From positions 1 to 64,000 of the forward strand of contig NIVC01003563.1 of NCBI GenBank assembly GCA_002269645.1: DNA of 64,000 bases, in the 5' to 3' direction. Source of the stretch: Macrostomum lignano (lineage: Eukaryota). The notes beneath the pieces were generated by a model. It worked only from the letters and a program-made list of their open reading frames with translations, did no database searches and was not told where the DNA came from. Positions 1 through 64,000 of this stretch are shown piece after piece. Positions within the stretch are counted from its first letter, which is position 1, and each line of letters opens with the position of its first letter. Both the position numbers and the translations under genes were made by a program.

Positions 1-458
1 GGAGAATGCAATGCGCAGCTTCAAGTGACTAAATTGTTCGTAGCGCAGGGCGACATTTTCTGCGACAAGTGCTATAACGCTAAATTTAGAGGCAAAATGG
101 GACTCCAGAGGACAACCTCGGCTGACATTAAGAGGCTCGACATTCAAGACGGTAGATTATGCCATCAAAAACATGATTCTCTTTCTGTACGCTCGTATTA
201 TTATAAATTTATGCTATAATTAATTCCTTTCTGAGAAAAAATTGCGACTTTGCGACTTTGCGACTATTAGCTGTCGAAAGTAAAATATTGAAATATTACT
301 TGAAATTCCCACAAGAACTACATGTCCTCAAGAAGGTCAGTTAAGAAATCACAGTGTAAATAATTTTCTGCGAATATACGAGCCTACGAGCGTATAAATT
401 GTGCATAAATAAAATATTATACAGCATACCAGGTAGTTGTTTCCATTTGACAATTTTA

Positions 459-3400
459 GATGCAGAAGAAGTCCGTCTATCGAGTGCTGCATTGAAGGCC
501 AAGGAAATGCTTGCGGAAAAGCACCCCGAATATACGTCCACTGAGTTTCTGAACCTCATAGAGTTGTACTTAAGAGAGAAAAACATTGTTACCTTGGACT
601 CATTAGAAGCTATCGACTATGCACTGGTGAGGAAGCTCGCTGGAGATGAGGAAAGCAACCAAGCCTTGACGGATCTCTTTACTAAGCTGCATAAAATTAT
701 TAGGCCAACCAGTTCTGTCGCATCCAGAAAGAAAATGTTTGAGACGATGACGCAACAAAATCCAAGAGGCGACTCAACACAGTAAAGCCATCGGATCCAG
801 TGCAGAAAGACTCGGATCCGTCGTCGACTACTCAACAATCGCTACCGCTATCCCCAGGACCAATGTCAACGCTTGAAACACCAGCGCCACCTCCTACACC
901 TCCAAAAAGGCAAGACTCGATTCCAGATCGACCAACTATCAATCCGCAGCCAACAACCCCACGAGTTGCGGAACCGAGAAAGCCAATGAAATTTGGATCA
1001 GTTCAAGATACTGTTGAACATCTCGGGCTGAAGTCTTATTATCCAGAGAGAATCTCGCGCAAGGACGTTCTTTTCGTCAGGAGAAGCCAAGACGAGCGCA
1101 GAAATTTGAAGGAAAACTCCGTTGCCTGGCAAGTCATCCGCGCACTCATCAGCTGCGACGCACAGGGGAGAAATTTGGTTCCAGAGACGACGGCAACGGC
1201 TTTACCGAAAAAAATTTCGCTTTTAAACCTCGAGGACGATGATGAAGGCAGCTCTGAGAATGAGCTGAACCCGATGGATATTTTACTTGCGAGCTACCTC
1301 TGCTGTGACAAAGAGGTGCAACAGATGCTCTGCAAAGTTCTGTTTGCTTGCAAGCTGGCTTTCCCATTCATCTATTCAACTGTTGGAAAGCCGCTGGTTA
1401 TGAACAGCTGGGGTCTGAAAGACATTGTAGTTCAGTTCATGAACGAAAATGGCCAGTACATAGAGACCAGCCTGCTATCAGATTATCATTTTCGCGGTGG
1501 TATCATTTGTGAGGATTGGAGATTTGCCTGTGTCCAAGTCCAAATTGCTGAACTCCCTACTCAATGGCAGCAGTCATGAGACGTTCTTCCACAGAGACTG
1601 CACCAACGGCCACGCGCGCAGAGTCTGCAGCAACGGACTCGTTGAGGCCACCGTATTTCTGCCGTCCAGAAGCATTAAACTGACTCGAGCCTTCTTGGCA
1701 ACAAACCTCAGAGGTGACTTGCTAGATTTTCCAGACAAATCTCAGGTTTTAACTTCGGCCTCCAAAGTTGTAGTTGTATTTGTGGAAGTCAGCACCCTTT
1801 CACAGCCCGAGTGCTTTAGCCAGCTTCAAAGCATGTCAAAAATGAAGGAATTAGAAGTGATAGTGGTTCTCTACAGATCTCAAACACTCACAAATCCGTT
1901 GAGTAGCGAGTCGATGAGCATCCTTAAATCATTTTCCTGCGTTGACACAAAGAAAGGAAGACCAGAGCGTGAAATAGTTGGCGAAATCCAACAAACACTG
2001 TCAGAGTCATTGGCAAAGGTTGGTATAGAGCAGAAATCTAATGGAGAAATCAAAGTTTACATTGATGACGGATGTCTCGTTTCTCAGGCAAGCCAGCTTT
2101 GCAGCTCTATCTTTGGAGAAGTATCGAAATGTGGAATCATGAACTTAAATAAAAAGCATCTTCCTTTGCAAAAAAAATGGATGGACTACAGTCGCCACTA
2201 CAAAGAGAAAACTCTTCTAAGGCAACAGATGAAGACAAGTTGGAAGCTCAGCATCAGCGTCTCAATGCCAGACGCCAGCAAATCGCTCAGTGCCATCAAC
2301 TCAGTCCCATTATGGAGGAGTTTCTTACCACACTGACAAAGATAGCCGACAATGAGCTTCTGGTTAAGCTTTGGCTTCAGTGCATTCGATCTTTCTTTGA
2401 CAATTCTTCCAGAGAGCATTTGCCAAGGCTTAGAAAAATGCAGCAGGAATTGCGGCAGCGTAAAGAAACTGCGGATGAATCATCCCAGACCGCAATAGAT
2501 GATCAGCTCAACGAACTTGACCATAAAATACTGCTTGCTTCAATTGGCCTCGAAAACATATTCAGAGAGGCGGGCCAAGTCTACGAGGCCATTTTAGCTG
2601 CCTCTTCAGAAAGTACAAAGACTTTCCGAGCGCTTGACATCAATCTGTTTCCACACGTGATGGCCAAACTCTTGCTGTGCGGAGTTCCTCTAGAGATTCT
2701 CGACGGCGACGCTGGAAACATCCCGTCTGCCTGGATCTCAGCTATCCTCAAGAGCTGCCAGGAGCTGGTCGGCGACAAGAAGATCTACGTAATCTCCGTG
2801 CTCGGTCTGCAGAGCTCAGGCAAGTCCACTCTGCTCAACACCATGTTCGGACTGAAGTTCGCAGTGAGCGCAGGCCGCTGTACTCGAGGCGCATTTCTGC
2901 AGCTGGTTCCGGTGGAGTCAGGAATGCCGTTCGACTATGTCGCTGTGCTCGACACCGAGGGTCTGAGAGCTCCGGAGCTGGGTCTGGACAAACATCACCA
3001 TGACAACGAGCTAGCTACATTGGTCATCGGACTTGGAGACGTGACTATCATCAACATCAAAGGAGAGAACGCTGCGGAGATGAATGAGATTTTACAGATC
3101 GCGATTCACGCCTTCATCAGGATGAAGATGGCAAACAAAGATCGAGATCTGCACAGACACTGCATCTTCATACACCAGAATGTAGCAGCGGCTGGAGCAA
3201 AAGAGATGATGCAGCAAGCGACATTCAAGATACAACAGAAACTCGACAAAATGACGAAGGAAGCTGCAGAAGAAGAAGGTCTCAATGATGTGAAGCGTTT
3301 AGGAGACATTCTGCAGTTCAACAGAGACACCGATATATTCTTCATGTCAGATCTGCTACAGAGCGACCCACCCATGGGTCCAGTAAATCCGGGCTACTCG

Positions 3401-5752
3401 ATGGGTGTTCAGGACGTTAAACAGCACCTTTTACACATTTTTGATAAAGAACAGAAGAGCTATCTGGGATTCAGCGACTTTTCTCATCGAGTAAATGATC
3501 TGTGGAAGGCAATACTGTCTGAGGACTTTGTGTTCAGCTTTAAAAGCAGTGTCGAGCTCAAGGCATATAACCTTTTGGAGAATAAATTTCTCGAAGTGAC
3601 AAATCACATTGAAGAGTTGAGCGAAGACTGGCTTCATAAATCAGCAGCGATTCCTGTTAGGAAATGCGAAACTGTCGATGCTGTCGCGGATGTGCAGCAG
3701 AGGGCGATAAGTGAGCTTCGTGCTATGCTTGAAACTTGGCAGCGGGAAGGTCTAAAGTCCTTAAACCAATTTTTGGATGAAAACCAGTACAGTGAGTACA
3801 CGATACAATGGAAGGAGCGAAAGTTAGTGTCTTTAAGGGATTGTGTGAAAAGTCTTGAGCAGTCACTTCGGCAGAAGCTCCAAGTCTTGTGCGACGGGCA
3901 AAAAGTTGAGCTTCAGCAAGGTTCACGGACGGTGGAGTGGGAGTCGAGGATCATAAGACGGGCCACCGAACTTGCACCCACGCTAAGGAGCAGTCCAAAG
4001 GAAAAAATTCTGCAGGAATTCGAAGCTCTGTGGCAGGAGTTCACGCAGCAGCTGCCATCTGAGAGAACGGTTGACTTGAGACTTGTTGAGATTCAAGTGG
4101 TGGATCAACTGCGAGAGATCTACTATAATGAGTTAGAAAAAGTACGCTCATTTTTGGATCAAATTCCATTAAAGAGACAATCAGCGGTTCAAAGTGACAG
4201 CTTACTTGAAATTCTGTTTCCCAAAGGAGACACTGTTACGCTTATTATATCAAAACGATCAATGAAAGACAAATTCATTAGTATTTTTACCAGTCAGCTA
4301 GAAAAAGAAGAGCGTAATCTAGTAGTAGACGTTGTATCTGACATTCTCAAGGCCGTTAAAAGTCTTTGCGAGGATATGAAAGGGGAGTCAAGTGGATTTT
4401 CAAAGGTCCATGTTAAGCGGATACAAAAATGCGTGCGTGATGCAATAAACTCCTCTATCGGACTATCAAGCAATCATATCCGCACAACACCTGCATTCGA
4501 AATCAAGGTAGTGATTCTCGCCCTCAGCACTGCATACCCAATATTTGAGCAGATTACGCGGAATTTTCACGAAGCCAACAGCATCAAAACAAAGCTGGCG
4601 GATACGAAGACAAAAATGTTGAATTTGTTTAGAAACATTGTTCAACAGCAGGCGGAAGCCAAGATTGTGGCTGATTTCATTTGTGACCATCTGGACTCGG
4701 TGATGAAACAGGCTTTCCAGGAAAGAATGGCAGGTAAATTGAGAGGAGTAATGCTGAACGAGATCGGCAGGGGAAAATACCAGCTCATTGTTCGCATGCT
4801 AACCGACATGGCACAGCAAGATGACGCAGAATCGATCCTTGAATACGTGAGAGATTCCCATACTACTGCTCTGAAATGGCTGACGCAGTTCATTAACCGT
4901 CAGCTGTTTCAGAGAACAACGGATGGCAATACTGTATTTTCAGGCCATCTCGAGTCATCGCTCATTGCGCCGATAATTGCGGTCACTGAAAAAGCTGCAA
5001 GAGTGGCGGCAACTCGGTGCACCTCGCTGAAAGTTTGGGTCGATAAATTCTGTAAGGAGGCCGAAAAAGAGCTCGCCGTGCTTCCTAGAAATTTGCAGCA
5101 TGTTTGCACTTTCGAATCTACTGTAAAAGTGGAAGATATGCTGAAGCACCTTTTAGGCGGCCTGGGCGACCTCAAGTCCTCACTGGTAAAGCACTTCGCT
5201 AGTATGGACGAGTCAACAGTCAAATGGCATGGAGACTCCACTCTCTACTCCGATGTGCTTCAGAGCCTCTGGGGCTGCAAAGAACACTGCCCCTTCTGTA
5301 GCGAGCCGTGCTGCAAGTCTCAGGAAAATCACTACGAAAAAGATGGCAGCCCACATGGCTGCATTCAGCACAGACCACCTGGAGTTGAAGGTGTGTATTA
5401 TATTGGAATTGACCAGTTAACATTCAAAAATTGTGAATTTCTCGCAAGTAGCGGTGACAGATTTTCATGTGGTTTTTGCAAACGAAAAGGTAAGCAGACG
5501 CCAAACTGTCAAGGTGCCGACAGCGAACAAGAAGTGTATCACCCTTACAAAGAGTACAAAAAGTACTTTCCAGAGTGGGAGATTGATCCCGACGCAGGAA
5601 ACGATTCGGCAAAGTTCTGGCACTGGTTCTCGTGGACATTTAAGTATAAGCTGCTGGTTAAGCATCGAAAAGGAATCAAAGAGTTGCCTCCAACCTGGGC
5701 TCTGGTTTCCAAGAAGGAGGCGATCGACAGTCTGCGCTTCTTGTTGGATTGA
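459..5752 (+). CDS. GVIN1: Interferon-induced very large GTPase (GVIN/VLIG family), about 1,760 aa when reconstructed across three 1-nt frameshifts; 5' exon(s) not resolved
   Basis: P-loop GLQSSGKS, GRCTRG and DTEG (G3) motifs; VLIG-type ELATLVIGLGDVTIINI; C-terminal GCKEHCPFCSEPC...HRPPG. Upstream ORFs 800-1579 (NPMDILLASYLCCD...LAFP) and 1497-2336 (VSFVRIG...SKSKLLN) continue the family pattern in shifted frames. Acceptor ttttAG precedes 459. Frameshifts at ~743-782 (-1), ~1490 (+1) and ~2200-2222 (-1). Confidence 0.88.
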
Positions 5753-8700
5753 GTCGCTCGTTACTTGCGTTGAACCTGAAGGCATGAACTGTGTTTAATC
5801 GCAACCTACATCGATTGGAGTTAATGCTGATTGACAATCTGTGTGTGTGTGTTCTTTTACTGCATGCCGAACAGTAAAACTTTTATAAATCTATATTTTC
5901 TCAAAGGATCAGTTAAGCTATACAAATGAGGGAGGAAAATTTTATGAAATTGAAGGAATGCTTAAACGATCACGTAGCAAGACTATATAGCTACTCTGAG
6001 ATTCCGAAGTTCATTTTTAAACAGCGAAACAAAGTAGATCATGCATCTTGGCAGATTCTAAAAATTGTGGTTTGGAAGTAGCTAATACGTGTGTGCAGTT
6101 TTACAAACTCCTACATTTCGCAATCAACTAATCCAAACTTTTAAAAGAACTGCCAGGAGTGATAAATGACTCGTTCTAAACATTTTCAGTCGATAAATAA
6201 TTAGCTATTTTCTATTAAATTAAATAGCTAATTTAAAAATTCCATTAAACATAAATGATTTTTATAAAATTGTGTTTGCCAAGCTTTACCGGCTAAATTT
6301 TATTTGATTCTGACAATTTTAAACTTAATAATGTCTTCCTAATCATTGTAACGTACTTTATGTTAATGATGCTCACATACATTATCATGCGGCATCGTTT
6401 TGATTTTTAACTCAAAATTTAATACCAGCTAACTTTGAAGCTCTGTTTCCAATATTTTTAATCCAGTCTGGTTCGTTCAATGTTAAGTTAGATTAGTTCA
6501 GTCCGAAAAAATCATGTGACTAGGCGAAAAATAATCTAATTTGTTTCCTACGATGGTTTTAATCATTCTGTTTGAATGATTAAAAATTTCTGGTTTAAAG
6601 ATAATTGTTGTTAATAAGTGACTAAATAAAATCAATTTAAGGACCTACGTAATTTTTAGAGAGGAGATATTATTATATCATTATTTTTCCAACTCTCAGC
6701 AGATTTTTTCATCTGAATTAAGTTCAGTTATACAATATGATTTGTGGCAAATTATCTAGATTTAAATTGCTATATATAGATATTTAATCCCGCTTTTCTG
6801 TATGGAAAATCTGAGCTAGCTATATCACTTTTTCCTATAACCATTCCTATAACCTAACCTTTTCCTATAACGTTTATCCAAGCGACAAAACTTGTCTTAC
6901 GTTATAGTTAACGTTATATAAATATTTTAAAATAAACTTTGAAATAAAAATATTCTAGAGGTTTAGAGGTTTGATATGTACCAAATTTTTTATTGGTATT
7001 TTCTGTTACAATTTGAGTGTGTGATTTTGTTTTTACAAATATTATAGAGCCAACTGAAACTTTTGCTGTCATTTCCAATCAAAGTAATTTAATTTGATAC
7101 GACAGTTTTTTGTTTCAAAAATAAAAAATGACCTATAATTAGCTTATTCTTCAATTTATTCGAGAATGTTACGCAAAAGTACTACATGTAATTAAATGTG
7201 TGTTTGTCTCTGTAATTTGGAATTTTTAGGTAGTAAGGTACAATTAAAGTAGAAGGACACTTAAAAAATTTTATTGTTTATTGTTTATTGTTTTCAGTGT
7301 GACGAATTAAATCTAGCGCAGCGTACAGACGGGCGACACTCAAGAACGAACAGAACAGCATGTATGTAGTCCAAGAAAGCGATATACAATATTTAGCTTT
7401 AAGCATAATTTGCTAATGCTGGGTTGGCCAAATTTTTTAGTATTCTAGCGACGAAAAAACAAGTTATTAATAATGGATCAAAACGTTATGGATGTTAGCA
7501 ACGAATTATGATTTGTTGAAGGTTACTTGGGCGCTAAGCAATATTGACAATTAGAAACTATGACTACTAGAAACTTATTACTTGCCGATATATAAAAGCC
7601 GATGCTAAAATATACACAGAAGTTATACAAGAAAGAATAAATTTACGTATTAGTCTACTGACAGTAAAAACTATGACATTCACAAATAAGTCAACCCTAG
7701 GTCACACCGGAACCCCCTTAGCCTTTTCACCGTATATTTTTTAAGTTTACTGCTGCCTACCAGTATCTGTCATTCTGGATTAGTAGAAAAGTAAAATACA
7801 TAAATTTTATCATAAAAACGAGCCTATAATGTGCATATGTCTGCTATGGCAAATTTGTGTACATCACCTTCCAACTACATGTACAGCTTACTTTTAAATA
7901 TCTTCTCTTTTATTGGCGGGTTTTCATTTTTATTTATTGCTACTAATTATAGCAGATTTGGTAGAAAGTCATTCTCTGCCTTTAAGATTTCCCCTTTTTC
8001 TAGTATGATAAATAACTCTCTACTCTCTTTTCCTCTTGCTCTTGCATTATTCTCAATGTTCGTTTCCTTTATTTGCAACTGATGAGGCTCTTTCAGTTAA
8101 ATTTCCCGCCAAAATACGCGGAGTACCTTATAAGAAGCCAATTTGTTTTAACACTCTGCTCCTCACCCTCTTTTTTGACTAGTGTAGCTAAATATAGCCC
8201 AAAAGTTTGGCGCCCACAACGCTTTGTGAACTGCCCCTGCAGTCTCTCAGAAAAGGGTCGAATACGAGCGTGTATTCCAAGTTTCTTTCTCGATTATCTG
8301 CAATAATTGTGAAGCGAATGCTTATTGGCTGGACGAAGGAACCAGCTTGTGCAGACGAATAATCTAAGGAGCCAATGGTCGGAGAGGAGAGCAGAGAAGG
8401 AAAGATTTGTCACGTTATTGGCGTAGAGGCTATGACCCTTAGAAGGGCCGTTTTACGAGAGTTGTCGTAAGTCGTAGTCCCAAAATGAATCGAGACAAGT
8501 CTTGATAAGCGGATTGTGTAGCGGAGCACTTGGCATACAAGACAGGTAACTGCCGTAGTTGTTTTATTGTTGAGATCAATATTCAAATTTGGTTAATGTT
8601 AATACAGAACTTATTGTGCTTTTGGGACACTGGCGGCTGCAACAATGGTTTTGAATTGAAGTTGAATTAGAAATTGTAGTCGAGTGGTAGGCGAGTGATG

Positions 8701-9560
8701 CAAGGCGATGCAACGTGGTGAGTAACGGCGATGAGCACAGAAGAGGCAGATGCGTAGTGGTGAGATTGGCGCTAGCCGTGGCAGACAGTGGCAGGCAGTG
8801 TAAACAGGCTGGCCCAGACAGAGGAGCCGTGGCGAGAGATAAGGAGGCTCGAGACAGAGGGCAGGAGAAGGAAAACAAGAGCCGCGAAGTGAGGAGGCCC
8901 CCAGCCCGCCGCCAGGCGGGGGTTAATAAAGAGCGCAAAAGGGGGTAGCGTAAAACACGGAGAGTTTTCATTGGCTGGCGAGAGAACTTGAAGTTATCGA
9001 TCGTGCCAAAATTCACAGACGAGCGCAAGGCCTACCAAATACACAGTGAATTAGCAGTTGGTACAGATTATTTGCACGCTACTATAAGTAAACGTTAAAA
9101 TAAACGATTGGAGAAATTAAAATGAGAAATTGCAAGGGAAACTATAGTCCAACGGCCCTTTTGCGGGACCACTTAAACTAGCAACGTCACAGATTCTTTA
9201 TTCGCCAATTGCAGGGAGAAAATATTTTTACATTCTTGTTAAAAATTGATCAGACTTGCCAGTGTCGAGTCGTAGATGGAAATTTATAGCCAATCCTAAT
9301 ATATAACGGAGAGTTGGGGTAACAAAAACCGGACAACCGCGATTCAGTGGAAACACCGCTACAGGACTCAGGACCATCAGAGTAGTAACATCATGTGTCT
9401 TGCCGCAACGCTGTACGCTACTGGGACATTCCGTGCTTTACGTGAAAGTCCACTCAATCTTAAAGTAACAGTTAAATTCTAGGGGATAGATATACTGTGA
9501 CGATTCACTCGTAGCTTCTTGGAGAAGGACCAGAACCAGAGGACCCTGGGACACTACTCG

Positions 9561-9563
<3 letters not shown>

Positions 9564-9592
<29 letters not shown>

Positions 9593-9604
9593 CGTATATA
9601 TATA
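9564..9604. repeat. (TA)n microsatellite
   Basis: Direct reading; one CG interruption. Confidence 0.95.
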
Positions 9605-10087
9605 CGGGTGTGGTAGCTACACTCAACATGTCTCTTCCCTGCTGCAATACCCTCATTGTCTACTCTGCGATCGCTATTGGTGCCGGCCGTCTACAGATTT
9701 TGGTCCAGTTTTAGACCGGCGTAAATTAGCGTCTGATCTTTTTCGACCATTTGCGTCCCATCCAGCTGGGGACCTGTTACATGTATGAATATAATGTCTG
9801 CAGCATCATCAAGGCTTCAGCATCAGCAGCGCACAACTTTATCCATGGATAGTTCGCCATCAAGAAAAGAAAGAAAAAAGAAATAGTCTCTTTCTCACTC
9901 TCTCTCTTAATCTGTACTTCTGTCTGTGCTATTATGCTAATTTGCTTCGAAGTTTTTGGCTCTGAAAATTCCCATCTAGTTTGAACGTACTGTAACGTGG
10001 ATTTAATTATTTTAAGAAGCAGTGTATTGTGTATTTATTTTTATGTATTTTTAGTTGCATTAAATTTTGCTATTTCGGTATGTATAT

Positions 10088-10299
10088 GGGGTCTGAGAAT
10101 TTCCCGCAGGAATTTTTCCCGCCAAGGTTTGCCCGCGCGAGTTTTGCCCGCGCGAGGTTTGCCCGCGCGAGGTTTCCCCGCTGGAAGTTTTCGCGCCGAG
10201 CTTTTCCCGCCGAACTTTTCCCGCCGAGATTTTCCGCGGCGAGGCTTTCCCGCGAGAGTTTTTCCCGTCGAAGTTTCTGCGGGAAATTCTCGTGCTCCC
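10088..10299. mobile_element. 212-bp MITE with an internal 15-bp tandem array
   Basis: Perfect 15-bp inverted repeat GAGAATTTCCCGCAG/CTGCGGGAAATTCTC near the ends, GGG/CCC termini, and an 8-bp direct repeat ATGTATAT at 10080-10087 and 10300-10307. Interior units resemble TTTTCCCGCCGARNN. Superfamily (Mutator-like?) is inferred. Confidence 0.8.
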
Positions 10300-11468
10300 A
10301 TGTATATGTACAATTGATTATTACTTTTGTTTTACTGTATGATTCCAAGAATCTGTTTGGTATTTCAACCGCGGGTAGAATTCAATTTTGTACTCGTCGT
10401 CGCCCGGACCGTCTCGCCCCGCCTCCTGATTGGTCAAAGTAACAAATTGTTATATAAATATACTATAAAATCCATTATACTAAATATATAATTAGCCGTC
10501 TGAACACGAACGAATAGACCGCTACAGTATTACCAGCCGATCAATGTGCTCCAACAAGCAAAAGCTTAGGACACGACCCCAGCCTTAACCAATGAAAAGT
10601 AGGCATGTGCCACCCAAGGATCACTGATTCCAAGGATGCAATCATATATTTTGTGATGAAAAATATTTTTCCTATCTCCGCAGTGTATTTATTTCAGGAA
10701 ATCGACCTCCTAAAATTTACACGATCTTTGAGTTTTATCAAAGGTCTTTGGTACTATCTAAAAGTCTAAATTAGTCCCCAATGCTAAAGACTGAAATTGC
10801 TATGTAAGCCAAGATTAAAACCAAGCAAGAAGTTTTTGTTTCTTCTCCTAGCTAATCCTTAACTTGAACAGATCCGAGCGTAGTACACAAATCTAGCCAA
10901 ACTATTTAGATTCGACAGGTTGATTCATTGAACCTTAATTAAGAATAATCGATCCACCCACAACAGATTAAACTATCAGATCGCCCGAACAATAGAACCT
11001 AATAGCAAAACTCAAGCAAATCGAGTTGAATCTGCAGCCTCAGCTCGCATTTGGCTCTATGCACATCGACAATCGAAGTTATTTTAGAGCCTTAGTAATG
11101 AGAGTCCCTCCAACCCCAAATGGATTTCTATAGGGGGCATTTCTAATCTGAAAGCAGAATGCTTAGAGTACTTATATCAGGGTGTGGAGGAAGATACTCG
11201 TAATTTTTGTTTTTTTGTTGCGACTCAGAACAGCCTTTTAATCTCCACTCCCGATCTGCGCGAGCGAAATCACTTTATAGCTATTTAGCGACCGTTTTTT
11301 AATTCCCAAAAAGTTTCTGCAAGGATGTGCTAACATTCATTTAAATGCAGTGTGACGAATAAATTACGTGGATCTGTCCCTTTTCACTATCGTTACAATT
11401 CAAATTCATGTACCCTCAAAGTCACTTCCTTCCTCATTCCCTCTCAGCATCCCAATCAGTATTAGCAC

Positions 11469-11636
11469 CCTCAGCATCGTTCCCCTCAGCGTCACTCCCC
11501 TCAGCATCACTCCCCTCAGCATCACTCCCCCTCAGCATCACTCCCCTCAGCATCACTCCCCTCAGCATCACTCCCCCTCAGCATCATTCCGCCTCAGCAT
11601 CACTCCCCTCAGCATCACTCCCCCTCAGTATCACTC
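11469..11636. repeat. 15/16-bp minisatellite (CTCAGCATCACTCCC)n
   Basis: About 11 tandem copies read directly. Confidence 0.92.
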
Positions 11637-11659
11637 TAACCGAGCTTATCAACAATCAC

Positions 11660-11852
11660 AAGACACTCAACTCTGCATTGCTTCAGTTAACCACAGCTGT
11701 AAAATGGGTGCCAGCATTAGCTGGGGTAATTGAGGGTGTGGCCACCCTCCCAGTCCTTGGACTGAACAGCCGTACGCAGCCTTCAGATGCGCTGAGCTGT
11801 CGGTTGCACATCTGCCCATTAGGGCAGGCGTAATCAATTATTATTATTAATA
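11660..11852 (+). mobile_element. Possible 3' end of a LINE/SINE
   Basis: GC-richer tract ending ...CATCTGCCCATTAGGGCAGGCGTAATCA followed by an (ATT)n tail; no ORF or TSD found. Confidence 0.3.
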
Positions 11853-12004
11853 TTATTTTTTGGAGTCAGAAAGTATAACAAAACCAAATATTCTCAGTGC
11901 AACGTAATAATATACGAGTGTTTAATAAAAGCCATGAACGAAGCAAGCTGGCGCAAATAATATTCTAGACAGCTGTTTGTTTAGGTCATCAATATAACAT
12001 AAAC

Positions 12005-12097
12005 ATTACTTTTTGCGGGGCATCAATGTAGAATTTTGTGAGGGCGCTACGCGCTACGCGCCCTAAAAATTCTACATTGATGCCCGCAAAAAGTAAT
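12005..12097. repeat. 93-bp palindrome sharing a terminal motif with the adjacent Crypton
   Basis: ATTACTTTTTGCGGGGCATCAATGTAGAATTTT...AGGGCG pairs with CGCCCT...AAAATTCTACATTGATGCCCGCAAAAAGTAAT. Confidence 0.88.
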
Positions 12098-12101
12098 ATT
12101 T

Positions 12102-12874
12102 ATATACCTTTTCCACTCCAAGTCTGTCACAAGTAACTTCAAATCTGCCGTAGATAGCAGAAAGGCATACATTCAGCTCGCAAGCCGAGCGCCAACTTAA
12201 TAGGCTATGGTTAAAGCTCAGATCAATTCTGTCAAAAGTAATTTCAAATCTGTCCACTGAACAGATAACGAAACAAAGGTTTATTTTGAACAGTGCTCTC
12301 AAATTAAAGCAACAAATTCTGTAATTCACTATGCTAACATGTCTGCTACAGTCAATCAGTTGCATAGATATTTCAAACAAAAATATCGCGACGATCCAAG
12401 CAGGCCTGTCCGTAACTCAACGTGTGCAGGTGCCATCGTAGGCAGTGGCAGTCCCGTCCAGTGTTGTAGCTGTTAACCAGGCGCTGCCTGTCTATTAAGC
12501 ATATTCTTGCATAGGGCATGGTGGGTAAGGCAAGAAAAAATTGTTGTGAACTCGCGTTGCTGTCAACATATATATCTCTGACAGATTTGAACTTACTTGT
12601 GACAGAATTTATATATAAGATTGCCATAGACGAATAAGTTTCACTGTTAAAATCTGGGTCTGTCTATAAAGAAGTTTTCTAGTCTTTACTGCTTTGGTTC
12701 CAACTCCCTATCTGTTCAGTGGACAGATTTGAAATTACTTTTGACAGAATTGATCTGAGCTTTAACCATAGACTCTTAAGTTGGCGCTCGGCTTGCGAGC
12801 TGAATGTATGCCTTTCTGCTATCTACGGCAGATTTGAAGTTACTTGTGACAGACTTGGAGTGGAAAAGGTATAT
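12102..12874. mobile_element. Foldback element / MITE with ~165-bp near-perfect inverted arms
   Basis: 12102-12267 is the reverse complement of 12709-12874 with only a few mismatches; no coding content. Confidence 0.8.
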
Positions 12875-14122
12875 TATTGTCATTAATGCAAGAGATTTCC
12901 GGGCATCAATGTCGAAAATTCCGGGCTCTGTGTTATTACATAGAATGCAGTTGAAATGTCTATGGCCATTATTTCTTTTGATTTGCGAGCTCTGGGCCAT
13001 AGACGAAGTTTTGATGGTCCAGGTCTAGAGATGGACAGTAAAACTGAAGGAGCTAGAAAAATGCTAAATGTATATTTTTTCAAATCTGTCAGGACTAAGC
13101 TGTGCTTGAGTTCTGAAAATGATCTACCATTTAGTTAATTATTCCAATCTGCTGGGAGAAATGGTTTCCGGTATGTCGACCGAAGAGCTGGCGTGGGTAT
13201 CATCCGAGTCGAACAGCCGGTATTTGGAGGAACTGAGCGAAGAATTTGCGTGCAAGATAGAATCAGAAGAGATTCTCGACATTCCGGAGGACGTGATGCA
13301 AGAGTTGAATCAGCTTGAACGAGATGGAATACCGGACTCCTCCGCCCGGCAGATGTGATGCAAGAGTTGAATCAGCTTGAACGAGATGGAATACCGGACT
13401 CCTCCGCCCGGCAGATGTGATGCAAGAGTTGAATCAGCTTGAACGAGATGGAATACCGGACTCCTCCGCCCGGCAGATGTGATGCAAGAGTTGAATCAGC
13501 TCGAACGAGATGGAATACCGGACTCCTCCGCCCGGCAGATGTGATGCAAGAGTTAAATCAGCTTGAACGAGATGGAATACCGGACTCCTCCGCCCGGCAG
13601 ATGTGATGCAAGAGTTAAATCAGCTTGAACGAGATGGAATACCGGACTCCTCCGCCTGGCAGATGGAGGACAATATGAGCCACTTCAAGACTTTTCTGGA
13701 AGAAATGCAACGGATCTGCTGCGAATTCCAAAGTCGATTCTGGCTAATTATTAGCGTTTCTTCTATTCGACACTGCGAACAAAGAACGAGCGTCCTTGCT
13801 CGAGATCGTCTTGCTGAAGGACAAGTTGAGCAGGCTGCGCCAGCTCCATCGGTCAGTGTGAATTTCTCTGGAACATTTCAAAATTGTACGTTCGATTTCC
13901 ACGGCCTGAAAGACTAATTTAATTTAACTAACTGATCGTCTCTCTTTGCATGCGTATAAGCGCATAAACTTTGCTGTTATTTGTTGGCCTCTGTTTCACA
14001 CTGTTGTTCTATTTCGCTCTATTACTGAAATAGAAAATACCATAGACAATTCAAGGCACGAATTGCCACATTGACGCCCAGAAAAGGGACGCTTAAGCCC
14101 GCAAAAATTAATGACAATATTA
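12872..14122 (+). mobile_element. Internally deleted Crypton-like (tyrosine recombinase, DUF3504/ZMYM-type) element
   Basis: N-terminus from ATG 13161 (...ELNQLERDGIPDSSARQMEDNMSHFKTFLEE). Frameshifted core-binding motif IPKSILANY*RFFYSTLRTKN at 13725-13788. It is joined directly to the typical tail VNFSGTFQNCTFDF* (stop at 13917). No catalytic R-H-R-H-Y region remains. Imperfect inverted ends: ATTGTCATTAAT/ATTAATGACAAT and GGGCATCAATGT/ACATTGACGCCC. Confidence 0.7.
13294..13665. repeat. 62-bp tandem repeat, 6 copies, inside the Crypton ORF
   Basis: Unit TGATGCAAGAGTTGAATCAGC...CCGCCCGGCAGATG starts at 13294, 13356, 13418, 13480, 13542 and 13604. Confidence 0.96.
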
Positions 14123-14492
14123 TTAAAAATTCAAAAAGATACAGAACCATTTCAATACAAGCCGTGCTAATCAAGAAACTTCAATCACAAGGTGAGCTAC
14201 ATGTAGTTGCTACTGGGGTAGTATAGTTTGCCGTTCATCATGTTTGGTGTCCCTATAGAGAGGATTTAAAATTTGTGTAGGCGTTGGCATATTTCTAAAT
14301 TGTATGAAATAATAATTCAAATTAGTATATAAACTATAATGTTTTGCTGTAGTGTATAACTTCACAAGAAAATATCGATGTTGCTTTGATTTATTTTTTT
14401 CTTAAAGCTGCTATCAATTCACTAAATAATATGGGTATCCACTGATTAGAAGTCGTTTTTAATCGAATTTATAGCCTTAGTCAGCCTTGATG

Positions 14493-15461
14493 TGATGTGT
14501 TCCTTACTAAGACTTTCTTAGTAATCAAGGAAAATCTCTTCTAGCTACTGCTAGGCAACCCAGTAATCAGTAATCAGTAACCAGTAATGAGTACCCCTTT
14601 GTCGATCTGGAATTCCTCGTCGTCAGTTCGTATAAGACGCCTTGATGCTGGTAGTTTCGATACCAGTTTCTCTTGTACTGCCTGGGGCATGTCGCTGTCC
14701 GGTATCTGTAGTCCGAACCAATAAGAAGCTTTGAATCAACAATGGGGATCCCTGCGCCGCGCTGCGGTTTAAACAAGCCTACTCCTTCTAGCAGTGAAGT
14801 AATCCACTCTAGGTATAGCTCCAGTAATGACTTTGACTTTACACAAGTCAAGACTACTACCAATGGAGTCTCAGATGGACTCAGTCACAACAACACTCTC
14901 GAGTCAACTCAACAAGTGTAGCGCAAAGAACTTAGCCGAGTCTCGGTTGACTTGGTCTGAAGGAAGTCTCTTGCTGGCTTCCTATTCGGAGCTCTTCTTC
15001 TCTCTTAAAGGATATAAGGCTCCGGTCCGCTTCGGACCTCTTGTATTTATACACAATTTTCGCAAGATATAAATAGTAGCATGACTCATTTTAGTTATAA
15101 ATAGTAATATGATTCATAGTTAAAATTTTGGTGCGCTATAGCACTATGTGTTGTAGATATAACACTACAACACTACACAGCCGTTGATCATACGCTCGTG
15201 TAAGTACGATTTTATTATCTATGGCAGATGTTAAAGGTGAAATACAGTTCTACAGCGCTAAGCTAAGAAGCCAGAGCGGCATTCCCCACCGCTAGTTTTT
15301 ACACTTCATTCCACTGCAATTATCTGCCTTTTGTTCTTAGTTGTAGCACCCGCTACAGCGCATGCGTGCGTTGCTCTACTTACAGTAGCATTTCTATGAA
15401 TAAACCTGTACCTGTAAATTAAAAATTTTTATGATTTTTGTGGGAAGTAGAACACTCTACA
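14493..15461 (-). mobile_element. Solo LTR (copy A), homologous to 33820-34671
   Basis: On the minus strand it starts TGTAGAGTGTTCTACTTCCC and ends TAAGGAACACATCA. TATAAATACA at 15042-15051 is followed by a GGTCCGAAGCGGACC hairpin. Many collinear blocks are shared with copy B. No clean TSD. Confidence 0.82.
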
Positions 15462-15817
15462 ATAGATGTTCGAGCCCTCGTGTCGTTTTGCGTCTCGTTG
15501 AGGTATTGGGAATTGAATTGAGATCCACATTGGCAAAAATGAGCACCCAATGGCACCTGCTTTCTATAGTCTATGGCTCAAACGGGTGGCTGGTGGGCGA
15601 TTAACTTAAGCTTTCGGGCATGAACTTGTCCATTTCTGCTCTTCTATCTGATAATTAACCGTCAAATAATATTAAAGTACAGAGCGACAAGAGTACAGGT
15701 ATGCCCAAGCCGTGTGTTGCCACAAGAAATTGGCCTGATCTGATGCCGATGCGCTGTGAAAAGGCCGTATCGCAACTCTAGCTATCTCAGTGGACGAGCC
15801 CGGAGATGGCGTCAGTC

Positions 15818-16462
15818 CAGGGGCGTAGCCAGGAATTTTGATTGGGGGGGCCGTGAGTTAGGGGGCGCCAGCTTCTTAGAGGGGGGCGCCAGTTTCTTTT
15901 AGGGGGGGGGGCGCCAGTTTCTTATAGGGGGGGGCGCCAGTTTCTTTTAGGGGGGGGGCGCCAGTTTCTTATAGGGTGGCGCCAGTTTCTTATAGGGGGC
16001 GCCAGTTTCTTTTAGGGGGGGGGGGCGCCAGTTTCTTATAGGGGGGCGCCAGTTTCTTTTAGGGGGGGGGCGCCAGTTTCTTTTAGGGGGGGGGCGCCAG
16101 TTTCTTATAGGGTGGCGCCAGTTTCTTATAGGGGGGCGCCAGTTTCTTTTAGGGGGGGGCGCCAGTTTCTTTTAGAGGGGGGGCGCCAGTTTCTTTTAGG
16201 GGGGGGGCCAGTTTCTTTTAGGGGGGGGCGCCAGTTTCTTATAGGGTGGCGCCAGTTTCTTATAGGGGGGGCGCCAGTTTCTTTTAGAGGGGGGGCGCCA
16301 GTTTCTTTTAGAGGGGGGGCGCCAGTTTCTTTTAGGGGGGGGGGCGCCAGTTTCTTCTAGGGGGGGGGGGGCGCCAGTTTCTTTTAGGGGGGGGGCGCCA
16401 TGGCCAGAGTTGGTGATTCGGGGGGCCACGGCCCCCTTGCCCCCCCTCTGGCTACGCCCCTG
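15818..16462. mobile_element. hAT-type MITE filled with a GGGGCGCCAGTTTCTT(T/A)TAGGGG minisatellite
   Basis: Perfect 15-bp TIR CAGGGGCGTAGCCAG/CTGGCTACGCCCCTG; 8-bp TSD CGTCAGTC at 15810-15817 and 16463-16470. Confidence 0.92.
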
Positions 16463-17784
16463 CGTCAGTCAACTGGCCGGACTGACTTCGGACTCTGGGC
16501 GTGGGATCGCGTCAGGAGACTTGATCAGCCCGTCCCTATGGCACAAATCAGACCCAGCCAGTCCCGCAAGTGAGAAAGAAACGCAACTCACTCTTGTCTT
16601 CACACAACGGCGATGGCGGCGGCAGGGGCTGGTTCCCTCGAATTCTGGCAGTGAGAGCTTCTAAGAGTGACTTTCAGTTGTAGCGGTTGCGGAGTTAGTA
16701 CGAGCGTAGCTGAGTCTAGGACATCGAAAAGGTGGCCCCCTACCGCCGCTCATGGATACATATACACTCAGCAACATGCTAAAGTTTCCACCCTGAAACC
16801 ACTGGTCAACAATTATGGCAGCTTTAATCCAACTCCTAGGCCTCCTTCTCACTTACTCACTTCCTCCTTACCAGCCTAAGCTGGGGTCTTTGTGACGCAA
16901 ATTACATCATCCACAGTTGAGATGAGAACCGCAGGCGTGGTGTGAGTTGCGCCACCTGGAGCCGAGATCTGAGGACAGTTTACCTCTGGTTTCGGGGTGG
17001 AAACTTTAACTATGTTGCTGAGTGTATGCTAAGCAGTGCAGATTCAACCCGACACAACACATGCGAACTATATAGATCTAACCTTCATTCTTGTATATTT
17101 ACATTTGTCTGCTTATTGTCTATTGTCCAGCGAGATAACCAATCCACATCCACCATGTAACGATTCAACAGCAGAGCTTAAATCTCATTTTACCCAGCTT
17201 CACACAGCATGAACCTGTAATAGCAGAATAAAATATCTTTCGTTAGGTTTCAAAATCCGTAAGGTTTGCAACTGAAAACAACAAACAGAAACAGGATATA
17301 AACTTGCACTAAATGAGGCAGACTGGCTTAATTTATTAAATTTAGAAACGCGTGTTTTGTTACTTAAAACTGTGTAGCAGCATCCTGTGAGAGTGCGGTA
17401 TTTTTTTGCAAAAAGACACTTTCACAACAATAGAGCAAGTGCACCAATCCAAAACTCGTAGTATAAAACCTACTAATTGCGAAAACAGAATCTGAGAGGA
17501 GTTCTTATCTTTCTGTCTGATGTACATGTAGTATTGTAGTCTATTTTGGTATTAGAGGAATGGAACTGTGAACCCTGGTGTACTTAAAACGGCATTACTG
17601 TCCATTCCGCCAACCCCCCCCCCCACACACACGCATACATGTACGTACGCATTCATACGCGCAGGCACGCGCTCACATAGGAGTGTACAGCGGCCCTATC
17701 CTTATTTATCGTTGGGTTGGCCCTCAAAAGCGTTTATTGCCCACTCAGACCCAAGCCGAGATTCCAATTTAGCCCCAAATTGAT

Positions 17785-17840
17785 GTGCCACTCGCCTGGA
17801 ATCGAGCCTGAACCACGGCCACTAGACTATAAACCCCTTC
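17785..17840 (-). mobile_element. tRNA-derived SINE-like head (not a functional tRNA)
   Basis: A-box TAGTCTAGTGG and B-box-like GGCTCGATTCC are only ~10 nt apart, so the anticodon arm is missing. Confidence 0.4.
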
Positions 17841-18011
17841 CGATGCAGTCTGGGGATTTATCAATCAAAGGTAAAGAGTGATTAACGCCGCTGCTGTAGC
17901 GGTGAAGACTCGATTCCACATCCGGGAAAGAAGTGGTAGCAATGAATGAGTTCCAGATCGATATCTGTCTGTTTGATGGCTGTGCAAGACAGCAGAATGG
18001 GTCACTGGTTT

Positions 18012-18375
18012 ATGGCTAATCTTGCTGTTGCGCTCGTTATTTTATTCTGTAGGAACGATTATTAACAGACGCAGTGCTCAACTGGTGGAACCTTTGACTT
18101 TGACTTTGACTTTGAAATGTACACCAGAGTTTTATGGACGGTACTCGCGAGACCGCCTTTGCAAACGCTGATCCTTGCAGCAATCACAGCATGCCGGAAA
18201 TCACAGACTCCAAGGCCTCTTCCGCACCTCTCAACGCATCTGATGTTTTCATCAACTGGTGGTTGCTTCAAATTCTACAAGATTTTGACCGGATGGTACT
18301 CACTGAGGTCTCCAGTTGGAGACTTCCTAACCTGCGGCAGAGCCTACCCTAATATCCTCACGAACATCGTTTAGA
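18012..18375 (+). pseudogene. 5' fragment pseudogene of the EGF-D8C family
   Basis: Degenerate MANLAVALVILF signal, QTQCSTGGTFD, then a (GACTTT)n expansion and frameshift. GGATGGTACTCACTGAGGTCTCCAGTTGGAGACTTCCTAACC matches both intact paralogs; there is a 27-nt deletion, and similarity ends at about 18375. Confidence 0.85.
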
Positions 18376-19246
18376 AAGTCAACCCGAACAGACAGCTGTA
18401 TATTCCGAAATTTTCCAGAATCAGTCAGTTAGGACTGGAGATTATCTGCTTTAATCGCTTGAAAAGACAGATTTCAAATCAAATATATTTTAGCCGCAAT
18501 TTACCGATTAAAGGAGAAACGGTTTTTCTATTTAAGACAGAGTTTTCCACAGAAATTTTAGTAAAAGCAAACTACTGTAAAGCAAAAATTTCTCTAAGCA
18601 CAGCTGCTTACATTGCAGAATTTGAAATATTTTTGTTGCTTGTGCACAACTGCTTAGGATTGTAAAAGTAAACGGAATTGGTGTTTCTGCTGTAAAGAGA
18701 AATATTCGGGCAGAAAAACTTTGATAGGTAAGCATAATAAAATAAGCTAATATTAAATTTCAAACAACATCACGGAAATAAGGTACTCTAGCTCAGCTCT
18801 AAAAACTAAAACTGTACCTATTACCTACAAATGATTTTCTTGTTTACACCCAGTGCCTGGATAAATAAAAAACAACTATCCTTTTGCGTTCTAGGCATGA
18901 GCAAATTATAAAACTGAATTACTATTAGCTCAAAGTAATAGGATCAGCAGTTGGGTACAAAAAACCAAGAATTTTGTACTTTAGTAATATGTACCTACTA
19001 TCTGATGCATAGAAATTTCCACAACAAAAAATCTAGCCTTTATAAATACAATTCATACATGAAATCGTTACGTCATATAATCACACTCATTCACTCCTGG
19101 TTAGCATTTCTTTCAGCTTTACAATTTAGTCCAGGTGCTGAAAGTCTACAAAATATTTGTTAACAAGCGTCACAGTTCCGTAAAAATAATCAAATCTTTA
19201 AGAAAAGCTCCTTAAAAACCCGTGAAACTCCAGTTTCTAATGCTAG

Positions 19247-21877
19247 TCATGTACGCAGACAAAGGCGAAGCAAAATAGCACTGCCGAGAACAATGGACAA
19301 ATTCTCGTAGGGCTTCAAAACCAACCCTGGCGTGCTTGACAAAGTGATCGTCAAGAAACGTGACGACATAGTAGTCGTAGTCGTCCTCATATTCAACGCA
19401 GACCCGTCGGCCGTCAACTTTAGGGACATAAATGTCACCAATCTTCCAGCGGTGTAGACACCGCTTCTCAAAGCGGTTGAGTTGAAACTGGCGCTCACCT
19501 CAATTTGAGTTCCATTCACTGACAACGCCGCTGCTTGATTTGAAACTAACAACCTTAACTCTAAACAGATGACCGGGTGTCGATTCGTTGCATTCAATGT
19601 GACGGATAGAGCATCAATGCCAGACTTCGATTGGCCAAACTGAGCTGCTTTAATCTCCACTTTCAGAGCTTCGTTTGGCACAGCCGCGGTCTGTCGTGCT
19701 GAAACTCCCAGCGTGACCTCGCCAATGATCGGAACCTTGGAAATGTTGATGCAAAGTTGGATCGGATTCGACGTTGTGAGCACCAACGAGGAGGGCTCTA
19801 CTAACTGAAAGAGAAGTCGGTGAGAAGCAGAAACCAGCTCCTGGGAAATGTAGTCTTCCGCTGATGAGTTGCACTTTGCCTGAAGGGTGCACTCCAGTGT
19901 TGCACCGTAGAAGTTCGAATGCGGCATTAGCATCTTTTCGTACGGGCAGGACGCGATGACTCGATTTCCTGGAGCCACAGATAAATCATCAACTGTGCAG
20001 CCTGAAATGACGACCTGCGTTGAGTTGTGAAATGTGATTCGGTATTTCACCCTATAAAGGAGTCCTAGCGTAGAGTTTGTACTAAACGCGTCACGAATGG
20101 CACAGTTAAATCGATCAAAATGCGGCTCGGATGAAGCACTCTTTGCTTGGCTAAGCACTGGCAACACGTCGGCTCCGGACTTCACCCTTGGCAAGCACGC
20201 GGATGCGTTGACGCAGGGCTCGTAGCCCGAGCCGTCAGCTGACACGAGACCGCCGCTGCACGCCTTCCTGTTTCCGATGCAGAAGTGGTGACTGCTCGAC
20301 ATGGTGGGTTCCAAATAGTAAAGATTAAACAATCCGCAGTAGAGCATTCGGACAGGATATGAAGTCTCTGCCGAGTTGTAGCAGACGGGTCCTGGCTGAC
20401 TGACTCTGAAGAGTTTGGCGGAAAAAAGCTGTCTGTTCGCATTGGCTTCCTGGACGATGTCGGTGAGGATATAAGGGTCGGCGCTGCCGCAGCTGACGGT
20501 TGTGTTGGGACACATGCTGGTTAGGAAGCCTCCAGCTGGAGACCTCAGTCGGTACCATCCAGTCGCCATGTTGTAAAAGTTGATGCAACCACCAGTTGAT
20601 GAACACGACTGGGTGTTGCCAGGTGCATGAGAGGCCGTGGAGTCAGTAATTTCGGGTATGCTGGCATTGCTGCACGGATCAGAGCTTGAAAAAGCGGTCT
20701 CGCAGGTCCGTCCATAGAACTCTGGTGTACAAATGCACCGGTAGCTGACGTAGTCAAAGGTTCCACCATTGGAGCAGTGCGTCTGTGACTCCACTTCACA
20801 GCAGCTCAGCAGCAGAGACAATACCACCGCCCACCTGCGATATAAGATTTAAAGTAGTGTTAGATTGATTGAAAAGGAGCCCTGCTCTTTGAATCGAAGT
20901 AAGAATGTATGCATGCATGCATTATAGGCGAGGTTAGTCATAAATATACCTGTGTGTGCTGCAGCTCATTTTGCAGTAGTGTTATTCGGTAGTGCTTGAC
21001 GATAACCAAAGATATGTTGCGCTATTGGTGTGTTCTAATTTCAGATCCTAACCTCCGAAAGCGTTACATTACGTTAAAAAAATCTCACCTGAGCATAGCT
21101 GAAACATGTCGGCTCATCTTGTTCAATAGTGAAGTGTCACTAGTCTATTTAATAAAACTTTATTCTGCGCGTTGAAGCTTAGAATTTTGGCCTCCGTCCT
21201 GACGGTAAACTATCGGGAATATGAACTTATTGCTGGAGCTCAATCCACTTTATACATGTAAGAGAGTATTGCACTACCGTATCAAATTCATATATTCATC
21301 CTTTACCGTTCTGAACCGTTACTAAATTTAGCAGCCATTGTAATTATTCTGTCTGCTCTATATGAGTATCAGTGTGCCTCTGCCGTCTGTCTTTCTCCGC
21401 CTCTGCTCATATTCTATCGGCTGCCTCAAAAAACTCCATTCAATTTTGCAGTCTAACCGATGATATATTGCGTTTTCTATGCTAATTTACTCGTAGTAGG
21501 TTCCCTTATAACAGATTGAGCCTCAATATGGCAGAGGGTTGTGACTAACAATAGGCTGTGGACCTTATGAGGGGCCGATTAACTATGTGAGCAGAAGAAA
21601 GAATGAGCAGAGGTGGAGAGAGTCTTCTCACATTTTAAACAGGAAGCTTATTTTTTTGTAGACAAACATTTATGGCAAAGATCTTAGGTTATCCAGAAAT
21701 TCCGATTGGATAAGCAGCAGTTCGCTAGTTCATCGGAAAAGAAGATTGAGTGCCACACGATATTCTCTTAGACAGGTTGTATATACTTTGCGAAAATTTT
21801 AAGAAGTTCGAAATCTATAAAAAGTATATTTGGGGAAATAATTCACGCATTATTCTTTGAGATACTTACCGGAGCAT
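19247..21877 (-). CDS. Secreted/GPI-type EGF + D8C (uromodulin/VWDE-like) protein, 531 aa; exons 21877-21870 and 20834-19247
   Basis: Exon 1 ATGCTCCG|GTAAGT spliced in phase 2 to ttatatcgcAG|GTGG gives MLRWAVVLSLLLSCC (signal peptide). EGF domain CSNGG...CICTPEFYGRTCE; D8C-like GWYRL...CP...CG...CGLFNLYYLEP...FC; hydrophobic C-terminus with no cytoplasmic tail. Confidence 0.82.
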
Positions 21878-22627
21878 TAGTCCACCAAAAACCACCACTG
21901 TTTAACTGGGTTGATTGAAATAAAACAAATTTAAACAAAATTCTAAGAAATCTAAGAAGCACCGAGTTCATGCAAGTTAAAGAAAGCAGAGCATTGCGGG
22001 GCCTTGCTTGGTTCTTTATATAGAGAGTATAGTCTACTATAGTGTCGGAGTCTGTATAGAGGATGTCTGTTATTTATTCATGTTGCTAAATTTAGCAACG
22101 GTATTTAGTATAGTGCGTGAGCAGAGGCAACTCTGGCTCGTACTAACGGGATGCAAGGTTGTCGTGACGTACCGCTGTCTGTAAATAGCCTAACGGATGG
22201 TTTTAGTTTTTTGTCTGGCATTAAACATAACATCCGTAATGATTTACGAGTATTTAATCAAAAGCTAGTTTACCTGTTTAGTTTGGTGGGCATTCTAATA
22301 AGAAAGTTGTTTTGCTTGTCTCGTCTTATGATTTTTAGGAGCGATTTCAGAACCAGAAGCATCTGAGAACAAAAACTTAAACCTTGACGCACACAAAGAC
22401 TTGCAGAAACGTCACTGTCACAAAAAACCCTTAATTTCAGAAAAATAAGCGTTGCTTTTTCTTGCTTACTTAAATCGGGAAATTTAAATGCTTTAGCTCT
22501 AAGTTATAACCAATCCGGCTATTGGACTGGATCTCTGATTTTAATTCGGACTCAACTATCATTGAATTGTGTCTCCAACGCCGCCATCATAATATGTGAT
22601 AGAAATCAAGTTTACACTGAGACTGTT

Positions 22628-23186
22628 GGATAGAGGGAGCTGTAGGGACTGTGGGATAGATGGGCTGTAGGGACTATGGGATAGAGAGGCTGTAGGGACT
22701 GTGGGATAGAGAGGCTGTAGGGACTGTGGGATAGAGGGAGCTATAGGGACTGTGGGATAGAGAGAGCTGTAGGGACTGTGGGATAGAGGGAGCTATAGGG
22801 ACTGTGGGATAGAGAGAGCTGTAGGGACTGTGGGATAGAGGGAGCTGTAGGGACTGTGGGATAGAGGGAGCTGTAGGGACTGTGGGATAGAGGGAGCTGT
22901 AGGGACTGTGGGATAGAGGGAGCTGTAGGGACTGTGGGATAGAGGGAGCTGTAGGGACTGTGGGATAGAGGGAGCTGTAGGGACTGTGGGATAGAGGGAG
23001 CTGTAGGGACTGTGGGATAGAGGGGGCTGTAGGGACTGTGGGATAGAGGGGGCTGTAGGGACTGTGGGATAGAGGGAGCTGTAGGGACTGTGGGATAGAG
23101 GGAGCTGTAGGGACTGTGGGATAGAGGGAGCTGTAGGGACTGTGGGATAGATGGGCTGTAGGGATTGTGGGATAGAGGGAGCTGTA
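22628..23186. repeat. 26-bp minisatellite (TAGAGGGAGCTGTAGGGACTGTGGGA)n, ~21.5 copies
   Basis: Direct reading. Confidence 0.95.
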
Positions 23187-23612
23187 CTGCAAGTGTCCCT
23201 CATGTACTGCAAGTGTCCCTCATGTACTGCAAGTGTCCCTCATGTACTGCAAGTGTCCCTCATGTACTGCAAGTGTCCCTCATGTACTGCAAGTGTCCCT
23301 CATGTACTGCAAGTGTCCCTCATGTACTGCAAGTGTCCCTCATGTACTGCAAGTGTCCCTCATGTACTGCAAGTGTCCCTCATGTACTGCAAGTGTCCCT
23401 CATGTACTGCAAGTGTCCCTCATGTACTGCAAGTGTCCCTCATGTACTGCAAGTGTCCCTCATGTACTGCAAGTGTCCCTCATGTACTGCAAGTGTCCCT
23501 CATGTACTGCAAGTGTCCCTCATGTACTGCAAGTGTCCCTCATGTACTGCAAGTGTCCCTCATGTACTGCAAGTGTCCCTCATGTACTGCAAGTGTCCCT
23601 CATGTACTGCAA
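23183..23612. repeat. 20-bp minisatellite (TGTACTGCAAGTGTCCCTCA)n, ~21.5 invariant copies
   Basis: Direct reading; abuts the 26-bp array through a shared TGTA. Confidence 0.97.
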
Positions 23613-24443
23613 TCGGCCAAATATTTCCACTCTTGAAGTCACTCATCTGAATTAAGTGCAATTAAATAGCTAAAGAGTTTGGATTCTCGATGCCGAAACA
23701 GGTTGGAATCTTTTTCAATTAAAGTCTAAAGATGGACTGCTAACAAGGAGATGCAATAAGGATTCAATTTTTCAATAAGGATTTACAGTATAGCAGAGAT
23801 CCGTGAATCCAGACAGTAAAAACTCGTCTCCTCTGCGTTGCTTTTGCTACCAAGTAGAGCAAAGAAAAAAAATTATTGGCACAATACCCTACTAGTTTAC
23901 GTTGCTTTCAGACAATTAATGCCGGGACAGAACGAGACGAATGCAAAAAATAATTGCATCCTGTTTCTCTTTTATTATTTTTTATTATCATTATTACTAT
24001 TTCTACTCAACATCAATGAGTCTGTGCTCAATAGGGTTAAAGGGGCTTTCATCTGTCTGAAGCGAAAGCGCCGCTCTCAGTCTGAGAACTGTTTTTAAGA
24101 TATCAACCTGGCGGATACGGCAGCATCAGGGATGCCATCGCAGACCACAATAGTGCCAACAAATATAATTAGTTACTAATATAATAAGAAACTAAATCCT
24201 TGAGAAGATTAATAATCTTCTCATCCTGCATGCTGAGACAATTTGCGAAAGCATAAAAGCGAGTCCGTCCAAGCCCGTTTCAAGCGACGCTGGCAGCCAA
24301 GTAGCGACCCAAAAGACTGTTCAACTTCTATTGGAATCCATTCGAACTCCAAGTCGTCAGGCAATAAGCGGCACCACAGTAAGAATTCAATGGCTATATT
24401 TGTTGCTTTTTTTCTGCCTGTCCTAGTGTCTTAGTATCTTAGT

Positions 24444-26383
<1,940 letters not shown>

Positions 26384-26453
26384 AGCTTCCTGAGTAAATT
26401 TCGAATGTCTATAAAACGGCAAATGCGTTATTTTCTTTTGTGCAGGCACCAAG

Positions 26454-29400
26454 ATGGTTCAGCCAAGCAGTCTGTGCACCTTGCTAAGGTAAGTACAAGC
26501 AAAAGGCTTGCGTGCTTTTTGAGTATCTGAATGATTTTTAGCAGTTAACATGTTTTATGTATCAAGAAACCAAATGTAACAGGTAGGTTTCGTTTTCTTT
26601 TTATCTTTTGCTCACGTGACAAAAAAGACTTTCAAAACACCCTGGCCTCTAAAGGCCCTATTATGAGAATGAGACTTAAAAAACTCAGTACAGAATATTA
26701 TTATTCAAGGCAGTGTATTGTATAGCAGCAAGAACGCATAGTCACAATGCAAAGTACTCGTAATTAATTAATCAAAGTAATAAAAGTAACAAACAAAGAG
26801 CTGGTCATTCGATAGCTGTTGTCGAGGTGGGTAGAGATCATTGTTTTCCCCGCTCCGATGTAAGCGCTTTTGTAGTGCTTAAAGCAATGTCTTCTTTGTG
26901 ACAATCACATAGAAATGTACAGACCTTCTTTGATTGTGCCAATAGAACTGCAGCAACAATCATTTATGTATTTAGGTCCATCTGAGACAACTAATGTACA
27001 TCAAAATTATTTTCTCTGAATTCCGGCAAAACTTTTACAACATCTTGCAATGCAATGAATAATTTTAGATCACTACTGGCTCTGTTGCTAGTGAGTAGTA
27101 TCAAGACACAGACGCAGTGCTCAAATCATGGAAACTATGATGCAGTGAAGGACAGATGCACCTGCCAACCGGATTATTACGGCAGGAACTGTGAAACCGC
27201 TTTTTCAACCTCTAATCCGTGCTTGGATCCCAGCATTGCAACGATCGACGACTCAAAGGGCTCTCATGCTCCCAGAAACGTCAAGTCGTGCTCGGACTCT
27301 GGTTATAGTTGCTTTGACTTCAGCTCAATATCTTTTGGATGGTACCGACTGAAGTCTCCAGCTGGAGGCTTCCTAACCAGCACGTGTCCCGACACAACGG
27401 CCAGCTGCGGCAGCGCCTACCCTTATATCCTCACCGACATCGTCCAGGAAGCCACTACAAGCAGAACGCTGTATTCTGGCAAACTTTTCAGAGTCAGTCG
27501 GTCAGGACCCGTTTGCTACGACTCGGCAGAGGCTCCATATCCTGTCCGAATCCTTACTTGCGGATCATTTAATCTTTACTATTTGGAACCTACCCAGTCC
27601 AGAAACGATCACTACTGCATCGGAAACAAGAAGGCGTGCAGCGGCGGTCTCGTGTCAGCTGACGGCTCTGGCTACGAGCCCTGCGTCAACGCATCCGCGT
27701 GCTTGCCGAAAGCGAAGTCCGGAGCAACAAATCTGCCAGTTTTGCAGCAAGTTCACAATCCTGATAACCAAAAATCCAAGTTTAACTGTTCCTTTGGAGA
27801 AAGTTTTGAGACAAACTTCACACAAGGGCTTCTATATAAGGTTTACTACAGACTAAGGTTTCACAACAAAACGCAATTGAAAATCCCAGCGTGCACTTTT
27901 CAAAACCTTACGGTATCCTCAGGAGGCAAAATCACGGTAACCTGCGATGACGAAGATATTCTTATTCCTCATTCAAACATCTACGGCGGTACACTGGAAT
28001 GCGTGCTGCAGGCCAAGTGCAACTCAGAGCTGTCTGAATATGTATCCGAGGAGCTAGTTTCTATGCCGCACCAGTTTGAGTTTCAGTACAGCTTTCTTGA
28101 TTCATCGACAAATGCAACCACTTCAGTACTTACTCCATCTAGTTCGATTAAACTTTGCATAAATATTACAAAAGTGCCCAACTTTGATTATATTACTGTT
28201 AGAGTTGCTGTCCGACGCCAGGCGCTGATTTCTAACGATAAAATAAAGGTAAAAATACAGAACTTACAATTTAACGGCTACAATAATCCTTGCGAAGCAA
28301 ATATAACGACCAGAAATACTCGCCATTCAAATGTCTGCCTAGACTTAAAACTGCTTAACGATGATGAAGAAGGTCTGATTGTCAGAGGCCTCGATGGATC
28401 ACAGCTGGCGCCTATGATTCAGGTGAACGTCAGCTACCGTGCTAATAAAGATCCTCGAGGTGTGTATACCGGAAATAATTGGGTAAAATTGCAGTCACGA
28501 AAACTAACGATAGACATTTCCTCTCTCTACAACACCACAGAGGTAAAAGACTTTTTTCATGTGTACAGCGACCCCATTTTCAAGCCGGCAAATTCAGACA
28601 GTCCTAGATACGCCGACTTTTTTTATGGGGACTCTTGCCGGAGTTTGTCGCTAATGAGGCACAAAATTTTGCCTTACGAGGTGCAGGCTAAAGAGTGCGA
28701 TTCAACAAAGAGAAAATTCCATTCCGTTGTTACTGAGGTTGCTATCAGGTACGAGTCCTACCGAATCCTGATATACAGCGAGAAGGAAGCATTCCAAGTT
28801 AAGACAACAAAAATTAAAGAATTCAGCGCTCTGCCGCTTACGAATGGCTTTCCTTGGGGTGTTTCTTTCGAGGAAGGAAAAAATGGAGTGAGGATCAAAT
28901 TTGAATTGTATGGTACTATCATATACGTATGGAATTTTTTGATTCATGGTTTTAATGACGATGGTTGCCGTCACGACTTTATTATGAGCCGCAAATCAAT
29001 GCTAGAAAATAGTTGTTCAGGGAACGTCGGGAACCTCGAAACGAACGGCAAGAATGCCTTGGATTTAATGATAGTTCCAGGTTTCTACGATACCGAGAGT
29101 CGAGTCGATGGTCTTATGTATAGAAAATCTTTGGCATCGTGGATACCGACCGACACCATTGCCTCGGACAGTCCCAGAAATTTGTTCTCTGACAATTTTG
29201 TTCCAGAGGACACTCTTGAGACCATTGAGTCATTGGACTTTTGCTCTTGCGAAAAAGGCAAAGAAGATGACGACTTGCCCGAAAATCTGTCAAATCAATG
29301 TGTCGTCAGACAGCTAGGTGATCCATCACGAACAAGGCGATCTCTCGACAACAATCTGCAACCACGACGAGCTACTAATAGGCTAGAAACACTGCTAGCT

Positions 29401-29952
29401 AAACGCAGCAAACGCTCCACAGAAAATGTCACTGCTGAGATGGCAGCTGAGCAGTGCGCCAAGTACTTACAGTCTGTACTAGCAACAAAAGGTACCATAG
29501 TGACAGAGTGCTCCACTGCAAAAGGCATTCTCGGCGGTTTGGACTTTATGACGCAGTTCAAAACTGTTTGCGTCCAGTACGCCACCCAATTGGACACATT
29601 CGATTTTACTGAAACCCTGTTCAACTCGTTCGCTGGTCAGTGCATTACAAGCCTCAGCTACAACGTGTCAGCTGTAAAGACAAAGGCCAGCACCATTGAC
29701 AGGATGCTGACCGAGGCGTGTCCGAATAAGTGCAATGGCAACGGCGACTGCGTCTTTGGAGCGTGTTTGTGCAATCGCGGCTACTCCGGCGCCACGTGTG
29801 AGATCGGCCCCGTCAAACCTGCTACAAATCCTGCTCCGGATCGGGATGCAACTCCAACTACGAGTACAAAAGCTACTACAGTAAAGACAGAAACAACCAA
29901 GCTTCCATTTATTTGCATCAGTCTGCTCGTGCTGGGTTTCCTGATCGGCTAA
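26454..29952 (+). CDS. VWDE: VWDE-like protein (EGF, D8C, degenerate vWD, C-terminal EGF, probable GPI signal), 972 aa; exons 26454-26488 and 27069-29952
   Basis: Exon 1 ATG...CTAAG|GTAAGT spliced in phase 2 to ttttAG|ATCA gives MVQPSSLCTLLRSLLALLLV. The EGF and D8C domains align with the minus-strand paralog. vWD-like DFFYGD...PYEVQAKEC; furin-type RTRR and KRSKR sites; CPNKCNGNGDCVFGACLCNRGYSGATC EGF; Thr-rich stalk and terminal hydrophobic stretch. The symbol is family-level only. Confidence 0.82.
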
Positions 29953-31471
29953 CTTCAAACCGTGCGCCTTATAGAATAGAAATATTTCTTTATATTAAAG
30001 ATTGTTAAAACTTTTATTCAGGTTTCACAGGATCAGATTTTTTCCTAGCTAACATATTAACCAGAATGATTTTTTGTGTGTCTAAGACAATTTTTTCGAA
30101 TCGTAAACCCAAGCGCTATAGCTATGGATTTAAAGAAACTATATATTCAGAAGAGTATTTTTTACACTTGATCGTCCATTATTTTAGATGGCTTTGTCTT
30201 ACATAAAGTCGTATTTTAGCCTACTTGTATTTGGTAGATATTTTTGTCAAGAAATTACAGTAATTTTTGTTAATTTTAAGCTGACTATCTCTCTGTATCT
30301 CTTAAATCCCTCTGTACAGCTTTCACAAGCAGCTGTGAGGAGTAACTGCCATCCTGCAGTAGCTAGCGCTTAGCGAATATTTATCAACTGTCGATACTCT
30401 TGATGCAACCCATTGAAAGACACAATCAACTAGAATACATCCAATCCCTATAAGACTTGATCTGCAGTAAATTTCAAGAACATTGTGCCGCACATACCCG
30501 GGGTTCAACCACATTGATTTTTATTTTGTTGTCGTACGAGTCGTATTTACGAGCTTACTTCAGTAGTTTTTTCATTAAATTGATTATAAAAGCTAGATTG
30601 CATGGAATCCATCAGAACTTCGATGCTTACTGTTTGTGCTTTTGAATATCCTGTCCGGGGCTCTCAGCGGCTGACTGGTCTGCTTGCTGATTTGAAATTC
30701 GAAAGATTTTTTATTGATTTTCAAACACTACGCTATGCGGTTACTCCAGCTATTCATTTATTTCTAAAGTACGATTATTTATCCTTAACCTGTTTTGTTT
30801 ATTCAAGAATTTTTATCAAACGCTTCAGTTGCTCTCAAAATTCTGTTTTAATTTATTTTTTTTACTCAGAATAATACACGCAAAGCAGTTTAAAATAGAA
30901 TGAGCCGGCTCTCAAGCATGCACATGAGAACTAATATTTGCGTATTTTCTTATCGCTTCTGAAAAAGAGATTTCACTAAATGTCAAAAAGCTGTCGCCTA
31001 AGAGTCAATTTAGAGCGTTTTATTACCTGCGACTATGAAACGACTCTGTAGGGTCTGAAGTTGCGTCTAAAGCACATCTGCGTCACTTTATGAATTAGAA
31101 TCGCATTTCGCATTTACAAGAATCAAACGAACCATCGGAGCACGAAAGAAGGCAGACGCGAACACTGAAATGGGAGAGAGCGAAGTGCATAAGAAAGCAG
31201 AAAGCCTAAAGAGCAAAAGAAGCAAAAAGGGGGAGAAAAGGGAATTGCACAAAGGTTGCGGAAAAAACGTTAAGCAGAACTAAAATTCTGGCTTATGCGC
31301 TACAACTGGAGCACTGAATGCAACCGGCAGCCGGACATCAACAGGATGGACCGCTGCGCCAGTCACCGAACTGGATCAACTGGGTAGGGTGGCGCCGCTC
31401 CTGAGGATGACAGTCGCTCCGTCGAGCCGCAACAGGTGCCCCGAAAGAGAGCGTGGATCGATCGAGTCCGG

Positions 31472-32234
31472 CAGGGGCGCGCCACCGGGGGGGGGGGAGG
31501 GACAGAGGGGACATGTCCCCCCCCAGTAAAAGTTATGGGCAGGACATGCCAATATTTTGTCCCCCAACACACGTTTGTCGACCTCTTATGAAAATCATTT
31601 TTTGCTTCAGGGCAACACAACATAGTGGTGCCCGCGGCGCTAAAATGGTGCCCGCGGCGCTAAAATGGTGCCCGCGGCGCTAAACTGGTGCCCGCGGCGC
31701 TAAACTGGTGCCCGCGGCGCTAAACTGGTGCCCGCGGCGCTAAAATGGTGCCCGCGGCGCTAAAATGGTGCACGCGGCGCTAAAATGGTGCCCGCGGCGC
31801 TAAACTGGTGCCCGCGGCGCTAAACTGGTGCCCGCGGCGCTAAACTGGTGCTCGCGGCGTTAAAATGGTGCCCGCGGCGCTAAACTGGTGCCCGCGGCGC
31901 TAAAATGGTGCCCGCAGCGCTAAAATGGTGCCTGCGGCGTTAAACTGGTGCCCGCGGCGCTAAACTGGTGCCCGCAGCGCTAAAATGGTGCCTGCGGCGT
32001 TAAACTGGTGCCTGCGGCGCTAAAATGGTGCCCGCGGCGCTAAAATGGTGCCCGCGGCGCTAAAATGGTGCCCGCGGCGCTAAAATGGTGGTGCCCGCGG
32101 CGCTAAAATGGTGCCCGCGGCGCTAAAATGGTGGTGCCCGCGGCGCTAAAATGGTGCCCGCGGCGCTAAAATGGTGCCCGCGGCGCTAAAATGGTGCCCG
32201 CGGCGCTAAAATGGTGGTGCCCGCGGCGCTAAAA
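31472..32234 (+). mobile_element. One-ended hAT-like MITE with a 19-bp minisatellite (TGGTGCCCGCGGCGCTAAA)n at 31626-32234
   Basis: Starts CAGGGGCG; about 100 bp is homologous to the reverse complement of 52730-52823; no second TIR or TSD. Confidence 0.7.
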
Positions 32235-33552
32235 ACTCCCACTAACGAGACGGGAATCCCGGTCTATACCCGACTAAAGTTCCTTGACCCCAAATTGCAC
32301 TAGAAATGGCCGATTAAGGGACTCCATGCGAAACATTCAAGGGACAGTTTAGTTCGACCAGTGCTGGAATAAGGACTTTTGCATATGCACACTGTACATG
32401 TATAGGGGGATCTTTACTTGGTGGGCGATTCTAGGCTACTTTAATCCCTCCTAAGCGCCCAGGATCCCAAAGTGAATATTAGGTAACGCCATTCTACATG
32501 TACTATTCTAGATATGGCCGCTCGATGCAGCAATGGATGGGAAAGTGCAGCCGCAAGTCCCAGAGCTCTCTCAATGGTGCACATCTTGCAGGGACTTAAG
32601 AAAAAACATGTACTTACTGATATCATTATTTGGATGTACTCCGTTCATACTCGTTGATTTTGGACTTTGATCCTCAGCTTCTATTCGATGTCCTGCGAGC
32701 TGCGACAGGCGCACTCTACTCACACGTTATGCCACGATTCATGGCATAAAGATTTGTCTGCTTCTGTCTATTTTCTCATTTGCCATTAATCGTTGCATGA
32801 AGTGTGAGTAGAGAGAGCACTATAGTATTGACTAGGCTGCAAAATGGTATATTTGAATGGCTAATGCCCTGAATTTCTGGACCTGAACTTGCATGGCACT
32901 AACAGTCAGAGGGGATTAAGAATAATGAATATCAGAAGATGGTACGTGAGCAAATTGTACGGGGTGGAGACCTTAATTGGCTGCATGACAATACCCCAAG
33001 ACAACGCAATGGAGGAAAATATCTTTAGCTAACACTTACGGCTGTCCGGATGGTCACGGGCGGCTGACTCAACGTGATGACCATTGGGAAGATCCTCGCA
33101 GAAGGATCTGCATGGCATATGGGAGCAATCAAAGTGTTTAGGGGAAATTAATTTGGTCTCAAAGGGAGATCGCCGGTACGGATACTGAGTCCTAAGAATT
33201 ACTGAAGGTTGGTCTCGAGGGAAAACAAACACCAAAAAACAACCGGAAGTCGTACCAATTTAGCCGTTCTGGGCTCCTAGCTACATGTACACATGTATGT
33301 ATTATTTATATAGCCCTAAAATCACGCGCCAATACATCACCTCAGCGGGATGCGTGATTTTGAAGGCCGTTACCTTTCTCCATGACTTCTGTTACCAAAG
33401 GCAAACCTGATGACGTCACCTACACAAGCCGCGCTGCGATTGGACGAGAGTTGGGGTGGGGCGGCGTAGAAAATTCATAATTTATGATGGGGGATTACGT
33501 AACAAGGCGGGAAAAAGCTTGAGGAGATAACAACAACCCAACAAAATACGTT

Positions 33553-36470
33553 GTCAGTCAGTCAGCAGACAACGTCACAAAGGCGCGTTTCAAGGCCTGG
33601 TCGCGAACGTAGGCTGCACCACCGTCAGCGTCTGAGGCGCCGGCATCAGTCAACAGGCAGTCGACGAAACGCCGAGTGCGCGCCTGCCCCCGCCAGTAGG
33701 GTGCCTGTAGCGTCAGCAGCAGCACCTCGTGCACCGGCTGTGGGCAGTACGACTCGGCTCGAATGAAATGGCCTGCCAGCTGGAGTCGCCGACGGCGCAA
33801 TAGTTCGCTAGGACGGGACTGTAGAGTGTTCTACCTCCCGTTAAAAAGGTAAAAATAAGATAATCGTATAATGCTACTATAAGTAAGTAAGTACACGCAT
33901 GTGCGCCTAAGCTTTGAATGAATCACGCTACCAAGAAAAGATGTTACCAAAATAATACGCCATGAGCCATTTTCCCCTTTTAGCGCAACACGTGAATTGT
34001 CATAATGCTATTTTGGATCAAAAAGTTGCCTATAAATACAAGCGGTCCGAAGCGGACCAGGAGCCAACTCCCGACGAGAGGAGAAGCTCCGAAAAGGAAG
34101 CCTCAGGAGGACTTCCTGAACAACCAAGTCAATCGAGACTCGGTCGAATTGTTGCGGTAAGCCTTCCTTATTTGCGCCCGTTGTGTTAGAGACGTCTCGC
34201 TCAAGTCTATTGAGACTTGAGTTTATTTGAGTCTGTTGAGACTCTTGAGTCTGTTTAGACTCCATTGGTTGCAGTCTCCAGAAGGACTGCCCCTGATAGA
34301 TCTTAGGAGACTATCAGTGGTTTCCGGAGCCATACCTAGAGTGCATAGAGGCACTTCTAGAAGGAGGCTTAATTCAGACCGCAGTTTGGCGCAGGGATCC
34401 CATTGTTAATTCGGAAGCTTCCCATTGGTCCGAGCGACAGAATCCGGCCGGAACTATTTGAAGAAGAAACGAAGACTCGGACTCGATCTACAAACGAAAG
34501 TCAGAAGTGACTATACGAGAGCAACTGAAACTAATCGAGAGCTACTCCGAGAGATCTCCAAAGGACTCAAGGTAATTGAATACCTTCTGTTGACTTACTG
34601 GGTTGCCTAGCTACTGAACTAGAAGTGATTGTTCCTTGATTATCGAAAGTCGGGTAATAAGGAACACATCAGGACAAGCCGGTGCGGCGATAGAGTGCTA
34701 CAATGGCGACTCGCTCGTAGCGGATCTTGAAAGCGGCGCGCAGCAGGCCAGCGTGCGCCGCATCGACCAGCTGTTCGAGCGCATCCGTCAGCGTCCAGGT
34801 CTCGGCGTTGTACAACAGGACGGTCTCGATCACCGCCGAAAACTTTGGCAGTCGGGCAGGGCCTCGGACTGCAGGACAAGCCTCGCGGAACGGAAGGCAG
34901 CCCAGTCAAGTGCACGGCGGGCGTCGCAGGTCCTCGCAAACGTCATGCAGGCACCAGACCGCCGAGGTAGACGAACTGCTCATAGCACGAAAGCTTCGTC
35001 ACCTCGCTTCGTCAAAATTGCAGCCTCAATGTCATCCGGCACGCAGAGCTCGACGGTCTTCTGCATGTTGAAAACCAGGCCGACACTCGCCGCGACGCTC
35101 ACCAGCCGGTCCAACTGGCGTTGGGCGCCCTCGATGGTCGAGGACAGCAGAGCGAGATCATCGGCGTAGCCCAGTACGCTGAGCCGCCTTTCCGGTTGGA
35201 GTCGACCCACGCGTCGCTGCAACAGGAAGCCGTCATCGTTAGAAGGGCCGGAGCAGTCCGCAGCACCCAGTCAAGTACCAGGACGAACAGGAACAGCGCA
35301 AGCGTATCTCCCTGAAGCACCCCAGAGGATGTCTCAAAGAAAGCAGCGTTCGTGCCGTGATACAGCGCCATGACGGCGGAGATCAGCTGCTCTGGCATAT
35401 TGTACGAACGGAGCACCTTTGGGAGCACAGACCTGACGACCGAGTCGAATGCCTTCTTGAAATCTATGAAGATAACAATCGGGATCGACTGGCGTATCCA
35501 TGCTTCCTCAATGACTCGCCGAAGAGCCAGGATCTGCGTCACTGTGCCGCGATGGGGCCGGAAGCCGTTCTGCTCAGGACGCAGGTACGGATCCAACACG
35601 GGCTGTAACCGCGATAACAGCATCCGGTTGAACAACTTCGCAGCGCAGGACTGAAGGCAGATACCTCGATGCTCCTCTCAAGCCTCGTGGTGCCCGGCTT
35701 CTTAGGAACTGCGACGATGTACGCCGTGGTCCATTCGTTGGGTGCCTCCTCACCGAAAAGCACGCAGTTCATCACACTGGCGACCTCGCTGGCCACACAG
35801 TGGATGCGCAGCGCCTCGATGGGCACCTCGTCCGAACCCCGCGCTTTCCCGCCCGGTGACTGTTAATGGGGCGAGCTTCACAACGTCGGCTGTGCTGACT
35901 GGGGCTACATTACTCTCCTCTACCGGCTACGGCGTCTCCGGTGGCAGCCCCAGATCGTTTCAGCAGCCTCAGAGCGAAGCCGGACGTCGACCCGAAGCAG
36001 CCGGTCAGACAGGGAGATATGCAGCGATAGCTCTGCTGCAGCCTCGGTCCGATCAGCGCTCCAACTCCTCCACGGCTTCGTTGGTCCGCCGACGTGTACC
36101 GAGGGTCCAGCCGGTGACTAGGTCCTCACAGTGATTTCCCGATTCGGCCCTGATGGACACCTCTTGCAGCGAGATGACATTGCATTTGAGGTTGAGCGCT
36201 ATGCTGCGCTGCAGCAGCAGCCCTCTCCACCCAGGCGGCCTTGAGAGTGCGGCAGAGTTCAGCGTCCTGACCCGAGAAGCGGGCCCTGTGGTACGGCTGG
36301 GTCTCGATGACAGAAGCCTCACGGTCCCCCGGCGCCACCCAGAAGATCCGATTGGCCAAGGATCAGCAGCAGCTCGACGGGCGAAAACCAGTACGTACGT
36401 ACGTACGTTGCCGACCTCACCAGTTTCGCTTGCTCACGCCGACGTTCAACTCGCCGGCGCTCGCTTCGCT
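33553..36470 (-). mobile_element. Degenerate RTE-clade non-LTR retrotransposon (APE + RT), split by a solo LTR
   Basis: APE start RVRTL...NVISLQEV (~36130-36270). RT motifs LRPEQNGFRPHRGT, FIDFKKAFDSV, GVLQGDTLA and LGYADDLALL. C-terminal RRRRLQLAGH; (CTGA)n tail. Frameshifts and deletions present; the 5' boundary is approximate. Confidence 0.9.
33820..34671 (+). mobile_element. Solo LTR (copy B), 852 bp
   Basis: TGTAGAGTGTTC...GAACACATCA; 4-bp TSD GGAC at 33816-33819 and 34672-34675; TATAAATACA at 34031. Removing it restores the RTE reading frame LYRRTGLSRPSELLRRRRLQ. Confidence 0.92.
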
Positions 36471-37559
36471 GCCCTCACTTGGTCTTGCCGCTGTTGCGCA
36501 CCGGGGGGGGGGGGGTCGCGGTATTATCTGCACCGAGGTGCAAATTTATTATTAAATAAATTAATGTCTGCAAATACATAGTAAAGTCTGCAAATATAAA
36601 TATAATATGGGGAGATATAGGTGTCATAAAACTGTCACACGCATGAATATATTCGAACAATAGAATAGGTGGGCTTAATGCGCGGGAGAGTGGGGTGGCC
36701 GATAAGCACGAGCCATCTCGATGACTCATCAAATAAGCCATCGCGGATGGCACAGGGTTCACAGAAGAGGAAGAGAGGGTGCTAAAAAATTAGTGGGGAG
36801 GCCCTGGACGTGCCTAAATGACTTTATACTCTGATTTTTCGTTGTGAATTGAATCTCACTCTGTTCAATTACAACTTGTTGTTTGTCACTTGTCGTTACC
36901 ATCTTAATTATACCGTTAATATTTTTATTCGCGAATTTTTAAATGTAATTTTATTATCTACAAGTGACCACGAACACGAACCGAAACGTAACAGAAAACG
37001 AAACGGCAAATCTTTGTCACTCCAGACCATACCATACCATACCCTACTAATAAATACCATACCATTCCTCATCCCCACCAGCAGACGAACAGTTTCAGAA
37101 AGAAAGGGCGTTTCGTCTACTCAGCAGACGAACTGTCGGCAGACGAATGAACTGGAAACCCTGTGTCCACTGTCCAGTCCAAATTTAGAAGCCCGCAGTC
37201 CAAACTAGAACGCAAAAAGCAATACTAGCATACATGCCCAACCTCAAAATTTTACCCGTCTGGTGCAACTTAGTTTTGTCCAGATTTGCGACTTAGTTCC
37301 TCTTGATTGGGACTTAGGCCCTAGTCCCCCCAATTCACAATTGCAACTAAATTTTCACTTTGTATATGGCTTTTCTTGTTTTTTTCTCTTTTCTTTTCCT
37401 TCTTTTTCTTTCTCCTCTTCTCTCTTTTCCTTTCTTTCTTTTCTTTTTCTCTTTCTCCTTTCTTTCTTCCCTCAAATTTTTGTTTTTTGCATTTTTGATT
37501 TTGTACCTTGGGCTTGGCCAACAGTCATTTCACCTGTCTGGTTGACTGGTTTTGCGGTT

Positions 37560-40500
37560 TGGATAGGTTGGATAGCCTAGGTGTTGTGCATGTATGACTA
37601 CTACTAGGCATAGGGCTTACTTGTAAAGTAAAAATCTGAAATTTGAACACGAAATTTAACTCTACATTGTGATTGTGTTTAGTCAAAGTTGCCAAACTTT
37701 GGTATTTTTGTATGGTTAGCCTAGGCTTAATAAGATTAATAATAGGCCCTATGACATTGAAATACAATGTCTAAGAAACTTCAAGGAAGTGAACAATAGA
37801 AATTTGAGAAGACCTAGACCATCCTAATAATAATAAACCTACATAGGCCTAAATGATAAATTATACATGTGCAACAGTTAACCAAGTTGGCCGATCTAGC
37901 TAACCAATTTGGTGGCCAACCAAGGTAAGTTGCAAAAATGCCTCCCCAAATAAATACCCAAGTAGTACTAAAGTAGATAATAGGGCATTTTGCCTTAGGC
38001 AGTTGTTTTTGTTACAGTGACCATATATTATAAATAGTGAGACAGTTATTTTTACAATTAACACTTGAAACAAACACCATCTAAATGAAGTGACAAACTT
38101 GCTATACAAATACTATGATGGTTAAATTAAAAAAATAAAGAAATGTTTTATTAATAAATACAATAATAACTTTTAGTAATTCTTGTCATAGTAGCTTACT
38201 TTAGGTATTAATTGATTTTAGGTAGGCCTATTGTTAACTATAATTGTTAATAATTAGTTAACCAGAAGTTCTAGAACCATTAGATTGGTTCTTAATTATT
38301 GAATTTATGAATTATACAATTACTGTTATTGTTAACTATAATAATAGTTAACAATAATTGTATTGTTAACTATAACTATGTTAACTAACTATTTAGGTAA
38401 TTGTTAACTATTACCTTGTAATTTAATAGAAATTTCTTCCACATGACTGTAAAAATAGCCCTTTTGCTTACTACCTATAGTGACTATAAAAATAACAGTT
38501 TTGCTATTTATATAGTTATATTAAACTTGTAAAGACCATAGGCCCACATAGTGTCTTATGCATTAACCATAAATAACCATTTTGTTATTTATATGGTCAT
38601 TATAACAATAACAACTGCCTTTGCCTTAATAAGACAATCATAGTTACTCCTATCATTTACCCAAAGTTGCATTAATTTTGTTTTAGGGTTTCTTTAACAT
38701 GTAAGTCATATTTTGGCCAAAAACTATATTGTATTTTTTGTTAAAACTAAGTTGCATGGCTGACCAAATTTTGGAGGTTGTGTATATATGGCCTAAAATT
38801 TAAATTAAGGCCTATATTTTACTATAGGCTTAACTAGATTTTCATAGTAGTTCCCATCCTATTTTGGTTAGGCCTGACTTATTTTTTATATTAAATCAAA
38901 TGCTTTGTATATATTATTTTGTAGGTTTATTTAAAGTTATAGGCTAGGCCTAATTAGAAAATTTGATCTAGATTTATAATATTGATAGCTAAGATTAGGT
39001 CTTGAATATAATTACATTAATATAAATATAGACAGTAAGCAAGCTATAAAGCCAACTAAGAAGATAGATGAAATAGGCCTAGTCATTAGTTAAGATAGGC
39101 TTAAACTAAAAACAACCTTTCTCTTTCAAAAAATAATTAGGCCTAAAGGGCTAACAATAATAGGCCTATTGTAATTAGGATTAAATAAAATATATATAAG
39201 AAAAAAGAAATAATTTTTGGAAAATAAAACTATAAATATATATATAGATGATTCTAGTTTTTATTAGGAAAATAAAAAACTATCATCTTTTTCTAACAAC
39301 AAAGGCTTTTGAAAAGTTATAACATAAATAAAAAAGAAAAGCCAAGCCCAAAAAGCTTTTACATTTAAAAAATAAACAAAATAAGTTTTAATTTGGTCTA
39401 GTAGTAGGAAAAATGAGTTGTTTTGCCTATTAACCATTTTGGCCATAGACATTTTGCCTCTAGACCTTTTTGCCCACAGACCATTTCGCCCACAAACCAT
39501 TTCACCCATAGATAGTTTTGGCCATGGACTATTTCTAAACTTTATGTTTTTAAACTTTGTGCTTTGATTCTCAATTTTGGTGACAAATCTTATTCTTTTA
39601 GTATTTCTAGCTTTACCTTGCTTGTAATTGAAACCCTTTCTTATCTGATTGTTCAAATTGGCTTTAATTGTCACACTTTCAAAAGAAATGACTTTTTAAA
39701 AAAACTTGTAATAATTCACTGTTGTAATAAACAAAATTGTAATAACACAATTGTTGTAGCAATAATTCAAATAATATTTTATTATACAATAAGTCTAAAA
39801 ATTAACATTGAAAAAAGAAAATAAAGACATATGGCTATATCTCTAAAATACATAATGGCTCATTCCATATAAGCATGGTTGTAACATGACAGGTTATTTT
39901 TACTTATAAAATGAAATCTAATAATAGAATATACTAAACCAATATTTTAAATGAAAGATTATTTTGTCTAGAATATATTTATAGAGTTTCATATAGATAT
40001 CATCATTAGTATAGATGCTATTAAACCTTAAATGACACTTATGGTCATAACGACAGGATTTTTGACATATAGAAACTAAAAGGTAAAAGTCTTATAACAT
40101 TTTTCATTTTTGATATTTTGCAATACATTTTTAAAATTTGACTAAGAACATCTTTAGAAATCATACTTTTTTATTAGAATATATAAACTCAAAAGGCAAC
40201 AAAGATACAAAAGAAAAGGCAGCCTTATGGTCGTAACATATTTTTTTCTGTCAATTCAGTAACTTTGAGGTACAAATACATTAAAAATATAATAGATTAT
40301 TTGGTCACCAATGCTTTTATCTGATGATGCAAGTACTATACTTTTATCTATAGTTTGTTTCAACCTTCAAAAGCTTTCTATTTGTTTTTAAAAGGTACAA
40401 AATCTTAATGATGTCTTTTGCTTCGAAAAATGTCCAAATTTTTACAAAAATGACTTTTTGCCAATTGATAACATACTAATCCAACATTTTACCATTCCTT

Positions 40501-41820
40501 TATTCTTAGATTGTATATATTGCACAATATAAACATTTGGTAAAAAATAGGCTAATTAGGCAATGGCAAGCAAAAATATTGACTTTTTTCTATTTTCCAA
40601 ATATGTCCATCTTATATGGAATGAGCCTAATCACCATTTTGGCCAAAATGCCTATAGCCAAACTGGTTTATAAGCAAAATGGACTATGGGCAAAATGGTC
40701 TAGGGGCAAAATATCCATGGCCAAAATGGTTTAGGAGCAAAACAACTAGAATTTGTAGTAGGTCTATATAGGCCTAAAAGGTCTATAAAATGTTAAACCA
40801 AATAGGCTTGTAAATATTTTTTTAAATTGCTAACTAGGGGCCTAACTTAACTCATATTAGGTTTAGCCTGGCTAGATAAACATCAAATTTTAGCAATAAG
40901 CTTTGTTAAATATTATTCATAGTAAAAATGGCTTAAATTTTCTTCTTTAATCCCTTTATATATTTTAGGCATAACTATTCTTTAAAAAGTATTTTTATTA
41001 TATAAAGTACATATTTTGGTTATTTTTGTTGGATTAATGCTATTCTTATTATTATTGATAGATAAAGGATAGTCCTAGAAAGCTTAAAAGTATTGTGCAT
41101 AAAAATTTGATAGAGCATAAGTAATAAGTTGTAGTATAGAAAGAACAACTTTTTAAAGTAAAACTATAATTTTTAGGCCTAACTATGGCCCTAAAGCATA
41201 AAGGCCTAATAGGCAAAATTAATAATAATAAATCTTATAGAGTCCTAAGTGTTAGCCTAGATTTTAAGTCTTTAACTATAACATGCTTAATAAACAAGCT
41301 TAAAATCCTCTAGTTTAAAAGGCATAAAATTTAATATATATAAACTAGAAGTTACTCATTAGTTTATCAAAAACAAAAGTTAAGACAATAATAAAAATAT
41401 TTTTGTATTCTTATGCAACTATAAGCCTAGGTTCAAAGTTTGTTTGCTTTTTTATATGCTTAATAATAAGTTATCCATGTATATTATATTTTCTCTAGGA
41501 ATAATATTGGTAAAGGACTTATTGTGTTATAATTTCATTTGGGTTTATAAAATATTTTTATACCAAATATAAATTGAATTAATAAAGGTCTAGCCATATA
41601 GTTTTAATATATATGCTCCTAGTTATTGCTTCTAAAAATATGAGCTCATTGTTGACAAGAGAATCTTAAAAATCAAGAAATCAACACTTTGGTGGCTAGT
41701 CTTTGCATTGGCAATAGGTCTAGATAGCAAAATCCATAAAGGTCACACACAGCCTAGTCTTGTGCTTATATTTATGAACTATTGATTCTTAGTTCAATAG
41801 ACTGCTGAGTTGACACAGTC
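37560..41820. other. AT-rich, severely CpG-depleted domain of decayed repeats
   Basis: About six CG dinucleotides in ~4.2 kb by hand count, with many TAGG/CCTA/GGCC words. Confidence 0.8.
39415..40755. mobile_element. Two inverted, CpG-decayed copies of a 15-bp-array MITE (about 39415-39535 and 40625-40755)
   Basis: AGTTGTTTTGCC...AACCATTTTGGCCAT(A/G)GA..TTTTGCC..TAGACC is alignable between one copy and the reverse complement of the other. Confidence 0.6.
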
Positions 41821-41829
41821 TTTAGTGGG

Positions 41830-42824
41830 AATCTGATCAGACACTCTCCAATCTCATTAGAGACTCCTTAATTTCATCAGAGACTCTCCAATCTCATTGT
41901 AGACTACTAAATCTCATCAGAGACTTCTCAATCTTATCCGAGACTCCAATCTCATCAAAGACTCTCCAATCTCATTGTAGACTACCAAATCTCATCAGGC
42001 TCCCCAATCTCACCAGAGACTACCCAATCTCATCAGATACTCTCCAATCCCATCAGAGACTCTCCAATATCATCAAATACTCTCCAATCTCATCAGAGAC
42101 TCCCCAATATCATCAAATACTCTCCAATCTCATCAGAGACTCCCCAATATCATCAGATACTCTCCAATCTCATCAGACTCTCCAATCCCATCAGCCCAAC
42201 CTCATCAGATACTCTCCAATCTCATCAGATACTCCCCAATCTCATCAGATACTCCCCAATCTCATCAGATACTCTCCAATCCCATCAGCCCAACCTCATC
42301 AGATACTCTCCAATCTCATCAGATACTCCCCAATCTCATCAGATACTCTCCAATCCCATCAGCCCAACCTCATCAGATACTCCCCAATCTCATCAGAGAC
42401 TCTCCAATCCCATCAGAGACTCTCCAATCTCATCAGATACTCCCCAATCTCATCAGAGACTCTCCAATCCCATCAGAGACTCTCCAATATCATCAGATAC
42501 TCCCCAATCTCATCAGAGACTCTCCAATCCCATCAGAGACTCTCCAATATCATCAGATACTCCCCAATCTCATCAGAGACTTCCCAATATCATCAGAGAC
42601 TCTCCAATCTCATCAGAGACTCCCCAATCTCATCAGATACTCCCCAATCTCATCAGATACTCTCCAATCTAATCAGAGACTCCCCAATCTTATCAAATAC
42701 TCTCCAATCTCATCAGAGACTCTCCAATCTCATCAGAGACTCCCCAATCTCATCAGATACTCCCCAATCTCATCAGATACTCTCCAATCTAATCAGAGAC
42801 TCCCCAATCTTATCAAATACTCTC
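41830..42824. repeat. 19-20-bp minisatellite (CTCATCAGAGACTCTCCAAT)n
   Basis: Direct reading, ~50 variant copies. Confidence 0.95.
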
Positions 42825-43084
42825 TTAGTAATCATGTCTCTAAAATAACCAGAAACATGCAAATATAATCAGAGACGCCTAAATTAACCAGGGACACCAA
42901 ACGCATAGACAAGTCTCTTAAAAAACGTCTTAAATTTGTTATCAATCTGATTTAAATATGATTTATTACAATACTATGAGTATTTGTTTTTAATATTCTT
43001 CCGATTGCTAATACATTTAAATGAATTGTGTAAAACTAAATCGTATGCATGATCAGCCCTCTGACCAGTTGCTTGTCCTGCCAG

Positions 43085-44470
43085 ATGTCCGAACAGAAGC
43101 GCGGCAGCTCGGCTCGCAGTTTAAAAGTGCACGCCGAGGAAGACTTCATAGCCGATCTTGAGGCCATTGTCGAACGGGATTTCTATCCCGATTTGCCTAA
43201 GCTACGCGCCCAGCAACGCTATTTGGATGCTCGGGCCAGCGCCGGTAGCGCCAGCGTTGCCATGGCTACGCCGCTGCAGACTCCGGTTCCATCGGCTGCC
43301 GGAGAGAGCATCAGCTCAGCCTCGCAGCATCAACAGCAGCACCAGCAGCTGCCGCCCTCAGTCGGCCTGGACTCCTACCTCACCGGCAACACCTCCGAGG
43401 ACAACGCCTCGTTCCAGGCCCTGCTAGATGAATCTGAGCGCCGCAGGCGAGTGAAATACGCTTGGTTCTACCAGCAGGCCGATGCTTTGAAGGCAATCAA
43501 ATCTGCTGACGAGGCCGAATCAACTGCCGCGTCTTCAACGTCGTCCACCATCGCCGCTGCTGTGACGTCAACAGCGGCGGCGTCGTCTGCGTCAAGCTCG
43601 GAGGCCGTCACGGCCGGCCTGGACTCGTGGACTGGCTACCGGGTGCGCAGCGCCCTCATGTACTCTCCTGACGATGCCGACGCTGACGATGGCCGGGCGC
43701 TGGCCGCCCTGCCGGAGACCCGGCGCCAGATTGTGCACGCCAATACGCGCTTTCGACAGGCGCCATTTTCGCGCCCAACTGGAGAGGCGCCAACAGCATC
43801 ATCTGGCGCCGCTTTTACTGTCGGCGCTTCCAACCCTTCGACAGGTTTTGACGGCGTCTTTCGTCGTCCCGGCGTCCCTGGCCGAATTGGGCCGGACGGC
43901 CGCGAGCTGAGCACCGGCGCCGCGCCCGGCCGGACAGCGGCTGCCTCGGCCGCCTATCTGGCCACGCCGTCGCCGGCGCCCGGAGTCGGCGAGTCGCCGC
44001 TGATGACTTGGGGCGACATCGACGGGACGCCTTGTCGGCTAGACGACGCCGCTTGCCTGCACGGCGCCAGCCCGGCAGCAGGGGCTTCGGGCTCGGCCAC
44101 GCCGTCCGGCGGAGGCCTGCCGTACTTCCGCATCCCGGCCATGCCGACTGTGCAGCTGGCCGACCGGCTCGGCCGTCAGCGCCGGCTCGCCAGGCAGCGC
44201 GACGCGGCCGTCAACGACGCCAACGCCGCGAAAGCGAAGGCAGCGGCCGCTGGTGGCAAGTCGCCTTCGCCAGCCTCGATGGGACTCAGCCCGGCTGCCA
44301 AGCGCCTGCTAAAGCGATCGGCTGCCCCGGCGTCCAGCTTCGGTGACAAGGCCCTGCGCGCCTCCTACCGGCCGTCGCCTTCGCCGTCTCGCCGACCGGG
44401 CTCAACATCGGCGCCGGCGTCCACCCGGTCCAACGCCTCGCTGACTGACGGCCTGCTGTCCGACGCTTAG
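43085..44470 (+). CDS. ESS2: Splicing factor ESS-2 homolog (DGCR14), coding region intronless
   Basis: EEDFIADLEAIVERDFYPDLPKL, LDSYL...TSEDNASF, PGVGESPLMTWGDIDGTP and SPAAKRLL motifs are characteristic of ESS2/DGCR14. The ATG at 43085 directly follows the acceptor tgtcctgccAG. Confidence 0.92.
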   Translation: MSEQKRGSSARSLKVHAEEDFIADLEAIVERDFYPDLPKLRAQQRYLDARASAGSASVAMATPLQTPVPSAAGESISSASQHQQQHQQLPPSVGLDSYLTGNTSEDNASFQALLDESERRRRVKYAWFYQQADALKAIKSADEAESTAASSTSSTIAAAVTSTAAASSASSSEAVTAGLDSWTGYRVRSALMYSPDDADADDGRALAALPETRRQIVHANTRFRQAPFSRPTGEAPTASSGAAFTVGASNPSTGFDGVFRRPGVPGRIGPDGRELSTGAAPGRTAAASAAYLATPSPAPGVGESPLMTWGDIDGTPCRLDDAACLHGASPAAGASGSATPSGGGLPYFRIPAMPTVQLADRLGRQRRLARQRDAAVNDANAAKAKAAAAGGKSPSPASMGLSPAAKRLLKRSAAPASSFGDKALRASYRPSPSPSRRPGSTSAPASTRSNASLTDGLLSDA

Positions 44471-44852
44471 TCCGACAATTGCTGTGCCGGCCACCTGCTG
44501 CTGGCATATGTTAATAGAGCGAGTTTGTAGGGGATTTTCCACCGTGTACTTAGACTGGCTACTAATAGTAGTATTGCGATGTATTAGTACTTTTATTATT
44601 CAGTAAATACGTTAAATTGATTATGTATTTTGTCTCAATAGTCGTCTTTCTTATATGTACAAGTGTAGCCAATCACTATGGTTTCAAAGCCTTAGGCTGC
44701 GTCCCTAGCGTGGGAGGGTTGAACTTCTAAAAAGCTAGAATGCTCCTGCTTAAATCTTCTAGAGGACGTACCCAATTCATTTTGTCCTTGGTTGTTATGG
44801 TCATTTCCTGGCACCCTCGCAGGGCAAATGGAGATTTTTGACAACCAACTAG

Positions 44853-45335
44853 TCTCCTGACAACTCAACAGACTCCTGACACCTCAACAGACTCCTGACA
44901 CCTCAGCAAGACTCCTGACACTTCAACAGACTCCTGACACCTCAACAAGACTCCTGACACTTCAACAGACTCCTGACACCTCAACAAGACTCCTGACACC
45001 TCAACAGACTCCTGACACCTCAACAGACTCCTGACACCTCAACAAGACTCCTGACACTTCAACAGACTCCTGACACCTCAACAAGACTCCTGACACTTCA
45101 ACAGACTCCTGACACATCAACAAGACTCCTGACACCTCAACAGACTCCTGACACCTCAACAAGACTCCTGACACTTCAACAGACTCCTGACACCTCAACA
45201 AGACTCCTGACACCTCAACAAGACTCTTAACGCCTTAACAAGACTCTTAACGCCTCAACAAGATTCCTGATACCTCAACAAGCTTTCTGACACCTTAACG
45301 AGACTCATAAAACCGCAGTAAAAGTCCTGACACCT
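44853..45335. repeat. 19/20-bp minisatellite (CTCAAC[A]AGACTCCTGACAC)n
   Basis: Direct reading. Confidence 0.93.
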
Positions 45336-46013
45336 CAGTGGAGGACTCCGACTTTTATACCTCATCAAGACTGCTGAAACCTTACCAAGACCCTGACTGA
45401 CACCGACCGAGACACCCCTGGCCATAAACCTAAAGGGACACCTTATTGTTTATAATCCCAGACTGGATTGTAATGAGTGCAGCATCTTGTAACTAGCAGA
45501 TAAACAAGATATTTACATGTCAAAGCCCTTTGTCTTCGTTCAAATTATCAAACCATAACTTCATTTATGGTTTTATGCTACTCGTAACAGTTGAAAACAT
45601 TGCGTTACTTTAATTTTTGCACATTTTTAATAAGAGAACATTTTCATTTTGCGTTGAAATTGTAGCGCTGGCGGAGGGCGCCGCTCGGCGGTACGTAAGG
45701 CCTGACCCGACCCGGCCTGGCTCAAAAGTTTTGCCGGACCTGGTAGATGAGCAGAACAAAAAACAAACATAAAATTATAATTGTCTTTTGAAAGTCTGAT
45801 GTCGGATCTCTGGCTGATGGCTCCGGCTGAGTTCGCTGAGCAGGGGGAGACTCTGGCGGTCACTGGCGGCCTGACTGACGGTGCCCTGACCTGATGGGAG
45901 AATTAGGGAGAGAAAGAGAGGAGTGGGATCCGCATGGCCGACACGCGTGAGTCCTTGCTCTTCTGCTGCTGGAGATGTACTTCATAGTACCTACTTTTTG
46001 CTAGCGTTTAGTA

Positions 46014-48122
46014 CAGGGGTCGGCAGTCTTTTACTCCAGGGTGATATTAGAGAAAAGGAGATGGAGTAGAGGACCCATTGAAAATGTTTCCGTGACAATA
46101 ATCGCTAAAGAGTCATTGCAAACTACTCACTAGTAACACTAGTGACTCTTGTGACTATTTAACGACTCAAATGATGCGACAGAGTCAGAAAAAAGTCCAA
46201 GAGTCGTTGTGTTAGCGCTTATCTCTCTACTAACCCAAGTAGACTAAATAGAGTTGTTATAAATGCGAAATGTGGTTCTAATTCATTAAGTGACGCAGTT
46301 GCGCTTTAGGCGCAACTAATTGACTATACGGCCCCAGAGTCATTCTAGTGGCGCCCCAGAGTCATTCTAGTAGCGCCCCAGAGTCATTCTAGTGGCGCCC
46401 CAGAGTCATTCTAGTGGCGCCCCAGGATCATTCTAGTAGCGCCCCAGGATCATTCTAGTAGCGCCCCAGGATCATTCTAGTGGCGCCCCAGAGTCATTCT
46501 AGTAGCGCCCCAGGATCATTCTAGTAGCGCCCCAGGATCATTCTAGTAGCGCCCCAGGATCATTCTAGTGGCGCCCCAGAGTCATTCTAGTAGCGCCCCA
46601 GGATCATTCTAGTAGCGCCCCAGGATCATACTAGTAGCGCCCCAGGATCATTCTAGTAGCGCCCCAGGATCATTCTAGTAGCGCCCCAGGATCATTCTAG
46701 TAGCGCCCCAGGATCATTCTAGTAGCGCCCCAGGATCATTCTAGTAGCGCCCCAGGATCATTCTAGTGGCGCCCCAGAGTCATTCTAGTAGCGCCCCAGG
46801 ATCATTCTAGTGGCGCCCCAGAGTCATTCTAGTAGCGCCCCAGGATCATTCTAGTAGCGCCCCAGGATCATTCTAGTAGCGCCCCAGGATCATTCTAGTA
46901 GCGCCCCAGGATCATTCTAGTAGCGCCCCAGGATCATTCTAGTAGCGCCCCAGGATCATTCTAGTAGCGCCCCAGGATCATTCTAGTAGCGCCCCAGGAT
47001 CATTCTAGTGGCGCCCCAGAGTCATTCTAGTAGCGCCCCAGGATCATTCTAGTAGCGCCCCAGGATCATTCTAGTAGCGCCCCAGGATCATTCTAGTAGC
47101 GCCCCAGAGTCATTCTAGTAGCGCCCCAGGATCATTCTAGTAGCGCCCCAGGATCATTCTAGTAGCGCCCCAGGATCATTCTAGTAGCGCCCCAGAGTCA
47201 TTCTAGTAGCGCCCCAGGATCATTCTAGTAGCGCCCCAGGATCATTCTAGTAGCGCCCCAGGATCATTCTAGTAGCGCCCCAGGATCATTCTAGTAGCGT
47301 CCCAGGATCATTCTAGTAGCGCCCCAGGATCATTCTAGTAGCGCCCCAGGATCATTCTAGTAGCGCCCCAGGATCATTCTAGTAGCGCCCCAGGATCATT
47401 CTAGTAGCGCCCCAGGATCATTCTAGTAGCGCCCCAGGATCATTCTAGTAGCGCCCCAGGATCATTCTAGTAGCGCCCCAGGATCATTCTAGTAGCGCCC
47501 CAGAGTCATTCTAGTGGCGCCCCAGAGTCATTCTAGTGGCGCCCCAGAGTCATTCTAGTGGCGCCCCAGAGTCATTCTAGTAGCGCCCCACAGTCATTCT
47601 AGTAGCGCCCCAGAGTCATTCTAGCAGCGCCCCAGAGTCATTCTAGTAGCGCCCCACAGTCATTCTAGTAGCGCCCCAGAGTCATTCTAGTAGCGCCCCA
47701 GAGTCATTCTAGTAGCGCCCCAGGATCATTCTAGTAGCGCCCCAGGATCATTCTAGTAGCGCCCCAGGATCATTCTAGTAGCGCCCCATAGTCATTCTAG
47801 TAGCGCCCCAGGGTCATTCTAGTAGCGCCCCAGGATCATTCTAGTGGCGCCCCAGGATCATTCTAGTAGCGCCCCAGGATCATTCTAGTAGCGCCCCAGG
47901 ATCATTCTAGTAGCGCCCCATAGTCATTCTAGTAGCGCCCCAGGATCATTCTAGTAGCGCCCCATAGTCATTCTAGTAGCGCCCCAGGGTCATTCTAGTA
48001 GCGCCCCAGGATCATTCTAGTAGCGCCCCAGAGTCATTATAAGCAGACACAAACCTTAAGCGGGCTGAATTGCTATCGCGAAATTTCAAAGGACCCGAGG
48101 GCCCGATAGAGAGGCTTTGCGG
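46014..48122 (+). mobile_element. hAT/Charlie-like non-autonomous element with an ~81-copy 21-bp array (GCCCCAGGATCATTCTAGTAGC) at 46331-48038
   Basis: The left end CAGGGGTCGGCA is a Charlie-type TIR. The right side has a CCCGAGGGCCCGATAGAGAGGCTTTGCGG subterminal-like tract, but the TIR itself is missing. The array is certain; the element limits are inferred. Confidence 0.6.
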
Positions 48123-48559
48123 ACATTATTATTAGATATTATTACACAAGCAGAGCAGCATACAAATCATCCTTACTACAAGTAGTCAGATTTGCGTTTT
48201 GTTTAATTTTTGTTTATGTAAATACATTTTGTTTAGGCTAATCAGGCTGAGATGCATTCTATGTTTCTTTTGAGTTGTCTACTGTCTTCTGTCTCTGCTG
48301 GGTGTTATAATAATTTATTTAAGGCTATATTGGTTGAGCATGTGGCTGAGAGATTCTTCGAAGTGTTTAAAAATCTACGTCGAAGATGTGTCTTTTAAAA
48401 TGTAGAAGTTTATGCCGGTTGGGTTCTTTTTACAAACGTGGGTTCCATTTTAGTAGCATTTATATACATATTTTATGCTTTAAATCACTTGAAGTATTAT
48501 CCTTATCTTCTTATTCTCACTCAATGGAATCTTGAGACAAAGTTGTATTAACAAATCTA

Positions 48560-49135
48560 ATCTCATTAATCAAATCTAATCTCACGACTTGAATCTTTAT
48601 CTCTCATCACTCGAATCTAATCACATTATCCATATCTACTCTCGTAACTAAAATCTACTTTCCTGACTCAGATCTCCGCCCATGACTCAATCTAATCTCA
48701 TAACCCAGATCTACTCTCTGACTCACATCTACTCTCATGACCCAGATCTACTCTCATTACTCACATCTACTCTCATGACTCACATCTACTCTCATGACTC
48801 ACATCTACTCTCATGACTCACATCTACTCTCATGACCCAGATCTTCTCTCATGACTCACATCTACTCTCATGACTCACATCTACTCTCATGACCCAGATC
48901 TACTCTCATGATCCAGATCTACTGTCATGACCCAGATCTACTCTCATGACTCACATCCACTCTCATGACCCAGCTCTATTTTCATGACCCAGATCTACTC
49001 AACTCAAGTCTACTCTCAGTCTCATGACCCGAATCTAATCTCATAACTCAAATCTAATTTGACTCAGATCTACTCTCGTGACCCAGATCTACTCTCGTGG
49101 CTTAGATCTACTCTCATGACTCGAATCTAGTTGCA
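48560..49135. repeat. 19-20-bp degenerate minisatellite (ATCTACTCTCATGACTCAC)n
   Basis: Direct reading. Confidence 0.9.
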
Positions 49136-49195
49136 TCACTCTAATTCAATTTTATCGCATTGTACCAATTGAAAGAAACCAGCTGTGGCTGCTAT

Positions 49196-49252
49196 CTGAC
49201 TAACCCCCAGTTCCCCCCCCCCTCCCGCCTTCTCTTAAATGATCACTTCCAG
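49196..49252 (+). promoter_or_regulatory. Branch point, polypyrimidine tract and 3' acceptor upstream of the SR gene
   Basis: CTGACTAAC, then a C/T tract, then ttccAG at 49251-49252, 73 nt before the ATG. Confidence 0.6.
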
Positions 49253-49325
49253 CTAGCATCGGCCTCGGCTCTTCACTGACAGCACTGCTCTGTACTCTTG
49301 AGACTCGCCAATCAGCACCAGCGAC

Positions 49326-51680
49326 ATGCCACGCGGTCAGCGACGACTGTTCCTTGGCGGCGTAGCCGACCGGGCCTCCAAACGCGACATCGAGCGCTTC
49401 TTCCGTAGCTACGGTCGCTGCGTTGAAATCGTGATGCGCACCGGGTTCGCTTTTGTCGAACTGGAATCTTCGCGCGACGCGGAGGACGCCGTGGCAAATT
49501 TGAGTGGCCGCGACCTGTGCGGCGAGCGGATCAGCTTGGAGTTCGCCAAGTCCGACGGCGCGCCGAGGCGGCCCAGGGGTGGCGGCGGCGGCGGCGGCGG
49601 CAGCGGCGGTCGCTACGGGCCGCCTGTGCGCACCAACCACCGACTGCTGGTGAAGAACCTCAGCACCGGCGTCAGCTGGCAGGATCTGAAGGTGAGTGAC
49701 GGGGGGGAGGTCCTGAAATTTTGTGTATTTCTGGGCCATACTGTACGTTTGTCACGTCGGTAGCAAAGGCACATACTGCAACTACTAATAGTAGTTGACT
49801 ATTGAATGTCCCAGATATAGGAGTATGTACCCGATAAAAACGGCACCCAGGCGACTTTTACCGTGACATCTTACCGGGGCAATGCAAGTGACTCTGGGAT
49901 GCTTTGAAGAGTTTGGTCGGGAGGTGATCAGTCACCCGAAAACTCCACTCCCAGACACTTGAGCCTGGGAACAAAATCAGTGATCACTTACTGTTGCGGG
50001 CTCCTCTTCTTTGTCGCGCGTGTCTGTAGAGCTCCTCTCCGTAGAGCTGTTCCTCCCGGGGTAGTCTTCTTTAAGTCTAGAATCAGCCGAAAGCGAGAGC
50101 GTAGCAATAAAATCGACGTCGCAGTATTCCTCGAGTGCAGAAATCAATATCAACGATGCGCACTAATAACAAAATCAATTCTATAGCAATACGAGGTCCT
50201 CCAGAAAGGGCGTCTTCTTCTAAAACTAACGGAATCGGAGTCGTGTGCTCCTATCGGTTAATCTGGGATAATCCAAAATCGATAACTCGATAATCCTCTA
50301 AGGGTATCGGAATCGGTCCGCAGATCCTATCCAATCCCTTAGGAAAATGGGAGGCCTCAAACTCAATAGACTCAATAAAATCGACTGAACAGTAACGGCC
50401 GGCAATAACAATCGCTCTCAATAATCAAAATAGCGAAGACTTGAACAAAGCTTACCAATTGGTGTTTATCTCTTTCTCAGAGATATAGCCTCGTTTGGCT
50501 GCTCTAGCAAAGCCCAAGATCTTTTGAGGCTGCTCCGAGTCTGAGATTTCAGCTCGGATTTTGCGTTTGTATTTATACACAATTTGTCGGCCTTGAGTCG
50601 ACCTTGAGCTCAAAACCGGTTTTTTTTATGAGTTCACGAAAGGAATTTTATTATTTGACAGGTGAGGTTTTTGAATAGAAAAGGGCGAGACTTAAGTCAC
50701 ATTCAGGTTAACATTTACCATATTTGGAAGTTCTAAAAATAAATGTCGAGAACAGGTTTTTCGAACAATAGCATAGTCACTCGCTGTTTGCGTGATATTA
50801 CTGGTATTACTAAAAATAGAGTATGACACATAGCTATTTTTAAATTTGTATTCATAATTTTATCTTACTACTTCTAGTAGGCTACCATGTTTGGAGATCT
50901 CTACAGCTTCTTGGCCTGGGTGTCCCTCCTTAGCCTAATGTCAGTTTCTCCAGTTTACTGTAATCAGTCTTAGAAAACATTCGCTATCTAGACTCGATCA
51001 ACTTCTACTTTTCCCTCTTCCCTGTGCTCCGCCAGGACCTGATGCGCCGCGCTGGCGAGGTGATGTACACGGACGCCCACCGGCCCAACCGCGGCGAAGG
51101 CATCGTGGAATTCGACAGTCGCTCGGACATGAAGCGGGCAATCGAGAAATACGACGGCTACGAGTGGCACGGCAAGCGGCTGCAGGTGAGCGCTGACTCC
51201 GGCCGCTCCCGGTCCCGGTCCAGGTCCCGCTCGCGCAGCCGCGACCGTCGTCCGCCGCGCCGCTCTCGATCCCGATCGGTGTCCCGCTCGAGGTCCCGCT
51301 CGCCGCCGCCGGCCCGCAGGCGTCGCGACGATTCGTCGCCCTCGCCGAAACGGTCGCGCAAACGCGACTCGCCGGACAATGCCGGCAGAAATGGCGGAGG
51401 TGTCGCCCGCTCGAAGTCCCGCTCGCGATCCCGCTCCAGGTCCCGGTCCGCGTCCCGCTCGCGATCCCGATCCCCGCTGCCCGCCAAAGGGGCGGCCAAA
51501 TCCAAGTCCCGCTCGGCTGACAAGTCGCGCTCGCCGTCCCGGTCTCGGTCCCGCTCGGCCTCTAATAAGTCCCGCTCGAAGTCCCGCTCGGCCTCCGGCT
51601 CGCGCTCTCGGTCCGGCTCGCGGTCCCGCTCGCGCTCCCCAGCTGCCAATAGCGAGGATGGAGCCAACGGCGGCCAGTGA
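49326..51680 (+). CDS. SRSF4/5/6: SR splicing factor, SRSF4/5/6 (SRp40/55/75, B52) family, 336 aa; exons 49326-49691 and 51036-51680
   Basis: RRM1 (RLFLGG...GFAFVE), Gly linker, [18 protein letters not shown], and pseudo-RRM SWQDLK|[15 protein letters not shown] split by a phase-0 GT-AG intron; long RS domain. Confidence 0.95.
49860..50701 (-). mobile_element. LTR-like insertion (copy C) in the SR gene intron
   Basis: Minus-strand AAATTGTGTATAAATACAA is identical to copy A; a GGTAAG donor lies ~110 nt downstream as in copy B; candidate start TGTGACTTAAG. The other end and TSD are not resolved. Confidence 0.5.
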
Positions 51681-52454
51681 TCCTGGCTTGATGGAGAATG
51701 GAATTACAATAAAAAAAACCCGCAGTTTGACCCTGTTTGTTGTGGCCCCATTATTCCGAATAGCTTGCTGACTGTTGTCTGTCCTTCATGGGTCTGTAGC
51801 TGTAAGTCTGCACTGTCCTAAGCTGTTTTACATCACGTTTTAACTGCCGGATGTGTCCTGGCCTCCTGTCGCCATCGTAACCAACTCAACTTCGCAGTTC
51901 AAACTCCGACTCTCGTTTCAATATAAATTCGTGCAAAGACCACCAGTCTAAACAGTTGGTACTACTGATCCGTAGTAGTATGTTATGTATCTTTTTATAG
52001 TGTGTAGTTTTCTAATTAATATTTAGCGTAGTCCTATATGTTATTCAACTTTTAGTAAGAATTCATAGTAAAAATATCAAAGCAAGGTTAGGCTGGCTTT
52101 TATTATAAACCACCTCTATCTTATCGTGTTAATTTAATCAACGTCAAATTTATATTCGTTGTGTAAATTTTAATTTTTGTCATCTGTGTGAAAGGGCGAG
52201 TTTCGTGGAAGTTATTCTAATCTAAATACAAAATGCAATGATTTTGGCTCTAATGTTGAAGCCTTGTGTTCAAATAATAAGTATGTAACTTCCCTTGTGT
52301 TTTGAGAATTGCAGTTTATGAGGAATCAGTGTATTGCTTTGATCTCATTTGCTTTGAAAAAGCAAACAGCATGAAAATTTTCTGTTTAGATGCGTATCAA
52401 AAGGTAAACACTGGGTCTGCCTTCCATCAGAAGCAATAACAATTTTTGTTCTGT

Positions 52455-52823
52455 GGTGGGCACTCATTTTGGCGCCACAGGCACTCATGGCGCCACAGGC
52501 ACTCATTTTGGCGCCACAGGCACTCATAGCGCCGCAGGCACTCATTGCGCCGCAGACAGGCACTCATTTTTGCGCCGCAGTCAGTCACTCATTTTGGCGC
52601 CGCAGTCAGTCACTCATTTAGCGCCGTGGTCAGTTACTCATTTTGGCGCTGCAGACAGGCACTCACTTTGGCGCCCTAAAGCAAAATTATTGATTTCCAT
52701 AACGGGTCACAAGGTGCCAGAGCTGTTGGGCGAAGGACAAAGTATTGGAGTGTCCCCCCATAGCTTTTACTAGGGGAAACCACATGTCCCCCTGCCCATC
52801 CCTGGTGGCATTCGACGCCCCTG
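52455..52823 (-). mobile_element. Second one-ended copy of the 31472 MITE family, with a ~21-bp array
   Basis: The reverse complement starts CAGGGGCGTCG...GGGGACATGT...AGTAAAAGCTATGGG...CCAATACTTTGTCC. Array unit CCTGTGGCGCCAAAATGAGTG corresponds to CCCGCGGCGCTAAAATGGTG. Confidence 0.7.
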
Positions 52824-52929
52824 TAGCTCTCTTCTCCCCTCTCATTTTCTTTCCTCTCTCCTTTCATATTCTCTCATCTTTCTCTCCCTGTCATCTATCA
52901 ACTGATCTCTCATCTCTCCCCTAGAGAGT

Positions 52930-53510
52930 CCTTTCACTCTGCCCCCTTCTCCCTTCAATCTGCCCCCTTCTCCCTTCACTCTGCCCCCTTCTCCCTTCAC
53001 TCTGCCCCTTCTCCCTTCACTCTGCCCCCTTCTCCCTTCAATCTGCCCCCTTCTCCCTTCACTCTGCCCCTTCTCCCTTCAATCTGCCCCCTTCTCCCTT
53101 CACTCTGCCCCCTTCTCCCTTCACTCTGCCCCCTTCTCCCTTCAATCTGCCCCCTTCTCCCTTCAATCTGCCCCCTTCTCCCTTCAATCTGCCCCCTTCT
53201 CCCTTCAATCTGCCCCCTTCTCTCTTCACTCTGCCCCCTTCTCCCTTCACTCTGCCCCCTTCTCCCTTCAATCTGCCCCTTTCTCCCTTCACTCTACCCC
53301 TTTCTCCCTTCAATCTGCCCCCTTTCTCCCTTCACTCTACCCCCTTCTCCCTTCACTCTACCCCTTCTCCCTTCACTCTACCCCTTCTTCCTTCACTCTA
53401 CCCCTTCTCCCTTCACTCTGCCCCCTTCTCCCTTCACTCTACCCCCTTCTCCCTTCACTCTACCCCCTTCTCCCTTCACTCTACCCCCTTCTCCCTTCAC
53501 TCTGCCCCTT
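52930..53510. repeat. 20-bp polypyrimidine minisatellite (TTCTCCCTTCACTCTGCCCC)n
   Basis: Direct reading. Confidence 0.95.
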
Positions 53511-54096
53511 GCATTCATTCCATCCACTAGTTAGCGATGAAGTCTTTCAGCCAGGACTATACTTACATATAATAATTATGGCAGGTATATTCAATATAAA
53601 ACACTAGGCACTACTACTAGTTTCTTAAGTAGTATAAATTATTGTAATATCTTTTTAAAAAGGAACTCTTTTTAAAAAGGAACTTTCTCCCTTCACTCTG
53701 CCCTCTGTCAGTTTCTCACTCTTCACTCTGTCAGTTTTTATTGACTGCTTTTGATTTTCCTTTCTAGCAGTTGTGATAATTGGTCACTCGATACGGTGCG
53801 GGGGATGCCAGATAAGGTTGCAAGTGCAGGGGTGCATGGTTTACATGTAGCCACATTGTAGTACTTACTTGTTATGGATGTCTGTCTAACTATCCATTGT
53901 GTGAAAATTGCAGCATTTTGTGAATTTAATTCATTAGTAATAGTGGCTTTGTATTGATTGGTGCGTTAGAACCATTCACTTGGATTTAGTTTCTGTTCAA
54001 TGGAGCTCTGTGTTCGTCTCGCTAAACGAGTTTCTTTAATAAAGCAGGGATTTTTTAAAATGATTTCTATGGACACAACCTACTAATGATCCGCTG

Positions 54097-54263
54097 TGTC
54101 AGATGGACTTCAAGCATGAGTGTCAGATGGACTTCAAGAATGAGTGTCAGATGGACTTCAAGCATGACTGTCAGATGGACTTCAAGCATGAGTGTCAGAT
54201 GGACTTCAAGCATGAGTGTCAGATGGACTTCAAGCATGAGTGTCAGATGGACTTCAAGCATGA
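54097..54263. repeat. 24-bp tandem repeat, 7 copies (TGTCAGATGGACTTCAAGCATGAG)
   Basis: Direct reading. Confidence 0.95.
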
Positions 54264-55267
54264 CCCACGTAACCAAGAATCTCGCCAAAGGCTTGCGTCC
54301 CCATCGCGTGGCAATATTAGGCGATATCTCGCCTGGCGATATCTAAGCAATATCTAAGCGATATCGATCGGCGATAAATCAATACGATAAGAAATTGCCT
54401 CTTAAGTCCTATTATATGTCTAAAAGGCACTAAAACAAAGTTCAAACCTATATTGGCCCATCTTGCGCGCATTCTCGTGAAATCGCCGAAACCTCGAGTT
54501 TCGATGCCTTGGCGATAATTGCACCATCGCCGAGCGATGGAACAACGTTTGGAATTCGATCCATGCCTAATTCACATGTTTTTAGCCCACTTGACGCATA
54601 AATTTGCAATTTAAGATCCCTTTGTGAATGGTGGGTTGAAAGTGAGTGACACTCTTCAGTTTTAGCATTATTTTTTAGTCTATCGTACCGTACATTATAA
54701 ACAAGTTCGTGCATCGCAGCGCGATATTTTAGCGATTGGCCTGGCACTGTTTTCAAGTTAATTTTGAAACTTTGATTCAAATAAGATGTATATCAAGGTA
54801 AATTTGTAGTTTTAATATATGGAAGTAAAATATATGTTTGTTAGTTGTCTTGTCCTGCTTTGTGTATCTGACTGCAAAATTCATTCATTACTTTGATAAA
54901 ATACGCAATAAATGTATGCTCTTTTAAAAATGACGCTGCACACGACTTAGCTAGCGCAGTTATATAATAAGTAAGACAGATTATCATCTCATGTTCCTTT
55001 AACATATTTTATACATGTCTTACGCTCAAGATTTTTTGTGAAACAAAAAACTGTGGTAAATAGTGGTAGATAGTAAGAGTACTCCAGTGGTCAGAGTTTT
55101 ATTTTGCCAAACTGTGTTTTTGGCACTTCATTTTTAGAGATTTTTCTCTTGCTCATCCAGATGCCAATTTTGCATTTCGAAGTGTTGGTAGACGCATACT
55201 TTTAATTACATTTTTAGAATTCAAATGCATTTTGGCTCTTTTAGAGAAATTATAACTAGTACTGAAC

Positions 55268-56357
55268 TGAATTATAACTATTACTGAATTTACTGGACTT
55301 AGGCCCTTAATCCAGACTTAGGCCCTAAGTCCAGTAAATTCAGTAATAGTGTCGTAGGCCTTTTGGCTCTCTATAAGAATTTCACCGTTATGCCACCAAG
55401 TTGTCGTAGATGTTTCACCTCCTACTTTATCAATTTTACTCTCACCGCTGATACCAAAGTTGTACTAGGTGTGTTTCCTGTGCACTGAGAATCCTACTAG
55501 ATGCCACCAAAGTTGTAACAGGGGTGATTCTTTCTTCTTAATAATAATTTCACACTGTCACCAAAAGCTATCACAGGGCTAATTTACTAATCTCTTAAGT
55601 TGGTAGCTGCCACCAGGATTATCCTATTAATAAATTGTGAGTTTATCAATCTTAGAATAATCCGAGAAATGTTTCTTAGAATAGGTCTGGGTATTTAGTC
55701 TGAGTATTTAGTCTGAGTATTTAGTCTGAGTATTTAGTCTGAGTATTTAGTCTGAGTATTAGTCTTAGAAAAAACTGTTAGCCCTGAGATTTAACTCTTC
55801 TAATTATTCTGGTAGCGTTCTATTATTCTGGTAGCGTTCTACTTAATAATGGCCTGAGCGGTATTTTGGCTTACTGGTATATGTATTTCATGTACTTTGC
55901 AAGTCCTTGGGCGTTACCGAGATCAGAGGGTCACAGCCTCCGGTTATTCTTACACTTATTACTTCAGATCTACTTCGCAACTTCTTACTACTCAACACTT
56001 TCCTTCTCAGTAGTATATACGGTACACACTTCCGTCTACTTCACTCTTTCTTAAAAAAAGAATTAACACGGAAAACACTTCTTCAATTCTTATTTTCTCG
56101 GAACTCTTCTATTTGCTATCAATTGCTTATTGCGAACCGCGATGCGCGAGGTTGCTTCTCCCTCCGCCAAATTTGCCTGTATTTATAGTAAAATTCTATT
56201 AGATTTTTAACAAAAATTAATTCGCGTAAAATATTATCAAAAATACGAGTAGTAAAACAAAATGCGTCGTAGTTATTTGGCGTGAATTTAAAATGTAATA
56301 ACCGATAGCTTTTTTAGAAAGAAATCGGGAGGGGCCCTTTACAATAGTTATAATTCA
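55268..56357. repeat. Palindromic element with perfect 36-bp arms, interrupted by LTR copy D
   Basis: TGAATTATAACTATTACTGAATTTACTGGACTTAGG (55268-55303) pairs with 55324-55349 plus 56348-56357 once LTR D and one ATAG are removed. Confidence 0.82.
55350..56343 (-). mobile_element. Solo LTR (copy D), 994 bp
   Basis: Minus-strand start TGTAAAGGGCCCCTCCCG, end GGCCTACGACA; 4-bp TSD ATAG at 55346-55349 and 56344-56347; TATAAATACA at 56178-56187; internal 13-bp repeat at about 55690-55765. Confidence 0.82.
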
Positions 56358-56802
56358 TAATTATAATTATGCTGTTATAATTAATAATTATAGAATTTGA
56401 AATTCATTGCTGAATTAAAATTATAAATTTATTGAAATAATGATTCACAGTGACTGCTAAGCCTAGTAGTTTTAACCTTAATACCTAGGTTAAGGTTAGC
56501 CTAGGTTAGGCCTAAGGTTAATGTAAATCTCTCTGCACATGATTTTGCTGTCAGAATTTTGCAAAAAGTGAGTTTATTGCAACCCTAAGTTAATTATATT
56601 ATAACAGCACTGATGTCATCAGTGCCAACTGCCAATATAGTTGATTAGGGCCTAACTTAAATTTCCTTCATTGTTTATTTCATTTCAACATGATCTTTGC
56701 AATTGATTAGGTTTTCATTTGGAAAATTCTAAATATTTAGCTAAGTTAGCTACAGCCTATATTCAACAAGTAAAAGATAGCTTTTGTGGACTTCATAAAG
56801 AT

Positions 56803-57359
56803 CCATAGTGTGGATCATGCTAAGTGCACGCGAGAAATGACCTAAACTCCTAAAGCTGATTCCCAAAAGCACGCCGACGACAAGCGAATGCACGCCGATA
56901 CACGCCAATGCACGCGCTACTAGGACAAATTCCACGCCCATTAGGACAACAATAAATTCAAATTCAAATTTAAGACAAAAAATGTATGTTGAATTTCATT
57001 GTGTAAAACAAAGCAACAAACGATGTACAAAAGAAATGATATATCTTTAAAAACGTATATTTCTCATACATTAATTTATTAACAGTCTTATACATTGTTT
57101 ATTTACAATTGATAGTTTTTTTCAAAAGTTAAATACAATAATACGTATTTTATGTCTGCTTACCATTGCATTGGTAGCTTTGCCACATCAGGTGCCAGGC
57201 ACGCGGCACACGGCGCACGCCAGGCACGCCAGTGTATTTATGTAGTGTGCATTATGCAAGCCAAATGCACGCCACTTACCTAATTGCACGCCGGTGCACG
57301 CCACTTTTGAAAATGCACGCGGGAAAATTCTCGCATGCACTATATGATTTACACTATGG
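56803..57359. mobile_element. 557-bp MITE, CpG-rich, 8-bp TSD
   Basis: Imperfect ~35-bp TIR CCATAGTGT.../...ACACTATGG; TSD ATAAAGAT at 56795-56802 and 57360-57367; GCACGC subterminal motifs. Confidence 0.85.
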
Positions 57360-58863
57360 ATAAAGATCAAATATTTTACTTGCTAATGTCCAAATCTTAA
57401 TAAACTGTTTATGTCAAATGTCAATATTATTAATGTAAGATATTTAGTAGATTTTGGAGAATTTTTGACAAGTGGAAATTTTTTATACCTAGCTATTGAT
57501 AGTAATATTGATTTTCTTGAATAAAAAGTAAAGTGATGGGCCTTTCCAACCAAAACCCACATTCCCCATGGTCCTAGCTAGGGTCAAGATCATGTACTGC
57601 TATATGCCAAGACAAGAATTGTTTCTGTAGCTCATGCATGCCAATGTACACCAACAAACTTTTTATTGCATACAAAAATATGCCAAAAAAATTACAAATT
57701 ATAACTAATACTAAAAGCTTGCAAAATTTAAATATTCAAACAACTTATATGTTATAACTGAAAATCCTTTTACTAAACTGTAGAGAACTAGTTTATTTTA
57801 ACTATTTTTGTTTTATTTTTACTTTCTTGGAAAAGTTAAACCCAGTTTATTTATTTATTTTTCCATTTTTTTCATAAAAGGCCCACTATTTCTGATCAAA
57901 ATTTAGCTACTGTAACTATGTACATGGAGACTATGCCAAATACAAACTTAATCATTTTTGTATGCTAATTATCTAGATTTATTGTTGGGACTCGGAACTT
58001 TTGGTCCCAGCTACTGGTCTCAGCAGTCTCTATATGCTAAGCTGTACACTAAGAGGGCATGCCAGGCCCCTTTGTATGCCAAGTTGTATGCTAATGTGTA
58101 ATCTAGGTCCCTCTATATGCCAGAAAATTCCGGCATACATGTATACTATCTGGAGTCTGGGGTCCTAGGTATTAAGGTTAACTTATTTTAGACTTTGAGT
58201 TTTACTTCCTGAATGCTAATTAGAAACTTATTTTATAGAATATAATAGCCTAGCAATTGATCTTGAAATTGAATAAAAAAGCAAGTCTGTATTAAAGATC
58301 AGTTACAATGTAGGTAGCTAATAGTTTATACTATATATAGCTATATAGTTATTGTCATTTTCCTTATCTATAATTTTTGACTTAGCCATTTCCTATGCCA
58401 TGGTTTTTAATATTTAGGTTAGCTACCCTCCTAGGGCTAAGCTTAGTCATTTCAAAACTAAGTTTGACTAGATCTCAATTTGCAATAAATTTTATAGTAG
58501 CTATTGATCTTAAATAGAAAAGTGGGCTTCTATTAAAGACAAGTACTATATTAATACTATATATTACACTTCTACCTATCTAAACACCCTGTTCCCTATA
58601 TAGGTTATAGCTATGGTCCTTAGAATTGATATTAGGATTATCCTAGTTATTTTTTGTAGTAAAAATAGATGCATTATATTTGAACTCTCCATATCAAAAG
58701 ACCTCTATCTAGACTAGTTACAAATTCATGAACCAATATAAAATGGAACTATTTATTTTATATGGAACTATAATATATTATATAGATCAGTTTAACAAAA
58801 AAATGTATTTTAGAACTGCTATCCAACCTACTAATATTGATCCTTTCCTACATTTCCAAGACA

Positions 58864-60828
58864 ATGGACAATAAACAAAGTGCACGTAGTGTTCGTCGAG
58901 CTGCACACAAGAGATTTGCTAGTATGCTTGATGAAATAGCTGCCCTGCCAAGTGATTCTCTGCATGGTGAAGAAGAAGCAGATAATGCCCAAGGATCTGC
59001 CAATGAAGAAGCTGCTTATACTTTATCTGCTGAGGGAGAGGCTGGGCAAGAGCACAATTTGCAACTTGAGGAGGAGTGGGCCATTGAGGATGAATTTGCA
59101 CCAGAGGAGACAGATGATGATAGTGAAGCTGAGATGGATGGACAAACAATTGAACAAAGTTTAGCTGAATGGGCACTCAAATTTAGGGTCTCAGCTGCAG
59201 CACTAGATAGTCTGCTTCACCTACTACATAGGGCCTTTCCACAACTACCACTATCTGCACGTACTTTGTTGCAAACACCAAGGAAAACTGCAACAGCTCC
59301 ACTTTCGTCTGGGGAGTTTGTATACCTGGGAATTCGAAGTAACTTGCCTAAAGACACTCAGCTTGAAGCTCCCCTCAAGCTATCAATTGGCATTGATGGC
59401 CTGCCTATCTTCAAAAGCAAAAATGAAGGCTTCTGGCCTATTCTTGGTTCATTTCCACAATCATGTCCATTTGTGATTGCTTTGTTTTTTGGAGTCAACA
59501 AACCAGAAGTTTGTGGATTTCTGAAGGATTTGGTGGCTGAACTTCAAGATCTCAAGGACCAAGTAGTTCTAGAGAAAGTCATTGCAGACCGTCCAGCAAG
59601 GGCATTGATCAAGTGCATCAAGGGCCATAGTGGTTACTCATCCTGTGACAAATGTACCATTCATGGGGAGTACCATCAGCAGGTAGTGTTTGATGAGCTC
59701 AATTGCCCATCAAGGACTGATGCCTCCTTTCGAGAGAAGCATGACCCAAATCACCACATAGGGGACCACCCAAGCCCCTTTGAAGAACTGCCAATAGACA
59801 TGGTGCATGCATTCCCCTATGACTATATGCACTTAGTTCTGCTTGGAGTCATGCGCCGGCTCTTCCTCTACTGGATTCAGGGACCACTGGCTACTCGATT
59901 TGGCCATCGGCTAGTAGACTGTCTTTCCGAGAATCTATGCAGCCTTCGAAACTATTTTCCAACAGAGTTTGCAAGGAAGCCACGGTCTTTAAGCTGCTTG
60001 AAGTTCTGGAAGGCAACTGAATTTCGCTCATTTTTGCTGTACAGTGGTGTTACTGTAATGAACAATACTAGGGGAATAAGCCGAAGGATCCTCAAGAACT
60101 TTCTACTGTTGCATTCTGCTATTTTTATTTTATGTGATCCCCTTTCCAATGTAGTTTTAATACAGTATGCCAGTCAGCTCCTTAATCATTTCATCAGTGA
60201 TTGTAAGACCACTTATGGATCTCATATGTTGGTCTATAATGTACATTCATTGTCCCACTTGGCAAATGATTGCTTACGGTATGGCTGTCTTGACAATTTT
60301 AGTGCATTTACTTTCGAGAATTTTATGCAGACACTAAAAAAGTGTGTTCGAGGCAGTCGCCTTCCGCTTATTCAATGTGTTAATAGAATTCGGGAACTTG
60401 CCGTATATGAAGCAAGGGTTGAGGCTCTTTGCACTGAGGCAGTAGTCTTTAAGTTTCTTTTGGCAGATGCCCACCTGCCCATAGGAGTGAGTAGGTTCTC
60501 CTGCTGCATTATAAATGGTATTCGCTTTTCCTCAAACATCAATGACTGTCACTTTTTTGACCGTGAATACTGCTGCTACCAGATTTGCCACTTTCTTACT
60601 TCTGGAAGCTCCTATGAAGTTGTTTGCAAGCGCTATAAGAAGTACTCCAGTGCATATGATTACCCATTTGATTCCCGTAAGATACATGTCTATTGTGTTT
60701 CTGGACTCTCATCTAAGTTGCTCACTGTTCCCCTCTCCAGAATGTTTAGGAAGGCATGCATTTTGCCCTACCAGCAGACTTTCTTGAAACAGTATGCTTA
60801 CCCACTGTTTGCCACTCTCTGGAAGTGA
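58864..60828 (+). CDS. CMC (EnSpm/CACTA-Mirage-like) DDE transposase, intact ORF, 654 aa
   Basis: IGIDGLP (D), VIADRPARA (D), GHSGYSSCDKC, YDYMHLVLLGV, WKATEFRSFLLY, YNVHSLSHL and FTFENF (E). Branch-like CTACTAAT and acceptor ttccAAG three nt before ATG 58864. Confidence 0.88.
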   Translation: MDNKQSARSVRRAAHKRFASMLDEIAALPSDSLHGEEEADNAQGSANEEAAYTLSAEGEAGQEHNLQLEEEWAIEDEFAPEETDDDSEAEMDGQTIEQSLAEWALKFRVSAAALDSLLHLLHRAFPQLPLSARTLLQTPRKTATAPLSSGEFVYLGIRSNLPKDTQLEAPLKLSIGIDGLPIFKSKNEGFWPILGSFPQSCPFVIALFFGVNKPEVCGFLKDLVAELQDLKDQVVLEKVIADRPARALIKCIKGHSGYSSCDKCTIHGEYHQQVVFDELNCPSRTDASFREKHDPNHHIGDHPSPFEELPIDMVHAFPYDYMHLVLLGVMRRLFLYWIQGPLATRFGHRLVDCLSENLCSLRNYFPTEFARKPRSLSCLKFWKATEFRSFLLYSGVTVMNNTRGISRRILKNFLLLHSAIFILCDPLSNVVLIQYASQLLNHFISDCKTTYGSHMLVYNVHSLSHLANDCLRYGCLDNFSAFTFENFMQTLKKCVRGSRLPLIQCVNRIRELAVYEARVEALCTEAVVFKFLLADAHLPIGVSRFSCCIINGIRFSSNINDCHFFDREYCCYQICHFLTSGSSYEVVCKRYKKYSSAYDYPFDSRKIHVYCVSGLSSKLLTVPLSRMFRKACILPYQQTFLKQYAYPLFATLWK

Positions 60829-60869
60829 TCTCTGATTATTAACAGGTGACGTTTCTATCCTTCAGTGCC

Positions 60870-63566
60870 ATGGTAATTTGTCACAGCAGTTTTTGGTGCT
60901 TGGTGTTGACACAGTTTTTAATTTTTGCTTGGTTGTTGGTGCAGTATTTAATTGGTGTTAGACACTTTAATCCAATGACATACGAGGGTTGTCCAGCAAA
61001 ATATAGGACTGTGCTCATTGCTCATTTCTATTCATGTGTATCATGAAAATTCATTTCATACTATAAAGAGCAACTATCAATTAGTCTATGGCTAAAGCCT
61101 AAAATAAAGTATTAAAATATTTAATTTAATTTATTTTAAATAGAATATATTAAAATATATGGCACCTGTCCTATATTTCACTGGACACCCCTCATAAGTT
61201 TGTGTAATGATAAATTGTCAACAGATCCAATTTCAACCATAAGCATTGTAGCAACCAAATAAATTGGTAAACTTTTGCATTACGGAAATTTTACACAGTT
61301 TTACTCAATTTTACTCAGTAGATACAATTTATGGCCATGAAATGTATTTCATACTCATAATGTATTGTCTCATACATGTTTACATGTCAAATGTAAAGTA
61401 AGTTATTTTTTTCTCCAATTCCCTCAACTATTCTATATGCTTTAACAATGCTTCTATATTGTTAAAGAGCTTTTGATTGTTGCTTTGATTTTCCAACATT
61501 AAGTTTGCTCATATTGTATGAGTTGAATAAGAAGAGGCAAAGCTTAAGATTTTAGCGTCGTGTGGAACAAAAATGCTAGTTTTACTGGTTTAATAAAATT
61601 TGTTCACATCTTTATTTATGCGAGCAATTATATCTTTTCCTTCAGCTGTTCTACATTCTTGACTTTGGGGGGCAGTTTGTCGAGTATGCTCCCGAAGCAT
61701 GGATGATCGGCCTAAGAACATGCCAATGGCCTCGAGTGAGCAACGAACGACTGAAGGTACTCCGAAGCAAAGGTTCCATTCCGGAGACTGACTGGGAGAC
61801 CCACTCCTGTACTATCCTGTCGAAGTGTGGTAAATACTTTAAGTTCTAGACTTCCTTTGAATTACTTATTCGGTGACTAATTGAACTGCATACTTCTGAT
61901 TATAGTAGCCTATATATATGTTAGATTGTTTACTAGAATATAGTAAAACTTTCAAAGATAGCAGCATGGCATCGCTAGAATGCAGGCTATACATGAAGGT
62001 AGATCATAAAATTTCAGGATACTTTTGTGATGGATTATATGATAGATGTGCGCAACATTGCCTCTAATTGGTTTGTTTTACATGTGGATGTGCAATTTGA
62101 TTTTTCCCTTCAGACAATGAAGTTACGGCGCGTAGACGATGCAAGAAAGCCGAGGCTGGCCAGGACGAACTTACTACGGATGCCGAACAACCTCGTCGTC
62201 GATCACAGACTTCGCGTTTCGTCGAGGAGGTGCCACCAGAGAGCCGGCGGCGCCGGTTATCCTCTGACTCGGCCGATTCGGGGACTGCGACAACCAAGCG
62301 TAAGCGCTCCTCATCAAAGCGCTCCCAACCGACGCCTTCGGTCAGATCGGACTCGGAGTCGGGTTCTGAGTCGGGTTCGGAGACAGCCATGCCTCCTCCG
62401 TTTCCAGGCCAACCGGCGACTCATCCCCAGTCGAACGGCTCTACAGGCTGCGGTACTCCTACTCCGGCCGACTGCCATGTTCTAACAACGGAGCAGTCCC
62501 GCGAGAGTTCTACAGGAGGAGCAATGGCTGCTAGTATTACCACACCTTCCAGGCCTTCGAAGGCTGCTTCGACGCCCGCTGTCGCCTCCATGATCATGAC
62601 GCCTCGGCACACACTAGACTCTGCACAGAGTTCTGCGAACATGGGCCTGTCACGTAAGTCAAAAGCTTAGCTTTCAAGTGTATCGTGACTCAGGGAAAAG
62701 CTATAGTATAAAAAAATTATGCACAATTTGTATCGGTCATCCTGAATTTGTTGTAGGTTTTGAGGTCAAAGTCCTACGGGAGCTGGCGTCCATCCGTGAG
62801 ACTGTCGAAGTCATCACAAGAAAGCTGTCGGTCATTTCGAATGGACTACACCAACAGGACCTACCGGACATTCCCCACTGCCTGCCAGTCAAGTCGATGG
62901 AGCAAATGGACAGTCTGCTCGAGTGGCTTGGGGACAAGAAGCATGAGAAACTAATGGTAAGAAAAATTGTTCAATGCTCATATACCTGCTGTATATAAAA
63001 GTTATACTAACTTTTAGTCCTGAAGTATAGAACCGAATCTTTAGGTTACTCAACTTTTATTTTCTAGGCAGTTACTGCATGGTCAGTAAAAATCGTTTAA
63101 GTCTTCTTGGGTACACAGAAAAGGCCTTGTTTTTAATTTGAGTGCCAAGTTTTATTTATTCAGGTTTACAAATTCTGTAGGCGTATTTTAGTACAGTAAT
63201 TTTTCTGTGCAGTGCACAACATAAATTGTTTTGAAGAGTTAACCCAAACAAGTGCTCAAAATTTTCTGTCATTCACAAATTTGCCCATTCTAGGCACAAA
63301 AACTGGCCCACGTGGGTGGTAAGGATGCGAGGGAGCTCATTAGAAGAATGCTTCGTAATGTCGTGGCAGCCGAGGTGCTACTACAATTTAACTTCACTGG
63401 TGTTGGTCCGAAGAAGGCATTCAAGAATACAACTCTCCACAGGGTAGTTGTCAGGGCTGCTCGTCTGGGCAACACCATGTTTACGGACAAGGAGATTGAT
63501 GATTCAATCGCCCACAGTCTGATGCATGCGGGTGATATTCTGCGCAAGCATGATAAGTCGAAGTAA
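60870..63566 (+). CDS. Second (accessory) gene of the CMC element, DUF4806-like, 399 aa; exons 60870-60872, 61646-61829, 62114-62653, 62757-62956 and 63294-63566
   Basis: All junctions are GT-AG with matching phases (0,1,1,0), giving MLFYILDF...APEAW...CQWP...ARRRCKKAE...low-complexity middle...LPVKSMEQMDSLLEWL...GGKDARELIRRMLRNVV...FNFTGVGPKKAF. The DUF4806 assignment is from motif memory. Confidence 0.72.
60983..61194. mobile_element. Tc1/mariner-type MITE in intron 1 of the accessory gene
   Basis: TA|CGAGGGTTGTCCAGCAAAATATAGGAC ... GTCCTATATTTCACTGGACACCCCTCA|TA; TA target duplication. Confidence 0.85.
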
Positions 63567-64000
63567 CTGGAATTTTACCTTGTTACATTTAATTTTTCCA
63601 TTGTGAAGTAACCAATATTCACTGTCGAATTGCTTGTTAAAGAAGTCGGAAATACTTATTAATATTTAATATTTGGTTATTTAGTCATCTGGGTTTTTTG
63701 CCTTAGACTTAGTCATGTAATGACATGACCGTCATTCTATTAGCATGACCAAATTGAGACGGGTTCATGCCAGCCTGGTATTATCAAGAAATTTTATTGT
63801 TATGAGTGTCATTTTGACTTGGCTTAGGGTTTAAAGAGCAACAATTGATAAAGTTCCGAATTTCGAGTCATTTAAAGATTCTGGGAGTCTGACAAGAATG
63901 CATTATACTTGTCAAACTTGTCAAACGTATGTTTTATCTTATTGCCAACCAGCCCAGCATTTGTCTTCAATATTTGTCAAATGAAAGTCTTTAGTGCTCA

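Follow-up and report, generated by a model that had tools for sequence, protein, structure and literature searches.

Interlocus gene conversion as the probable source of a near-identical tract in two head-to-head VWDE-like genes of Macrostomum lignano

Genes A and B of Macrostomum lignano are head-to-head paralogs in opposite orientation that are nearly identical, synonymous sites included, over a short tract running from the core of a D10C-like domain into the adjoining cysteine linker. This near-identity is, with high confidence, the outcome of interlocus gene conversion between diverged VWDE-like paralogs. The conversion is real but ordinary, and the practical value of the result is mainly for annotation. 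The window is the whole stretch of DNA analysed here, 64,000 nucleotides of contig NIVC01003563.1 (GCA_002269645.1), and all coordinates refer to it unless another contig is named.

Results

Organization of the A/B locus

Gene A is the short and gene B the long form of the pair, and a decayed third copy, fragment C, lies beyond A. A second genome copy of the locus was found on contig NIVC01001660.1 of the same assembly (GCA_002269645.1; L001 below), collinear with the window at 95-98%. The features of the locus are the following.

18020-18460, plus strand: pseudogene fragment C, decayed copy of an A-type gene's 5' part, in tail-to-tail arrangement with A (tblastn, 39% to A; alignment)
19247-20834, minus strand: gene A main exon, short form, 531-535 aa (ORF and translation)
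20776-20702, minus strand: gene A EGF
20680-20279, minus strand: gene A D10C-like domain
20278-20195, minus strand: gene A Cys linker
20194-19391, minus strand: gene A beta-rich middle region
19390-19250, minus strand: gene A Thr-rich tail and C-terminal hydrophobic segment
19247-19249, minus strand: gene A stop codon
21870-21877, minus strand: gene A first mini-exon, 8 nt, ATGCTCCG followed by a GTAAGT donor, M-L-R with a phase-2 split Arg (L001 model 10001-10008 and exact match in the window)
21096-21089, minus strand: candidate alternative first exon of gene A, ATGCTCAG followed by a GTGAG donor
20969-20950, minus strand: candidate alternative first exon of gene A, ATG at 20969, weak GTATAT donor
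22621-26383, no strand: three satellite arrays occupying most of the A-B spacer (repeat analysis)
26454-26488, plus strand: predicted first exon of gene B, MVQPSSLCTLL plus the AG of an Arg codon, GTAAGT donor (sequence prediction)
27069-29952, plus strand: gene B main exon, long form, 965-972 aa (ORF)
27118-27192, plus strand: gene B EGF
27214-27618, plus strand: gene B D10C-like domain
27619-27702, plus strand: gene B Cys linker
27703-28539, plus strand: gene B middle region
28540-29130, plus strand: gene B degenerate VWD-like domain
29329-29340, plus strand: gene B RTRR site, furin-type
29404-29415, plus strand: gene B RSKR site, furin-type
29719-29802, plus strand: gene B teneurin-type EGF (Pfam EGF_Teneurin 7e-10, residues 896-924)
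29803-29901, plus strand: gene B Thr/Pro stalk
29902-29949, plus strand: gene B C-terminal hydrophobic anchor

The main exon of gene A begins with the remainder of the signal peptide. Its annotated counterpart on the second contig, A' (PAA65359.1; L001 11043-12630), is 97% identical to it, and the dN/dS of 0.28 between the two genome copies indicates that gene A is under constraint. In fragment C the reading frame is broken by three in-frame stops and by several indels that shift it; the fragment also has a deletion of 27 nt within the region of the tract and a (GACTTT)n insertion. The spacer arrays consist of a 26-mer repeated 22 times, a 20-mer repeated 21.5 times, with copies 100% identical, and (TCTG) repeated 485 times.

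Signal peptides and C-terminal hydrophobic tails were predicted in both proteins, in agreement with the surface location proposed in the earlier note; A and B are probably secreted and membrane- or GPI-anchored, the anchor being a prediction from sequence, and they are putatively heavily N-glycosylated. The same note had placed a phase-2 intron inside an Arg codon of both signal peptides. For gene A this intron is borne out by the PAA65359.1 model, through the 8-nt mini-exon at 21877-21870 and not through the ATG at 20969. For gene B it is a prediction: the donor of the exon at 26454-26488 is also used by the chimeric public model P0001 and the exon is exactly conserved in L001, while an in-frame ATG at 27055, with a good predicted signal peptide, provides an alternative start without the intron. 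In the paralog P0003 this intron is absent.

A D10C-like domain with the predicted fold of the GP2/uromodulin module

Pfam hmmscan of A, B and the paralogs P0002-P0006 at E<=1 returned EGF models only, with no D8C_UMOD (PF23283), VWD or ZP; a precomputed database table holds a weak PF23283 match for the A-type protein P0002 only, and PDB sequence searches with two-sequence and seven-sequence family profiles gave EGF matches only and did not reach GP2 or UMOD. The EGF-D8C architecture initially proposed was to fall if no D8C profile matched, and direct Pfam searches taken literally gave that result, but it was overturned by a custom D8C HMM, by hhalign (99.9%) and by AF2 with Foldseek. The HMM, built from non-Macrostomum D8C regions only, scored B at 83.7 bits (E 1.5e-23, Z=20000), A at 79.2 and P0003 at 66.6, and the A/B profile matched proteins whose Pfam D8C_UMOD domain underlies the matched stretch. 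The AF2 model of B residues 55-232 (numbered on the 27055 ORF) reached a pLDDT of 88 and a pTM of 0.80 with an input alignment that included bona fide D8C proteins and may bias the model towards the D8C fold; an earlier AlphaFold model from a four-sequence alignment (pLDDT 41) was discarded. The top 11 Foldseek matches of the retained model were all GP2/UMOD decoy modules (probability 1.0, E 2e-7 to 3e-5), among them 7p6r_A (E 2.1e-7, TM 0.69, 136 columns), and the next match outside GP2/UMOD had an E of 0.16. The fold predicted for B is thus that of the GP2/UMOD decoy module, a beta-hairpin followed by D10C, and the assignment of a D8C/D10C domain is confirmed by the custom HMM, hhalign and this model taken together.

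The family conserves the D10C motifs GWYR, C-P...CG, xxC-G and YYL-PT...YC. Of the cysteines, C1, C4, C8 and C10 do not vary in a 21-sequence alignment, and C2 and C3 are likewise found. A and B both lack C9 and two of C5-C7 and have one additional Cys in the C1-C2 interval, eight in total. The canonical D10C disulfides are C1-C8, C2-C9, C3-C6, C4-C10 and C5-C7 (PMC8930769); with the Cys9 and the Cys5/Cys7 pair of GP2/UMOD missing, a variant disulfide pattern is to be expected in A and B.

A and B belong to a diverged VWDE-like family

An exhaustive profile search recovered M. lignano paralogs and invertebrate proteins named VWDE-like, most of the latter also with VWD and/or EGF_Teneurin, the nearest named matches being lophotrochozoan and hemichordate (E 1e-10 to 1e-6). 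Aligned by hhalign with VWDE-like proteins of Owenia, Babylonia and Ptychodera, B matched at 99.9% (E 3e-32) over 724 columns, which begin in the EGF/D10C region, span the middle region and the VWD-equivalent and end past the region of the conserved RxxR site. On a single chain B has the D10C, the VWD-equivalent and the teneurin-type EGF in VWDE-like order; A terminates at the start of the VWD-equivalent region, as expected of the short form without vWD described in the earlier note. No PF00094 (VWD) match was obtained in B with Pfam at E<=1, and at the GDPH and GLCG positions B reads SDPIFKPAN and VDGLM. Judged by profile-profile alignment, the VWD domain of B is homologous but degenerate, and the pair is a diverged, lineage-specific VWDE-like family, for which VWDE-like is a better label than uromodulin-like.

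VWDE is among the D10C-bearing proteins (PMC8930769). B shares with VWDE-like proteins, in the same order, an N-terminal D10C/D8C, the Cys linker, the middle region, VWD, an RxxR site and a teneurin-type EGF, and A the part up to the start of VWD, at 17-30% identity only. A and B differ from them in the extra N-terminal EGF, the C-terminal hydrophobic anchor and the existence of a short paralog without VWD, and gene B differs further in a VWD without GDPH/GLCG and in one C-terminal EGF in place of a long EGF array. We also considered equinox, a secreted EGF protein of planarians for which a comparison with VWDE has been made (PMC9117669). Equinox carries TSP1 domains at its N-terminus together with EGF repeats and lacks VWD and D10C; since TSP1 and EGF arrays are both absent from A and B, the two are, by architecture, not equinox homologs. 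Other M. lignano paralogs of the pair are only ~35% identical. Full-length B gave no match in a word-indexed search for homologs and, once the EGF was removed, P0002 and P0004 only; the B ORF, looked up exactly among public assemblies, returned no record, and a literature search found no report of D8C in flatworms or of the locus tag.

A single tract with low synonymous divergence

A repeat search returned a single inverted pair of 390 nt and 88% identity in genes that are otherwise ~60-65% identical.

20172-20561, minus strand: gene A arm of the conversion tract, starting at the D10C-like domain's GWYR motif and running through the Cys linker (inverted repeat, codon analysis)
27336-27725, plus strand: gene-conversion tract, gene B arm, probable acceptor (inverted repeat, codon analysis, three-taxon test, GC3)
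27335-27450 and 27615-27715, plus strand: near-identical cores in the gene B arm

One 38-mer, for example, occurs exactly twice, at 20229-20266 (minus strand) and 27631-27668 (plus strand), against a chance expectation of 0. Codon analysis of A versus B gave pS 0.20 and dS 0.235 in the tract, compared with pS 0.61 and dS 1.26 on its N-terminal side, EGF included, and pS 0.71 and dS 2.25, a saturated value, on its C-terminal side; the uniform dS that would have spoken against conversion is thus not seen. Codons for the same amino acid were identical in 89 of 101 cases in the tract versus 77 of 155 outside (Fisher 1.2e-10), none of 1000 permutations exceeded the observed scan statistic, and the boundaries are sharp.

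The cores are identical to A at 109 of 116 and 95 of 101 positions (94% each), the segment between them at 130 of 164 (79%), and cores and middle differ significantly both at all sites (Fisher 2.7e-5) and in synonymous differences (0.002). Two blocks of near-identity extending to synonymous sites, as first described, were hence recovered, and so was the patchiness, as far as it concerns cores against middle and the diverged EGF and downstream sides. The stretch between the blocks had likewise been called far more diverged, which its pS of 0.33 does not bear out; this value is well under the background and indicates a single tract with two younger or better-preserved cores.

A third copy and a second contig support conversion

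The comparison comprised two full genes and one pseudogene fragment, with C as third taxon, each in two genome copies. Upstream of the tract, informative sites grouped A with C (AC|B 55, AB|C 25, BC|A 11), and within it A with B (AB|C 24, AC|B 9, BC|A 6; Fisher 6.6e-5 versus upstream), with the same trend at third codon positions. This switch from AC|B to AB|C is a signature of interlocus gene conversion and, together with the drop in dS, upholds the conversion first suggested by the near-identical blocks.

An unconverted tract could resemble its partner if nucleotide-level selection acted on synonymous sites, for instance because A and B had in common an embedded RNA structure, an antisense product or some regulatory element. 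The tract does span the most conserved protein segment, and dS between A and A' is 0.034 in the tract versus 0.078 outside, a non-significant difference (3 versus 21.5 synonymous differences). Nevertheless, A-C identity is 80% in the tract and 78% outside, so the tract of A is not unusually slow, and selection of this kind does not account for the change of grouping. Moreover, an Rfam scan of 17500-30500 matched no family, and the antisense ORFs are short and not conserved. We regard such constraint as a very improbable explanation.

Conversion probably carried A-type sequence into B. This direction is suggested by a 150-nt comparison with the decayed pseudogene C, in which B-C identity rises from 58% to 78% on entering the tract while A-C identity stays at 78-80%, and by the GC3 of gene B, 0.62 in the tract versus 0.41 downstream.

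The neopolyploid M. lignano has three subgenomes, and errors are known in its assemblies (PMC10733133), which lends some plausibility to near-identity as an artefact, that is, a chimeric or collapsed consensus of paralogs or of subgenome copies. L001, a separately assembled long-read contig, nevertheless has the same gene order, the same tract and the same boundaries, and the near-identity of A and B is therefore not an assembly error; nor is the tract 100% identical, as its 88% attests, and A and A' differ at nine sites in it. The chance that an artefact is at work appears negligible, and the assembly chimerism named at the outset as a threat to the conversion reading is not indicated by L001. 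B', the L001 copy of B, is identical to B over the whole tract. At each of the nine A/A' sites B equals one of the two alleles (four times A, five times A'), as a single older conversion followed by mutation predicts; these differences are thus no evidence for ongoing conversion.

Comparison with the GP2/uromodulin decoys

For their decoy role UMOD and GP2 need both a specific high-mannose glycan, which lies in the hairpin/D10C groove and binds FimH, and the filament formed through the ZP module. No ZP family was found in A or B in the Pfam scan, and the C-terminal half of B aligns with the VWD-equivalent and following VWDE-like regions; in contrast to GP2 and uromodulin, A and B would accordingly form no filament. 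Gene A has two sequons, N63, two residues past Cys1 (DPC-S-N-A-S), and N117 (N117-T-T). The first reproduces the Cys63/Asn65 spacing of GP2, whose FimH-binding glycan occupies that position, and is absent from B, whose D10C-like domain has no N-glycosylation sequon and reads D-T-T at the position of the second.

The earlier note had advanced a host-defence or adhesion receptor family with a homogenised scaffold and variable loops. In an adaptive form of this reading, selected conversion would keep the D8C scaffold while the loops diversify under positive selection, the proteins would act as glycan decoys or receptors for microbes and the short form would be a dedicated decoy. The FimH-decoy module of GP2/UMOD (PMC8930769) has the fold predicted for B, which fits this reading, as do the GP2-like sequon of A and the first block, which has five nonsynonymous differences against one synonymous, one of them making or breaking the N117 sequon. 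The 5:1 ratio is, however, not significant, and the middle segment is more diverged at synonymous sites too, which differing ages explain better than selection on loops. In addition, the polymerisation module is absent, and VWDE and OIT3, which also bear the D10C domain, have no known decoy role (PMC8930769). A homogenised scaffold with variable loops thus receives no significant support, and the adaptive reading is unlikely. It is likewise doubtful that the short, two-sequon A would serve as a surface or mucus decoy for lectin-bearing microbes, or the A/B pair in a wound or blastema matrix as may be compared with axolotl vwde; if A were such a decoy, its scaffold would be kept matched to that of B, the long form without glycosylation, by repeated conversion between the two.

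Discussion

A family name, VWDE-like and D10C-bearing, can be given to M. lignano proteins whose present labels are 'hypothetical' or 'EGF-like domain-containing'. Gene B is absent as a separate gene from one public annotation and fused into a 3625-aa chimera in another, and the Pfam D8C and VWD models overlook this flatworm branch. Vertebrate vwde plays a part in the growth of the blastema (PMC7390686); as that growth requires VWDE and M. lignano serves as a model for regeneration, A and B are reasonable RNAi candidates.

Conversion between A and B shares with interlocus conversions of Caenorhabditis, Drosophila and human duplicates a short tract spanning a few hundred bases, with sharp borders and close linkage, as well as locally low dS, raised GC3 and phylogenetic incongruence (PMC3966223, PMC3924832, bioRxiv 10.1101/135152). 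It differs in being an island of similarity inside synonymously saturated genes and in the inverted orientation of the copies; nothing else is unusual. With pseudogene C as internal outgroup, the tract offers a worked example of identity surviving as an island within saturated paralogs, and a warning against dating the A/B duplicates from the D10C region.

In the mechanism that we propose, the short form A would have arisen by partial duplication, ending at the first strand of VWD and having a hydrophobic tail of its own, and a further partial copy, C, would since have decayed. A tract of ~390 nt, covering the D10C core and the linker, would then have been copied between the inverted copies, whose tracts lie ~6.8 kb apart, with the A lineage as the most probable donor and B as the acceptor, and later than the A/C split. 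The 94% cores may stem from patchy repair of heteroduplex or from shorter conversions at a later time, the number of events depending on which is preferred, and the youngest parts of the tract would be about as old as the split of the two subgenome copies. Separately from the tract, three B/B' differences at 28042-28170 in which B' equals A could mark a micro-conversion, although they are too few to call.

Organization of the locus

The DNA of the window is eukaryotic and carries, pointing away from each other, two long open reading frames (ORFs), those of a short-form gene (A) and a long-form gene (B). The features of the locus were the following:

18020-18460, forward strand: pseudogene fragment C, the decayed 5' part of an A-type gene
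20834..19247, reverse strand: main exon (ORF) of gene A
21096..21089, reverse strand: candidate look-alike first exon of A, ATGCTCAG followed by GTGAG
21877..21870, reverse strand: first exon of A in the public model, an 8-nt mini-exon, ATGCTCCG followed by GTAAGT
22621-23186, 23183-23612 and 24445-26383: satellite arrays of the divergent intergenic region, abutting or near one another
26454-26488, forward strand: predicted upstream exon of B, with donor GTAAGT, used in the chimeric public gene model P0001 and conserved in L001, the second genome copy of the locus
27055/27069 to 29952, forward strand: main exon (ORF) of gene B
29329-29340 and 29404-29415: furin-type sites RTRR and RSKR (B residues 766-769 and 791-794), in the stretch that separates the VWD-like domain from the C-terminal EGF

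The two proteins share 52-54% identity over the first ~488 residues of A, and B extends ~470 residues past the aligned part. The spacer of ~4.6 kb is mostly occupied by the three arrays (a 26-mer repeated 22 times, a 20-mer repeated 21.5 times in 100% identical copies, and ~1.9 kb of (TCTG)n), whose lengths are not equal in the window and L001. No Rfam family was found in the region.

Gene A requires an upstream exon, because no in-frame ATG lies between its exon 2 and the preceding upstream stop. Besides the two 8-nt candidates, the ATG at 20969, taken to be the choice of the earlier note, has a weak donor; all three lead to the same phase-2 split Arg codon, since they have the acceptor 20834/20835 in common. 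The 8-nt candidates are near-identical, lie 780 nt apart and may represent either alternative first exons or a duplication of the 5' end. The earlier claim of a phase-2 Arg intron in both signal peptides would hold for every A candidate, whereas B could also start at ATG 27055 with no intron needed. The intron is absent from the signal peptide of the paralog P0003.

A tract of near-identity between A and B

The patchy near-identity described in the earlier note was borne out. Its 38-mer occurs exactly twice, once per gene (none expected by chance), and a repeat search returned a single 390-nt inverted pair, 20172-20561 and 27336-27725, with 88% identity. The two blocks noted earlier are identical at 109 of 116 and 95 of 101 positions, and the 164 nt between them at 79%. 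In a codon alignment of A and B, the tract (A residues ~99-232) had a pS of 0.20, a dS of 0.235 and a dN of 0.129, against a pS of 0.61 on the N-terminal side, including the EGF, and of 0.71, saturated, on the C-terminal side. Codons for the same amino acid were identical in 89 of 101 cases in the tract and in 77 of 155 outside it (Fisher 1.2e-10). Applied to these codons, a scan statistic delimited A residues 99-227 and was matched in none of 1000 shuffles; the tract edges were abrupt.

The blocks, or cores, differed significantly from the middle segment, both in all mismatches (2.7e-5) and in synonymous differences (0.002), as the alternation of blocks and diverged stretches had implied, but the middle did not correspond to loops at background level: its pS of 0.33, far under background divergence, indicates a single tract of ~390 nt whose two cores are younger or better preserved. 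The proposal that selection maintains a homogenised scaffold with variable loops was not upheld, as the middle is also more diverged synonymously and the nonsynonymous excess in block 1 (5:1) was not significant.

A third copy and the probable direction of gene conversion

Fragment C, detected by tblastn tail-to-tail with A, contains in A's frame three stop codons, indels of +1, +1, -2 and -4 nt and a 27-nt deletion, and its former EGF is interrupted by a hexamer microsatellite, a (GACTTT)n insertion. It is also present in L001 (~13444-13817). C served as third taxon in a test of informative sites: upstream of the tract, 55 sites grouped A with C, 25 A with B and 11 B with C, while in the tract 24 grouped A with B, nine A with C and six B with C. 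This switch (Fisher 6.6e-5), with the same trend at third codon positions, argues for conversion, and against constraint, as the source of the similarity. So does the identity between A and C, which is the same in the tract (80%) and upstream (78%) and implies that the tract of A did not change at an unusually low rate. Identity between B and C rose from 58% upstream to 78% in the tract, the A-C level, and the flat A-C identity combined with this jump is what would be seen had sequence of the A lineage replaced that of B once A and C had separated. From this we infer that conversion ran from A to B. The GC3 of B (0.62 in the tract, 0.41 downstream) approaches A's composition there, a rise that fits GC-biased conversion.

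The gene conversion proposed earlier thus gains support from the low tract dS beside saturated flanks, from the switch in grouping and from replication in a second assembly contig (below), and ordinary non-allelic conversion between closely linked inverted paralogs is the best-supported explanation. Conversion would have been limited to the sole segment with identity still high enough to pair, namely the core of the D10C domain, between its GWYR motif and the domain end, plus the conserved CSGGLVSADGSGYEPCVNASAC linker. Every event would restore identity and favour the next, and such self-reinforcing events would account for an older tract of ~390 nt containing two fresher ~100-nt cores. Like the direction, the number of events and this dynamic are inferred; alternatively, the mosaic may stem from patchy repair of mismatches within one heteroduplex. 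Because the copies are inverted, exchange between them cannot delete the interval.

The second genome copy

An exhaustive profile search retrieved PAA65359.1 (BOX15_Mlig006017g1, Macrostomum lignano), almost identical to A, whose contig (GCA_002269645.1, NIVC01001660.1; L001) is collinear with the window over ~31766..6732 at 95-98%. The genome of M. lignano is neopolyploid and comprises three subgenomes, with an overall SNP variation of 2.6% and an L1-L2 subgenome divergence of 1.39% in a k-mer model (PMC10733133); the simplest view of L001 is therefore that of a homeologous or allelic copy of the locus. A and its counterpart A' (window 19247-20834, L001 11043-12630) were 97.0% identical, with 47 differences in 1588 nt, a dS of 0.067 and a dN/dS of 0.28, which marks A as functional and under constraint. 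B and B' (window 27069-29952, L001 1815-4698) were 99.7% identical, with nine differences in 2884 nt and a dS of 0.0046.

The tract was found in both copies; B equals B' across all of it, and A and A' differ at nine tract sites, at each of which B equals one of the two. An assembly chimera, the artefact flagged earlier, is thereby ruled out. The conversions took place before, or at about the same time as, the separation of the two genome copies; block 1 has a pS of 0.035, against a dS of 0.03-0.07 between A and A'.

The divergence between genome copies differs 15-fold between the adjacent genes, and five of the nine B/B' differences cluster at 28170-28224; homogenisation between subgenome copies may have occurred on the B side only. 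Gene B (L001 1815-5313) is uncalled on the NCBI contig NIVC01001660.1, whose 22.6 kb have A' as the sole listed gene. A different public set has B fused, with exons skipped, into the 3625-aa P0001, together with URGCP-like GTPase genes from upstream and antisense fragments of A.

Protein family and functional reading

Direct Pfam scans gave only a teneurin-type EGF near the B C-terminus (7e-10) and no D8C, VWD or ZP match. The lack of a D8C match, named in the earlier note as evidence against its domain assignment, was literally the outcome of these scans but was overturned by more sensitive profiles and by the fold. An A/B profile searched against 1.8 billion representatives recovered four further family members (three in M. 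lignano, one on a Logan contig) and then invertebrate 'VWDE-like' proteins (Owenia, Babylonia, Ptychodera). In these, the matched stretch coincides exactly with Pfam D8C_UMOD, and VWD, EGF_Teneurin or Ig_VWDE is also present in most. Profile-profile comparison between the Macrostomum family and these proteins gave a probability of 99.9% (E 3e-32) across 724 columns spanning the EGF/D10C region, VWD and the RxxR-site region, and an HMM based solely on D8C regions from outside Macrostomum scored 83.7 bits for B and 79.2 bits for A. An AlphaFold model of B residues 55-232 (21-sequence alignment; pLDDT 88, pTM 0.80) had as significant PDB neighbours only GP2/uromodulin decoy modules (ranks 1-11, E 2e-7 to 3e-5; TM 0.69 to 7p6r_A), the next match having an E of 0.16. 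The EGF-D8C/VWD assignment was thus corroborated, and VWDE-like is the better family label. VWDE itself is named among D10C proteins in the fold-defining paper (PMC8930769). Planarian equinox, with TSP1 and EGF repeats, has an unlike architecture (PMC9117669).

In the D10C-like domain C1-C4, C8 and C10 are retained, C9 and two of the C5-C7 cysteines are missing, and one additional Cys falls between C1 and C2. The VWD equivalent of B (~28540-29130) reads SDPIFKPAN and VDGLM in place of the canonical GDPH..TFDG and GLCG; A stops ~30 residues into it, ending in a Thr-rich stretch and a hydrophobic tail, and B ends in a Thr/Pro stalk and 16 hydrophobic residues. At the furin-type sites, basic RxxR/KR-type motifs also occur in the aligned family members covering the region (P0003-P0006), and the VWDE-like consensus includes RRKRD, which suggests proteolytic release or two-chain maturation. 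Both proteins have 11-13 N-glycosylation sequons, and they can fairly be regarded as secreted, glycosylated and probably membrane- or GPI-anchored.

The decoy function of UMOD/GP2 needs a protected high-mannose glycan and ZP-module filaments (PMC8930769), and A and B, unlike these, have no ZP module. Two details of A serve only as leads that might keep a weak form of the putative host-defence (decoy) reading alive: a sequon two residues after Cys1 (N63-A-S, 20668-20660), spaced as in GP2 Cys63/Asn65 (the FimH-binding Asn65), where the B domain has none, and N117-T-T (20506-20498), which is D-T-T in B, a difference inside the converted tract. No expression records for these M. lignano genes were found in the literature. 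Neither the conversion nor the protein family represents a new kind; what the locus offers is a clean conversion example and a correction to the annotation, and A and B are modestly interesting as candidates for RNAi in an animal used to study regeneration.

Other features of the window

A URGCP/very-large-inducible-GTPase-like gene (800-5752, forward strand; Pfam URGCP_GTPase 1e-111) comprises three overlapping ORFs (800-1579, 1497-2336, 2177-5752), implying introns or frameshifts, and P0001 indicates at least two tandem copies in the genome. An intron-free 663-aa ORF (58837-60828, forward strand), with no Pfam match at E<=0.001, may be mobile-element-derived, and a reverse-transcriptase fragment lies at 35099-35635 (reverse strand). 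A GC-rich block (42000-52000; 51-53% GC, strongly negative GC skew), flanked by DNA of 25-28% GC at 38-42 kb, carries a gene for an Es2-family nuclear protein (43049-44470) and, at 51024-51680, an ORF resembling RRM/RS-rich splicing factors.
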